DNA from: Candidatus Saccharimonas sp.
Lineage (GTDB): Bacteria > Patescibacteriota > Saccharimonadia > Saccharimonadales > EFPC-124
Reading direction: 5' to 3'
Assembly: GCA_035478375.1 (NCBI GenBank)
Contig: DATIJQ010000035.1
Span: 21,087-45,086 of the forward strand
DNA length: 24,000 bases
Part shown: piece by piece, positions 1 to 24,000 of the stretch
How positions within the stretch are numbered: position 1 is the stretch's first letter
Layout: every line of letters begins with the position of its first letter
Notes under the pieces: generated by a model
The model's database searches: none
What the model was told of the DNA's origin: nothing
What the model saw: the letters and a program-made list of their open reading frames with translations, nothing else
Position numbers and translations under genes: made by a program

Positions 1-81
1 ATTATGCGACTGCATTAAAAATTCATTTAAAATATCGCCCCAGGCGTTAGGGTCGGCGCCAGGAACTGGTAAGCGCGTCAT
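1..81 (-). CDS. N-terminal 27 codons of an unknown protein; the gene continues beyond the left window edge
   Basis: Minus-strand ATG at 81-79. The translation MTRLPVPGADPNAWGDILNEFLMQSHN stays open to position 1. A weak AAGG lies about 9 nt upstream. It is missing from the ORF track because it is truncated by the window edge. Confidence 0.4.
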   Translation of the reverse strand, partial: MTRLPVPGADPNAWGDILNEFLMQSHN

Positions 82-205
82 GCGGAACCGCCTTTTGGTG
101 TATCAAAAAAATGTGGCGTGTATGCGGCCATTATATTTGTGCGTCTTTTACCCTTCATTCACTCTTTATTTAACCATAAGCAAATGCTGGGTACAATATT
201 TAAGA

Positions 206-231
206 AGCCCACGACGTTTCCGCCGCGGGCT
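206..231 (-). terminator. Possible terminator hairpin downstream of kinase 1
   Basis: agcccacg (206-213) pairs with cgcgggct (224-231) as an 8-bp stem with one mismatch. It lies just after the kinase stop at 248. The U-run on the minus strand is weak (TCTT). Confidence 0.3.
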
Positions 232-247
232 GTTCAGTTGTGGTGTG

Positions 248-1873
248 CTAGCCCTTTTTGAGGGCGAGAATCACATCTGTTGCTGTCGGTCGCATGGCCG
301 GGTCTTTGGTCATGCATTGCCGAATAATTTTTCGCACACGTTTGTCGGGGATTAGCATGTAATCCGGCTCTGCCCTGATGACATCTAGCATTATCTTTTC
401 AGGCCTGCCGGTGAACGGCTGCCGACCGGTCGCCGCAAAGTACATCGTGGCACCAAACGAGAACATGTCCGCCTCAGCCGACGGCTCGCTTTCTCTCAAA
501 AAATACTCCGGCGCCATGTACGCTGGCGTGCCGATGGCGACGCCCGTGGCAGTCAGCGTCACGTCACTGCCAACAATACGTGCGATGCCAAAGTCGGTCA
601 CCATTGCGCCTTCTGGCGGCATGAGGATGTTCGCCGGTTTTATGTCACGGTGCACGATGCCGCTGGCGTGAACGCTTTCGAGCGCCAGAGCGACCTCACG
701 TATGAGGTCGATGGCCTCGTTAGATGGCAGGCCACCAGGGTAATGGTCGCTTACGAGCTTGTTTAGGTCGAGGGCGTTCACAAACTTGGTCGCCAGCCAC
801 GGCTGCGTGGTCCCGCTTTGACTGTGCAGCAGCGGCACAATGTGCGGCGATGCTGGCAGCTTGTGACATGTGGCGATTTCTCGCTCGAATCGCCGTGTGA
901 AGTCGGGCAAGTGGCTCACTTGGGGTGAGATTACCTTGATTGCCACGACGGTCGAGCCCCAGACACCAGCGTAAACTTTGCCAAAACCACCGGCGCCGAT
1001 GACGCCTTTGATGGTGAAGTTCCAGATGCGTTTGGGGTCGGTGGTCGACAGTGCTGTCAGTTGGGCGTGGGGTCGTTCCGACAAAACGCGTGTCGGCTGT
1101 TTGCGCGACACTGGTTTACCTACACCTATTGGCGTTCCGGGCCAAGGGTTGACCGGCGCGTTAAATGCTTGCCGATTACCTGCCGGCGTTCCGGGCCAAG
1201 CTGACGGCTTACCCATTGACGGTTTACGCGGTGGGGGCTGGTCGTGCGTCGGTTCTGGCGGTTCGCTTGGGCTCGCGTGATTAGCTTGTGCTCTGTTGGC
1301 ACGTCGTCGCTTTTGCCTGTCAAGGCCAACGCCCACTGCGACGAAACAAACGACGAGCATGAGACTTCCTACAAGCACGAGCGACTGGTCATTGCTGAGG
1401 CCCGGAATAAACGGTGGGTGCTCTTTTTGGTAAGTATGAATGCGCTCAATGGCATCGACTAAAGCGCCCTTAACTCCGAGCGTAGGATCGGCTAAATCTG
1501 CGTTAAACTTGTCGCTAAATGCAGCGTACGGAATGCCCGACCCACCGCTGTAAGACGTGTTATTCTTAAAGATTACGAAAAGTGCATTGTCCGTGAACTT
1601 CGCTTGGATTTGGCTAGTAAAATTGCTCTGCGCATCGTTGGAACCAGCGGCATCCTTTGGCGGCACTGCGATCAAGATGTGGTCGCCTGGCTGCAAGAGC
1701 GCCTTGAGCTTTGCAACGTCGCCGTCGGACAACAGCTTGTTGTCTGCTGCGACGTAAATTGGCGAGGCGCGCAAACCGGCAATCGTCTCGCTCAAGTCAT
1801 CATCTGCCTGAGCTGGGTGTGGTTGCAACAAAATGGCGATGACCACAAGACCTGCCACAAACCAGCGCTTCAC
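248..1873 (-). CDS. Membrane Ser/Thr protein kinase (Hanks type): signal peptide, extracytoplasmic domain, TM helix, Pro-rich linker, C-terminal kinase domain
   Basis: Kinase motifs read directly: G-loop GAGGFGKV, VAIK, HRDIKPANIL, DFGIA, GTPAYMAPE. The N-terminus MKRWFVAGLVVIAILLQPHPAQA looks like a signal peptide, and a TM helix (LVLVGSLMLVVCFVAVGV) follows a roughly 150-aa exo-domain. The linker has a WPGTP repeat encoded by a 16-nt direct repeat, ggcgttccgggccaag, at 1131-1146 and 1185-1200. GTG start with AAGGAG 7 nt upstream. Confidence 0.9.
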   Translation of the reverse strand: MKRWFVAGLVVIAILLQPHPAQADDDLSETIAGLRASPIYVAADNKLLSDGDVAKLKALLQPGDHILIAVPPKDAAGSNDAQSNFTSQIQAKFTDNALFVIFKNNTSYSGGSGIPYAAFSDKFNADLADPTLGVKGALVDAIERIHTYQKEHPPFIPGLSNDQSLVLVGSLMLVVCFVAVGVGLDRQKRRRANRAQANHASPSEPPEPTHDQPPPRKPSMGKPSAWPGTPAGNRQAFNAPVNPWPGTPIGVGKPVSRKQPTRVLSERPHAQLTALSTTDPKRIWNFTIKGVIGAGGFGKVYAGVWGSTVVAIKVISPQVSHLPDFTRRFEREIATCHKLPASPHIVPLLHSQSGTTQPWLATKFVNALDLNKLVSDHYPGGLPSNEAIDLIREVALALESVHASGIVHRDIKPANILMPPEGAMVTDFGIARIVGSDVTLTATGVAIGTPAYMAPEYFLRESEPSAEADMFSFGATMYFAATGRQPFTGRPEKIMLDVIRAEPDYMLIPDKRVRKIIRQCMTKDPAMRPTATDVILALKKG

Positions 1874-1918
1874 GACGCGGCTCCTTTGTTGGTCTGCGAA
1901 AAGGACCTACCTTGTAAC

Positions 1919-1944
1919 AAAAAGCCTGCCTGCGCAAGCCTTTT
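1919..1944 (-). promoter_or_regulatory. Hairpin plus U-run inside the 5' leader of kinase 1 (possible attenuator)
   Basis: The minus strand reads AAAAGGCTTGC-GCAG-GCAGGCTTTTT followed by GTTACAAGGTAGG. It lies between the predicted promoter (1964-1991) and the RBS. A related element sits in the kinase 2 leader. Confidence 0.35.
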
Positions 1945-1963
1945 AGAACAAGATAATATTTAA

Positions 1964-1991
1964 ATAATACTAATAATTGACAGTTTGTCAA
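1964..1991 (-). promoter_or_regulatory. Sigma70-like promoter for kinase 1
   Basis: The minus strand reads TTGACA, a 16-nt spacer, then TATTAT(TTAA). The same architecture and flanks occur upstream of kinase 2. The -35 element lies in the palindrome ttgacagtttgtcaa. Confidence 0.5.
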
Positions 1992-2003
1992 AGAATTGGA
2001 TTG

Positions 2004-2027
2004 CTGGCGCCGGACAGACGGCGCCAG
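2004..2027 (-). terminator. Hairpin after the 144-aa gene
   Basis: Perfect 8-bp stem, ctggcgcc (2004-2011) with ggcgccag (2020-2027), 6 nt past the stop at 2033. The downstream T content on the minus strand is weak. Confidence 0.45.
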
Positions 2028-2032
2028 GTGTG

Positions 2033-2467
2033 CTAGTCCAATCCCTGTGTGAGCATGGTGATTTGGTTGAGGTTGCCGTACACGTCTTTTTGGTGGAGGG
2101 CGTCGGGATTTAGCAATGCCCTCATACACGGCAGGCGCAAATAAGTCTGCGTGCACCCACTTTGGCCGGCCTGCTGGTCGCGGAGTAAGGCTGAACCTGT
2201 CGCCTCTGCCACGGCGAGGCACATTGCATCGCGGCTATAAACCAGGTGGCAAATGCCGGTGATGCCAATATCGACGAGTACGTGCAAAACATCGCCCGCC
2301 GCCACAAGCCAACTATAAATGTGCTCGTCGTTTTGCGGTGCACCATCTGTTACGTAACCGGGGAATGTGTTCTCCATCATCTCCAAAAACAACGTCTTTT
2401 GCAGCTCGGTTGGTTTGAACGGCGGCTTAGTTTGCGACCGTTTGAATGCTCGATTGTCCCTAGGCAC
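2033..2467 (-). CDS. Hypothetical protein (144 aa)
   Basis: It is the longest ORF in this interval, has a GTG start, and is divergent from the 2586 gene. I recognise no motif. Confidence 0.55.
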   Translation of the reverse strand: MPRDNRAFKRSQTKPPFKPTELQKTLFLEMMENTFPGYVTDGAPQNDEHIYSWLVAAGDVLHVLVDIGITGICHLVYSRDAMCLAVAEATGSALLRDQQAGQSGCTQTYLRLPCMRALLNPDALHQKDVYGNLNQITMLTQGLD

Positions 2468-2585
2468 GTTACCATTTTATGCTATCTGTGACCGCTGTGC
2501 GAAGACAAGTTTGGCGTTAAATGGATGGTCGACATCGGCGCACCCAAAGCCTAGTTTTTTTGGCGCCAGTTGATAGAATTAATGC

Positions 2586-4301
2586 GTGCAGGACTTACGC
2601 ATTATAGATACGCTGGCGCCTTTTGGTGTGCCAAATTCGGCTGGGCCAATTAATTGGTCAAAGGTTGATTTTGCCGCACTCGGACAAAATGGCGAGCTAA
2701 ACGCCGTGACCATTGCGCGCATTTTAGAGCGCAGCAAACTATATTTACAGCGAGCTCGCGCCGCAGGCTACAACGCTGTGAGCGTTGATGATCTCGCCCA
2801 TTTGGCCGTGCACAATTTTTACCCGCCGCCACTTAAACGTCGCCTTGCTACTTACCAAAAAATGTATGCGCAGTTCTTTGCGCTCGCCCATGCCGAAAAC
2901 ATGCGCATTTTTATAACGACCGATTTTTTATTCCACAACGCCGCTATCAGTGCCCATTTGCACCAAACTGGCACTACGGTTGAACGGTTTTTTGAAGCAA
3001 CGCTGCAAAACGTTTTTCGAAGTTTCCCTAAGATTGATGGCATTATACTGCGCATTGGCGAGACAGACGGCCGTGATGTGCACGGCGATTTTGTCAGCCA
3101 ACTACAACTCCGCACTCCAGGCGACGCCAATATATTTCTCAAAACCATTTTGCCGTTTTTTGAACAAACCAACAAAACCTTAATCTTTCGTACTTGGACG
3201 GTGGGCGTGCATAAGATTGGCGACTTAATTTGGAACCGGGCCACATTCAACACGGTTTTTGGTGACATTGCTAGCGCCAACCTGGTTATTAGTATGAAAT
3301 TTGGCGAGACCGATTTTATGCGTTACCTTAAGCTCAACCCGCTGTTTTTTGCGAGCGACCACAAAAAAATTATCGAACTCCAAACCCGCCGCGAATGGGA
3401 GGGCATGGGCCAGCTGCCGAGCTTTGTCGGCTGGGATTACCAGACCTACCGCGACCAATTGGCCGATGCCAAAAATATGATCGGCATTTATGTGTGGTGC
3501 CAGACTGGTGGTTGGTCGTCGCCGACATGGGCAAATGCAACGTTTTTAGATGACGGTTTAAATTTTTGGGATGAACTTAATACTTTTGTGACCGCTCAAT
3601 TATTTAAAGGTATATCTGTCGAGACCGCACTTGCCGACTTTTGCGCTGCCCACGGCATTGTTGATGTGCGTAAGTTTATTGCCTTACTACGGCTTGCCGA
3701 CCAAGTCATCTGCGAAGGTTTGTATATAAAAGAATTTGCCAGTCAGCAATTGTACTTTCGCCGTACGCGCTTGCCAACGTTACTGTGGGTTATGTGGGAC
3801 ACAGTGCGGCCGAGCGACGTTATGGCGACTTTGTTGCGTACGTTTGTCCGCGACAAACAGCAGGCTATGCGCGAAGGCTATACTTCGGCCAAAATCGCCC
3901 AGCATATGGCCGCAATTGGCAACGAACTGCATTTGCCAAAAGAGGTTTTGCGGTCGCTTGCGTTTACTGCCGCGACGTTTACTATTTTTGCCAAAATGCG
4001 CGAGCATGCGTTGGTTGGCTTGGACGCAACCCAGCTTTTGGCTCTACAAAAAGACATTACAGCGTACGAAAAAATCTACCCACACCATTATGTTTTTGCC
4101 GCCGAACCGCTGCGGCAACCTGCCATGATACTGCAAATTTTAATAAGAATCGTTGTCCGCCACCGGTCTGCCTACCGCATTTTGGATAGAGTTTTGCTGG
4201 CGACTTCTCCATTCCAAAAAATTATCGCCCGGCATTATTTTGCGGCAACAAACCCGCAACTCACCCAGCAAGCCATGGGCATTACGGCGATCTTTGAATG
4301 A
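2586..4301 (+). CDS. Conserved-looking cytoplasmic protein (571 aa), possibly a glycoside-hydrolase-like TIM barrel
   Basis: Long clean ORF with no signal peptide. The segment IDGIILRIGETDGRDVHGDF...RTPGDANIFLKTILPFFEQTNKTLIFRTWTVG loosely recalls the catalytic-core pattern of GH67-type alpha-glucuronidases. That comparison is from memory only, so the function is uncertain. Confidence 0.75.
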   Translation: MQDLRIIDTLAPFGVPNSAGPINWSKVDFAALGQNGELNAVTIARILERSKLYLQRARAAGYNAVSVDDLAHLAVHNFYPPPLKRRLATYQKMYAQFFALAHAENMRIFITTDFLFHNAAISAHLHQTGTTVERFFEATLQNVFRSFPKIDGIILRIGETDGRDVHGDFVSQLQLRTPGDANIFLKTILPFFEQTNKTLIFRTWTVGVHKIGDLIWNRATFNTVFGDIASANLVISMKFGETDFMRYLKLNPLFFASDHKKIIELQTRREWEGMGQLPSFVGWDYQTYRDQLADAKNMIGIYVWCQTGGWSSPTWANATFLDDGLNFWDELNTFVTAQLFKGISVETALADFCAAHGIVDVRKFIALLRLADQVICEGLYIKEFASQQLYFRRTRLPTLLWVMWDTVRPSDVMATLLRTFVRDKQQAMREGYTSAKIAQHMAAIGNELHLPKEVLRSLAFTAATFTIFAKMREHALVGLDATQLLALQKDITAYEKIYPHHYVFAAEPLRQPAMILQILIRIVVRHRSAYRILDRVLLATSPFQKIIARHYFAATNPQLTQQAMGITAIFE

Positions 4302-4303
4302 AC

Positions 4304-4334
4304 AAAGTCCATGCGTCAAACGCGCATGGACTTT
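4304..4334. terminator. Bidirectional hairpin between convergent genes
   Basis: Perfect 12-bp stem, aaagtccatgcg (4304-4315) with cgcatggacttt (4323-4334). It sits between the stop at 4301 (+) and the stop at 4351 (-). Confidence 0.55.
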
Positions 4335-4350
4335 GCAAATTACCCTTCTC

Positions 4351-5640
4351 TTAGGCGTTGGCGATGCGGGCGAGTGCTTCGCGAAGTTCGATCGCAGTTG
4401 GCCGGTTGGCCGGTTCCTTGTGCAGGCATTGTGCGACAATATCGCGGATAAACGCCGGCACACGTTGGAGGTCTGGCGTGGCAGTGACGACGTTCATCAA
4501 AATGATTCCATCGCTGCTGCCGACAAATGGTGGCTCACCGGTGGCTCCAAAGCAAATGACGGCACCAAGCGAAAAAACATCGCCCGCCAGCGACAGCTGC
4601 TGCGGATGGTTTATGTGCTCTGGCGCCATGTATGCCGGCGTGCCGACAATCACGTTGGTGCCCGTAATACGTGTGCCATCAGTCTTGCGCGCAATGCCAA
4701 GGTCGATGAGTTTTGGCCCATCAGTCGGCGGCACAAGAATGTTGGACGGCTTAATATCGCGGTGCACAATATTGTGTTCGTGCAGCTGCTTGAGCGCCTC
4801 CACCAAACCGCGGAAAAACGTCAGCAACATGTCGTCTGGCAGGCCGTTGGGGTAACGCTTAGCTACAAAACTTTGGAGGGACAGCGCGTCCACAAAGTCT
4901 ATAGCCATCCACGGTCTTTCGCCGAATTGGCACGTGTCAACCTGCACAAGATACGGCGATGACGGGAGTGAGGCGTGAACTTGCATCTCGCGCCTAAAAC
5001 GGCTCCTTAGCTCCTCGGCAGCTTCGGCATCGTGCGTATTGAGCAGCATTTTGACAGCGAATAACTTACCGTTACGACCCCGAACTAAAAACACAATGCC
5101 CATGCCACCAACACCAAGTCGCGTTACGACTTTGTAGGGACCGATTTTGCGTGGGTCGCCTGGGAGCGTGCCGTGTCGCTCTGCCCTGGGCCAATTTGTT
5201 GTCGCCAAAGCTACCGTGGGCTGCTCGTCGGTTACGATGTGTCTCCGTTTGTAGAGACATCTAATAAGCCACGCTGTGCACGCCAGTAGCGCTGCGACAA
5301 TGACAAGCCTTAGCAAAATTGCCTCGGCGATGTCACGATCGGCCGTTGACGAATCTGGCGCTGGCTGCACCGATGCGGTCGTCGGTGGCGTGGATGTAGT
5401 GCTACTTGGTACGTCGCTCGTTGTTTCGGATGTCGACGATGCGGTTGTTGTGGTTGTCTCTGTCGTTGTGCTGGGTACTGTGTACGTTCCGCCCGGCCAG
5501 GTGTTATAGAAGATGATGCTTTGCCTCGCGGGCAGTGCAGGCTGCACCGGCGCCGACGCCGTGGGGCGTGTCTCCACTAGTAACAGCGTTGGTACTCCAA
5601 GCCCAATGACCAGAAACATTCCAGCCAACCAGCGCTTCAC
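4351..5640 (-). CDS. Membrane Ser/Thr protein kinase 2 (paralog of kinase 1) with a short Thr/Ser-rich exo-segment
   Basis: Kinase motifs: LGVGGMGIV, FAVKML, HRDIKPSNIL, DLGIA, GTPAYMAPE. The N-terminus MKRWLAGMFLVIGLG is an N-terminal hydrophobic signal/anchor segment. It is followed by low-complexity TTTETTTTTASSTSETTSDVPSSTTSTPPTTAS and a second TM helix (IVAALLACTAWLI). GTG start preceded by GGGAGCCGCG. Confidence 0.9.
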   Translation of the reverse strand: MKRWLAGMFLVIGLGVPTLLLVETRPTASAPVQPALPARQSIIFYNTWPGGTYTVPSTTTETTTTTASSTSETTSDVPSSTTSTPPTTASVQPAPDSSTADRDIAEAILLRLVIVAALLACTAWLIRCLYKRRHIVTDEQPTVALATTNWPRAERHGTLPGDPRKIGPYKVVTRLGVGGMGIVFLVRGRNGKLFAVKMLLNTHDAEAAEELRSRFRREMQVHASLPSSPYLVQVDTCQFGERPWMAIDFVDALSLQSFVAKRYPNGLPDDMLLTFFRGLVEALKQLHEHNIVHRDIKPSNILVPPTDGPKLIDLGIARKTDGTRITGTNVIVGTPAYMAPEHINHPQQLSLAGDVFSLGAVICFGATGEPPFVGSSDGIILMNVVTATPDLQRVPAFIRDIVAQCLHKEPANRPTAIELREALARIANA

Positions 5641-5680
5641 CGCGGCTCCCTATATTGAGAGTAATTTGCGTACCTGTCAA

Positions 5681-5703
5681 ACAGCCCGCAGGGAGCAGGC
5701 TGT
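5681..5703 (-). promoter_or_regulatory. Leader hairpin in the 5' UTR of kinase 2
   Basis: The minus strand reads ACAGCCTGC-TCCCT-GCGGGCTGT (9 bp including one G-U pair), followed by TTGACAGGTACG. This parallels the kinase 1 leader, which has TTGTTACAAGGTAGG. Confidence 0.35.
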
Positions 5704-5718
5704 GCAGATATTACTTAA

Positions 5719-5746
5719 ATAATAGTATCTTTTTAAGGTTTGTCAA
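5719..5746 (-). promoter_or_regulatory. Sigma70-like promoter for kinase 2
   Basis: The minus strand reads TTGACA, a 16-nt spacer, then TATTAT(TTAA). The hexamers are identical to those of the kinase 1 promoter. Confidence 0.5.
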
Positions 5747-5762
5747 AATTTTGCCACAGCAA

Positions 5763-5801
5763 AAAGCCCGCCGTCCACAAGATTATGTGGAGGCGGGCTT
5801 T
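5763..5801 (-). terminator. Rho-independent terminator after the SRPBCC-like gene
   Basis: AAAGCCCGCCGTCCACA-agatta-TGTGGAGGCGGGCTTT forms a stem of about 16 bp with one bulge. It is flanked by an A-run and a T-run, so the minus strand reads hairpin then TTTTTGCTG. Confidence 0.65.
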
Positions 5802-5836
5802 GCTAGAGGGTCGGCGTTTTTAGGCACCGATCGTGG

Positions 5837-6445
5837 CTACTTCTTGAGCCCGAGCCTCTCGTTTAAGCCTTGCCGGAACCACTCCATGTAGAGGGCGTCG
5901 ACGGGCTCGAACGGGCGCAGAGCCGACCACGGAATGTGGCAGCCCCAGACGAGTATTGGAGACATGCGGAAACGGGTGTGCAAGCGGGTGCGGTTGTTAC
6001 CGATCTCGTCCAGAGTAAACACCCAGCTCCAGCGGGTTGCCCCACGGGTGCCGGTGAGCACAATGGTCGTATCGGTCGCTTGGTGGACGGTAATCCAGCG
6101 TGGTGTGCCGCCCTCGGCCCAGTCGCGGAACTGCTGACCAGTCTCCATAGTAATGGAGGGGTCGATGGAGCGCAGCCCGCGGGACTTTTGCGGCAACAAG
6201 CGCTCGATGCGCTCTGGCAGATACCAGCCGCCACGCACGAGCATCGTGTCGTCCTGACTTACTCGCCTGCGCGGCCCAATCTGCACGAGCCATTGGCGCA
6301 CGTCGGCGGCCGGCCCATTGAGGGTCATGCCGCGGTCGATGACGCATTCTGGCTGTGGGACGATCGTGTCGCTAGGGAGCGGTCGCCGGCATTCGTTCCG
6401 GGTAGGTTCGACGCTGGCAAACGGGCTCGTCCGCTGTTTTTGCAC
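5837..6445 (-). CDS. SRPBCC (START/polyketide-cyclase-like) family protein, G+C-rich
   Basis: ADVRQWLVQIG...GGWYLPERIERLLP resembles the VWpWLvQmG...aGWYSyd signature of actinobacterial SRPBCC proteins. In this frame nearly all codons end in G/C. The other five frames also carry long spurious ORFs, which is typical of high-GC DNA. GTG start with AAGGA 6 nt upstream. Confidence 0.6.
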   Translation of the reverse strand: MQKQRTSPFASVEPTRNECRRPLPSDTIVPQPECVIDRGMTLNGPAADVRQWLVQIGPRRRVSQDDTMLVRGGWYLPERIERLLPQKSRGLRSIDPSITMETGQQFRDWAEGGTPRWITVHQATDTTIVLTGTRGATRWSWVFTLDEIGNNRTRLHTRFRMSPILVWGCHIPWSALRPFEPVDALYMEWFRQGLNERLGLKK

Positions 6446-6503
6446 TATGTATCCTTACGGTAGTAGGTTCAAGGAGGCGTACAAGTTGTACGTGCTATTA
6501 ATG

Positions 6504-6531
6504 ATTATACAATATAGATACTATTTGTCAA
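6504..6531 (-). promoter_or_regulatory. Near-consensus sigma70 promoter for the SRPBCC-like gene
   Basis: The minus strand reads TTGACA (plus-strand tgtcaa, 6526-6531), a 16-nt spacer, then TATAAT (plus-strand attata, 6504-6509). The promoter is AT-rich, in contrast to the GC-rich gene it precedes. Confidence 0.55.
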
Positions 6532-8415
6532 CTAGTTGACGCAATTGTTTGGGGCAATGGTCGATGCAGTTACAAAGTCATCGTTCACCGTTACAATTGT
6601 GTTGCCTGACCACGTTTGATGGTTACAAGTGTTAACCGAATCATCGGGTCCATATGCCCACGTGCCTTGTGCCCAGGCATTGCCGCTTATAATCCAATTG
6701 GTCGCGGTACCTACGTTATCCCACCACAGCGCGGTTGTGTAGCCACCGCCCATGAACAGATTATTTTGTAGCGTTACGGCATAGGCGTTGTTGCCGGTTC
6801 CGTTGTAGGGTGAACCCAGGTAAATCGCCGAGTTGCCAGTCATTTGACCTTGGTAAAATGCGCGCGAATCAAACGTGTTATGTATAAACGTGAGGTGCCC
6901 GCATGGTCCGCCACATTGGTCCTGTACGCCGTCAGAGTGGAAACCGTCACTCCCTACCACCGAAGGCGGCTGGTAACATGGCTGTACCAACGAATCGGTG
7001 ACCGTAACATTGTCGCCAACAACATCAATACCATCTTGGTGGCCACGCAGCGCAACGCGCGTGGCGGTAAAATCGTGGGCGTTGAGGCTTGGCCAGCCCT
7101 GCGTGTCGCATGCCGCCGGACCAATGGTCGAATCGCTAATCGTAAACGACGTATTTGCCGGCAGGCTGTCGTTGTCTACGTGGCCGTCAATAAGCGAATT
7201 TTTAATGACAATGCCAGTGGCTTGAATAACCAAATCACCCTTAATATGCCATGAATCAATAACCTGTCCCGGCGTGTTAGCGTAAAAGTCTGTATTGACA
7301 GTACGGCTAAATGATGTGTTTGGCGGGACGCCGGTGCAGCTCGCATTTGGGTATTTTGGCAGCGTACATGACGATGGCGGCGTGCCACCACCACCGTTAT
7401 TCCCACCACCGCCGTTTGAACCGTCGCCACCATTGGTGCCACCGCCAGGTGATGTGTTCCCACCACCACCGCCTCCGCCGCCATTGCCGCCCTGGCTAGC
7501 ACCACCGCCATTTGGTTGAGATGGATTCCCCTGCCCTGCCGGATTATTCTGGAACACTACATACTTGCCGCCAGATGCAGCATTATTACTAATAATTGTT
7601 GCGCCGCCAGAAAGTTTGCCTGTCTCGGCCTCAAACACTGGCGGACTACTCGCTGCTGCCACGATTCCAACTGTTATGGCCGCCAAAGTTATAATTGCCC
7701 AAATTACAACAATAAGCTTGTGGTGTTGCGCAAAATGCAGCAGTCGTCTGGCTAAACCGGCATTTTTGTGCAAGCCGCTCCCCACAACCACCCCATGTTG
7801 CTGCGCCACTGTTGTAAGGGACCGCATGAACGATTTATACAAACGATATATAAAAATGCCGGCGCCCACAACAACAAGCACGCATACAATAACCACCCAC
7901 CAATTTGGTGCGTAAGGCCAAGCGACTGTTATTTTTGTGGCAGATTGCTGTGCTTTTTGTGCTGGTGTGCTTTGTAAACAGTTGTCGCCAAAGCCGGTTG
8001 GTACGCAGGTTGGATCGTTAGTGAGGAGTATTCTGTCGACGCCAGTGCCCGCCTCGCGGCCAGCAATAGTTATGGCATGGCTGCCGGTAGCAAGGTTATA
8101 TGTTATTGATTTAGTGGGCTGGCCATCGCTAAAGTTTACCCATATAAAGTCACTGCCGGTTTTGGTGTCGTTAACAGTTACAGGGCATTGGTCGTCAATT
8201 TGTATAGAGACACTGTTGCTGTCGGCTTTTGGCGCCCACATGCGGACCCATACGGTGTATTTGCCAGGCTCGGCAACGCCAATCGTGCCGGTGCTCTGCC
8301 CTTTATCGGTCGCCATAGGCGAACAGGCGGCTACAGTTGGTTTGGCTGGCAAAAGTAGTACGCTACACGACAAGAACAACAGCATCAAGGACGGCAAAAA
8401 GCTAAAGCGTCGCAT
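6532..8415 (-). CDS. Secreted/membrane surface protein: signal peptide, CBM-like beta-sandwich, two TM helices, Gly-rich spacer, right-handed beta-helix domain
   Basis: Signal peptide MRRFSFLPSLMLLFLSCSVLLLPAKPTVAA. The CBM-like pattern is GKYTVWVRMWAP...SVSIQIDD...FIWVNF...GSHAITIAGREAGTGVDRILL. The TM helices are WWVVIVCVLVVVGAGIFIY and LIVVIWAIITLAAITVGIVAAA. The segment FEAETGKLSGGA...ASGGKYVVF is followed by poly-Gly/Asn. The C-terminal repeats with HSDGVQ and NN.F.GGGY are typical of pectate-lyase-fold proteins. Confidence 0.85.
   Translation of the reverse strand: MRRFSFLPSLMLLFLSCSVLLLPAKPTVAACSPMATDKGQSTGTIGVAEPGKYTVWVRMWAPKADSNSVSIQIDDQCPVTVNDTKTGSDFIWVNFSDGQPTKSITYNLATGSHAITIAGREAGTGVDRILLTNDPTCVPTGFGDNCLQSTPAQKAQQSATKITVAWPYAPNWWVVIVCVLVVVGAGIFIYRLYKSFMRSLTTVAQQHGVVVGSGLHKNAGLARRLLHFAQHHKLIVVIWAIITLAAITVGIVAAASSPPVFEAETGKLSGGATIISNNAASGGKYVVFQNNPAGQGNPSQPNGGGASQGGNGGGGGGGGNTSPGGGTNGGDGSNGGGGNNGGGGTPPSSCTLPKYPNASCTGVPPNTSFSRTVNTDFYANTPGQVIDSWHIKGDLVIQATGIVIKNSLIDGHVDNDSLPANTSFTISDSTIGPAACDTQGWPSLNAHDFTATRVALRGHQDGIDVVGDNVTVTDSLVQPCYQPPSVVGSDGFHSDGVQDQCGGPCGHLTFIHNTFDSRAFYQGQMTGNSAIYLGSPYNGTGNNAYAVTLQNNLFMGGGYTTALWWDNVGTATNWIISGNAWAQGTWAYGPDDSVNTCNHQTWSGNTIVTVNDDFVTASTIAPNNCVN
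7380..7510 (-). repeat. Low-complexity (ccacc/gccgcc) tract encoding the Gly/Asn-rich spacer
   Basis: The plus strand is runs of ccaccaccaccg/ccgccgcc, which translate on the minus strand to GGNGGGGGGGGNTSPGGGTNGGDGSNGGGGNNGGGG. This composition is prone to slippage. Confidence 0.6.
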
Positions 8416-8493
8416 TTGCCCTTAATATAGCATTATAAATATGACAACGTCTACGACTCGTAACTTTAGGTTGTTAATTGGTAACATAAGCAT

Positions 8494-8835
8494 ATGACTA
8501 TCCAAATAAAAAGAATTTACGAGCCGGCCCAAAAAACAGACGGCTACCGTGTACTTGTTGATCGGCTGTGGCCACGCGGCGTTAGTCGCCAAAAAGCGGC
8601 GCTCGACGAATGGCTAAAAGAAATCGCACCTTCGACCGAACTCCGCGAATGGTTCGACCACAAACCCGAACGATTTGCCGAATTTAAAAAGCGCTATCAG
8701 GCTGAGCTAGCCGACAACCCGGCATTACAGCGGCTACGTGGCCTCGCCGCAAAACATGGTACGCTTACACTGTTGTACGCAGCGCGCGATCCAGACAATA
8801 ATCATGCTAAGGTTTTAGTGGGCTATTTAAGCTAA
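8494..8835 (+). CDS. yeaO: DUF488 family protein (YeaO-like)
   Basis: MTIQIKRIYEPAQKTDGYRVLVDRLWPRGVSRQKAALDEWLKEIAPSTELREWF...LLYAARDPDNNHAKVL aligns almost position by position with E. coli YeaO as I remember it. Confidence 0.85.
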   Translation: MTIQIKRIYEPAQKTDGYRVLVDRLWPRGVSRQKAALDEWLKEIAPSTELREWFDHKPERFAEFKKRYQAELADNPALQRLRGLAAKHGTLTLLYAARDPDNNHAKVLVGYLS

Positions 8836-8839
8836 GACC

Positions 8840-8868
8840 TTGACATATATTAACATACATTGTAATAT
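8840..8868 (+). promoter_or_regulatory. Sigma70-like promoter upstream of the GC-rich orphan gene
   Basis: TTGACA (8840-8845), a 17-nt spacer, then TAATAT (8863-8868). Confidence 0.5.
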
Positions 8869-8901
8869 AAGTGTGCTAACCTCGTTAGTGACCCTTACAA
8901 C

Positions 8902-8952
8902 GAATCGCTAGAAGCAACGTTACCTCTGTGGCAGCGTTACTCCTAGCGATTC
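8902..8952 (+). promoter_or_regulatory. Long imperfect hairpin in the leader of the 8962 gene
   Basis: GAATCGCTAG (8902-8911) pairs perfectly with CTAGCGATTC (8943-8952), and further inner pairs form (AG/CT, AACG/CGTT). No U-run follows, so it is not a classic terminator. Confidence 0.4.
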
Positions 8953-8961
8953 TACGCACAA

Positions 8962-9459
8962 ATGGAAGCTAGGAACCTACCCGAACCCCACATGAAGCGT
9001 CGTGGGCCAGTGGAACAGGAACTCACCATGAACAACAAGCCCGTGCTCTACCGCACTCGCCCCAACACCAGAGGCGTGACCTACGTCCTCACGGAGAGTG
9101 CCTATGACATTCTCTGCGATGCCAGGCGACACGTCGCCAGTGGCAAGCACATCGACACCTTTTCGGTGGAAGCGATGCGCTGGGCGGCCTTTGGCTGCTT
9201 CACCTTCATCGACCCGCTGAAGTACTACGGATCGAAGGTAGCCGCTGAGGTCTACACCGCCTCGTACGGGTTGCTGGACAGGGCGAAGCAGGGCTACGAC
9301 ATCCTGCTCGTCAATGACGACTTGCCCGTCCCGGACACCTTTGCCTCCGGCGATCTCGAGCTCTTTCGAGAGTTCAGCGACCGCGGCTGGGGCCCGAAGA
9401 CCGCGCAGTTCGTCGAAATGGTCGAACACGCCATCGCCGCAACCAAGCGGACCGCCTAA
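8962..9459 (+). CDS. Hypothetical protein, G+C-rich (165 aa; the true start may be ATG 9028, MNNKPVLY...)
   Basis: The plus-strand frame has strongly G/C-ending codons (CTC, GTC, GGC, GAC, ACC), so the plus strand is the coding strand and the 8977-9429 minus-strand ORF is not real. I recognise no motif. Confidence 0.7.
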   Translation: MEARNLPEPHMKRRGPVEQELTMNNKPVLYRTRPNTRGVTYVLTESAYDILCDARRHVASGKHIDTFSVEAMRWAAFGCFTFIDPLKYYGSKVAAEVYTASYGLLDRAKQGYDILLVNDDLPVPDTFASGDLELFREFSDRGWGPKTAQFVEMVEHAIAATKRTA

Positions 9460-9484
9460 CCTCCACCCCGTGCAGTAAGGATCA

Positions 9485-9518
9485 CCGCCCGTCGACCACA
9501 GTGTCGCCGGGCGGTTTT
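9485..9518 (+). terminator. Rho-independent terminator of the GC-rich orphan gene
   Basis: CCGCCCGTCGAC-cacagt-GTCGCCGGGCGG forms a 12-bp stem with one mismatch, followed by TTTTCC. Confidence 0.7.
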
Positions 9519-9529
9519 CCTATGCGAGG

Positions 9530-10153
9530 CTAACCGGTTTTACTTGCGATCTCGATGGTGCGTTCGCCGTTTTGTTCGGCCAACGCACCCAAAAACACAA
9601 AGTTTCGGTCGTGCCTTCCGTCAATGTAGATTTTTGTAAATTCACATGGACCAAGCGCGGCACGCGCCTCGGCATAGGTCATGTGCGCTGGTGCATAAAT
9701 AACGATGTTACCGGTTATGAGTTGCCGGATATTTGCGACAAGCTGCGCCAAATCCGGGTTCTGCCCGGCCGCGTCTACTTGGCCGTCGTGGTTACTCCAG
9801 TATGGGATATCGTACAGCACAACATCGGCTGCAAGGCTGCCGAGCAATTGCCGGTCGCTCACATCACCGCACAACAGCGAGTAGTTTGTGACGCCGGCAC
9901 GCGCCAAATTTTGCTTGCAGTTTTCGATAACGACTGTATCGTTATCGACGCCAATAACGTTCTCGAATGCCGCCGCCAGTTCGATCAGGCTGACGCCAAT
10001 GCCGCAGCAAAGTTCGCAAACCGTGCGGCCATGGTTTTTTAACCGGTTGGCAATGTACCGTGCTGTAATAAGAGGGCTTGCGATCCTTAGCGACAACTCA
10101 TCGCCGGCAATGGCAGGGTCATAGCCGCGGCGTTTGATTATGTTTGTTCGCAC
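9530..10153 (-). CDS. Class I SAM-dependent N-methyltransferase (RsmD/Tgs1-like)
   Basis: Motif I is VCELCCGIGVSLIELA...VIGVDND. Motif IV is LYDIPYW, a variant of the (D/N)PP(Y/F) motif of N-methyltransferases. GTG start. Confidence 0.8.
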   Translation of the reverse strand: MRTNIIKRRGYDPAIAGDELSLRIASPLITARYIANRLKNHGRTVCELCCGIGVSLIELAAAFENVIGVDNDTVVIENCKQNLARAGVTNYSLLCGDVSDRQLLGSLAADVVLYDIPYWSNHDGQVDAAGQNPDLAQLVANIRQLITGNIVIYAPAHMTYAEARAALGPCEFTKIYIDGRHDRNFVFLGALAEQNGERTIEIASKTG

Positions 10154-10415
10154 GGGTAATAGTATATGCGAGTTTAAGTCGACGCGCGACTGGCACTAGT
10201 GGGGTCTCAACTTGGGGCGGTACTTTTGTCACAGTGACACGGACCCAGCTGGCGTGTCTTTATCTACTCGCTCTAAGTGATTCATCAAAAGCTTGCTGTA
10301 TCTATCATATTTTCCGTGCCGTTAAAATAACACACATTCCCTCGATTAGTCCATACTTTATTGTAGTTCTATGGCGACTCCTTTATAGTTAGGCTTAATT
10401 AAAGGAAAACTTACC

Positions 10416-10994
10416 TTGGCTACGTCTTCAAACAGCAAGCGTACTGAACCCGCCAAACTTAACTGGTGGCGCAAGAAATCGGTCTTGATTCCGCTCATTA
10501 TTCTCGCGGTCATCGGCCTCGCTGTTTGGGGTGTTGCGGACTTTCTGTTTCACAACAGGGCGGCAGACATAGCAGCGCCGCTTGAGAAAAGCCTAGTGGC
10601 GGCTGGAGCGGCCAAAACATGTGAAAATGGTGATCCCGGCCGCGGCCCAGACACATCGGCTGCCGAGTATGGTGCTTCCTACGATGTGCGCATGAGTAAA
10701 GACAACGCTATTGCACTCATGTACCGCGTCGCCAAAGACAATGGATACAATCTTACACATGCCAGCCCGAGTAATCGTGGCCATATAGGCTTTATCGCGG
10801 ACGCTTACATCGACCAATGGTATTTTGACGATAGTAAGCAGCAGCCGTATTGGGATATAAATCCAGGTCCAATTAATCTGGCATTTTCTATCGATGGACC
10901 CGGTTCAAACTACGGGTGTAGAACGACTAGCATTATCCCGTCTGGTCATGCATTGATTAGTCTTAGTGTTGACCTGCCGGACTTCAAGCGCTAG
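10416..10994 (+). CDS. N-terminally membrane-anchored hypothetical protein (192 aa)
   Basis: TTG start with AAGGA about 10 nt upstream. A single TM helix (VLIPLIILAVIGLAVWGVADFLF) precedes a soluble domain with no recognised motif. Confidence 0.65.
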   Translation: MATSSNSKRTEPAKLNWWRKKSVLIPLIILAVIGLAVWGVADFLFHNRAADIAAPLEKSLVAAGAAKTCENGDPGRGPDTSAAEYGASYDVRMSKDNAIALMYRVAKDNGYNLTHASPSNRGHIGFIADAYIDQWYFDDSKQQPYWDINPGPINLAFSIDGPGSNYGCRTTSIIPSGHALISLSVDLPDFKR

Positions 10995-11344
10995 CCAAAT
11001 CAATAGGCCCAGGACAGCAAATACACCAACACGGCGGCATGGAAAGTCGCCGCGGTTCGATCCGCAAACTCGAAGATGCTCTTTTACTATCAGAGGATGC
11101 TGACGACCCGGCGTGTTACCGTCAAAAACTGCCGTCAAAGCCACTCGCTGCCACCCAAATATGGTCATCTTTCGGCAACAAAAACAGACCTTCACCAGTA
11201 GTAACAGGCGTTGATCTGTCAGGAGTTCAATATGGTGAGCCTAACGACTACTCAGGTCGAAACCCTCTTCGGTGAATTGGAATATATTGAGCCGAGATTG
11301 AAGGCCCTTGGCATTAACACAAAAAGTGTGCCGAAGCTATCTAG

Positions 11345-11709
11345 CTAGGAGATGTCTGTCATGCGCCTTAATGCTACAGCATCGACGGTGTTATTGTCAT
11401 AATTTTGTACATGGGTAACTATTGCAAGTAGCGTTATGGTCTCACCGCTAACTCCAAACCACATTCTCGGCCATTGTTAGGCTTAAGACCACTTTTCGGC
11501 ACCAAAACTTCTACTTTCCAAATTGTCCAAGTAGTGTCTGCTCGCACTCTATGTATTTTGCCTGGAGCTATCACTTCCTCAGGGGTTTGAGGATGAAATT
11601 GAACTGCGAGAAGCCGCTTGATTCGTTCTACGCCGTCACCGACCTGCAGATATTTTTTGCAGATCTTCTTTAGTTCAGGAACGAACTCATCATGCTGTTG
11701 CCACAACAT
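11345..11709 (-). pseudogene. RelE/ParE-fold toxin partner of the Panacea antitoxin, apparently disrupted by a frameshift near 11440-11480
   Basis: Frame A starts at ATG 11709, reads MLWQQHDEFVPELKKICKKY...IWKVEVLVPKSGLKPNNGRECGLELAVRP and stops at 11434. The -1 frame continues RMWFGVSGETITLLAIVTHVQNYDNN... to TAG at 11345. The joined reading (...KSGLKPNNGRRMWFGVSGETITLLAIVTH) matches the RelE pattern ...SSGYRLVYQVIDEKVVVFVISVGKR. The start overlaps the antitoxin stop by 20 nt. Confidence 0.45.
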
Positions 11710-12202
11710 CACTGAAGTCAGTCCCACGGTAAAAGGCTAGTTCGTATACAATCTCGTCATTTGGTTCCGTACCAACATATGGTGCCTCGGCATGGGTTAA
11801 GTCCTCGAGCTGTTTACCCGTCAACCTACCATATTTGTTAGCAACATGCTGCAATATTTGCAAATCCTCGGCATCGAAAACGCTCAAGTCGGCCTTTCTC
11901 TTTGCAGAATAGACACTGGTCGGTAGATAGCCGGGGGAATCCTCTTGCTCGTCAACAGCCAGAAGCCCTTCGCGCTGCATGGAATCGATAATTTCTGAGA
12001 AAGATTGGGGAACGGGCCCCATCTTCCAGGCCTTGTACGTATCCCCTGTAATACTCTTTTCAGACTCTTTGTACTCGTAACGGTCAAAGTCTACATAATA
12101 TAAAAGTTTAGCAAGCTTTTTTTTGCCACGCAAAGAACCCCCTAGTGACTCACACAGGTAGAGAATTGTGTTTTCGTACTTATCCTTTGCTATCTTGCTC
12201 AT
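11690..12202 (-). CDS. Panacea-domain (DUF4065, SocA/PanA-like) type II antitoxin
   Basis: KKLAKLLYYVDFDRYEYKESEKSITGDTYKAWKMGPVPQSF matches the DUF4065 signature KLxKLLYYxD...ITG..Y.AW..GPVP. The C-terminal ...LTHAEAPYVGTEPNDEIVYELAFYR is also typical of the family. Confidence 0.8.
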   Translation of the reverse strand: MSKIAKDKYENTILYLCESLGGSLRGKKKLAKLLYYVDFDRYEYKESEKSITGDTYKAWKMGPVPQSFSEIIDSMQREGLLAVDEQEDSPGYLPTSVYSAKRKADLSVFDAEDLQILQHVANKYGRLTGKQLEDLTHAEAPYVGTEPNDEIVYELAFYRGTDFSDVVATA

Positions 12203-12472
12203 GACTAAAATTATACAACAGTTTCAACATAAAGTACACTGCTTATGGTTGTAGTCAAACAGGCTCAGCTGCTTAGATGTAATACAAGAACTCCGGATTG
12301 TACCGGAGTTCGAGAAAATATTGTTGGTTCGAAATGGTGAGCCAACGGGGACCTTCGGCGAACTATTTTTGGGATGGGTTGGAACGATTGGATGAAGGAA
12401 ATGGGGAACGACGAAACGATAGCTGGAACCCATTACTAACCTCTACGTAGCCCAACATCACAAAACATTATC

Positions 12473-13048
12473 TCACTTTTTCTTTTCCGCCACTAACCTT
12501 GCCACCATATACCGCTCTGGTTCGGTCTTCCCTTCTGGGATAATCCAACTGCTGTAAGTCTCTTCATAGCTAGTGATGTGCCAACTTTTGTACAATTCTT
12601 TTAACCTTCCAGATGGAAAAAGGTACGGTCGTGTGCCCGGCAGGTTACCATCAGTAAAAGCCGTCACAATGTTCGTGCCTTGCGGCTTTGTCCATTCTTG
12701 CATTTTGGCGATGGTCGGGGCAATGTCTTGTTCTGGTAAAAAGTGGAGCACCATGAGGCACAGAATAGCATCGAATTGATCTTTTGGTTGGTAATTGCGA
12801 ACGTCGGCTTGCCGAGTGGTTATTTTAAGGTTTCCTCTTGCAGCTGTAGCCTGTAGCGTATTTAAGGCGATAGCATCTGTATCTATAGCCGTTACCTCCC
12901 AGCCTAAGTGCACCAAGTAAAGTGCATTGCGACCAGCATACGAGCCAATGTCCAAGGCCCGACCGGGTGGTATGTTAGCTAAGGCGTTTTTGACGAGTGG
13001 GGTCGGTTGGGTGTAGTCGGTGAATTGCGTGGAAGTGTTGGTTTTCAT
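12473..13048 (-). CDS. tehB: TehB-like SAM-dependent methyltransferase (start moved to ATG 13048)
   Basis: ALDIGSYAGRNALYLVHLGWEVTAIDTD...FDAILCLMVLHFL...GTNIVTAF...RLKELYKSWHITSYEE...ERYMVARLVAEKK is colinear with E. coli TehB as remembered. The 28-codon extension in the ORF track would run through the terminator at 13081-13114. Confidence 0.8.
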   Translation of the reverse strand: MKTNTSTQFTDYTQPTPLVKNALANIPPGRALDIGSYAGRNALYLVHLGWEVTAIDTDAIALNTLQATAARGNLKITTRQADVRNYQPKDQFDAILCLMVLHFLPEQDIAPTIAKMQEWTKPQGTNIVTAFTDGNLPGTRPYLFPSGRLKELYKSWHITSYEETYSSWIIPEGKTEPERYMVARLVAEKKK

Positions 13049-13080
13049 TAGTACTATTATGGCCGGTGTGAGTAAGAATG

Positions 13081-13114
13081 AAAAGCCCCTCCACCCCGTT
13101 GCCGGGATGGAGGG
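13081..13114 (-). terminator. Strong rho-independent terminator ending the ycaO-precursor transcript
   Basis: The minus strand reads CCCTCCATCCCG-GCAA-CGGGGTGGAGGG (12 bp including one G-U pair), followed by GCTTTTCATTCTT. Confidence 0.75.
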
Positions 13115-13180
13115 TTGTGTCATGCGACACACCTCTACAAGAGAGGCTTGAGGAACACTCGCTGAGCGAGCACCGACCTC

Positions 13181-13294
13181 CTACAGGAGGATGTCGGTGC
13201 AGCCGCCGCAGCTGTTGGAGCCGCCGGCCGGCGCGCCCGTCGTCTCGATGACGTCCGTGCGTTCCGTGACCTCGATGATCAGACTCTGATCCAT
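13181..13294 (-). CDS. RiPP precursor peptide (37 aa): MDQSLIIEVTERTDVIETTGAPAGGSNSCGGCTDILL
   Basis: Hand-translated smORF that falls below the ORF-track cutoff. The ATG at 13294 is preceded by GAGAGGA with a 5-nt spacer and begins 14 nt after the ycaO stop. An acidic leader-like N-terminal half is followed by a Gly/Cys/Ser/Thr-rich C-terminal half. The terminator follows 67 nt downstream. Confidence 0.65.
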   Translation of the reverse strand: MDQSLIIEVTERTDVIETTGAPAGGSNSCGGCTDILL

Positions 13295-13308
13295 GAGGGT
13301 CCTCTCGT

Positions 13309-14727
13309 TCAGGCGAAGGGTTGCGTTTTGTACCCCGCGGCTGTTTTGCGAAGCGACCGGAATTGGCCGCTCGCGATACTTGTTGGAGTACGAAAAAGCC
13401 TCTCCATACCAAGCGCTTCCATCATATAGCCAAACCCTATCGGGGTCAACCCTTCGATCAACGAGCGAACTACATACAGGCCAGTTGTGTCCCTGCCAGC
13501 ACGATTGAGCTCAGTTGCATACCATGAAGTGCCTAGCCGATTAAGTGCTGTTTGCATCCCGATGACGTCTGTGGGGCCGGCGGGTATACCAGTTGCTTCA
13601 ATTAGGTCTTCACCTATAAGCAACTCTACCTCCGAATGATTTTCCGGTTTGTCATACCAGAATTGATGGTCCATAACATCCCGGATGTTTTCCATAGCAT
13701 TCACACTTGGCGTCTCAATATTACAGAAGGTGACATTGAGTTCCACCTCCTGTAAAGCTTTGTCCATCGCCACAATAGGCAAAGAATGCGAGGCCATGCC
13801 AAGAATGAGCCTTGGGTACGATTCTGCTTCTCGCCTGAGGATTACTAACACAACTGGCGCTAGCTCAAGAGTGAGGTTCAAAAACGTGCATGTAAACCCA
13901 AAGCTTTCTAGGCGCAAGACGCGACTCTTGAACTCGTCAGGTGGTGCTATGCGCTCGCGTTGCACACCCCAGAACCAATGAACCATAAGAGCGTCGCGCT
14001 CTATGAGTTCAAAAGCAGAGCTAAGCAATGCTACCTCAAAAGACGGGTGACAGGCAACTCCACTCGACGTCGCTGAAGTTACACGTTTACTTCCGGTTCG
14101 ATCTGGGTAGCATACTATCTCTAGAGGCAATCTAAATGCCTCATTCGTCGCCACATTCTCAACTCTGGCCCACTTTCCACTCGGCTCGCGCCCATATGGG
14201 AAATCGGCTCGCGCCAACTGCCACTCGCTATAACGCACAAACCTATGTATGTCCAGCGCAGGGACTGAGTCCTCCAGATCAACGAGCAAATCTGTATTGA
14301 CATTCGCGTCGCAACTGAGTCGTTCGTAGACTTCGGCAGCAGCTTTGAGCAAGGCTAGGTACTTCGTGTCTGCCTGGCCGAAACCTTTTGTGCGAGGCTC
14401 CGCTTTTAGCATGTAGCCTTCGCGAGGCAGGGCGAATTCTGGCCTAGTTGAGCCTTTTCGCACGACATAGGTTTCGACATTACGCTCGCCGAAATATCGC
14501 TCAAGACGACGAAGCGCGCCAATCTCATCGCCATCCTCGCTGACAACTACTCCGTACTGAGCAAGTGTACGAATTGCTGGCGTCTCTTGGACCCATTCGT
14601 TCTGGAGTTGCTTAAGCAGCGATTCTGAATCACCCCGGAGCCGCAAGCTCTTGTCTGGCGTTTCAAGGACCAAAGCGTCGCCATCATATCTCCACGAACA
14701 AAAAGGTGCTAGACGATAATGCATCAT
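13309..14727 (-). CDS. YcaO-domain protein (ATP-dependent cyclodehydratase type) with a roughly 95-aa N-terminal extension
   Basis: TKGFGQADTKYLALLKAAAEVYERLS matches the GKG.t...A..SA..EaiER.s pattern. SSGVACHPSFEVALLSSAFELIERDALMVHWF contains the canonical E..ERD motif. AGGAG RBS before the ATGATG start. Confidence 0.9.
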   Translation of the reverse strand: MMHYRLAPFCSWRYDGDALVLETPDKSLRLRGDSESLLKQLQNEWVQETPAIRTLAQYGVVVSEDGDEIGALRRLERYFGERNVETYVVRKGSTRPEFALPREGYMLKAEPRTKGFGQADTKYLALLKAAAEVYERLSCDANVNTDLLVDLEDSVPALDIHRFVRYSEWQLARADFPYGREPSGKWARVENVATNEAFRLPLEIVCYPDRTGSKRVTSATSSGVACHPSFEVALLSSAFELIERDALMVHWFWGVQRERIAPPDEFKSRVLRLESFGFTCTFLNLTLELAPVVLVILRREAESYPRLILGMASHSLPIVAMDKALQEVELNVTFCNIETPSVNAMENIRDVMDHQFWYDKPENHSEVELLIGEDLIEATGIPAGPTDVIGMQTALNRLGTSWYATELNRAGRDTTGLYVVRSLIEGLTPIGFGYMMEALGMERLFRTPTSIASGQFRSLRKTAAGYKTQPFA

Positions 14728-14806
14728 CTCCCGCTCCTAACGAAACGATAAGCTGGCCATTAAGGACTCGGATAATATTAGCACGTATGGATTTGACTGA
14801 ACAAAT

Positions 14807-15439
14807 TTACTGCGGCGTAGTAAATTTATATAAAAGGACAGACTGCCCTCCTTCAGGAAAAGGAGGTGTATAATCTTGGAACCAATATGGCCGGAAGCCG
14901 CGTGTACCATAAAAATCCAGAGTCTCAGTATTACTCTCGCTGAGTTCCGTGGCAAGTGTAATAACCTGTACGCCATTATTATGAGCTCTTTGCATACTGC
15001 GATTAAGTGCTGTGCTAGCGTAACCTTTACCTCGTGTCCTTTCGCCCGGCCTTGTAACAAGTTCACTAATGTATAAACGACGATCCCCTATTTCTTGGCC
15101 ACTATCGCTGTGGACGATTTCGCGGAAAGTTTTGCCAGCACTTAAAGTACCTCCGAGAAGGATATTAACAATTTCCCCGGTTCTGGAGTCGACTATTGCT
15201 TCGCTGTAATTCCACATCTCATCTATTCCTTGTCCAAAACGCTTTTGTTCCTTTATCATTTCTGCTGTGTAATACGGACCCGCCCCCTCTATAAAACTAC
15301 AGAGCCATAGAAGTTCTTCAGCATGCCCCTCAACGAAAGCTTGATCTACATGAACGCACTCTAAACCATCTTGTAATCGATCGACACTGCCAGTCGGAAT
15401 TTCAGATTGTGTTAGCGGTCTTTGCTCACGTTCAGTCAT
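14807..15439 (-). CDS. GNAT family N-acetyltransferase (start moved to ATG 15439)
   Basis: The acetyl-CoA motif A is ELVTRPGERTRGKGYASTALNRSMQRAHNNG (R..G.G/A pattern), followed by ETLDFYGTRGFRP. GGAG lies 10 nt upstream of ATG 15439. Confidence 0.8.
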   Translation of the reverse strand: MTEREQRPLTQSEIPTGSVDRLQDGLECVHVDQAFVEGHAEELLWLCSFIEGAGPYYTAEMIKEQKRFGQGIDEMWNYSEAIVDSRTGEIVNILLGGTLSAGKTFREIVHSDSGQEIGDRRLYISELVTRPGERTRGKGYASTALNRSMQRAHNNGVQVITLATELSESNTETLDFYGTRGFRPYWFQDYTPPFPEGGQSVLLYKFTTPQ

Positions 15440-15497
15440 TCTAGGGGCTCCATTAATGGTATTATATATTAAGTCCAACTACAGAGAAGAGGACGTC
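15440..15497. promoter_or_regulatory. 58-bp AT-rich divergent promoter region between the GNAT-ycaO operon and the dehydrogenase gene
   Basis: ggtattatatattaag gives TATAAT on the minus strand (15461-15466) and TATATT on the plus strand (15464-15469). GAGGA precedes ATG 15498. The -35 elements are unclear. Confidence 0.4.
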
Positions 15498-16442
15498 ATG
15501 GATCGCGATTCGCGTCCAGTCATGGTTGCCTGCTTAGGCAAGGATAAACAAGGTTACTGCTTTAAAACTTCCAGCGAGCGCATAGGTATACAGGAGAGGC
15601 TTGCGAACATGCTTCTACCTGTACTACATGAATCTACCGGCCATAGGACCATAGACCAATTGGCTAACGAAGATTTAGACGAGGAGATTCTTCTGACGCT
15701 ATTTGGCCAGTTTGAAGCCCTCGGCCTATGCTACGAGGCCCATAATGTCGCACTTTACGGTCACCGAGCAGCTTGTTATCCGGATCCGCTACGTCTCTAC
15801 CCGGGAGACGAAGCGGTGGAACAGCTGATGCAACTACCCTCAGACCGAGATGGTACGTTCATAAACGTACAATGCTCTGAGGACCCAAAAGCAAATATGC
15901 TAATTCGCAGAACTCAGCGCGCATTCAATGAACGGCCCATAAGTCTCAATGAAATGTCGCAGATTGCTTTCGCCAGTTATGGTCTAACTGAGGCGTGGGG
16001 CAATATCGCTCGCAGAACTGTTCCAAGCGCTGGCGCGATGTACCCCCTGCAGCTCGACTATGTTGTGCGTCGTGGGGAAGGCATGTTGGCCGGCGTATAC
16101 CGCTGGGCTAAGCAGGCAAACGGCTTCATTAGATACCGTGAAGTCGATGACCATATGCTTGAGGCATGTTTTATTGGCCAGGAATGGATGACTAGTGCAG
16201 TCATCCAGGTTATCAGTTTCGACATCGCGAGGAGTGCTGCGAAATATTCTTCAAGAGCACATCGTTTTGCGTTGCTGGAGGCTGGCCATGCCGCCCAAAA
16301 CGCGATCCTCAAGGCTACATCACTAGGCTTGGCCGCATGGGAGTACGGTGGCTACAATGATGCGGCGATGATGAAACTTGTCGAACTCGACGACCCAACA
16401 TGTGGCGTCGCAACCGTACTGTTTTACGGCCACACCGGCTAA
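15498..16442 (+). CDS. SagB-type FMN-dependent dehydrogenase (nitroreductase fold) of azole-forming RiPP pathways
   Basis: Motifs read directly: RRTQRAFNERPISLNEMSQIAF, VPSAGAMYPLQLDYVV, and RFALLEAGHAAQNAILKATSLGLAAWEYGGYNDAAM. These match the SagB-type patterns RRS.R.F...pl, PSAGalYPlE and lEaGh..QN..L.A..lGLg....GgF.D. The start is set at ATG 15498 because the track extension overlaps the GNAT gene. Confidence 0.85.
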   Translation: MDRDSRPVMVACLGKDKQGYCFKTSSERIGIQERLANMLLPVLHESTGHRTIDQLANEDLDEEILLTLFGQFEALGLCYEAHNVALYGHRAACYPDPLRLYPGDEAVEQLMQLPSDRDGTFINVQCSEDPKANMLIRRTQRAFNERPISLNEMSQIAFASYGLTEAWGNIARRTVPSAGAMYPLQLDYVVRRGEGMLAGVYRWAKQANGFIRYREVDDHMLEACFIGQEWMTSAVIQVISFDIARSAAKYSSRAHRFALLEAGHAAQNAILKATSLGLAAWEYGGYNDAAMMKLVELDDPTCGVATVLFYGHTG

Positions 16443-16482
16443 GACTGATCGTCCCGACCCTTCAATGATGGTAGGTGATACA

Positions 16483-16512
16483 ATGGGCCCATCCCGAGGC
16501 CCATTTAATTTA
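16483..16512 (+). terminator. Rho-independent terminator of the dehydrogenase gene
   Basis: ATGGGCC-catcccga-GGCCCAT forms a 7-bp stem, followed by TTAATTTAT. Confidence 0.65.
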
Positions 16513-16547
16513 TGACAGTTACACCCGACCGTGAAGATAACATATTA

Positions 16548-16581
16548 AGAAAAGTTCGAGCACATAATCTCGAACTTTTCT
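16548..16581. terminator. Perfect 13-bp hairpin just outside the distal att-like repeat (presumed pre-integration tRNA-Glu terminator)
   Basis: AGAAAAGTTCGAG-cacataat-CTCGAACTTTTCT. On the minus strand it lies 26 nt downstream of the tRNA 3'-end copy at 16608-16630 and is followed by T/A-rich sequence. Confidence 0.5.
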
Positions 16582-16607
16582 TATCTGTAAATTTTAAAAT
16601 AATGTCA

Positions 16608-16630
16608 TGGTGACCCTACCGGGACTCGAA
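16608..16630 (-). repeat. Duplicate of the 3' 23 nt of tRNA-Glu (att-like direct repeat)
   Basis: tggtgaccctaccgggactcgaa here matches tggtgaccctatcgggactcgaa at 18798-18820 in 22 of 23 positions, in the same orientation. Confidence 0.65.
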
Positions 16631-16727
16631 TTGAGAACACCTTATCCACCGCAACCCTCAGCGGTCGCGCAACGGATATAAGACTTACTATGCAAGTACA
16701 AGCAAGACGCTGGTTGGTCGGTGCCGT

Positions 16728-16749
16728 TGCCGTCAAGTTTGCCGTCAAA
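16728..16749 (+). repeat. Sub-terminal direct repeat copy A (tandem CCGTCAA half-sites)
   Basis: TGCCGTCAAGTTTGCCGTCAAA matches copy B at 18697-18718 in 20 of 22 positions. A third partial GTGCCGT lies immediately upstream. Confidence 0.5.
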
Positions 16750-16833
16750 GGCCAGAAGTAGAAAATGAGCTGATTGTAGGCCTAACACAGTTCTTACGAC
16801 AAGCGGCAATCTGCAAACTATTGGCTGACGATT

Positions 16834-17421
16834 TTAATGATGAAAGAATGAAGTTAGCGATCCGCCCCATTGTGACCAAATTGTCGCAACGCTCGCAGCA
16901 TTCGTTAGAGCGCCAGCCAAAGCGGTAAGCACCATTTTAACCACGCTTTTTTGTCGCTGCGATTGCGGTAAAGTCGCCTGTTCTGCTAGAAAAGCTAACT
17001 GTTCAATAACTTGCTGTTTTTCAGTCTCTTTAATTTCTCGAGTGGCTATAACTGTTTCTGTAAGTAGCCTTATCGCTTTAGCAACATCTTCATCGCCATT
17101 GTTCTGAATGTCGTCCATGGCAACGTCAATGCGCCCCACTTGTGCCGTATTGATCGCGCCGATTACACTACGATCAACATTAATGTGGTTGTATGTTACC
17201 GACGCGCTGTTGATTCCAGACTGTGGAATTTGAATGCGCGGCCCACGTGGGGGTAGTCCAAAAGTAGCATAGATCTGGTCGCTTAGATAATTTATCATGG
17301 CCGCATTTGTAGCCATGGCCGCTTGAGCATTTTGCGCAACCATGTTGTAATGCTCCACGCAAAGTAAACTGCCGTTCTGCATTTGATAAAAGGCGGCGCG
17401 ACTGCATTGGCTGCAATGCAT
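16834..17421 (-). CDS. Hypothetical protein (195 aa) translationally coupled to the Fic gene
   Basis: Its ATG shares one base with the Fic stop codon (TAATG at 17423-17419). It has an N-terminal Cys/His cluster (CSQCS...LCVEH), a central helical region and a hydrophobic C-terminus. I recognise no family. Confidence 0.7.
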   Translation of the reverse strand: MHCSQCSRAAFYQMQNGSLLCVEHYNMVAQNAQAAMATNAAMINYLSDQIYATFGLPPRGPRIQIPQSGINSASVTYNHINVDRSVIGAINTAQVGRIDVAMDDIQNNGDEDVAKAIRLLTETVIATREIKETEKQQVIEQLAFLAEQATLPQSQRQKSVVKMVLTALAGALTNAASVATIWSQWGGSLTSFFHH

Positions 17422-18563
17422 TAAACACCTCCCCCATTGGCGGTAAATAGCCGAATATAGTTTTGGTAGGCAAATTGCCGCCCGTACGTTGCTGCTTCAT
17501 CCGTAGGCTGAAGAATGCCTAGATTGACGAACTTCTTAATAAGCTGATTTGCAGCTGGGCGGGAGAGGCCGGTGATTTTTTCGGCAGCAGCCACGTCAAC
17601 AATTGGCTGGCTATACAAACCCTTGAGTAACTTCACCGCAGTGGGCGCCTGCTTGCCGCCAAGGGCATGGACGATAGTCATGTCTTGCTCGCGTATTGTA
17701 ATTATGTGCTTCGAGACATCAGTTGCTTCGCGAGCGACCTCGGCAACACCCTCCAAGAAAAACTCAACCCACTCATTAACTTCGCCTTTGTTATGGTAGG
17801 CGGAAAGTCGATCGAAATAGGTGTCTCGGTGCCGCTTAAAATATTCAGATAGATAAAGAATAGGGTACTCGAGCACCTTTTGGCGACACAAATACATAGT
17901 AATCAAAAGCCGCCCCGTGCGGCCGTTACCGTCCAAGAACGGGTGTATGGTTTCAAACTGGGCATGCATGAGCGCTGCATTGATAAGCGCTGGGTAGGAC
18001 TGTTTTTTGTTAAGAAAATTTTCGAAGTCACTGAGCACCCTGCCCAGTTCATGCACCGGTGGCGGAACGAAATCGGCATTGTCAGGCCGTGTGCCGCCGA
18101 TCCAGTTCTGTGTTTTGCGGATTTCACCTGGAGTCTTGCCCACACCTTCGGCGGTTTCCGCCATCAACTGCTCGTGCAGCTCGCGGATTACGCGCAGTAT
18201 TAGCGGCATTGACTTAAGTCGACTCAAGCCATAGTTAACAGCCTTTACGTAATGTAAGATGTTTTCTACGTCACGAGGTACACCTTCAGTAATATTGAGG
18301 TCAGCCTTCAATGAGTCATGCATAGTCGCTTTAGTACCTTCGATGTTGCTCGAAAGAGTAGCTTCTTTGCGGACGTACATATAAATAAAGAAATCAATGT
18401 CCGGAATAAGCTGAGCGATGCCGTCCAACTTACCGAGCGCCAGCGTGGCATCCGCAGCAAGAAGTTGGGTTTGTGACCTAAAAACAAGCGGCGTTGTGGG
18501 CGGAAAAGCATCGGGGATAAATGCCTTGAAGCCCGCAGGTTGCGTTACAAATTTACCAATCAC
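17421..18563 (-). CDS. Fic/DOC family protein (AMPylase type) with an N-terminal inhibitory motif and a C-terminal winged-helix domain
   Basis: The Fic motif HPFLDGNGRTGR fits HxFx(D/E)GNGRxxR. LSSNIEGT fits the auto-inhibitory motif (S/T)xxxE(G/N). The C-terminal ITGLSRPAANQLIKKFVNLGILQ looks like a wHTH. GTG start with AAGGA upstream. Confidence 0.9.
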   Translation of the reverse strand: MIGKFVTQPAGFKAFIPDAFPPTTPLVFRSQTQLLAADATLALGKLDGIAQLIPDIDFFIYMYVRKEATLSSNIEGTKATMHDSLKADLNITEGVPRDVENILHYVKAVNYGLSRLKSMPLILRVIRELHEQLMAETAEGVGKTPGEIRKTQNWIGGTRPDNADFVPPPVHELGRVLSDFENFLNKKQSYPALINAALMHAQFETIHPFLDGNGRTGRLLITMYLCRQKVLEYPILYLSEYFKRHRDTYFDRLSAYHNKGEVNEWVEFFLEGVAEVAREATDVSKHIITIREQDMTIVHALGGKQAPTAVKLLKGLYSQPIVDVAAAEKITGLSRPAANQLIKKFVNLGILQPTDEAATYGRQFAYQNYIRLFTANGGGV

Positions 18564-18564
18564 G

Positions 18565-18595
18565 TACTTAACATCCTTTTATACAATGTTAAGTA
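18565..18595. promoter_or_regulatory. Operator-like palindrome IR1 over the Fic -10 / RBS region
   Basis: TACTTAACAT, an 11-nt spacer, then ATGTTAAGTA: perfect 10-bp arms. Confidence 0.55.
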
Positions 18596-18620
18596 TAACC
18601 CGTCGAACTTAACATTGCAA
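18592..18620 (-). promoter_or_regulatory. Predicted Fic promoter
   Basis: The minus strand reads TTGCAA, a 17-nt spacer, then TATACT. The -35 lies in the spacer of IR2 and the -10 overlaps an arm of IR1. Confidence 0.45.
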
Positions 18621-18637
18621 CATTAAATGTTAAGTTC
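18605..18637. promoter_or_regulatory. Operator-like palindrome IR2 over the Fic -35 region
   Basis: GAACTTAACAT, an 11-nt spacer, then ATGTTAAGTTC: perfect 11-bp arms. It has the same core and spacer length as IR1, and the two centres are about 41 bp apart. Confidence 0.55.
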
Positions 18638-18696
18638 ATAGTGACACGTTGCCCTGCGGTTGTGTATATGTTGACGCAAGGAATTTCGGATTTTAC

Positions 18697-18718
18697 TGCC
18701 GTCAAGATTACCGTCAAA
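18697..18718 (+). repeat. Sub-terminal direct repeat copy B
   Basis: TGCCGTCAAGATTACCGTCAAA lies about 80 nt inside the tRNA-proximal end of the islet. Confidence 0.5.
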
Positions 18719-18744
18719 TCCCGTTTTTAGCATAATCAACACCT

Positions 18745-18780
18745 AACAAAACAAACTAGCAACCGGGGTGAGGTTGCTAG
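18745..18780 (-). terminator. Rho-independent terminator of tRNA-Glu
   Basis: The minus strand reads CTAGCAACC-tcacccc-GGTTGCTAG (9 bp), followed by TTTGTTTTGTT. Confidence 0.65.
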
Positions 18781-18797
18781 TTTGGCTAATCTCAATC

Positions 18798-18872
18798 TGG
18801 TGACCCTATCGGGACTCGAACCCGAGTTGCCGCCGTGAGAGGGCGATGTCCTAACCGCTAGACGATAGGGCC
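18798..18872 (-). tRNA. tRNA-Glu: tRNA-Glu (anticodon CUC), CCA-encoded, 75 nt
   Basis: Hand-folded cloverleaf: acceptor GGCCCTA/TAGGGTC, D arm GTCT-AGCGGTTA-GGAC, anticodon arm TCGCC-CTCTCAC-GGCGG, variable loop CAAC, T arm TCGGG-TTCGAGT-CCCGA, then ACCA. Confidence 0.9.
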
Positions 18873-18973
18873 ATATTTGGGCCCGTCTACGTAAAAGGTT
18901 TAGGGCCAAATTCGCCTCTCATCGTAGCATGACAGGGGCGGCATGTCTACGCTGTGAAATAAGTTTTGGGGCT

Positions 18974-19008
18974 GCAAGGAGAGTGCAGGGTCTGGGCACT
19001 CCCCTTGC
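18974..19008 (-). terminator. Hairpin after the 297-aa gene (no clear U-run)
   Basis: GCAAGGAGAGTGC-agggtctgg-GCACTCCCCTTGC forms a 13-bp stem with one mismatch, 17 nt past the stop at 19025. Confidence 0.4.
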
Positions 19009-19024
19009 TTGTGTCAGGTGTCCG

Positions 19025-19918
19025 CTAAAAATCAAGCAAGCTATCGAGGTGGGCGTAGCTGACAGTGCAGGTCGCCATGGCATCCATGAAGATGCTGCCG
19101 TAGCGACGATCGAGGGGATTGTTGGCGTGGTGCGTGGTGTGCACATCGACAGGTGCGCCAATGTAAGCGTTGAGACGTGTTTCGGTGGGTCGCTGCCATG
19201 GGCCAAGGATTAATGGCGCTGGTCTGACAAGTCCTTCTGTCTGATGCCACCAACCGTACTGTCCCAAAATGAGCCACTGGCGGTGTAGCTGCAGCGAGCA
19301 GTCCAAGATCACCTCTGCCCATTTACGTTGACGTTCGTCGAGGGCGTTACCTGCGTTGGCGGTGACGATGCTCAGCTGTTGGCCGGTGTGCACCAGCCGC
19401 CTAAGCAGGTCGTCCATGTCGGAATAGTCGCACGGCAGTACGCGCTTCTCGTTGTCCGCCAGCCAGCGGTGTAATGCTGTTTGGAACATGGCTTGCTGTG
19501 GGTTGCTGCTCAGAACAAGTTTAATGTTGTTGAGCTGCAGAGGGCCGTTGCCTGGCTTGCGCTGCCAGCCGCTCTCAATGGCGATGGTATTGGCGCTCTG
19601 TAGCAAGGCGCCGTGCTGCTCGGTGAGGTCGGTCAGGTTGCCGGCGCTGTCATGGTTGCAGAGCAACAATGGCACAGCCCGGTCTGTCCGTCCAAAGAAT
19701 TTTAGATACGAAAGCCCCTCCTTTTGCAACTTGTTTTGCAGCACGCTTGGCGGAGGTACGTTAGATTCGAGCGGCTCGCCAGTCAGTAAATCGAGCAGAC
19801 GAATCTTGCCAGAATCGTAACTAAAGTGAGTCCCTTCTATGCTGTCAAGTACGTGTCTCAGGTCGATGTCGTTGCCGGATAAACTCTTGTCATCTGACAT
19901 GCGTATAGTGTACCACAT
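19025..19918 (-). CDS. Hypothetical protein (297 aa; alternative start MSDDKS at 19900)
   Basis: Clean long ORF with no TM helix, no signal peptide and no recognised motif. No SD sequence at either candidate start. Confidence 0.65.
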   Translation of the reverse strand: MWYTIRMSDDKSLSGNDIDLRHVLDSIEGTHFSYDSGKIRLLDLLTGEPLESNVPPPSVLQNKLQKEGLSYLKFFGRTDRAVPLLLCNHDSAGNLTDLTEQHGALLQSANTIAIESGWQRKPGNGPLQLNNIKLVLSSNPQQAMFQTALHRWLADNEKRVLPCDYSDMDDLLRRLVHTGQQLSIVTANAGNALDERQRKWAEVILDCSLQLHRQWLILGQYGWWHQTEGLVRPAPLILGPWQRPTETRLNAYIGAPVDVHTTHHANNPLDRRYGSIFMDAMATCTVSYAHLDSLLDF

Positions 19919-19926
19919 AGGTGTAT

Positions 19927-19952
19927 GGTTGGGCGTCGCTTGACGCCCAACC
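19927..19952 (-). other. Perfect 11-bp intercistronic hairpin with a 4-nt loop
   Basis: GGTTGGGCGTC-gctt-GACGCCCAACC lies between the stop at 19960 and the start at 19918. No U-run follows on either strand. Confidence 0.5.
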
Positions 19953-19959
19953 GCGGGGT

Positions 19960-20502
19960 TTACCGGAAGATGAAGGCTACCACAACCAGCGCGATGCCTG
20001 CAATCAGGAATCGGATGGCTATGGCGTGCAACCGCTTGTAGCGGTCGAGCGGACCCGTTTTGCGCGCTGTCCGCATTATGTGTTTGACATAGACGTCAAA
20101 ATTGGTCTTGATGAGACCAGTCCAGACCTCTGGTGGCATGAAGTTTTTAACCAGCACGTCGAGTCGCGGCATATAGGCCATCAGCGACAGCATCATAGCG
20201 ATGCCAGTTGCGACCGCGCTCAGCTTTGACGCAATGACAACGACAATATTGCCGCCCTGGAAAAAGAATACGCACGCTGCCAAAATAATACCGCCAAGGC
20301 TCACCAGCATTGTGGTGCGCGCCGAAACCTGCGCGAGCTCTTTGCTGCGGTAGTCATATTCATCTTTTGCTTCAGCGATCGCACGTCCACCGTTGGGGTG
20401 GGCTAACCAGGCAGCGCGGTATTTTTCTTGTTGCTTTGCCCACCAAGCGTCGGCGTCGAATTCTTTGTAATGGAACAGTTTTTGCAGCAACCTTTGGAGC
20501 AA
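19960..20502 (-). CDS. Small membrane protein (180 aa, about 3 TM helices)
   Basis: TTG start with GAGGAAGG 7 nt upstream. A soluble N-terminal 60 aa precedes a TM hairpin (MLVSLGGIILAACVFFF / IVVVIASKLSAVATGIAMMLSLMAY) and a C-terminal TM helix (IRFLIAGIALVVVAFIF). Confidence 0.65.
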   Translation of the reverse strand: MLQRLLQKLFHYKEFDADAWWAKQQEKYRAAWLAHPNGGRAIAEAKDEYDYRSKELAQVSARTTMLVSLGGIILAACVFFFQGGNIVVVIASKLSAVATGIAMMLSLMAYMPRLDVLVKNFMPPEVWTGLIKTNFDVYVKHIMRTARKTGPLDRYKRLHAIAIRFLIAGIALVVVAFIFR

Positions 20503-20549
20503 CGGTCAACCTTCCTCGCGGTTTTGTCCCCAATAATTTATACCATAAA

Positions 20550-20933
20550 CTATGCGGCGGTTTGCAAACTTTGTATAATTTCGATTAATTTGCGCGGCGT
20601 TATGTCGGCTTTAATTAAATAACCGTCGGCTTTGTTTTGCATGGCTTGGCGCGATTCTTCGTCTTGGCTAAAATTAGTGAGTACCAAAATGCGCGAGTTT
20701 GGCACTTTGTCTTGGCCGCCGCGCAGAGTTTGCAAGATTTCTGTGCCGTGTGTTTCGGGCAACAAAATATCTAACAAAATGAGGTCGAATTTTTGGGCCA
20801 GCGCCGCCTTTAACCCTTCGGCGCCATTGCTAATAAGGGTAACGTCGTAGCCGGCTTTACGCAAACTGCGGGCGTACATGTCGCCAATAAATACGTCGTC
20901 TTCGATGCATAAGATTGTTCTGATTGCTGCCAT
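20550..20933 (-). CDS. Receiver-only (CheY-like) response regulator
   Basis: ILCIEDD acidic pocket, phospho-acceptor context DLILLDILLP, and conserved T (VLT) and K (YLIK). At 127 aa there is no output domain. GGAGG RBS. Confidence 0.9.
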   Translation of the reverse strand: MAAIRTILCIEDDVFIGDMYARSLRKAGYDVTLISNGAEGLKAALAQKFDLILLDILLPETHGTEILQTLRGGQDKVPNSRILVLTNFSQDEESRQAMQNKADGYLIKADITPRKLIEIIQSLQTAA

Positions 20934-20938
20934 GGCTA

Positions 20939-22456
20939 CTACCTCCGGTACATTGCGTGGTTTTTTATCCAGCCTTCGCTGCGCTGTACAATATCTTTAT
21001 TATTGCCGCTGGCCACCTTTTGCGCAACGGTTGCGTAAATAGGCAGTGTAAAACCAAAGGTTGTCCCCTGCCCTTCTTTGCTGCGGACCCAGATGCTGCC
21101 ACCGTGGCTTTCGACAATAGCTTTGCAAATGTACAGACCGAGGCCGGTGCCGGCAACAGCTTCGCGCGAGCGGTGTGAGCGGTAAAATTTGTTGAACAAG
21201 TTGCCGACGACCGATTCTGGCATGCCGATGCCGTTGTCGGCAACGGTGACCTCAACAAAATCTTCTTTGCGGCGGGCGCCAATGACCACTTCGCCGTCTT
21301 CGTGGCTATATTTTATGGCGTTGTCGATGAGGTTAATGATGACTTCGCTAAGGCTGGTGCGATCGGCGGCGATGGTTGGTAAATCTTGCGGAATTTGGAA
21401 GGTTAATTTGCGACGCTGCGTGCTGGCGCGCAAGGCAAGGTCCGGCACAAGGCTTTTAAATACGTCTAATAAATTTTCTTCTTGAAGGTGGATCGTAAAC
21501 CGGCTGCGGTCGTAGCGCGAGACGTTCAAAATGTTGTTTATGTAACCGCTGAGTCGCTCCGCCGATACCTGCAGGCGGTCAAGCAAAATTTGTTGGTCGT
21601 CCGAAAGCTGGGTGGTGAGTTCGTCTTTTAACACCTCTAAATAGCCGCGGATAACAGTAATTGGTCCGCGCAGTTCGTGAGCTGCCAGCGCAATAAAATC
21701 CATGTTGTCTTGGTCGGGCGCATAGGCCACTGTGCGGTCAAGGGCGACCAGCACGACTTCGATACCGGCTTTGGCGTTTTTTTGGTAGTGCCCGGCGACG
21801 TCAAAAATGCGTTGGCCGTCTTCGCCGGTTGGTTTGTCGGCGACGCGTAACCATAAGTGATCGTCGCGCACTTTATTAGCTTGGCAGTCGGCAATCCATT
21901 TGGCCAGGTCGTCGTTTTGTTCAAAAATAAGCGAAAGCTGCTGCACATTATCGCTGTTGGCGGTGACTGGCGAGGCTGAGTTGGCGTACACAATGGCGCC
22001 GGTGGCGTCCATGGCAACGACGCCGCAAGGCAGGCCGTCGGTCAGCACGCGGAAAAAATCCCCGGTTTGCGTGGTTTCGTTTGTGCTTGGTCCAGCTGCG
22101 GCTAATTCAAAAATAGTCTTGACCATGGCTTTGAGGCCGGATTGTTCGTACTGCTTTATATTTATATCAGGTGGTGGCGTTACAACTGGGTCGCTCGAGA
22201 CATGCGCCACAGCTTGGCTCATCACCCGCAGCGGCGCACTCGTGAGTCGCAAAATAAGCAAAATAACCAGTACGTTTACCACGACGCCAGCCAACACGCC
22301 AACAATAAACGTTGGTACAACAGCAAAACCAAAGCTATGCCAGGCAATCCAGGCGAGTGCGCTGGCCAGCAAAGCGCCCGTCACCTGCAGGGTAACGACT
22401 TGCGTGGTGGTTTTACGGTAGTATGTGGTAAAAAATTCGTGGACTTTTATTGCCAT
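20939..22456 (-). CDS. Sensor histidine kinase (2 TM, sensor region, HisKA, HATPase_c)
   Basis: H-box LAAHELRGPITVIRGYLEVL, N-box INLIDNAIKYS, G1 DNGIGMPE, and G2 GTGLGLYICKAIVESHGGSIWV. Two N-terminal TM helices. The start overlaps the upstream gene by 10 nt. Confidence 0.9.
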   Translation of the reverse strand: MAIKVHEFFTTYYRKTTTQVVTLQVTGALLASALAWIAWHSFGFAVVPTFIVGVLAGVVVNVLVILLILRLTSAPLRVMSQAVAHVSSDPVVTPPPDINIKQYEQSGLKAMVKTIFELAAAGPSTNETTQTGDFFRVLTDGLPCGVVAMDATGAIVYANSASPVTANSDNVQQLSLIFEQNDDLAKWIADCQANKVRDDHLWLRVADKPTGEDGQRIFDVAGHYQKNAKAGIEVVLVALDRTVAYAPDQDNMDFIALAAHELRGPITVIRGYLEVLKDELTTQLSDDQQILLDRLQVSAERLSGYINNILNVSRYDRSRFTIHLQEENLLDVFKSLVPDLALRASTQRRKLTFQIPQDLPTIAADRTSLSEVIINLIDNAIKYSHEDGEVVIGARRKEDFVEVTVADNGIGMPESVVGNLFNKFYRSHRSREAVAGTGLGLYICKAIVESHGGSIWVRSKEGQGTTFGFTLPIYATVAQKVASGNNKDIVQRSEGWIKNHAMYRR

Positions 22457-23544
22457 GTTATGGCCTCGTCTGGCGCTACGGCGGTCAGCCAGGTTTGGCC
22501 AATGTTAAAGGCAATTGGGTTGCCGGCATGGTCATAAAATGTGAGCTGACTTTTTTGGTTGTCTTTGCGCCAAAAGCCGTCAATAACGGTGCCGTCTTGG
22601 AAGATGTAGGCTTGGTTAACACCGGTGGTTGTCATTTGTTCGCGGTAGCCATCTTCGTATGCAATTTGCACCGGCACGCGCATAACAACGACGGTTTTGG
22701 GGTTGAGCTGCCCGGCTTCGCGGTCTTTGTGCGGCGCGCCGCCTTCTGATCGCAAGTAACTGTCGCTGGCGGCGTCCCAAGCGTAACTGCTGTCGTACAG
22801 TGGCCCCGAAATATGCACGCTAACTTGCTTGGCGTTTGGCGTGGCGACCGGGTTGTCGAACTTGCGGGCAAAGCCAGTAAAGTTGCTGCTGGTGTAGCCC
22901 TTTGATGCGTTGAGTGCGTCGAGTTTATCAAAGCTGGTGTAGACGTTATGTGGCGCGTAGCGGTCCGTCGCCCGCCAGTAGTAATTGCCGTTAAAAAATT
23001 GGTCGATGTCTTTAAATTGACCATTTCGAATGGTACTCAGCGCATTGGCACTGCCGCCTACGTGCGCCACCGACGGGTCGAACGGCGCCAGCCAGTCAAT
23101 ATAATACGGACGCAAACTGCGGACTGGGCCAATAAGCTGCGGGCGGTCCTCTTGGTGGAGGGTTAAAAAGCGCGTGATGCCGCCTTCGGCTATGGCTTCG
23201 AACACGACGCCGGCGGGTTTAATGCCAGATTGTGGACGGGCGTCGGGGCTGTTTTCGATCATAATTGCCGTGACTTCGCGCTTAGTGGCGGCTTGATCGG
23301 TAACTTGTACGCCAGTTAGTGGCGAATAGTACGTTGTTTTGCCGTCGCCGGTAACGTGTACGGTCTGACTTTGGCGCACGCCTTGGCTAATGATCGTAGC
23401 GGTTTTGTGTTCAAACCAAAAACCAGCTACTAAAAAACCCACCCCTATTAAAAACATGCCGGCACTAAGCGCGATAGTAATTTTATGGTGTTTGCCAACA
23501 AACTGAGCGAAGCTCGCCCACTGGCCAGGTTTGCGTGGCTGCAT
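22447..23544 (-). CDS. DUF3048 (YerB-like) membrane-anchored protein
   Basis: An N-terminal anchor (ITIALSAGMFLIGVGFLVAGFWF) is followed by PLTGV...AIMIENSPDARPQSGI..AGVVFEAIAEGGITRFL..H......IGPVRS.RPYY, the characteristic DUF3048 core as I recall it. Confidence 0.85.
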   Translation of the reverse strand: MQPRKPGQWASFAQFVGKHHKITIALSAGMFLIGVGFLVAGFWFEHKTATIISQGVRQSQTVHVTGDGKTTYYSPLTGVQVTDQAATKREVTAIMIENSPDARPQSGIKPAGVVFEAIAEGGITRFLTLHQEDRPQLIGPVRSLRPYYIDWLAPFDPSVAHVGGSANALSTIRNGQFKDIDQFFNGNYYWRATDRYAPHNVYTSFDKLDALNASKGYTSSNFTGFARKFDNPVATPNAKQVSVHISGPLYDSSYAWDAASDSYLRSEGGAPHKDREAGQLNPKTVVVMRVPVQIAYEDGYREQMTTTGVNQAYIFQDGTVIDGFWRKDNQKSQLTFYDHAGNPIAFNIGQTWLTAVAPDEAITWQ

Positions 23545-23583
23545 GATACAAGTATAGCATGAGCGCGTTGAGCGCTATAAGTA

Positions 23584-23612
23584 TTGACATTTAAGTTTAT
23601 TAGTTATACAAT
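23584..23612 (+). promoter_or_regulatory. Sigma70-like promoter for the terminal GC-rich gene
   Basis: TTGACA (23584-23589), a 17-nt spacer, then TACAAT (23607-23612). Confidence 0.5.
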
Positions 23613-23628
23613 ATATATTTAACGACAC

Positions 23629-24000
23629 TTGCCAATGGGGCGAGTGCGTAGCGAGGGAGAGATTGTGAACCACCTTTTGTCGCGCTTGTCGCGCGAGTTC
23701 CCCCACCTCATCGATGGCCCGAGTGCCACGACGAAGTGGGCACGGGCGCTGGTGCTGTTCGCGTTCGCTGGCCTCATGCAGCGCGTCGTTTTCGACGGCT
23801 ACAAGGGGGTGGGAGTTGTCGTCATCACGGTTCTGCTGGTGCTGTTCTTCGGCTTCAGCATGTACCGTACTGTCGGCAAGCGGACGGCTGGCATGACCGA
23901 GGTGCTGCGCAGCATGAACAGCTACGTCGGCATCGGCGGCACCTACCCGCGCATCTGCTACGGCGTCCCCGCGGACAGACCCGACTACCAGGGCCACTAG
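23629..24000 (+). CDS. Small G+C-rich membrane protein (2 TM); the start is uncertain (TTG 23629, ATG 23635 or GTG 23665 with a GGGAGAG RBS)
   Basis: The plus-strand frame has almost exclusively G/C-ending codons. TM helices are WARALVLFAFAGLMQRVVF and VGVVVITVLLVLFFGFSMY. The TAG stop falls at 23998-24000. The opposite-strand 140-aa ORF is the usual high-GC shadow. Confidence 0.65.
   Translation: MPMGRVRSEGEIVNHLLSRLSREFPHLIDGPSATTKWARALVLFAFAGLMQRVVFDGYKGVGVVVITVLLVLFFGFSMYRTVGKRTAGMTEVLRSMNSYVGIGGTYPRICYGVPADRPDYQGH

Follow-up and report, generated by a model that had tools for sequence, protein, structure and literature searches.

Can a YcaO protein and a SagB-type dehydrogenase install azoles in a small peptide when no E1-like partner is encoded beside them? 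The question is raised by a locus in a Candidatus Saccharimonas MAG, a CPR placement that is backed by the NCBI naming, and has been addressed here for a 24,000-nucleotide stretch of its DNA (hereafter the window) together with related loci. The initial annotation listed a YcaO, a 37-aa smORF, a GNAT and a divergently transcribed SagB, all of which are present at or near the positions it gave, and read them as an azol(in)e-type RiPP system with its own precursor, a reading that every in-silico test it had proposed supports. We consider it likely that the locus is a LAP/TOMM-type RiPP gene cluster of a Saccharibacteria (CPR) bacterium, with a three-gene core and a predicted product. The features discussed below are as follows.

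12473..13048, minus strand: TehB-like class I SAM methyltransferase, 191 aa from MKTNTS (PF03848, 101 bits); the ORF extends to 13132
13056..13084, minus strand: promoter-like site TTTTCA-17-CATAAT between the terminator and the methyltransferase start (9/12 in a consensus scan, weak alone)
13087..13114, minus strand: intrinsic terminator closing the GNAT-ycaO-precursor transcription unit; 12-bp stem with 9 GC pairs, then the U-rich tail GCUUUUCAUU
13181..13294, minus strand: putative precursor peptide, 37 aa, MDQSLIIEVTERTDVIETTGAPAGGSNSCGGCTDILL; RBS GAGAGGA; starts exactly 14 nt past the ycaO stop
13309..14727, minus strand: YcaO cyclodehydratase, 472 aa (PF02624, 103.5 bits, cutoff 25.7)
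14473..14727, minus strand: YcaO N-terminal domain, aa 1-85, a proposed RRE with a winged-helix fold in the AF2 model
14807..15439, minus strand: GNAT acetyltransferase, 210 aa (PF00583, 27.6 bits, cutoff 20.7)
15440..15497, no strand: divergent intergenic region between the GNAT gene and sagB, 58 bp from corrected start codons
15498..16442, plus strand: SagB-type FMN dehydrogenase, 314 aa (TIGR03605, 90.6 bits, cutoff 78.4; PF00881, 64.6 bits)

A three-gene core and its putative precursor

Both enzymes thus score above the cutoffs of PF02624 and TIGR03605, the models proposed for checking them. Comparison across related loci identified a conserved core of three genes, SagB, YcaO and the precursor, rather than the four-gene unit originally described: SagB and YcaO are adjacent in 12/12 family loci, the window included, and the arrangement recurs in a sister family in L023, while the GNAT gene is found only in the three closest loci, where it is joined by a methyltransferase gene that had been overlooked. 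Alignment with homologues places the SagB start most likely at M15 of the ORF (15498), and the GNAT most likely begins at 15439, which gives a protein of the same length as the NCBI call; with these corrected starts there is no overlap between the two genes, and a consensus promoter scan of the short region between them found none. The Lys-Tyr pair of SagB (K249-Y250), for which a role in McbC catalysis has been cited (PMC8442711), is invariant in eight homologues, and McbC itself matches SagB at E = 5.8e-13. The accessory, tRNA-proximal and toxin-type character ascribed to the region was confirmed, with tRNA-Glu at 18798-18872 and a Fic gene and a SocA/Panacea gene in the vicinity.

The smORF, which NCBI left unannotated, matches no known precursor family in Pfam or NCBIfam. 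Its leader, MDQSLIIEVTERTDVIETTGAPAGG, carries the motif LIIEVTERTD and is followed by the putative core SNSCGGCTDILL, with a boundary between the two that we infer. Homologous smORFs lie directly 3' of ycaO in L001-L008, L020 and L022, that is, at all ten of the other loci that reach this position; the eleventh, L021, has none directly after ycaO and only a doubtful candidate upstream. Common to the family are a leader motif, [FL]x[LI][EQ]V[TI]Px[ST]D, and a Gly/Ser/Cys core, and every family precursor contains a conserved Cys with Gly neighbours. The window and L003 have identical precursor residues 19-36, and their core codons differ by three nucleotide changes, all of them synonymous, while the enzymes share 60-71% identity. 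Comparison of the loci demonstrates that the precursor is conserved and, from the pattern of substitution, that its core is evidently under purifying selection. The 14-nt spacing and the strong terminator noted initially both held, the former exactly and the latter as a GC-rich stem; a 116-nt region bearing it folds with an MFE of -54.7 kcal/mol (z = -4.66), and stem pairing is kept in L003 through compensatory changes.

It could be argued from the missing annotation and family match that the smORF is spurious, or is genuine but no substrate, and that YcaO and SagB act on another protein, in the manner of E. coli YcaO and of the YcaOs that modify McrA in archaea. Several observations make this highly improbable: smORF position, RBS, leader motif and core composition are conserved across loci in which enzyme identity falls to 35%; substitutions are exclusively synonymous where the enzymes have diverged by some 30-40%; and in L020 and L022 the SagB-YcaO-smORF unit has been duplicated in tandem as a whole.

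Clusters of this general kind are already known from CPR genomes. A genome-mining survey (Sharrar et al., 2020, mBio, PMC7298704) found, in Microgenomates, Parcubacteria, Peregrinibacteria and Katanobacteria, LAP clusters in which a YcaO, a nitroreductase and a peptidase are accompanied by a neighbouring precursor; it lists no LAP from Saccharibacteria. Likened by gene content, the present locus resembles them in having a YcaO beside a SagB/nitroreductase, a short Cys/Ser-rich precursor beside ycaO, a CPR host and a product that is predicted, but its sub-clade lacks the peptidase and has a private GNAT and TehB-like methyltransferase. The description of the system as new was therefore overstated, since LAP clusters had been reported in CPR; what does appear to differ is the architecture, namely the lack of a helper protein and the putative docking domains on the enzymes. 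Partner-less architecture, N-terminal docking-type domains and a shared leader motif are not analyzed in that survey.

The reaction of the YcaO

The ATP/Mg motifs EVYER (ExxER) and ELIERD (ExxERD) are invariant in the YcaO family, as are residues E132/E135/R136, S221-G223 and E240/E243/R244/D245. An AF2 model of the protein (pLDDT 85) had LynD (4v1t) as its top Foldseek match at E = 2e-18, and similarity extended to TruD, MusD and McbD (E = 2e-18 to 2e-11). Among solved structures, the closest by sequence is MJ1094, which forms thioamides (E = 5e-16), ahead of TruD (E = 1.5e-13). The YcaO missed the trusted cutoff of TIGR03604, the SagD family (136.4 bits, cutoff 219.25), which is still its best YcaO subfamily model. 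Azoline-forming YcaOs carry a proline-rich C-terminal PxPxP motif (PMC12338566, PMC8442711); in the present family the C-terminus is an invariant GYxxQPFA-COOH, with PQPFA in some members and PHPFP in P0027, an ending that, judged by its residues, is akin to the canonical motif without being identical to it.

The low TIGR03604 score, the proximity of MJ1094, which forms thioamides independently of TfuA, and the QPFA end were counted against formation of azoles, and SagB-like enzymes are known to have other roles in trifolitoxin-type pathways. The YcaO might accordingly perform some other backbone activation (thioamidation, or amidine/macroamidine formation) while the nitroreductase-fold protein oxidises something unrelated, in which case the product would be something other than an azole peptide. 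However, the McrA-thioamidation model scores the YcaO at 34 bits against 136 for TIGR03604, the structurally best match is the azoline-forming LynD, and no TfuA or sulfur-delivery gene was found in the window, nor any TfuA match in the related loci. Strict pairing with a Lys-Tyr SagB and the Gly-flanked Cys of every precursor fit azole formation, and other activation chemistry is in our view unlikely.

Missing partners and N-terminal domains

As initially stated for the 24 kb, E1-like/ThiF and TfuA partners and an exporter are lacking: Pfam and NCBIfam searches of the window returned no match to ThiF/E1, TfuA, a protease or a transporter, and no E1-like/ThiF partner occurs among the called genes of 11 related loci. 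The absence of a protease, also claimed, holds for the window and fails for the family, with a DUF2268 metalloprotease-like gene in the distant members L006-L008 and L021 and in the sister-family locus L023, and peptidase genes that are either DUF2268 metalloprotease-like or trypsin-like across L006-L008, L020-L022 and L023. The cluster shares with canonical TOMM/LAP systems (microcin B17 McbBCD, streptolysin S SagBCD, plantazolicin, goadsporin, phazolicin and klebsazolicin) a YcaO, a Lys-Tyr SagB-type dehydrogenase, a leader-and-core precursor and a Gly/Ser/Cys core. It differs from them in having no E1-like C protein or Ocin-ThiF-like F protein, whether fused or separate, in the SagD score and QPFA end of its YcaO, and in the lack of an exporter or immunity gene.

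Only 116 aa precede the YcaO domain, and within them AF2 predicts a domain in which strands (E11-15, E18-22, E27-31) and helices (H32-43, H50-57, H67-81) follow the order beta-beta-beta(-beta)-alpha-alpha-alpha. This modelled winged-helix fold was obtained with pLDDT > 90 from both the full-length and the domain-only sequence. A Pfam search of the N-terminus gave no match. The most probable Foldseek matches (0.84-0.89) were ThcOx, TruD, the PbtF RRE and McbB, all RRE-bearing RiPP proteins, followed at lower probability by LynD (0.66), MccB (up to 0.60) and TbiB1 (0.25); all E-values were at least 0.08, none of them significant. The domain is confined to about 12-13 clusters at 50% identity and is kept across the whole family (22-87% identity). 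We propose that it is an RRE standing in for the E1-like partner, the structural matches being weak, and that it would bind the leader. SagB has an N-terminal extension of about 130 aa with a winged-helix-like segment, conserved in 15 homologues, ahead of a nitroreductase domain at aa ~137-301; weak wHTH matches to the extension, including the ThcOx HTH_57 family at E = 0.02, suggest that an RRE-type winged-helix domain is apparently present here as well.

Resemblance to cyanobactin enzymes extends over both parts of the YcaO: LynD, TruD and PatD are the best structural matches of its YcaO domain, and the N-terminal RRE of LynD/TruD is among the top matches of its N-terminal domain. RRE-like domains of ThcOx also match the latter, and that dehydrogenase likewise carries a winged-helix-type extension at its N-terminus. 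In LynD/TruD, however, an E1-like domain of ~200 aa separates RRE and YcaO domain, whereas in the window the RRE-like domain directly abuts the YcaO domain (472 versus ~775 aa); moreover, a macrocyclase and a protease are lacking, and the precursors bear no relation to those of cyanobactins. Stand-alone YcaOs, of bottromycin and of trifolitoxin/tiarins, are thought to work without an E1-like partner (PMC4603692). Unlike the window's YcaO, for which a fused RRE is proposed, those of bottromycin have none, and their substrate carries a follower peptide. By definition, tiarins combine a conserved Gln chromophore motif with a TfxB+TfxC dehydrogenase pair, both missing in this cluster; no such pair lies within ~2.7 kb, there being a single SagB-type gene per unit.

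Alternatively, this could be a canonical LAP after all, whose E1-like/Ocin-ThiF partner, protease and exporter lie at other places in the genome or have diverged beyond the reach of HMMs, the N-terminal domains being vestigial. There is precedent in streptamidine, for which conventional sequence analysis missed the E1-like partner AmiB (PMC8442711), and dehydrogenase-fused RREs have been described as possible vestiges (PMC7470986). In addition, eight window ORFs have no Pfam or NCBIfam family match, and the stretch analysed spans 24 kb. Yet these unassigned ORFs are not syntenic with the cluster in L003, and none of the 11 related loci has a conserved extra gene beside the pair. In L004 and L005 just SagB, YcaO and the smORF lie between the housekeeping genes for LeuRS and NusB, so these loci encode no hidden partner in cis. 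Family-wide retention of the YcaO N-terminal domain and its high pLDDT argue against decay, and a hidden canonical system seems improbable.

Accessory genes and a proposed pathway

A search of 5.8 billion proteins found GNAT homologues at only three loci, those of the window, L001 and L003. L001 and L003 each have the methyltransferase in the corresponding place, at 83% and 71% identity respectively, and L004-L008 and L020-L023 lack it; TehB equivalog models score it at 97-113 bits, all under their cutoffs. Both genes are thus restricted to the three closest loci, where they move with the core as one block, and the five-gene order is retained in L003 though the flanks are rearranged. The methyltransferase gene is located directly past the terminator, has a promoter-like site of its own and may for that reason have nothing to do with the cluster; as a clade-specific accessory it may otherwise act in tailoring or immunity. 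Tailoring by such enzymes has precedents in the GNAT of goadsporin and the methyltransferase of plantazolicin. The GNAT could N-acetylate the product or provide self-immunity, for which trifolitoxin offers a possible model by analogy, its adjacent GNAT, TfxH, acetylating the processed toxin and thereby conferring self-immunity.

In the proposed pathway, the precursor would be translated from the GNAT-ycaO-smORF transcript that ends at the terminator, and the leader strand would dock onto the RRE-like domain fused to the YcaO N-terminus, perhaps joined in this by the similar SagB domain. The ATP-dependent YcaO would then cyclodehydrate core residues, predicted to be Cys and possibly Ser/Thr, to azolines, which SagB would oxidise to azoles. 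The GNAT and methyltransferase would serve either to modify the peptide by N-acetylation and methylation or to shield the producer, and an unlinked protease would remove the leader, a task for which relatives may use the adjacent DUF2268 or trypsin-like protease. No E1-like/Ocin-ThiF partner would be involved, because under this proposal the docking function sits on the enzymes themselves.

We therefore put forward tentatively, with somewhat less than even confidence, that the family is a partner-independent two-enzyme azole synthetase, with a PqqD-type recognition domain fused to YcaO, a second on SagB and no E1-like scaffold, and that genome-reduced Saccharibacteria episymbionts employ it to produce a short thiazole peptide, the cluster-private GNAT serving in tailoring or self-immunity. 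If this is correct, the family would represent the smallest natural azole-installing machinery, and the thiazole peptide, through its presumed bioactivity, might target the host bacterium or competitors.

Organization of the locus and its genomic setting

The YcaO, SagB-type dehydrogenase, GNAT, smORF, and terminator described in the initial annotation are all present, and the HMM searches proposed there for the three enzymes (PF02624, TIGR03605, and PF00583) each return a match; a methyltransferase gene on the far side of the terminator had been overlooked.

Features of the YcaO locus
12473-13048, placed after the terminator and a promoter-like site: TehB-like SAM methyltransferase (PF03848, 101 bits)
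13114-13087, minus strand: terminator hairpin, 12-bp GC-rich stem with U-rich tail
13181-13294, minus strand: smORF, 37 aa, starting 14 nt past the ycaO stop, with a GAGAGGA ribosome-binding site
13309-14727, minus strand: YcaO, 472 aa (PF02624, 103.5 bits)
14807-15439, minus strand: GNAT, 210 aa from a start agreeing with the NCBI call (PF00583, 27.6 bits)
15498-16442, divergent from GNAT: SagB-type dehydrogenase, 314 aa (TIGR03605, 90.6 bits, cutoff 78.4; PF00881, 64.6 bits)

Transcription on the minus strand runs from GNAT through YcaO and the smORF to the hairpin, and alignment with homologues places the sagB start at 15498 rather than 15456. For the 116-nt terminator region the predicted folding energy is -54.7 kcal/mol (z = -4.66 relative to shuffled sequences), and pairing in its stem is preserved in one relative by compensatory changes. 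Three more small hairpins are predicted in the RNA downstream of the smORF stop and ahead of the terminator (13115-13180, minus strand), a stretch that diverges much faster than the smORF itself (61% versus about 88% identity to L003, one of the closest related loci). The best sigma-70-like match of the region (TTGACC-17-TATGAT, 10/12) lies at 13421-13449 on the minus strand, within the 3' end of ycaO and about 125 nt upstream of the smORF. Its TTGAC-N17-TAnnAT form is retained in five loci although the encoded residues vary (Y/H/F, M/K/T); the match overlaps a conserved GLTPIGFGY protein motif, so that an internal precursor promoter is indistinguishable here from coding constraint.

The tRNA-proximal setting among toxin-type modules was borne out: the locus is flanked by tRNA-Glu together with genes of the Fic and SocA/Panacea types. 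Separating sagB from the nearest syntenic gene beyond it, positions 16834-18872 carry a 195-aa ORF lacking a family match, a Fic/DOC adenylyltransferase whose stop meets the start of that ORF at 17421, and tRNA-Glu(CUC); L001, another of the closest loci, is without this segment, which suggests that it was inserted next to the cluster. At 11434-12202 (minus strand), a 97-aa ORF of unknown family lies downstream of, and overlaps, a 170-aa antitoxin with a SocA/Panacea domain; the two are probably a toxin-antitoxin pair. The corresponding side in L001 has HIT and Zeta-toxin genes, and the sagB side in L003 has PhdYeFM/ParE; thus in these three cases the cluster always sits among toxin modules, different ones each time. 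The upstream half of the window holds two Ser/Thr protein kinase genes (248-1873 and 4351-5640, both minus strand), of which one encodes an extended Pro-rich N-terminal region. It also holds two large ORFs, of 571 and 627 aa, that neither Pfam nor NCBIfam matches.

The YcaO family and its precursor peptides

HSW81309.1, an NCBI protein from a Candidatus Saccharimonas sp. MAG, is 100% identical to the window YcaO, which also has a homologue at 35% identity in another Saccharibacteria MAG (GCA_039928295.1). Only 12 full-length homologues, at 35-100% identity, were found among 5.8 billion clustered proteins. Across 1.84 billion representatives, whole-length profile matches amounted to about a dozen 50%-identity clusters, scores then falling sharply, from 386 to 261 bits, to YcaOs whose match covers the catalytic domain only. 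A family profile scan of GTDB species-representative genomes found no close relative, the best match having 29% identity over the YcaO domain only, but revealed a SagB-YcaO-DUF2268 arrangement in another Saccharimonadales MAG (L009). The YcaO-containing locus L010 (Rhizobium leguminosarum), which holds an ABC/C39 exporter and a 280-aa protein, was rejected as a trifolitoxin cluster.

Eleven family loci (L001-L008 and L020-L022) were retrieved. A SagB-type gene adjoins ycaO in all of them, and 10 of the 11 have a smORF of 36-87 aa within about 10-30 nt after ycaO, so that the conservation beside orthologous ycaO genes asked of the smORF in the initial annotation was found, as were the enzyme HMM hits on which that reading had also been staked. 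The exception is L021, whose sole candidate is upstream and doubtful. A common leader motif, [FL]x[LI][EQ]V[TI]Px[ST]D (LIIEVTERTD in the window version), recurs across the peptides; after it come a variable linker and a core rich in Gly/Ser, whose one to six cysteines are usually beside Gly. Neither Pfam nor NCBIfam has a precursor family matching the smORF peptide, as might be expected were it spurious; its recurrence and pattern of substitution make that explanation less likely. The window and L003 peptides are identical over residues 19-36 (TGAPAGGSNSCGGCTDIL), against 60-71% identity for the enzymes, and the three nucleotide differences in this segment are all synonymous third-position changes.

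The conserved core is SagB, YcaO, and precursor, and in L004 and L005 these alone lie between housekeeping genes. The cluster is not the four-gene unit originally proposed: all four genes are present, but GNAT belongs only to the window, L001/L002, and L003, the same family loci to which the TehB-like methyltransferase is confined. These keep the five-gene order, with flanking two-component and DUF3048 genes rearranged. A search of the entire set of proteins yields only three homologues for GNAT, from these same three clusters, so it is cluster-private. It could act in tailoring or in self-immunity. N-acetylation in goadsporin is a precedent for tailoring. For immunity there is TfxH of the trifolitoxin producer, a GNAT whose acetylation of the processed toxin confers self-protection (bioRxiv 10.64898/2025.12.02.691738). 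The methyltransferase, located behind the terminator, could be independent of the cluster; its assignment as a daptide RiPP methyltransferase was dismissed (38.9 bits versus a cutoff of 175, a generic class I similarity).

More distant relatives carry other accessory genes: a DUF2268 metalloprotease-like gene in L006-L008 and L021, and a trypsin-like gene with an HTH_58 protein in L020 and L022. The latter two loci each have two tandem SagB-YcaO units, every complete unit with its own smORF after it (that of the second L022 unit is counted above; the second L020 unit is incomplete, the contig ending within it), and represent an enlarged form of the system. The trypsin-like protease gene precedes the tandem units in both (L020, 4001-8936; L022, 784-7043), and in L022 the precursors (70 and 87 aa) are Pro/Cys-rich and quite different from each other, with an HTH_58 protein in each unit. 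Related loci occur within compact housekeeping neighbourhoods, namely LeuRS and NusB (L004/L005) and the S10-L3 ribosomal operon (L006). The SagB-YcaO-precursor-DUF2268 module of L006 (5000-8400) lies between the S10 gene, from which an AAA ATPase gene separates it, and L3, a location uncommon for secondary-metabolite clusters.

Modifying enzymes, possible leader recognition, and likely chemistry

Family-conserved YcaO motifs are ExxER (E132/E135/R136), ExxERD (E240/E243/R244/D245), and an SxGxA segment. An invariant C-terminal GYxxQPFA resembles, but is not the same motif as, the PxPxP signature of azoline-forming YcaOs (PMC12338566, PMC8442711). The best subfamily model, TIGR03604 (TOMM SagD family), scores 136 bits, under its cutoff of 219. 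Among solved structures, the closest in sequence is the thioamide-forming MJ1094, followed by TruD, LynD, and MusD; the AF2 model (pLDDT 85) best matches LynD (E = 2e-18), then MJ1094, TruD, MusD, E. coli YcaO, and McbD. In SagB, the Lys-Tyr pair K249-Y250 is invariant in eight sequences, and the profile matches McbC at E = 5.8e-13. The azol(in)e RiPP interpretation is supported, with refinements: the chemistry is probably thiazole formation, possibly with oxazole too, on SNSCGGCTDILL. Thioamide or amidine chemistry, to which the MJ1094 similarity could point, is less likely.

As the initial annotation had stated, Pfam and NCBIfam searches find no ThiF/E1-like protein, TfuA, protease, or transporter within the 24-kb window, and they reveal no hidden partner, protease, or exporter among the eight ORFs without a family match. 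LAP/TOMM YcaOs usually have an E1-like/ThiF helper, and one might be encoded remotely and have escaped detection; this is less likely than recognition by the two enzymes' own N-terminal domains. The first ~85 residues of YcaO form four strands and then three helices (pLDDT >90, full-length and domain-only models in agreement). Foldseek with the isolated domain gave no significant E-value (best 0.08), the matches of highest probability (0.84-0.89) being the leader-binding domains or RRE-bearing RiPP proteins ThcOx, TruD N-terminus, PbtF RRE, and McbB, with LynD (0.66), MccB (up to 0.60), and TbiB1 (0.25) below. SagB has an N-terminal extension of ~130 aa conserved in 15 homologues, some members of which weakly match winged-helix families, including ThcOx HTH_57 (E = 0.02). 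Neither domain matches PqqD in Pfam and PDB sequence searches, which gave only weak wHTH matches for that of SagB, and profile-profile comparison of the two (probability 33%, E = 4.5e-4) is suggestive, not convincing. Leader recognition may be built into YcaO and SagB themselves, and the conserved leader strand would be the docking element. A published account regards the RREs of LAP, cyanobactin, and thiopeptide dehydrogenases as possible vestiges (PMC7470986). Public annotations shorten the SagB gene (181 aa at NCBI and 173 aa at JGI, L002 4237-4758, versus 314 aa), omitting the winged-helix-like extension, and the domain architectures that databases give for the family are misleading as a result.

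Relationship to known clusters and significance

LAP clusters in which YcaO, nitroreductase, and peptidase occur together beside a precursor have been reported, one from a Microgenomates MAG and another 110 spread over 93 CPR genomes; the lineages listed are Microgenomates, Parcubacteria, Peregrinibacteria, and Katanobacteria, and no Saccharibacteria LAP is among them (Sharrar et al., 2020; PMC7298704). In a sister family (P0031, L023) the arrangement SagB-YcaO-precursor-DUF2268 recurs, and the core is of the classic Cys-rich kind. Together with L009, these show that the kind of cluster is already known from genome mining. A tiarin/trifolitoxin relationship was rejected, each unit having a single SagB. 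What is new is the Saccharibacteria-restricted family with its precursor family and leader motif, the RRE-like domain fused directly to YcaO with no E1-like domain, and the private GNAT and methyltransferase pair.

No new class of chemistry is implied, similar clusters having been known in other CPR phyla since 2020, and the findings are useful to RiPP enzymologists and CPR biology without being paradigm-changing. If YcaO and SagB indeed need no E1-like/ThiF partner, they would constitute a compact leader-guided azole-installing pair (472 and 314 aa), attractive for peptide engineering, and a clean test case for substrate recognition by YcaOs after partner loss. Saccharibacteria join the CPR lineages that devote part of a ~1 Mb genome to a modified peptide. 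They are obligate epibionts of other bacteria, which points to a role for the peptide in host or competitor interaction, and with the precursor family and leader motif defined, such a role is now testable.

What the first reader, a model, noticed from the sequence alone, without database searches (positions are those of the whole stretch)
13181..13294. Unannotated 37-aa precursor smORF: MDQSLIIEVTERTDVIETTGAPAGGSNSCGGCTDILL
The six-frame track (60 aa and above) misses this smORF, and a spurious 145-aa ORF in another frame (12975-13412) masks it. By hand translation, ATG 13294 has a GAGAGGA SD 5 nt upstream and TAG falls at 13183-13181.

The architecture is that of a precursor. An acidic, beta-prone leader (DQSLIIEVTERTDVIETT) is followed by a Gly-rich hinge ending in AGG, which resembles a double-glycine cleavage site. 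The 12-residue core, SNSCGGCTDILL, has 2 Cys, 2 Ser and 1 Thr as potential heterocyclisation sites. The C-G-G-C spacing would give two thiazol(in)es separated by Gly-Gly.
Basis: seen in the sequence. Interest (0 to 1): 0.8.

Follow-up and report, generated by a model that had tools for sequence, protein, structure and literature searches.

The report
Azole-peptide precursor gene in Saccharibacteria
The 37-codon gene is real and conserved, and most likely encodes the precursor of a small thiazole/oxazole-modified peptide made by the neighbouring YcaO and dehydrogenase genes of a soil Saccharibacteria genome; it is a new example of a known kind of natural-product cluster, not a new kind.

Summary
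ATG 13294 to TAG 13181 (minus strand) encodes MDQSLIIEVTERTDVIETTGAPAGGSNSCGGCTDILL, with GAGAGGA 5 nt upstream, 14 nt after the ycaO stop.

The ORF is not a chance one. Every related locus with sequence beyond ycaO (YcaO 35-87% identical) has a small ORF with a ribosome-binding site 11-29 nt after ycaO. These ORFs share the leader motif [LF]-x-[IL]-x-V-x-[PEA]-x-[ST]-[DN] and a variable Gly/Ser/Cys-rich tail. The motif occurs nowhere else in the fetched DNA.

The conserved block is a SagB-type dehydrogenase, a GNAT, YcaO, the smORF and a TehB-like methyltransferase. The source is Candidatus Saccharimonas.

The best reading is a precursor of a linear azole-containing peptide (LAP/TOMM). No E1-like or ThiF-like partner is present. 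Instead, YcaO carries a fused N-terminal domain with a weak RRE-like fold match.

The "double-glycine" cleavage site is not supported: the motif is not conserved and no C39 transporter is present.

Three extras were seen:
- The smORF is the best-conserved DNA of the cluster, even at silent sites.
- It is followed by a conserved terminator.
- It is preceded by a promoter-like site embedded in ycaO.

LAP clusters in other candidate-phyla bacteria are already published. I rate this a new member of a known kind, of moderate interest. No chemistry was tested.

The parts
13181..13294 (-). Precursor peptide gene (37 codons + TAG): MDQSLIIEVTERTDVIETTGAPAGGSNSCGGCTDILL
   Evidence: Orthologous smORFs lie after ycaO in L012, L013, L014, L015, L030, L032-L039 and L043.
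13300..13306 (-). Shine-Dalgarno GAGAGGA, 5 nt before the ATG
   Evidence: A purine-rich SD lies 5-8 nt before the start in all 13 sequences shown, the window included.
13253..13282 (-). Codons 5-14 (LIIEVTERTD): the conserved leader motif, the proposed recognition sequence
   Evidence: It is the only conserved block of the family alignment. The motif regex hits once per related locus and nowhere else.
13184..13219 (-). Codons 26-37 (SNSCGGCTDILL): the likely modified region, with Ser26, Ser28, Cys29, Cys32 and Thr33. The true N-terminal boundary of the core is unknown.
   Evidence: The sequence is identical in L012. In L030 only silent changes occur, plus loss of the last Leu. All family members have at least one Cys in the C-terminal part and none in the leader.
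13077..13114 (-). Intrinsic-terminator-like hairpin (12-bp stem, 9 G-C pairs, loop of 4) followed by GCTTTTCATT
   Evidence: The hairpin is kept in L012 and L030 with two compensatory pair changes. G+C-rich hairpins, in most loci followed by a T-run, follow the smORF in the other loci that extend far enough (read by eye).
13421..13449 (-). Promoter-like site TTGACC-17-TATGAT inside the 3' end of ycaO, about 155 nt before the smORF start
   Evidence: The same site, at -155 to -165, is present in 9 of 12 sequences (the window and 11 loci), including all with YcaO at least 41% identical. The site overlaps conserved codons, so its conservation is only suggestive.
13309..14727 (-). YcaO cyclodehydratase (472 aa); YcaO domain at residues 117-452
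   Evidence: Pfam YcaO E=1.9e-29. TIGR03604 SagD-type 136 bits, below the cut-off of 219. AF2 model pLDDT 85. The best fold matches are LynD, MJ1094, MusD and McbD.
14485..14727 (-). N-terminal domain of YcaO (residues 1-81): four short strands followed by three helices, RRE-like, the proposed leader-binding domain
   Evidence: The Foldseek E-values are weak (0.04-1), but the hits are mostly RRE-containing proteins: ThcOx, the PbtF RRE, LynD, TbiB1, McbB, MccB and SuiB. There is no sequence match to PqqD.
14807..15478 (-). GNAT acetyltransferase (start codon uncertain), a candidate tailoring or immunity enzyme
   Evidence: Pfam Acetyltransf_1 E=3.8e-6. It is kept at the same place in L012 and L030.
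15498..16442 (+). SagB-type FMN dehydrogenase. The longest ORF starts at 15456, but the conserved start is ATG 15498.
   Evidence: TIGR03605 90.6 bits, above the cut-off of 78.4. It aligns to McbC including the Lys-Tyr motif. The start comes from the family alignment.
12473..13048 (-). TehB-like SAM methyltransferase. The likely start is ATG 13048; the longer GTG ORF would run through the terminator.
   Evidence: Pfam TehB E=6.7e-29. It is kept after the smORF in L012 and L030.

Best explanation
The smORF is the translated precursor of a small linear azole-containing peptide (LAP/TOMM type) made by a five-gene block in a soil Candidatus Saccharimonas genome.

Proposed mechanism:
1. (Inferred) The gene is transcribed as a short message from a promoter embedded in the ycaO 3' end to a hairpin terminator just after the stop codon.
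2. (Inferred from fold and from conservation) The leader segment L5-D14, a strand-like alternating hydrophobic motif, docks on the RRE-like N-terminal domain fused directly to YcaO. This domain takes the place of the separate E1-like or ThiF-like partner used by most azoline synthetases.
3. (Inferred from family membership) The YcaO domain uses ATP to cyclodehydrate Cys29 and Cys32, and possibly Ser26, Ser28 and Thr33, to azolines. The SagB-type FMN dehydrogenase then oxidises them to azoles. Ser28-Cys29 and Cys32-Thr33 could give two fused bis-azoles separated by Gly-Gly.
4. (Speculative) The leader is removed by a protease not encoded here; distant relatives have a DUF2268 predicted protease next to the precursor. 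The GNAT and the TehB-like methyltransferase tailor the product, for example by N-terminal acetylation as in goadsporin or by carboxyl/Asp methylation, or they protect the producer.

The product is most likely a secreted competition or antibiotic peptide. Its target is unknown.
For: - The ORF and its signals are as described.
- The neighbours are YcaO, SagB, GNAT and TehB-like genes.
- The source is Candidatus Saccharimonas.
- The smORF position, SD and leader motif are conserved across YcaO relatives of 35-87% identity.
- Selection acts on the peptide: omega is 0.36 overall, and the 17 shared codons from G20 on show 0 non-synonymous against 3 synonymous changes versus L030.
- The block SagB..methyltransferase (window 12464-16490) is the only part shared with both L012 and L030 apart from a relocated two-component system.
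- The YcaO motifs (E132/E135, E240/E243/R244) are invariant.
- The YcaO model matches the LynD heterocyclase best.
- The N-terminal domain gives RRE-type fold hits.
- The terminator carries compensatory changes.
- The promoter-like site is present in 9 of 12 sequences, the window among them.
- LAP clusters of YcaO + nitroreductase + peptidase with an adjacent precursor have been reported in other CPR phyla (PMC7298704).
Against: - No chemistry, expression or peptide data exist.
- YcaO scores below the curated TIGR03604 cut-off (136 against 219), and its best PDB sequence match is a thioamide-forming archaeal YcaO.
- There is no E1-like/ThiF-like partner, protease, exporter or recognisable immunity gene in the window.
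- The RRE assignment rests on weak Foldseek E-values with no sequence support.
- The C-terminus is GYxxQPFA rather than the classical Pro-rich PxPxP-type end seen in fused relatives.
- dN/dS counts are small: 5 synonymous and 6 non-synonymous changes.
Confidence: 0.8

Rival explanations
1. The peptide is a genuine YcaO substrate, but the chemistry is not azole formation. It could be backbone thioamidation, amidine/macroamidine formation or another ATP-dependent amide activation, with the nitroreductase-fold protein doing something else.
For: The best PDB sequence hit of the YcaO profile is the thioamide-forming MJ1094. The TOMM model score is below its cut-off. The C-terminal motif is atypical. 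No E1-like partner is present.
Against: No TfuA gene is present. The adjacent dehydrogenase passes the SagB-family cut-off and keeps the McbC Lys-Tyr motif. The SagB gene co-occurs with this YcaO in nearly all related loci. Every precursor has Cys in a Gly/Ser-rich tail. TIGR03604 is by far the best NCBIfam hit, at 1e-39 against 1e-8. The best fold match is the LynD heterocyclase.
Confidence: 0.08
2. The cluster is a decaying or incomplete remnant. The peptide is made but not matured, because the partner protein, protease and exporter are missing.
For: No partner, protease or transporter gene lies in the window. Mobile-looking islands flank the block: Fic/DOC, and a SocA/Panacea pair.
Against: All five genes are intact in three lineages that have diverged to 62-70% nucleotide identity, and ycaO omega is about 0.09-0.12. 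The smORF is the most conserved segment. The N-terminal domain is conserved across the family.
Confidence: 0.07
3. The conserved element is mainly an RNA, such as a structured leader or attenuator for the downstream methyltransferase, and the ORF is incidental.
For: Silent sites are unusually conserved: third-position identity is 31/37 against 226/471 in ycaO. G+C is 66% against 52% for the window. The predicted fold is strong (-120.5 kcal/mol, z = -4.9).
Against: In distant loci the nucleotide sequence has changed completely, yet the ORF, SD, start codon, leader amino-acid motif and Cys-containing tail persist. Most of those loci have no methyltransferase downstream. Base-pair covariation inside the ORF is minimal with three sequences.
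Confidence: 0.03

Closest known systems
LAP clusters of candidate-phyla-radiation bacteria (Sharrar et al. 2020, mBio, PMC7298704)
   Same: A YcaO next to a nitroreductase-type dehydrogenase, with a putative precursor gene beside YcaO, in CPR genomes. Distant members of the present family (L035-L038, L042) also carry a predicted peptidase (DUF2268), as in that description.
   Different: That survey listed Microgenomates, Parcubacteria, Peregrinibacteria and Katanobacteria, not Saccharibacteria. The window's cluster lacks the peptidase and has a GNAT and a TehB-like methyltransferase instead. Its precursor is much shorter (37 aa against 84 aa).
Microcin B17 (McbA with the McbBCD synthetase)
   Same: A Gly/Ser/Cys-rich core, a YcaO (McbD) plus a SagB-type dehydrogenase (McbC; the Lys-Tyr motif aligns), and adjacent Ser-Cys / Cys-Ser(Thr) pairs that give bis-azoles in MccB17 (my own knowledge). 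Members such as L035-L038 (…GGSGQGGSQGGSS…C) look MccB17-like.
   Different: MccB17 needs the separate E1-like scaffold McbB; here an RRE-like domain is fused to YcaO. There are no McbEFG-type export or immunity genes, and the core is at most about 12-18 residues. YcaO sequence similarity is low: McbD is only fold hit number 40.
Cyanobactin heterocyclases LynD/TruD/PatD
   Same: They are the best structural match of the YcaO model (4v1t, E=2e-18). They also have an N-terminal RRE on the same polypeptide as YcaO, and the N-terminal domain model hits the LynD N-terminus.
   Different: LynD/TruD are about 775-781 aa, with an E1-like domain between the RRE and YcaO (my own knowledge). This protein is 472 aa, with only about 35 residues between the two domains. 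There are no cyanobactin proteases or macrocyclase.
Goadsporin (GodH) and plantazolicin (PznL) tailoring
   Same: These are LAPs whose clusters add an acetyltransferase (goadsporin has an N-terminal acetyl group, PMC5303826) or a SAM methyltransferase (plantazolicin N-terminal dimethylation, my own knowledge).
   Different: No detectable specific homology to GodH or PznL was tested or found. The methyltransferase here is TehB-like. The roles of both enzymes here are unknown.
Bottromycin stand-alone YcaOs
   Same: They act without an E1-like or ThiF-like partner (PMC7136475). The bottromycin pathway also includes an Asp O-methylation.
   Different: I know of no fused RRE in those enzymes (my own knowledge), and the bottromycin precursor has a follower rather than a leader peptide. 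No radical-SAM methyltransferases are present here.

Membership tests
LAP / TOMM (azol(in)e-containing RiPP) cluster | YcaO-domain cyclodehydratase with conserved ATP/Mg-binding acidic motifs | tested here: met
   PF02624 E=1.9e-29. E132/E135 and E240/E243/R244/D245 are invariant in the family. The fold matches LynD and other YcaO structures.
LAP / TOMM (azol(in)e-containing RiPP) cluster | YcaO reaches the curated SagD/TOMM subfamily score (TIGR03604) | tested here: not met
   136.4 bits against a cut-off of 219.25. It is still by far the best NCBIfam hit.
LAP / TOMM (azol(in)e-containing RiPP) cluster | E1-like (TIGR03882) or Ocin-ThiF-like partner protein or domain carrying the RRE | tested here: not met
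   No such gene or domain is found in the window or in related loci. An 81-residue RRE-like domain fused to YcaO may replace it.
LAP / TOMM (azol(in)e-containing RiPP) cluster | SagB-type FMN-dependent azoline dehydrogenase in the cluster | tested here: met
   TIGR03605 90.6 bits against a cut-off of 78.4. It aligns to McbC with the K-Y motif retained, and K263/Y264 are invariant.
LAP / TOMM (azol(in)e-containing RiPP) cluster | Adjacent small precursor with a conserved leader and a Cys/Ser/Thr-rich core | tested here: met
LAP / TOMM (azol(in)e-containing RiPP) cluster | Pro-rich C-terminal PxPxP-type motif of azoline-forming YcaOs | tested here: inconclusive
   The family ends in an invariant GYxxQPFA. 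Classical fused relatives end in P-x-PH(P/F)F(A/I/P). Only the terminal PFA is shared.
LAP / TOMM (azol(in)e-containing RiPP) cluster | Azol(in)e rings actually installed in the peptide | not testable with these tools
   This needs mass spectrometry of the modified peptide.
Double-glycine leader peptides (C39 peptidase-ABC transporter processed) | Conserved Gly-Gly (or GA/GS) at the leader end, plus a C39-domain transporter nearby | tested here: not met
   The GG is not conserved in the family alignment. No ABC transporter or C39 peptidase lies in the window.
YcaO-TfuA thioamidated RiPPs | TfuA gene adjacent to YcaO | tested here: not met
   No TfuA is found in the window or in related loci.
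RiPP recognition element (PqqD-like RRE) | Three-stranded sheet plus three helices (winged helix) that binds the leader as an extra strand | tested here: inconclusive
   The predicted topology is four short strands followed by three helices, pLDDT about 90. Foldseek hits are mostly RRE proteins, but with E of 0.04-1. PF05402 and NCBIfam give no hit. Binding was not tested.

The most novel reading that the evidence does not exclude
This small family defines a minimal, partner-independent azole synthetase. It has about 13 representatives among 1.84 billion protein clusters and, where the organism is named, is found in Saccharibacteria. A roughly 80-residue RRE is fused directly to a YcaO domain with no E1-like or ThiF-like module, and it works with a SagB dehydrogenase that may carry its own RRE-like N-terminus. 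In the window's lineage the system makes an unusually short (about 12-residue) bis-azole peptide that is further acetylated and/or methylated. The precursor is expressed from its own promoter embedded in ycaO and is constrained even at silent sites. The peptide may act in the episymbiotic lifestyle of Saccharibacteria, against hosts or competitors.
Probability: 0.3. Interest if true: 0.6.

Novelty: new member of a known kind. Interest (0 to 1): 0.45.

Why it matters
Saccharibacteria and other candidate-phyla bacteria have tiny genomes and very few known natural-product clusters. A conserved, selected RiPP cluster therefore suggests that these episymbionts invest in chemical interaction with hosts or competitors.

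In practical terms, a 472-aa YcaO with a built-in leader-binding domain, a single dehydrogenase and a 37-aa substrate would be one of the smallest azole-installing systems. That would make it attractive for peptide engineering, if it works without a partner protein. The conserved leader motif gives a simple handle for finding further precursors that gene callers miss.

Tried and rejected
- **Known precursor families.** Pfam and NCBIfam scans of 12 family precursors gave nothing meaningful. One member gave a weak thiocillin-family hit at E=0.002.
- **PqqD/RRE by sequence.** Pfam, NCBIfam and PDB profile searches of the YcaO N-terminal domain found nothing.
- **Big protein search with the precursor alignment.** I did not repeat it, because the YcaO and N-terminal-domain searches already bound the family size.
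- **Shared origin of the two N-terminal domains.** An hhalign comparison of the SagB and YcaO N-terminal domains aligns them in register, but with E=0.012 and probability 3.7%. This is left as a hint only.
- **RNA-element reading.** The predicted structure is strong, but covariation inside the ORF is negligible with three sequences, and coding conservation persists where the nucleotide sequence has diverged. I rejected it as the main explanation.
- **Link to the histidine kinase/response regulator pair.** The pair is orthologous near the cluster in L012 and L030 but relocated in L030, and absent near more distant clusters. This cannot be told apart from plain synteny.
- **More distant YcaO loci.** L040 and L042 showed no recognisable precursor next to ycaO, and L041 only a doubtful one.
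- **Literature.** I found no report of this family or of LAP clusters specifically in Saccharibacteria in the searchable library. That is not proof of absence.

Full report
**1. The observation**

Reverse-strand translation of 13181-13294 gives MDQSLIIEVTERTDVIETTGAPAGGSNSCGGCTDILL followed by TAG. ATG 13294 is the first start codon of that frame. GAGAGGA sits at 13306-13300, 5 nt upstream. The ycaO stop codon (13311-13309) is 14 nt before the ATG.

The 145-aa ORF 12975-13412 that masks the smORF exists. It runs out of frame across the ycaO 3' end, the smORF and the start of the next gene. Its product is Arg/His-rich and low-complexity, and the ORF is not preserved in the closest relatives.

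The peptide is not entirely unseen. The exact sequence is an unnamed called protein in a Logan assembly, and a two-substitution variant is called in JGI/ENA assemblies.

**2. Genomic context**

Reading the minus strand around the smORF, the genes are:
- a SagB-family nitroreductase-fold dehydrogenase on the plus strand (15498-16442). It scores 90.6 bits on TIGR03605, above the cut-off of 78.4, and aligns to McbC with the Lys-Tyr motif retained;
- a GNAT acetyltransferase (14807-15478);
- a 472-aa YcaO (13309-14727). It matches Pfam YcaO at E=1.9e-29, and its best NCBIfam hit is the SagD/TOMM model at E=1e-39, though below the curated cut-off;
- the smORF;
- a TehB-like SAM methyltransferase (12473-13048).

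The YcaO is 100% identical to a protein of a Candidatus Saccharimonas MAG. No ABC transporter, protease, TfuA, or E1-like/ThiF-like gene was recognised anywhere in the 24 kb, although several ORFs match no Pfam family.

Comparison with the two closest loci shows which genes belong together. In L012 (YcaO 87% identical) and L030 (71%), the block from SagB to the methyltransferase (window 12464-16490) is the shared unit and the flanks differ.

**3. Is the smORF a gene?**

YcaO relatives of 35-87% identity were collected and their contigs fetched. Every locus of this set that extends beyond ycaO has a small ORF 11-29 nt after the ycaO stop, preceded by a purine-rich ribosome-binding site.

The peptides are 36-87 aa long. 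They share one conserved block near the N-terminus, [LF]-x-[IL]-x-V-x-[PEA]-x-[ST]-[DN] (LIIEVTERTD in the window). This is followed by a variable Thr/Ala/Pro linker and a Gly/Ser/Cys-rich tail with at least one Cys. A regular expression for the block hits exactly once in the window and once in each of 13 related loci, always in this smORF. It never hits in any of the six frames of the 26 other loci held at that time.

Between the window and L030 the peptide is 89% identical, against 71% for YcaO. The 17 shared codons from G20 on show three silent and no replacement changes, and overall omega is 0.36 on small counts.

**4. Unexpected features of the gene**

*Conservation at silent sites.* The smORF is the best-conserved DNA of the cluster. 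It is 97% and 88% identical to L012 and L030, whereas the four enzyme genes are 80-86% and 62-70% identical. That is higher than any 111-nt window inside ycaO. Third-codon positions are 31/37 identical, against 226/471 in ycaO. Its G+C content is 66% against 52% for the window. The region folds strongly (z = -4.9), which might explain the silent-site constraint, but three sequences give almost no covariation inside the ORF. I leave this unexplained. Selection on mRNA stability or translation of a short, highly expressed message is my best guess.

*Terminator.* A 12-bp G+C-rich hairpin with a T-run (13114-13077) follows the stop codon. It is retained in L030 through two compensatory pair changes. 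Comparable hairpins, in most loci followed by a T-run, follow the smORF in the other loci that extend far enough.

*Promoter-like site.* TTGACC-17-TATGAT lies inside the ycaO 3' end (13449-13421). An equivalent site is found at -155 to -165 in 9 of the 12 sequences compared, the window among them, with the Leu codon always TTG. Because it overlaps conserved codons, this is suggestive only.

Together these features fit the common RiPP arrangement of a separately and strongly expressed precursor transcript.

**5. The enzyme that should act on it**

An AlphaFold model of the YcaO (pLDDT 85) matches the cyanobactin heterocyclase LynD best. Archaeal YcaOs, MusD and McbD follow.

Residues 1-81 form a separate, confidently predicted domain of four short strands followed by three helices. 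Foldseek E-values for this domain are weak (0.04-1). The top hits that are not ribosomal proteins are nevertheless almost all RiPP leader-binding (RRE) domains: ThcOx, the PbtF RRE, the LynD N-terminus, TbiB1, McbB, MccB and SuiB. No sequence method sees PqqD.

A profile of this domain finds only 15 proteins among 1.84 billion cluster representatives. Thirteen of them carry it at the N-terminus, either of 440-491-aa YcaO proteins or of short fragments.

The family therefore looks like a direct RRE-YcaO fusion without the E1-like module that LAP cyclodehydratases normally use (background: PMC7470986). Its C-terminus is an invariant GYxxQPFA. That resembles only the last residues of the Pro-rich end of classical fused relatives.

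The SagB protein has a conserved 100-residue N-terminal extension. It aligns in register with the YcaO N-domain, but not significantly.

**6. Most likely mechanism**

- Shown: the gene, its signals, its conservation and its enzyme neighbours.
- Inferred: the leader motif binds the fused RRE-like domain; YcaO cyclodehydrates Cys29 and Cys32 (and possibly Ser26, Ser28 and Thr33); SagB oxidises the azolines to azoles.
- Speculative: an unlinked protease removes the leader, and the GNAT and methyltransferase tailor the product or protect the producer. Distant relatives carry a DUF2268 predicted protease next to the precursor. N-terminal acetylation has a precedent in goadsporin (PMC5303826).

The leader/core boundary is unknown.

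The adjacent pairs Ser28-Cys29 and Cys32-Thr33 could give two bis-azoles, as in microcin B17. This point rests on my own knowledge and was not tested.

**7. Rival readings**

- Non-azole YcaO chemistry is possible. The best PDB sequence hit is a thioamide-forming YcaO, the TOMM score is below its cut-off and the C-terminus is atypical. However, TfuA is absent and a bona fide SagB co-occurs in nearly all related loci.
- A decaying cluster is unlikely, given intact genes under purifying selection in three diverged lineages.
- A purely RNA element is unlikely, because the ORF, its ribosome-binding site and the peptide motif persist where the nucleotide sequence has changed completely.

**8. Comparison with what is known, and novelty**

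LAP clusters made of YcaO, a nitroreductase and a peptidase, with a precursor next to YcaO, were reported in CPR genomes (110 clusters). The phyla listed were Microgenomates, Parcubacteria, Peregrinibacteria and Katanobacteria, not Saccharibacteria (PMC7298704).

The present family fits that kind. The window's lineage differs in lacking the peptidase, in having a GNAT and a TehB-like methyltransferase, and in a very short precursor. Another Saccharimonadales MAG (L001) has an unrelated fused 726-aa YcaO followed by a Gly/Ser/Cys-rich 59-aa smORF, so such clusters recur in this phylum.

I rate the finding a new member of a known kind. The partner-less RRE-YcaO architecture is the part that could raise it to a new variant, if it is confirmed.

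**9. Verdict**

The cleavage-site detail does not. Interest is moderate (0.45): the result is useful for CPR biology and as a possible minimal azole synthetase, but it would not surprise a RiPP specialist.

Noticed in passing
window 13181-13294 versus L012:7432-7545 and L030:7431-7541: The smORF is more conserved at the nucleotide level than any enzyme gene of the cluster. Third-position identity is 31/37 against 226/471 in ycaO. G+C is 66% against 52% for the window. The predicted mRNA fold has z = -4.9. No explanation is established.
   Followed up: partly
window 13421-13449 (-), inside the ycaO 3' end: A sigma-70-like promoter, TTGACC-17-TATGAT, is embedded in the codons for G-L-T-P-I-G-F-G-Y-M-M. 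An equivalent site lies at the same position in 9 of 12 sequences (the window and 11 loci), and the Leu codon is always TTG.
   Followed up: partly
window 15498-15800 (+), SagB residues 15-115 of the long ORF: The SagB dehydrogenase has a conserved N-terminal extension of about 100 residues whose sequence pattern looks strand-then-helix. It aligns in register with the YcaO N-terminal RRE-like domain, but only at hhalign E=0.012 and probability 3.7%. It may be a second, possibly vestigial, RRE.
   Followed up: partly
window 16834-18563 (-): A Fic/DOC-family gene (380 aa, Fic_N + Fic) and an overlapping 195-aa gene of unknown function form an island that is absent from the otherwise collinear locus L012. 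The island lies between the cluster and the histidine kinase/response regulator genes.
   Followed up: partly
window 11434-12202 (-): A SocA/Panacea-domain antitoxin-like gene (170 aa) overlaps the start of a 97-aa ORF. This is probably a toxin-antitoxin pair. It lies in a window-specific stretch (about 10.2-12.4 kb) that has no counterpart in L012.
   Followed up: no
window 20550-22456 (-); L012:409-2312; L030:9514-11464: An orthologous histidine kinase/response regulator pair lies near the cluster in all three close loci (84% and 55% identity). In L030 it is on the other side and in the opposite orientation. This could be regulation of the cluster or plain synteny.
   Followed up: partly
window 248-1873 (-), 4351-5640 (-), 6532-8415 (-): There are two Ser/Thr protein kinase genes, plus a 627-aa predicted secreted or membrane protein with a long Gly/Asn-rich low-complexity stretch and no family match.
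   Followed up: no
L001:4861-7246: Another Saccharimonadales MAG carries a 726-aa fused YcaO protein, only 29% identical to the window's. It is followed directly by a 59-aa Gly/Ser/Cys-rich smORF (MQAQDSIRVKIRPYEHAQQSGSGSSTSGCAGSGSCGHSGNSRGG...), which looks like an independent LAP-type cluster in the same phylum.
   Followed up: no
L035:7625-8308, L037:4051-4728, L038:2858-3535, L042:3281-3997: In the distant members of the family a DUF2268 predicted Zn-protease gene lies next to the cluster: convergent to the precursor gene in L035-L038, and upstream of the nitroreductase gene in L042. This makes it a candidate leader peptidase. The window, L012 and L030 lack it.
   Followed up: no

What the first reader, a model, noticed from the sequence alone, without database searches (positions are those of the whole stretch)
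16608..18872. A 23-nt duplication of the tRNA-Glu 3' end delimits a 2.2 kb integrase-less islet carrying Fic
tggtgaccctaCcgggactcgaa (16608-16630) repeats the T-loop-to-CCA end of tRNA-Glu (18798-18820) in 22 of 23 positions, in direct orientation. This is the classic footprint of site-specific integration into a tRNA 3' end.

Two further details fit that reading. A new terminator (18745-18780) lies just inside the islet. A perfect 13-bp hairpin (16548-16581) lies just beyond the distal repeat and looks like the displaced original tRNA terminator.

The cargo is only the Fic gene and a 195-aa gene, with no recombinase. The element is therefore either a decayed island or a miniature element mobilised in trans.
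Basis: partly seen in the sequence, partly recalled or inferred. Interest (0 to 1): 0.6.

Follow-up and report, generated by a model that had tools for sequence, protein, structure and literature searches.

The report
Integrase-less defence islet at tRNA-Glu
A 2.2-kb piece of foreign DNA carrying a Fic-type anti-phage gene pair sits in the tail of a tRNA-Glu gene of a tiny-genome Saccharibacteria bacterium. It keeps both recombination-site arms of a family of integrase-carrying elements but has no integrase of its own, which makes it a well-documented example of a known kind of hitch-hiker or relic.

Summary
tRNA-Glu(CTC) lies at 18798-18872 on the minus strand. Its last 23 nt recur, 22/23 identical and in direct orientation, at 16608-16630, and nowhere else in the 983-kb assembly.

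The insertion is real. The 70 nt beyond the distal repeat are homologous to the trailer that directly follows intact tRNA-Glu(CTC) in four related genera. The sequence next to the intact tRNA here is not.

New evidence ties the islet to an integrase family. Its sub-terminal tandem GCCGTCAA repeats are the signature of a ~410-aa tyrosine-integrase family found in 9 of 401 genomes of the order. Three complete 7-10-kb elements carry this motif at both ends, with the same geometry as the islet. The islet is therefore an integrase-less, CIME-like derivative with both att arms kept.

The same genome holds:
- a second element of this lineage at tRNA-Lys
- a 1-kb integrase-less islet at tRNA-Val
- a 55-codon integrase remnant with the motif at window 10973-11272

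The cargo is a SoFic-type defence gene plus a rare 195-aa partner. The homologous pair is also a repeat-bounded 2.1-kb islet in another genome.

No integrase is in the assembly, which also lacks the housekeeping Xer. Current mobility is untested. This scan has noted many integrase-less tRNA islets on other DNA. Verdict: new member of a known kind.

The parts
16546..16607 (-). Displaced ancestral trailer of tRNA-Glu, comprising a 24-nt trailer (16584-16607) and a 15-bp perfect hairpin (16546-16583). This is the chromosomal B' side of attR.
   Evidence: Terminator-like, z = -5.0. 56 of 70 nt are identical to the trailer directly after intact tRNA-Glu(CTC) in G013, score 36 against a shuffle maximum of 12. 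It also scores above shuffles against G014, G016 and G001.
16608..16630 (-). Displaced 23-nt 3' fragment of tRNA-Glu (attR core). It carries the genus-typical G at the one variable position.
16631..16833 (+). Distal (P-type) arm. A 97-nt spacer is followed by the tandem motif GCCGTCAA-N4-GCCGTCAA at 16728-16749. The block 16704-16789 is shared with the tRNA-Lys element on contig C66.
   Evidence: D8. Searches show 76% identity over 91 nt to C66, with a well-conserved core block around the motif. The core-to-motif distance is 88-97 nt, as in complete elements.
16834..17421 (-). 195-aa cargo gene whose start overlaps the stop of Fic. It has a Zn-ribbon-like CxxC...CxxH N-terminus and a helical bundle. 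Function unknown; it is a candidate regulator or antitoxin of the Fic protein.
   Evidence: No Pfam or NCBIfam hit. Only 25 homologues in 5.8 billion proteins. Found in 3 of 401 genomes of the order and in none of the 18 other genomes of its family searched. AF2 mean pLDDT 73 with no PDB fold match. Paired with Fic in L031.
17421..18563 (-). SoFic-type Fic protein (Fic_N + Fic + C-terminal winged helix).
   Evidence: Pfam. PADLOC SoFic E = 2.3e-108 over the full length. The HPFLDGNGRTGR catalytic motif and the SSNIEG inhibitory-helix motif are present.
18565..18637 (-). Fic promoter and operator with twin palindromes. This is part of the cargo module, not of the att arms.
   Evidence: Inverted repeats I1 and I21. 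Promoter-like TTGCAA-17-TATACT. 79% conserved upstream of the homologous Fic gene in L031.
18638..18797 (+). Proximal (P'-type) arm. It holds the tandem motif GCCGTCAA-N4-ACCGTCAA at 18697-18718, then the element-borne terminator hairpin 18752-18784 that now ends the tRNA transcript.
   Evidence: Same position and orientation as the motif at the 3' end of 7 of the 8 full-length integrase genes of the family, with a GCCGGTCAA variant in the eighth. No similarity to relatives' tRNA-Glu trailers.
18798..18872 (-). Intact tRNA-Glu(CTC). Its last 23 nt (18798-18820) are the attL core. The T-stem pair is T-A instead of the genus-typical C-G.
10973..11272 (+). Outside the islet: a C-terminal remnant of an integrase of the same family (about 55 codons, catalytic Tyr position now His). 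It is followed by the tandem motif ACCGTCAA-N5-GCCGTCAA and possibly a degenerate tRNA-Glu-like 3' end at 11233-11272.
   Evidence: It is the only hit of the family profile HMM in the six-frame genome, E = 0.003, HMM positions 337-385. tblastn with two integrases hits the same place. Sequence read; motif found.

Best explanation
The 2,190-bp segment is an integrase-less derivative of a family of small tyrosine-integrase integrative elements of Saccharimonadales-type Saccharibacteria.

How it got there. It was placed by site-specific recombination in the T-loop-to-CCA part of tRNA-Glu(CTC). The element side supplied a replacement 3' end and a new terminator for the tRNA. The original 23-nt end and its trailer hairpin were pushed 2.2 kb downstream.

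What it retains. Both junctions keep the family's arms. A tandem GCCGTCAA array lies about 80 nt inside attL and about 97 nt inside attR, both in the same orientation. If the islet were circularised, this would rebuild a lambda-type attP of the form arm sites - core - arm sites.

Cargo. One operon is carried: a SoFic-type AMPylating defence protein and a translationally coupled 195-aa partner.

Mobility. Without int or xis the islet cannot move by itself. It could move only if a cognate integrase acted in trans, or if an integrase-bearing sibling landed beside it (CIME-type behaviour).

Shown versus inferred:
- Shown: the insertion, its borders, the homology of the arms to integrase-bearing elements, the lack of int and xis, and the cargo identity.
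- Inferred: that the GCCGTCAA arrays are integrase arm-binding sites.
- Unresolved: whether the islet arose by loss of int/xis from a larger parent (my slight preference, about 0.5) or entered as a mini-circle (about 0.3).
For: Insertion:
- 22/23 direct repeat, unique in the genome.
- The displaced trailer is homologous to the trailer abutting intact tRNA-Glu(CTC) in four genera, while the proximal flank is not.
- Seven relatives have no tRNA-Glu fragment within 10 kb.
- The upstream side is syntenic and the downstream side differs in every relative.
- The cargo partner gene was not found in any of the 18 other genomes of its family searched.

Family link:
- In 7 of the 8 full-length integrase genes of the family (9 of 401 genomes carry the family), the tandem GCCGTCAA motif sits at the int 3' end, 37-50 nt from the tRNA or pseudo-tRNA end. 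The eighth has a GCCGGTCAA variant.
- Three complete elements (7.2, 7.4 and 9.6 kb) carry the motif at both ends in direct orientation, with the displaced tRNA fragment about 95 nt outside the distal copy. This is the geometry of the islet.
- Their core module is an HTH protein, a 213-279-aa protein, two HTH_17 excisionase-like genes and int.
- The unit spacing is 12 nt in the islet and 13 nt in G012. In the G012 integrase ORF the two units therefore fall in different reading frames, so the conservation is at the DNA level.

Same lineage in this genome:
- The tRNA-Lys(CTT) element has a homologous distal arm.
- An integrase remnant with the motif lies at 10973-11272.

No int or xis homologues anywhere in the assembly.

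Cargo.
Against: - No cognate integrase was found in this genome. No excised circle and no same-species empty site was observed.
- The genome is a 78-contig MAG, so a local assembly artefact cannot be formally excluded.
- The role of the GCCGTCAA arrays as protein-binding sites rests on position and conservation only. A loosened version of the pattern also occurs by chance (about 27 control hits in 401 genomes). Its reverse complement also resembles a -35 box.
- The homologous Fic pair in L031 is bounded by different arms (GTGTTCCA repeats). The cargo is therefore not tied to this integrase family.
Confidence: 0.8

Rival explanations
1. The islet is a still-active miniature cassette. It excises and integrates as a 2.2-kb circle using an integrase supplied in trans by a full-length sibling. 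In this way defence cassettes would be exchanged among Saccharibacteria in an integron-like manner.
For: - Both arm arrays are intact and at canonical distances, with no int or xis debris between arms and cargo.
- A second element with a closely similar distal arm is in the same genome, as is a further integrase-less 1-kb islet at tRNA-Val.
- The homologous Fic pair is again a 2.1-kb repeat-bounded islet in L031, with other arms.
- G004 has an orphan arm array at tRNA-Trp.
Against: - No integrase is present in the assembly.
- The core has one mismatch and the tRNA T-stem pair is compensated, which fits an old, fixed insertion.
- No circle or empty-site allele has been seen.
- No second copy of the islet exists anywhere.
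Confidence: 0.3
2. The islet is moved by, or is a relic of, a large serine recombinase element rather than a tyrosine integrase.
For: - The only recombinase in the assembly is a 586-aa serine recombinase abutting tRNA-Gln on contig C12.
- Serine recombinases lie next to the Fic islet in L031 and 8-10 kb downstream of tRNA-Glu in G002.
Against: - Serine integrases exchange at a 2-bp core and do not need or create 23-45-nt tRNA duplications (established knowledge).
- The islet's arm motif is found at the 3' end of tyrosine integrase genes in 7 of 8 full-length cases.
- The identity blocks start in the T-loop (Glu) and the anticodon loop (Lys). These are the two classic tyrosine-integrase sublocations (Islander statistics, PMC4383910).
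Confidence: 0.04
3. This is not an insertion. The 23-mer arose by local duplication, or the contig is a mis-join, and the Fic genes are ordinary chromosomal neighbours of tRNA-Glu.
For: Observed in a single MAG. GC content of the islet (47.5%) is only slightly below the genome value (50.5%).
Against: - Homology of the trailer to the tRNA-abutting trailers of four genera.
- Arm homology to integrase-bearing elements.
- The cargo gene was not found in any of the 18 other genomes of the family searched.
- The repeat ends exactly at the T-loop boundary.
Confidence: 0.03

Closest known systems
CIMEs (cis-mobilizable elements), as defined for streptococcal ICE families and catalogued in ICEberg 2.0 (PMC6323972)
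   Same: It has lost its integration genes but retains attL and attR related to those of integrase-bearing elements. It sits at a site where siblings integrate. Its cargo is adaptive (defence).
   Different: The parent elements here are 7-10-kb int/xis islands with no conjugation module that I could recognise, so they are not ICEs. Mobilisation in cis by accretion plus conjugation has no evident counterpart. The host is a roughly 1-Mb epibiont-type Saccharibacteria genome.
tDNA-targeted genomic islands as mapped by Islander (PMC4383910; sublocations after Williams 2002, cited there)
   Same: There is an intact tRNA plus a displaced 3' fragment in direct orientation. The island restores the tRNA. 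The crossover region lies in the T-stem/loop (Glu) or the anticodon loop (the Lys sibling).
   Different: Islander requires an integrase gene inside a candidate island. This islet has none and would be filtered out. At 2.2 kb it is far smaller than typical islands.
Lambda-type (heterobivalent) tyrosine integrase attP sites with arm-type sites
   Same: Tandem short repeats lie on both sides of the core at about 40-100 nt. The P' array abuts the 3' end of int. The integrases have an N-terminal SAM-like domain plus a catalytic domain and are about 30% identical to mycobacteriophage and Thermus phage integrases.
   Different: Binding is untested. The arm consensus (GCCGTCAA) and the family are, as far as my searches show, undescribed (one search found no paper on Saccharibacteria tRNA islands).
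SoFic anti-phage defence, with the downstream antitoxin AS1 in E. coli (PMC12249575)
   Same: Full-length match to the PADLOC SoFic model, with the catalytic and inhibitory-helix motifs present. A small gene immediately downstream is translationally coupled.
   Different: The downstream partner is 195 aa rather than 47 aa, and I found nothing that links the two. The score is far below NCBIfam's equivalog cut-off (154 against 550 bits). Defence activity is untested.

Membership tests
tRNA-targeted genomic island (Islander definition) | Intact tDNA plus a displaced 3' tDNA fragment in direct orientation delimiting the island | tested here: met
tRNA-targeted genomic island (Islander definition) | An integrase gene inside the island | tested here: not met
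   No PF00589 or PF00239 domain in the islet ORFs. The family HMM and tblastn find nothing in 16631-18797.
tRNA-targeted genomic island (Islander definition) | Empty site in relatives | tested here: met
   The trailer abutting intact tRNA-Glu in G013, G014, G016 and G001 is homologous to the flank of the distal fragment. There are no fragments in seven relatives. The evidence is cross-genus only; no same-species allele was seen.
CIME (cis-mobilizable element) | Retains attL and attR related to those of an integrase-bearing element | tested here: met
   The core repeat plus arm arrays have the same geometry as the complete elements L080, L082 and L083.
CIME (cis-mobilizable element) | Lacks integration/excision and transfer genes | tested here: met
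CIME (cis-mobilizable element) | Mobilised in cis by an ICE after accretion | not testable with these tools
   No conjugation genes were recognised in the parent elements. No experimental data.
Element family of the ~410-aa Saccharimonadales tyrosine integrase (defined here) | Tandem GCCGTCAA array in the P' arm within about 100 nt of the tRNA junction, same strand as int | tested here: met
   Array at 18697-18718, 79 nt from the tRNA end.
Element family of the ~410-aa Saccharimonadales tyrosine integrase (defined here) | Second array in direct orientation about 90-100 nt inside the displaced tRNA fragment | tested here: met
   Array at 16728-16749, 97 nt from the fragment. The distance is about 95 nt in the three complete elements and 88 nt in C66.
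Element family of the ~410-aa Saccharimonadales tyrosine integrase (defined here) | int plus two HTH_17 excisionase-like genes | tested here: not met
   Absent from the islet and from the assembly. Only a 55-codon int remnant is present, at 10973-11272.
SoFic defence system | Fic fold with the HPFx(D/E)GNGR motif and a full-length SoFic architecture | tested here: met
   PADLOC SoFic 2.3e-108, profile positions 5-359 of 361. Motifs read.
SoFic defence system | Protection against phage | not testable with these tools
   Needs an expression and infection assay.

The most novel reading that the evidence does not exclude
Integrase-less cassettes that keep complete att arms may be a regular currency of gene exchange in Saccharibacteria, and perhaps in other tiny-genome lineages.

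Under this reading, rare integrases (about 2% of genomes) move one-operon defence cassettes in trans into tRNA tails, much as integron integrases move cassettes. The same SoFic + 195-aa operon can be re-packaged between the arms of different integrase families.

Observations that fit this reading:
- The pair is bounded by GCCGTCAA arms here and by GTGTTCCA arms in L031, both at a tRNA-Glu tail.
- This genome holds three integrase-less tRNA islets and no integrase.
Probability: 0.22. Interest if true: 0.6.

Novelty: new member of a known kind. Interest (0 to 1): 0.36.

Why it matters
It shows how a roughly 1-Mb symbiont-type genome, a group often described as poor in mobile elements, acquires phage-defence genes. 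They arrive through tRNA-tail integration by a definable tyrosine-integrase family, whose arm motif makes both full elements and their integrase-less relics findable by sequence.

It also flags a blind spot. Island finders that require an integrase miss such islets.

If the cassettes are still mobilised in trans, the system would be a compact, natural cargo-plus-att toolkit for a phylum that lacks genetic tools.

Tried and rejected

2. Exact-pattern scans of public collections:
- The distal-arm block found nothing in genome contigs or metagenome contigs.
- A looser arm pattern hit only three unrelated high-GC genomes, which I take as chance.
- The predicted empty-site junction found nothing in metagenomes.

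3. Reading the GCCGTCAA tandem as a conserved small peptide (AVKxAVK). Rejected, because the unit spacing is 12 nt in the islet but 13 nt in G012. In the G012 integrase ORF the two units therefore fall in different frames, and the motif also lies in an integrase tail and in a hairpin loop at G004 tRNA-Trp.

4. A loosened motif pattern across 401 genomes is noisy, with about 27 hits of the reversed control. Only the association with integrase ends and tRNA junctions is used as evidence.

5. The family-wide strict pattern (N4 spacing) found no copy in the 18 relatives. It missed G012 because the spacing there is 5.

6. The fold of the 195-aa protein gave no significant PDB match. The weak PADLOC hit PDC-M14B (E = 0.002) was ignored.

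7. The record behind L031 could not be searched further. Whether an intact tRNA-Glu lies upstream of its serine-recombinase/RM island is therefore unknown.

8. DNA-level synteny with same-genus genomes finds only the tRNA. Protein-level comparison was needed.
Full report
**Observation**

tRNA-Glu(CTC) lies at 18798-18872 on the minus strand. Its last 23 nt comprise the T-loop, the 3' T-stem strand, the 3' acceptor strand, the discriminator and CCA. They recur at 16608-16630 with one mismatch, in direct orientation and 2,190 bp away.

With up to two mismatches the 23-mer occurs nowhere else in the 983-kb, 78-contig assembly. The window is contig C35:21087-45086. Chance expectation is about 2e-6 genome-wide.

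Two hairpins are involved:
- A 13-bp perfect hairpin with a T-rich tail at 18752-18784 now follows the tRNA.
- A 15-bp perfect hairpin at 16546-16583 follows the displaced fragment.

Both are terminator-like on the tRNA strand, with z = -4.2 and -5.0.

Between the repeats lie a Fic gene (17421-18563) and a 195-aa gene (16834-17421) whose start overlaps the Fic stop. Neither has a recombinase domain.

**Is it an insertion?**

Earlier follow-up notes of this scan place the genome in Saccharibacteria. Its size of about 1 Mb and its relatives fit that.

At the DNA level only the tRNA is conserved with the three same-genus genomes. At the protein level:
- The side upstream of the tRNA (a response regulator and the 505-aa and 365-aa genes) is syntenic in six relatives.
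- The side downstream is different in every one.

The decisive comparison is the tRNA trailer. The 70 nt beyond the distal fragment align with the 70 nt that directly follow intact tRNA-Glu(CTC) in:

| Relative | Alignment score | Note |
|---|---|---|
| G013 | 36 | 56/70 identical; shuffles mean 5.8, max 12 |
| G014 | 18 | above all shuffles |
| G016 | 15 | above all shuffles |
| G001 (same genus) | 16 | above all shuffles |

The 70 nt next to the intact tRNA here score at noise level, 2-5.

None of seven relatives has a tRNA-Glu 3' fragment within 10 kb. The 195-aa cargo gene was found in only 3 of 401 genomes of the order and in none of the 18 other genomes of its family searched.

So 2.19 kb were inserted between the tRNA body and its ancestral trailer. 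This empty-site evidence is cross-genus. No same-species allele was available.

The single mismatch is informative:
- The three same-genus genomes have a C-G pair at the outer T-stem position.
- The displaced fragment keeps that G.
- The live tRNA has A, paired with a T on the 5' strand.

Two histories fit. In the first, the element brought the A and the 5' strand later compensated. In the second, this lineage's tRNA natively had T-A and the element's attP carried the genus-typical G, with the crossover 3' of the position. Either way the two copies come from different tRNA alleles, as expected for attB x attP recombination and not for a simple local duplication.

**Which kind of element?**

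A second direct repeat lies inside both ends. It is a tandem GCCGTCAA-N4-(G/A)CCGTCAA at 16728-16749 and 18697-18718 (D8).

The key result came from a relative. In G012 (same family) a 413-aa tyrosine integrase gene converges on tRNA-Lys(CTT). Its last codons run through GCCGTCAA-N5-GCCGTCAA, 37 nt from the tRNA end.

Searching that integrase in 401 genomes of the order found it in 9 of them. Eight copies are full length, two of these in G012. Seven of the eight full-length genes, and one truncated copy, have the tandem motif at the int 3' end. The eighth has a GCCGGTCAA variant.

Three complete elements show the full layout: G082 (7.2 kb), G285 (7.4 kb) and G150 (9.6 kb). Each reads terminator, displaced tRNA 3' half, about 95 nt, motif, cargo, an HTH gene, a 213-279-aa gene, two HTH_17 excisionase-like genes, int, motif, about 90 nt, core. 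Both motif copies are in the same orientation.

The islet has exactly this geometry: fragment, 97 nt, motif ... motif, 79 nt, tRNA. It lacks the HTH/xis/int module.

The motif units are spaced 12 nt apart in the islet and 13 nt in G012. In the G012 integrase ORF the two units are therefore read in different frames. The motif also occurs in a hairpin loop next to tRNA-Trp in G004, where no integrase was found. The conservation is therefore at the DNA level.

I infer that these are the arm-type binding sites of a heterobivalent, lambda-like integrase. The integrases have the SAM-like N-terminal domain and are about 30% identical to mycobacteriophage and Thermus phage integrases.

**This genome's other traces of the family**

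A scan of all tRNAs against the genome gave three displaced 3' fragments:
- **Glu**, this islet.
- **Lys(CTT)**. The intact gene is on C64. A 45-nt fragment starting in the anticodon loop is on C66, so the element is split by the assembly.
- **Val(TAC)**. A 33-nt fragment plus 23 nt of trailer bounds a 1,032-bp islet with two small ORFs and no GCCGTCAA motif.

The distal arm of the Lys element is 76% identical over 91 nt to that of the Glu islet, with a well-conserved core block around the motif. Its proximal arm on C64 carries GCTGTCAA repeats and no integrase.

A profile HMM of eight family integrases, run against the six-frame genome, has one hit. It lies at window 10973-11272, E = 0.003, HMM positions 337-385. 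It is a 55-codon C-terminal remnant in which the catalytic Tyr position reads His. It is followed at once by ACCGTCAA-N5-GCCGTCAA and, 90 nt on, by a possible degenerate tRNA-Glu-like end.

No int, xis or other core-module homologue exists elsewhere in the assembly.

The absence of any PF00589 protein is weak evidence. Seventeen of 18 relatives have a housekeeping Xer-like gene that this 92%-complete assembly also lacks.

The only recombinase present is a 586-aa serine recombinase abutting tRNA-Gln on C12.

**Cargo**

The Fic protein has Fic_N, Fic and a C-terminal winged helix. It carries the HPFLDGNGRTGR catalytic motif and an SSNIEG inhibitory-helix motif. It matches the PADLOC SoFic model over its full length, E = 2.3e-108.

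SoFic is a published abortive-infection AMPylase. In E. coli a small downstream gene, AS1, counteracts its toxicity (PMC12249575). By analogy the coupled 195-aa gene may regulate or neutralise the Fic protein. This is an inference.

What is known about the 195-aa protein:
- It has a CxxC...CxxH N-terminus, a long helix, a disordered linker and a helical bundle (AF2 mean pLDDT 73).
- It has no PDB fold match and no family assignment.
- Only 25 homologues exist in 5.8 billion proteins.
- They occur with Fic (L031), behind a 2-hydroxyacid-dehydrogenase-like gene (L032), or alone.
- Two are 2-3 kb downstream of tRNA genes, and one of these lies in a repeat-bounded 3.1-kb segment.

The Fic promoter/operator palindromes at 18565-18637 belong to the cargo. 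They are 79% conserved upstream of the L031 homologue.

**The same cargo in another att context**

L031 comes from a 1.1-Mb metagenome contig. Its Fic-194 pair is 74% identical to this one over 1,553 nt.

There the pair is bounded by 42-nt direct repeats, 76% alike and 2,105 bp apart. Each repeat consists of GTGTTCCA, a tRNA-Glu-like 3' end and the family trailer AATTGAAATTA.

There is no GCCGTCAA motif in L031. A serine-recombinase/type I RM island lies upstream.

The two-gene operon thus appears twice as a roughly 2.1-kb integrase-less unit at a tRNA-Glu tail, with different arms. This is the best hint that such cassettes are re-packaged and moved. It is not proof.

**Mechanism and rivals**

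Best-supported explanation (0.8): site-specific integration by a family tyrosine integrase into the T-loop-to-CCA segment. The element supplied a new tRNA end and terminator. The islet now lacks int/xis and is immobile by itself.

Within that, I slightly prefer reduction of a larger int-bearing parent at this hot spot (about 0.5) over entry as a mini-circle with integrase in trans (about 0.3). The clean arms without int debris, and the L031 case, speak for the second.

A serine-recombinase mechanism (0.04) conflicts with two observations: the long tRNA duplications, and the arm motif's association with tyrosine integrase genes.

A duplication or mis-assembly (0.03) conflicts with the trailer and arm homologies.

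**Comparison with known systems**

- **CIMEs.** The islet meets the structural definition: attL and attR retained, integration and transfer genes lost (PMC6323972). The parents here are small int/xis islands without recognisable conjugation genes, so mobilisation in cis by an ICE is not applicable as such.
- **Islander-type tDNA island.** It meets the tDNA-plus-fragment criterion but fails the integrase criterion (PMC4383910).

I found no paper on tRNA-integrated islands of Saccharibacteria.

This scan has already noted many integrase-less tRNA islets in other genomes. There are 123 notes, including Patescibacteria, actinobacterial and archaeal cases read as CIME-like. The general phenomenon is therefore not new to the scan.

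What is added here is the explicit link of an islet to its integrase family through a conserved arm motif, together with the recurrence of the same cargo between different arms.

**Verdict**

- Observation: confirmed.
- Novelty: new member of a known kind.
- Interest: moderate to low, 0.36.

Noticed in passing
window 10973-11272: A C-terminal remnant of a family tyrosine integrase (catalytic Tyr position now His), followed by the tandem ACCGTCAA/GCCGTCAA motif and a possible degenerate tRNA-Glu-like 3' end at 11233-11272. It suggests earlier integrations in the region downstream of tRNA-Glu. How it relates to the ancestral-looking trailer at 16546-16607 is unexplained.
   Followed up: partly
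G000 contig C74:14220-15284 (L118:1221-2285): A third integrase-less islet. tRNA-Val(TAC) and a perfect 33-nt 3' fragment plus 23 nt of shared trailer lie 1,032 bp apart. They enclose a 189-aa putative secreted protein and a 74-aa membrane ORF. No GCCGTCAA motif is present.
   Followed up: partly
G000 contigs C64:5101-10053 (L023) and C66:5226-5742 (L024): A second element of the same arm lineage at tRNA-Lys(CTT). It has a 45-nt fragment starting in the anticodon loop, and the terminator hairpin is duplicated at both ends. The element is split by the assembly. It carries small unknown genes and a large (at least 734 aa) cutinase-domain protein. One gene (C64:6594-7124) is homologous to a gene beside a broken integrase at tRNA-Phe in G002.
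   Followed up: partly
G000 contig C12:2031-3791 (L037): A 586-aa large serine recombinase ORF whose 3' end overlaps tRNA-Gln(CTG) (3706-3779, opposite strand). No tRNA-Gln fragment was found elsewhere in the assembly.
   Followed up: no
L080:19330-19470, L082:14620-14760, L083:12455-12600: In the three complete elements the junction lies in the anticodon loop of a tRNA-Met(CAT)-like gene. The element-supplied 3' half looks non-canonical (over-long T-loop, poor acceptor pairing) and ARAGORN calls no tRNA there. The genuine 3' half is the displaced fragment. Integration may therefore inactivate this tRNA copy.
   Followed up: no
L031:6522-6563 and 8627-8668: The homologous Fic-194 pair in a 1.1-Mb metagenome contig is bounded by 42-nt direct repeats made of GTGTTCCA, a tRNA-Glu-like 3' end and the trailer. 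This is a different arm set. A serine recombinase plus a type I RM island lies directly upstream.
   Followed up: partly
L116:15590-15666 (G004:C1): The tandem GCCGTCAA motif sits in the loop of a hairpin 38 nt from the 3' end of tRNA-Trp(CCA), with an inverted single copy upstream. No family integrase was found in this 99%-complete genome, so this is an orphan arm.
   Followed up: partly
window 19025-20502: The 297-aa and 180-aa genes between tRNA-Glu and the conserved response-regulator gene have no counterpart at this position in the relatives. G002 has only 230 nt there. The upstream side of the tRNA therefore also holds lineage-specific DNA.
   Followed up: no
L004:1576-1700 (G003): About 120 nt downstream of tRNA-Glu(CTC) in this same-genus genome lies a degenerate tRNA-Glu-like 3' end (TTCGATTCCCGTAGGGTTAC). 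A GGAACAC motif is nearby. It may be a tiny integration scar of the GTGTTCC-arm type.
   Followed up: no
window 18690-18717, minus strand: The reverse complement of the proximal arm motif forms a promoter-like TTGACG-16-TAAAAT (10 of 12) pointing toward the Fic operon. The arm array could double as an outward promoter.
   Followed up: no
whole assembly G000: No PF00589 protein at all, although 17 of 18 genomes of the family have a roughly 310-aa Xer-like recombinase. The missing 8% of the assembly may therefore hide recombinases.
   Followed up: partly
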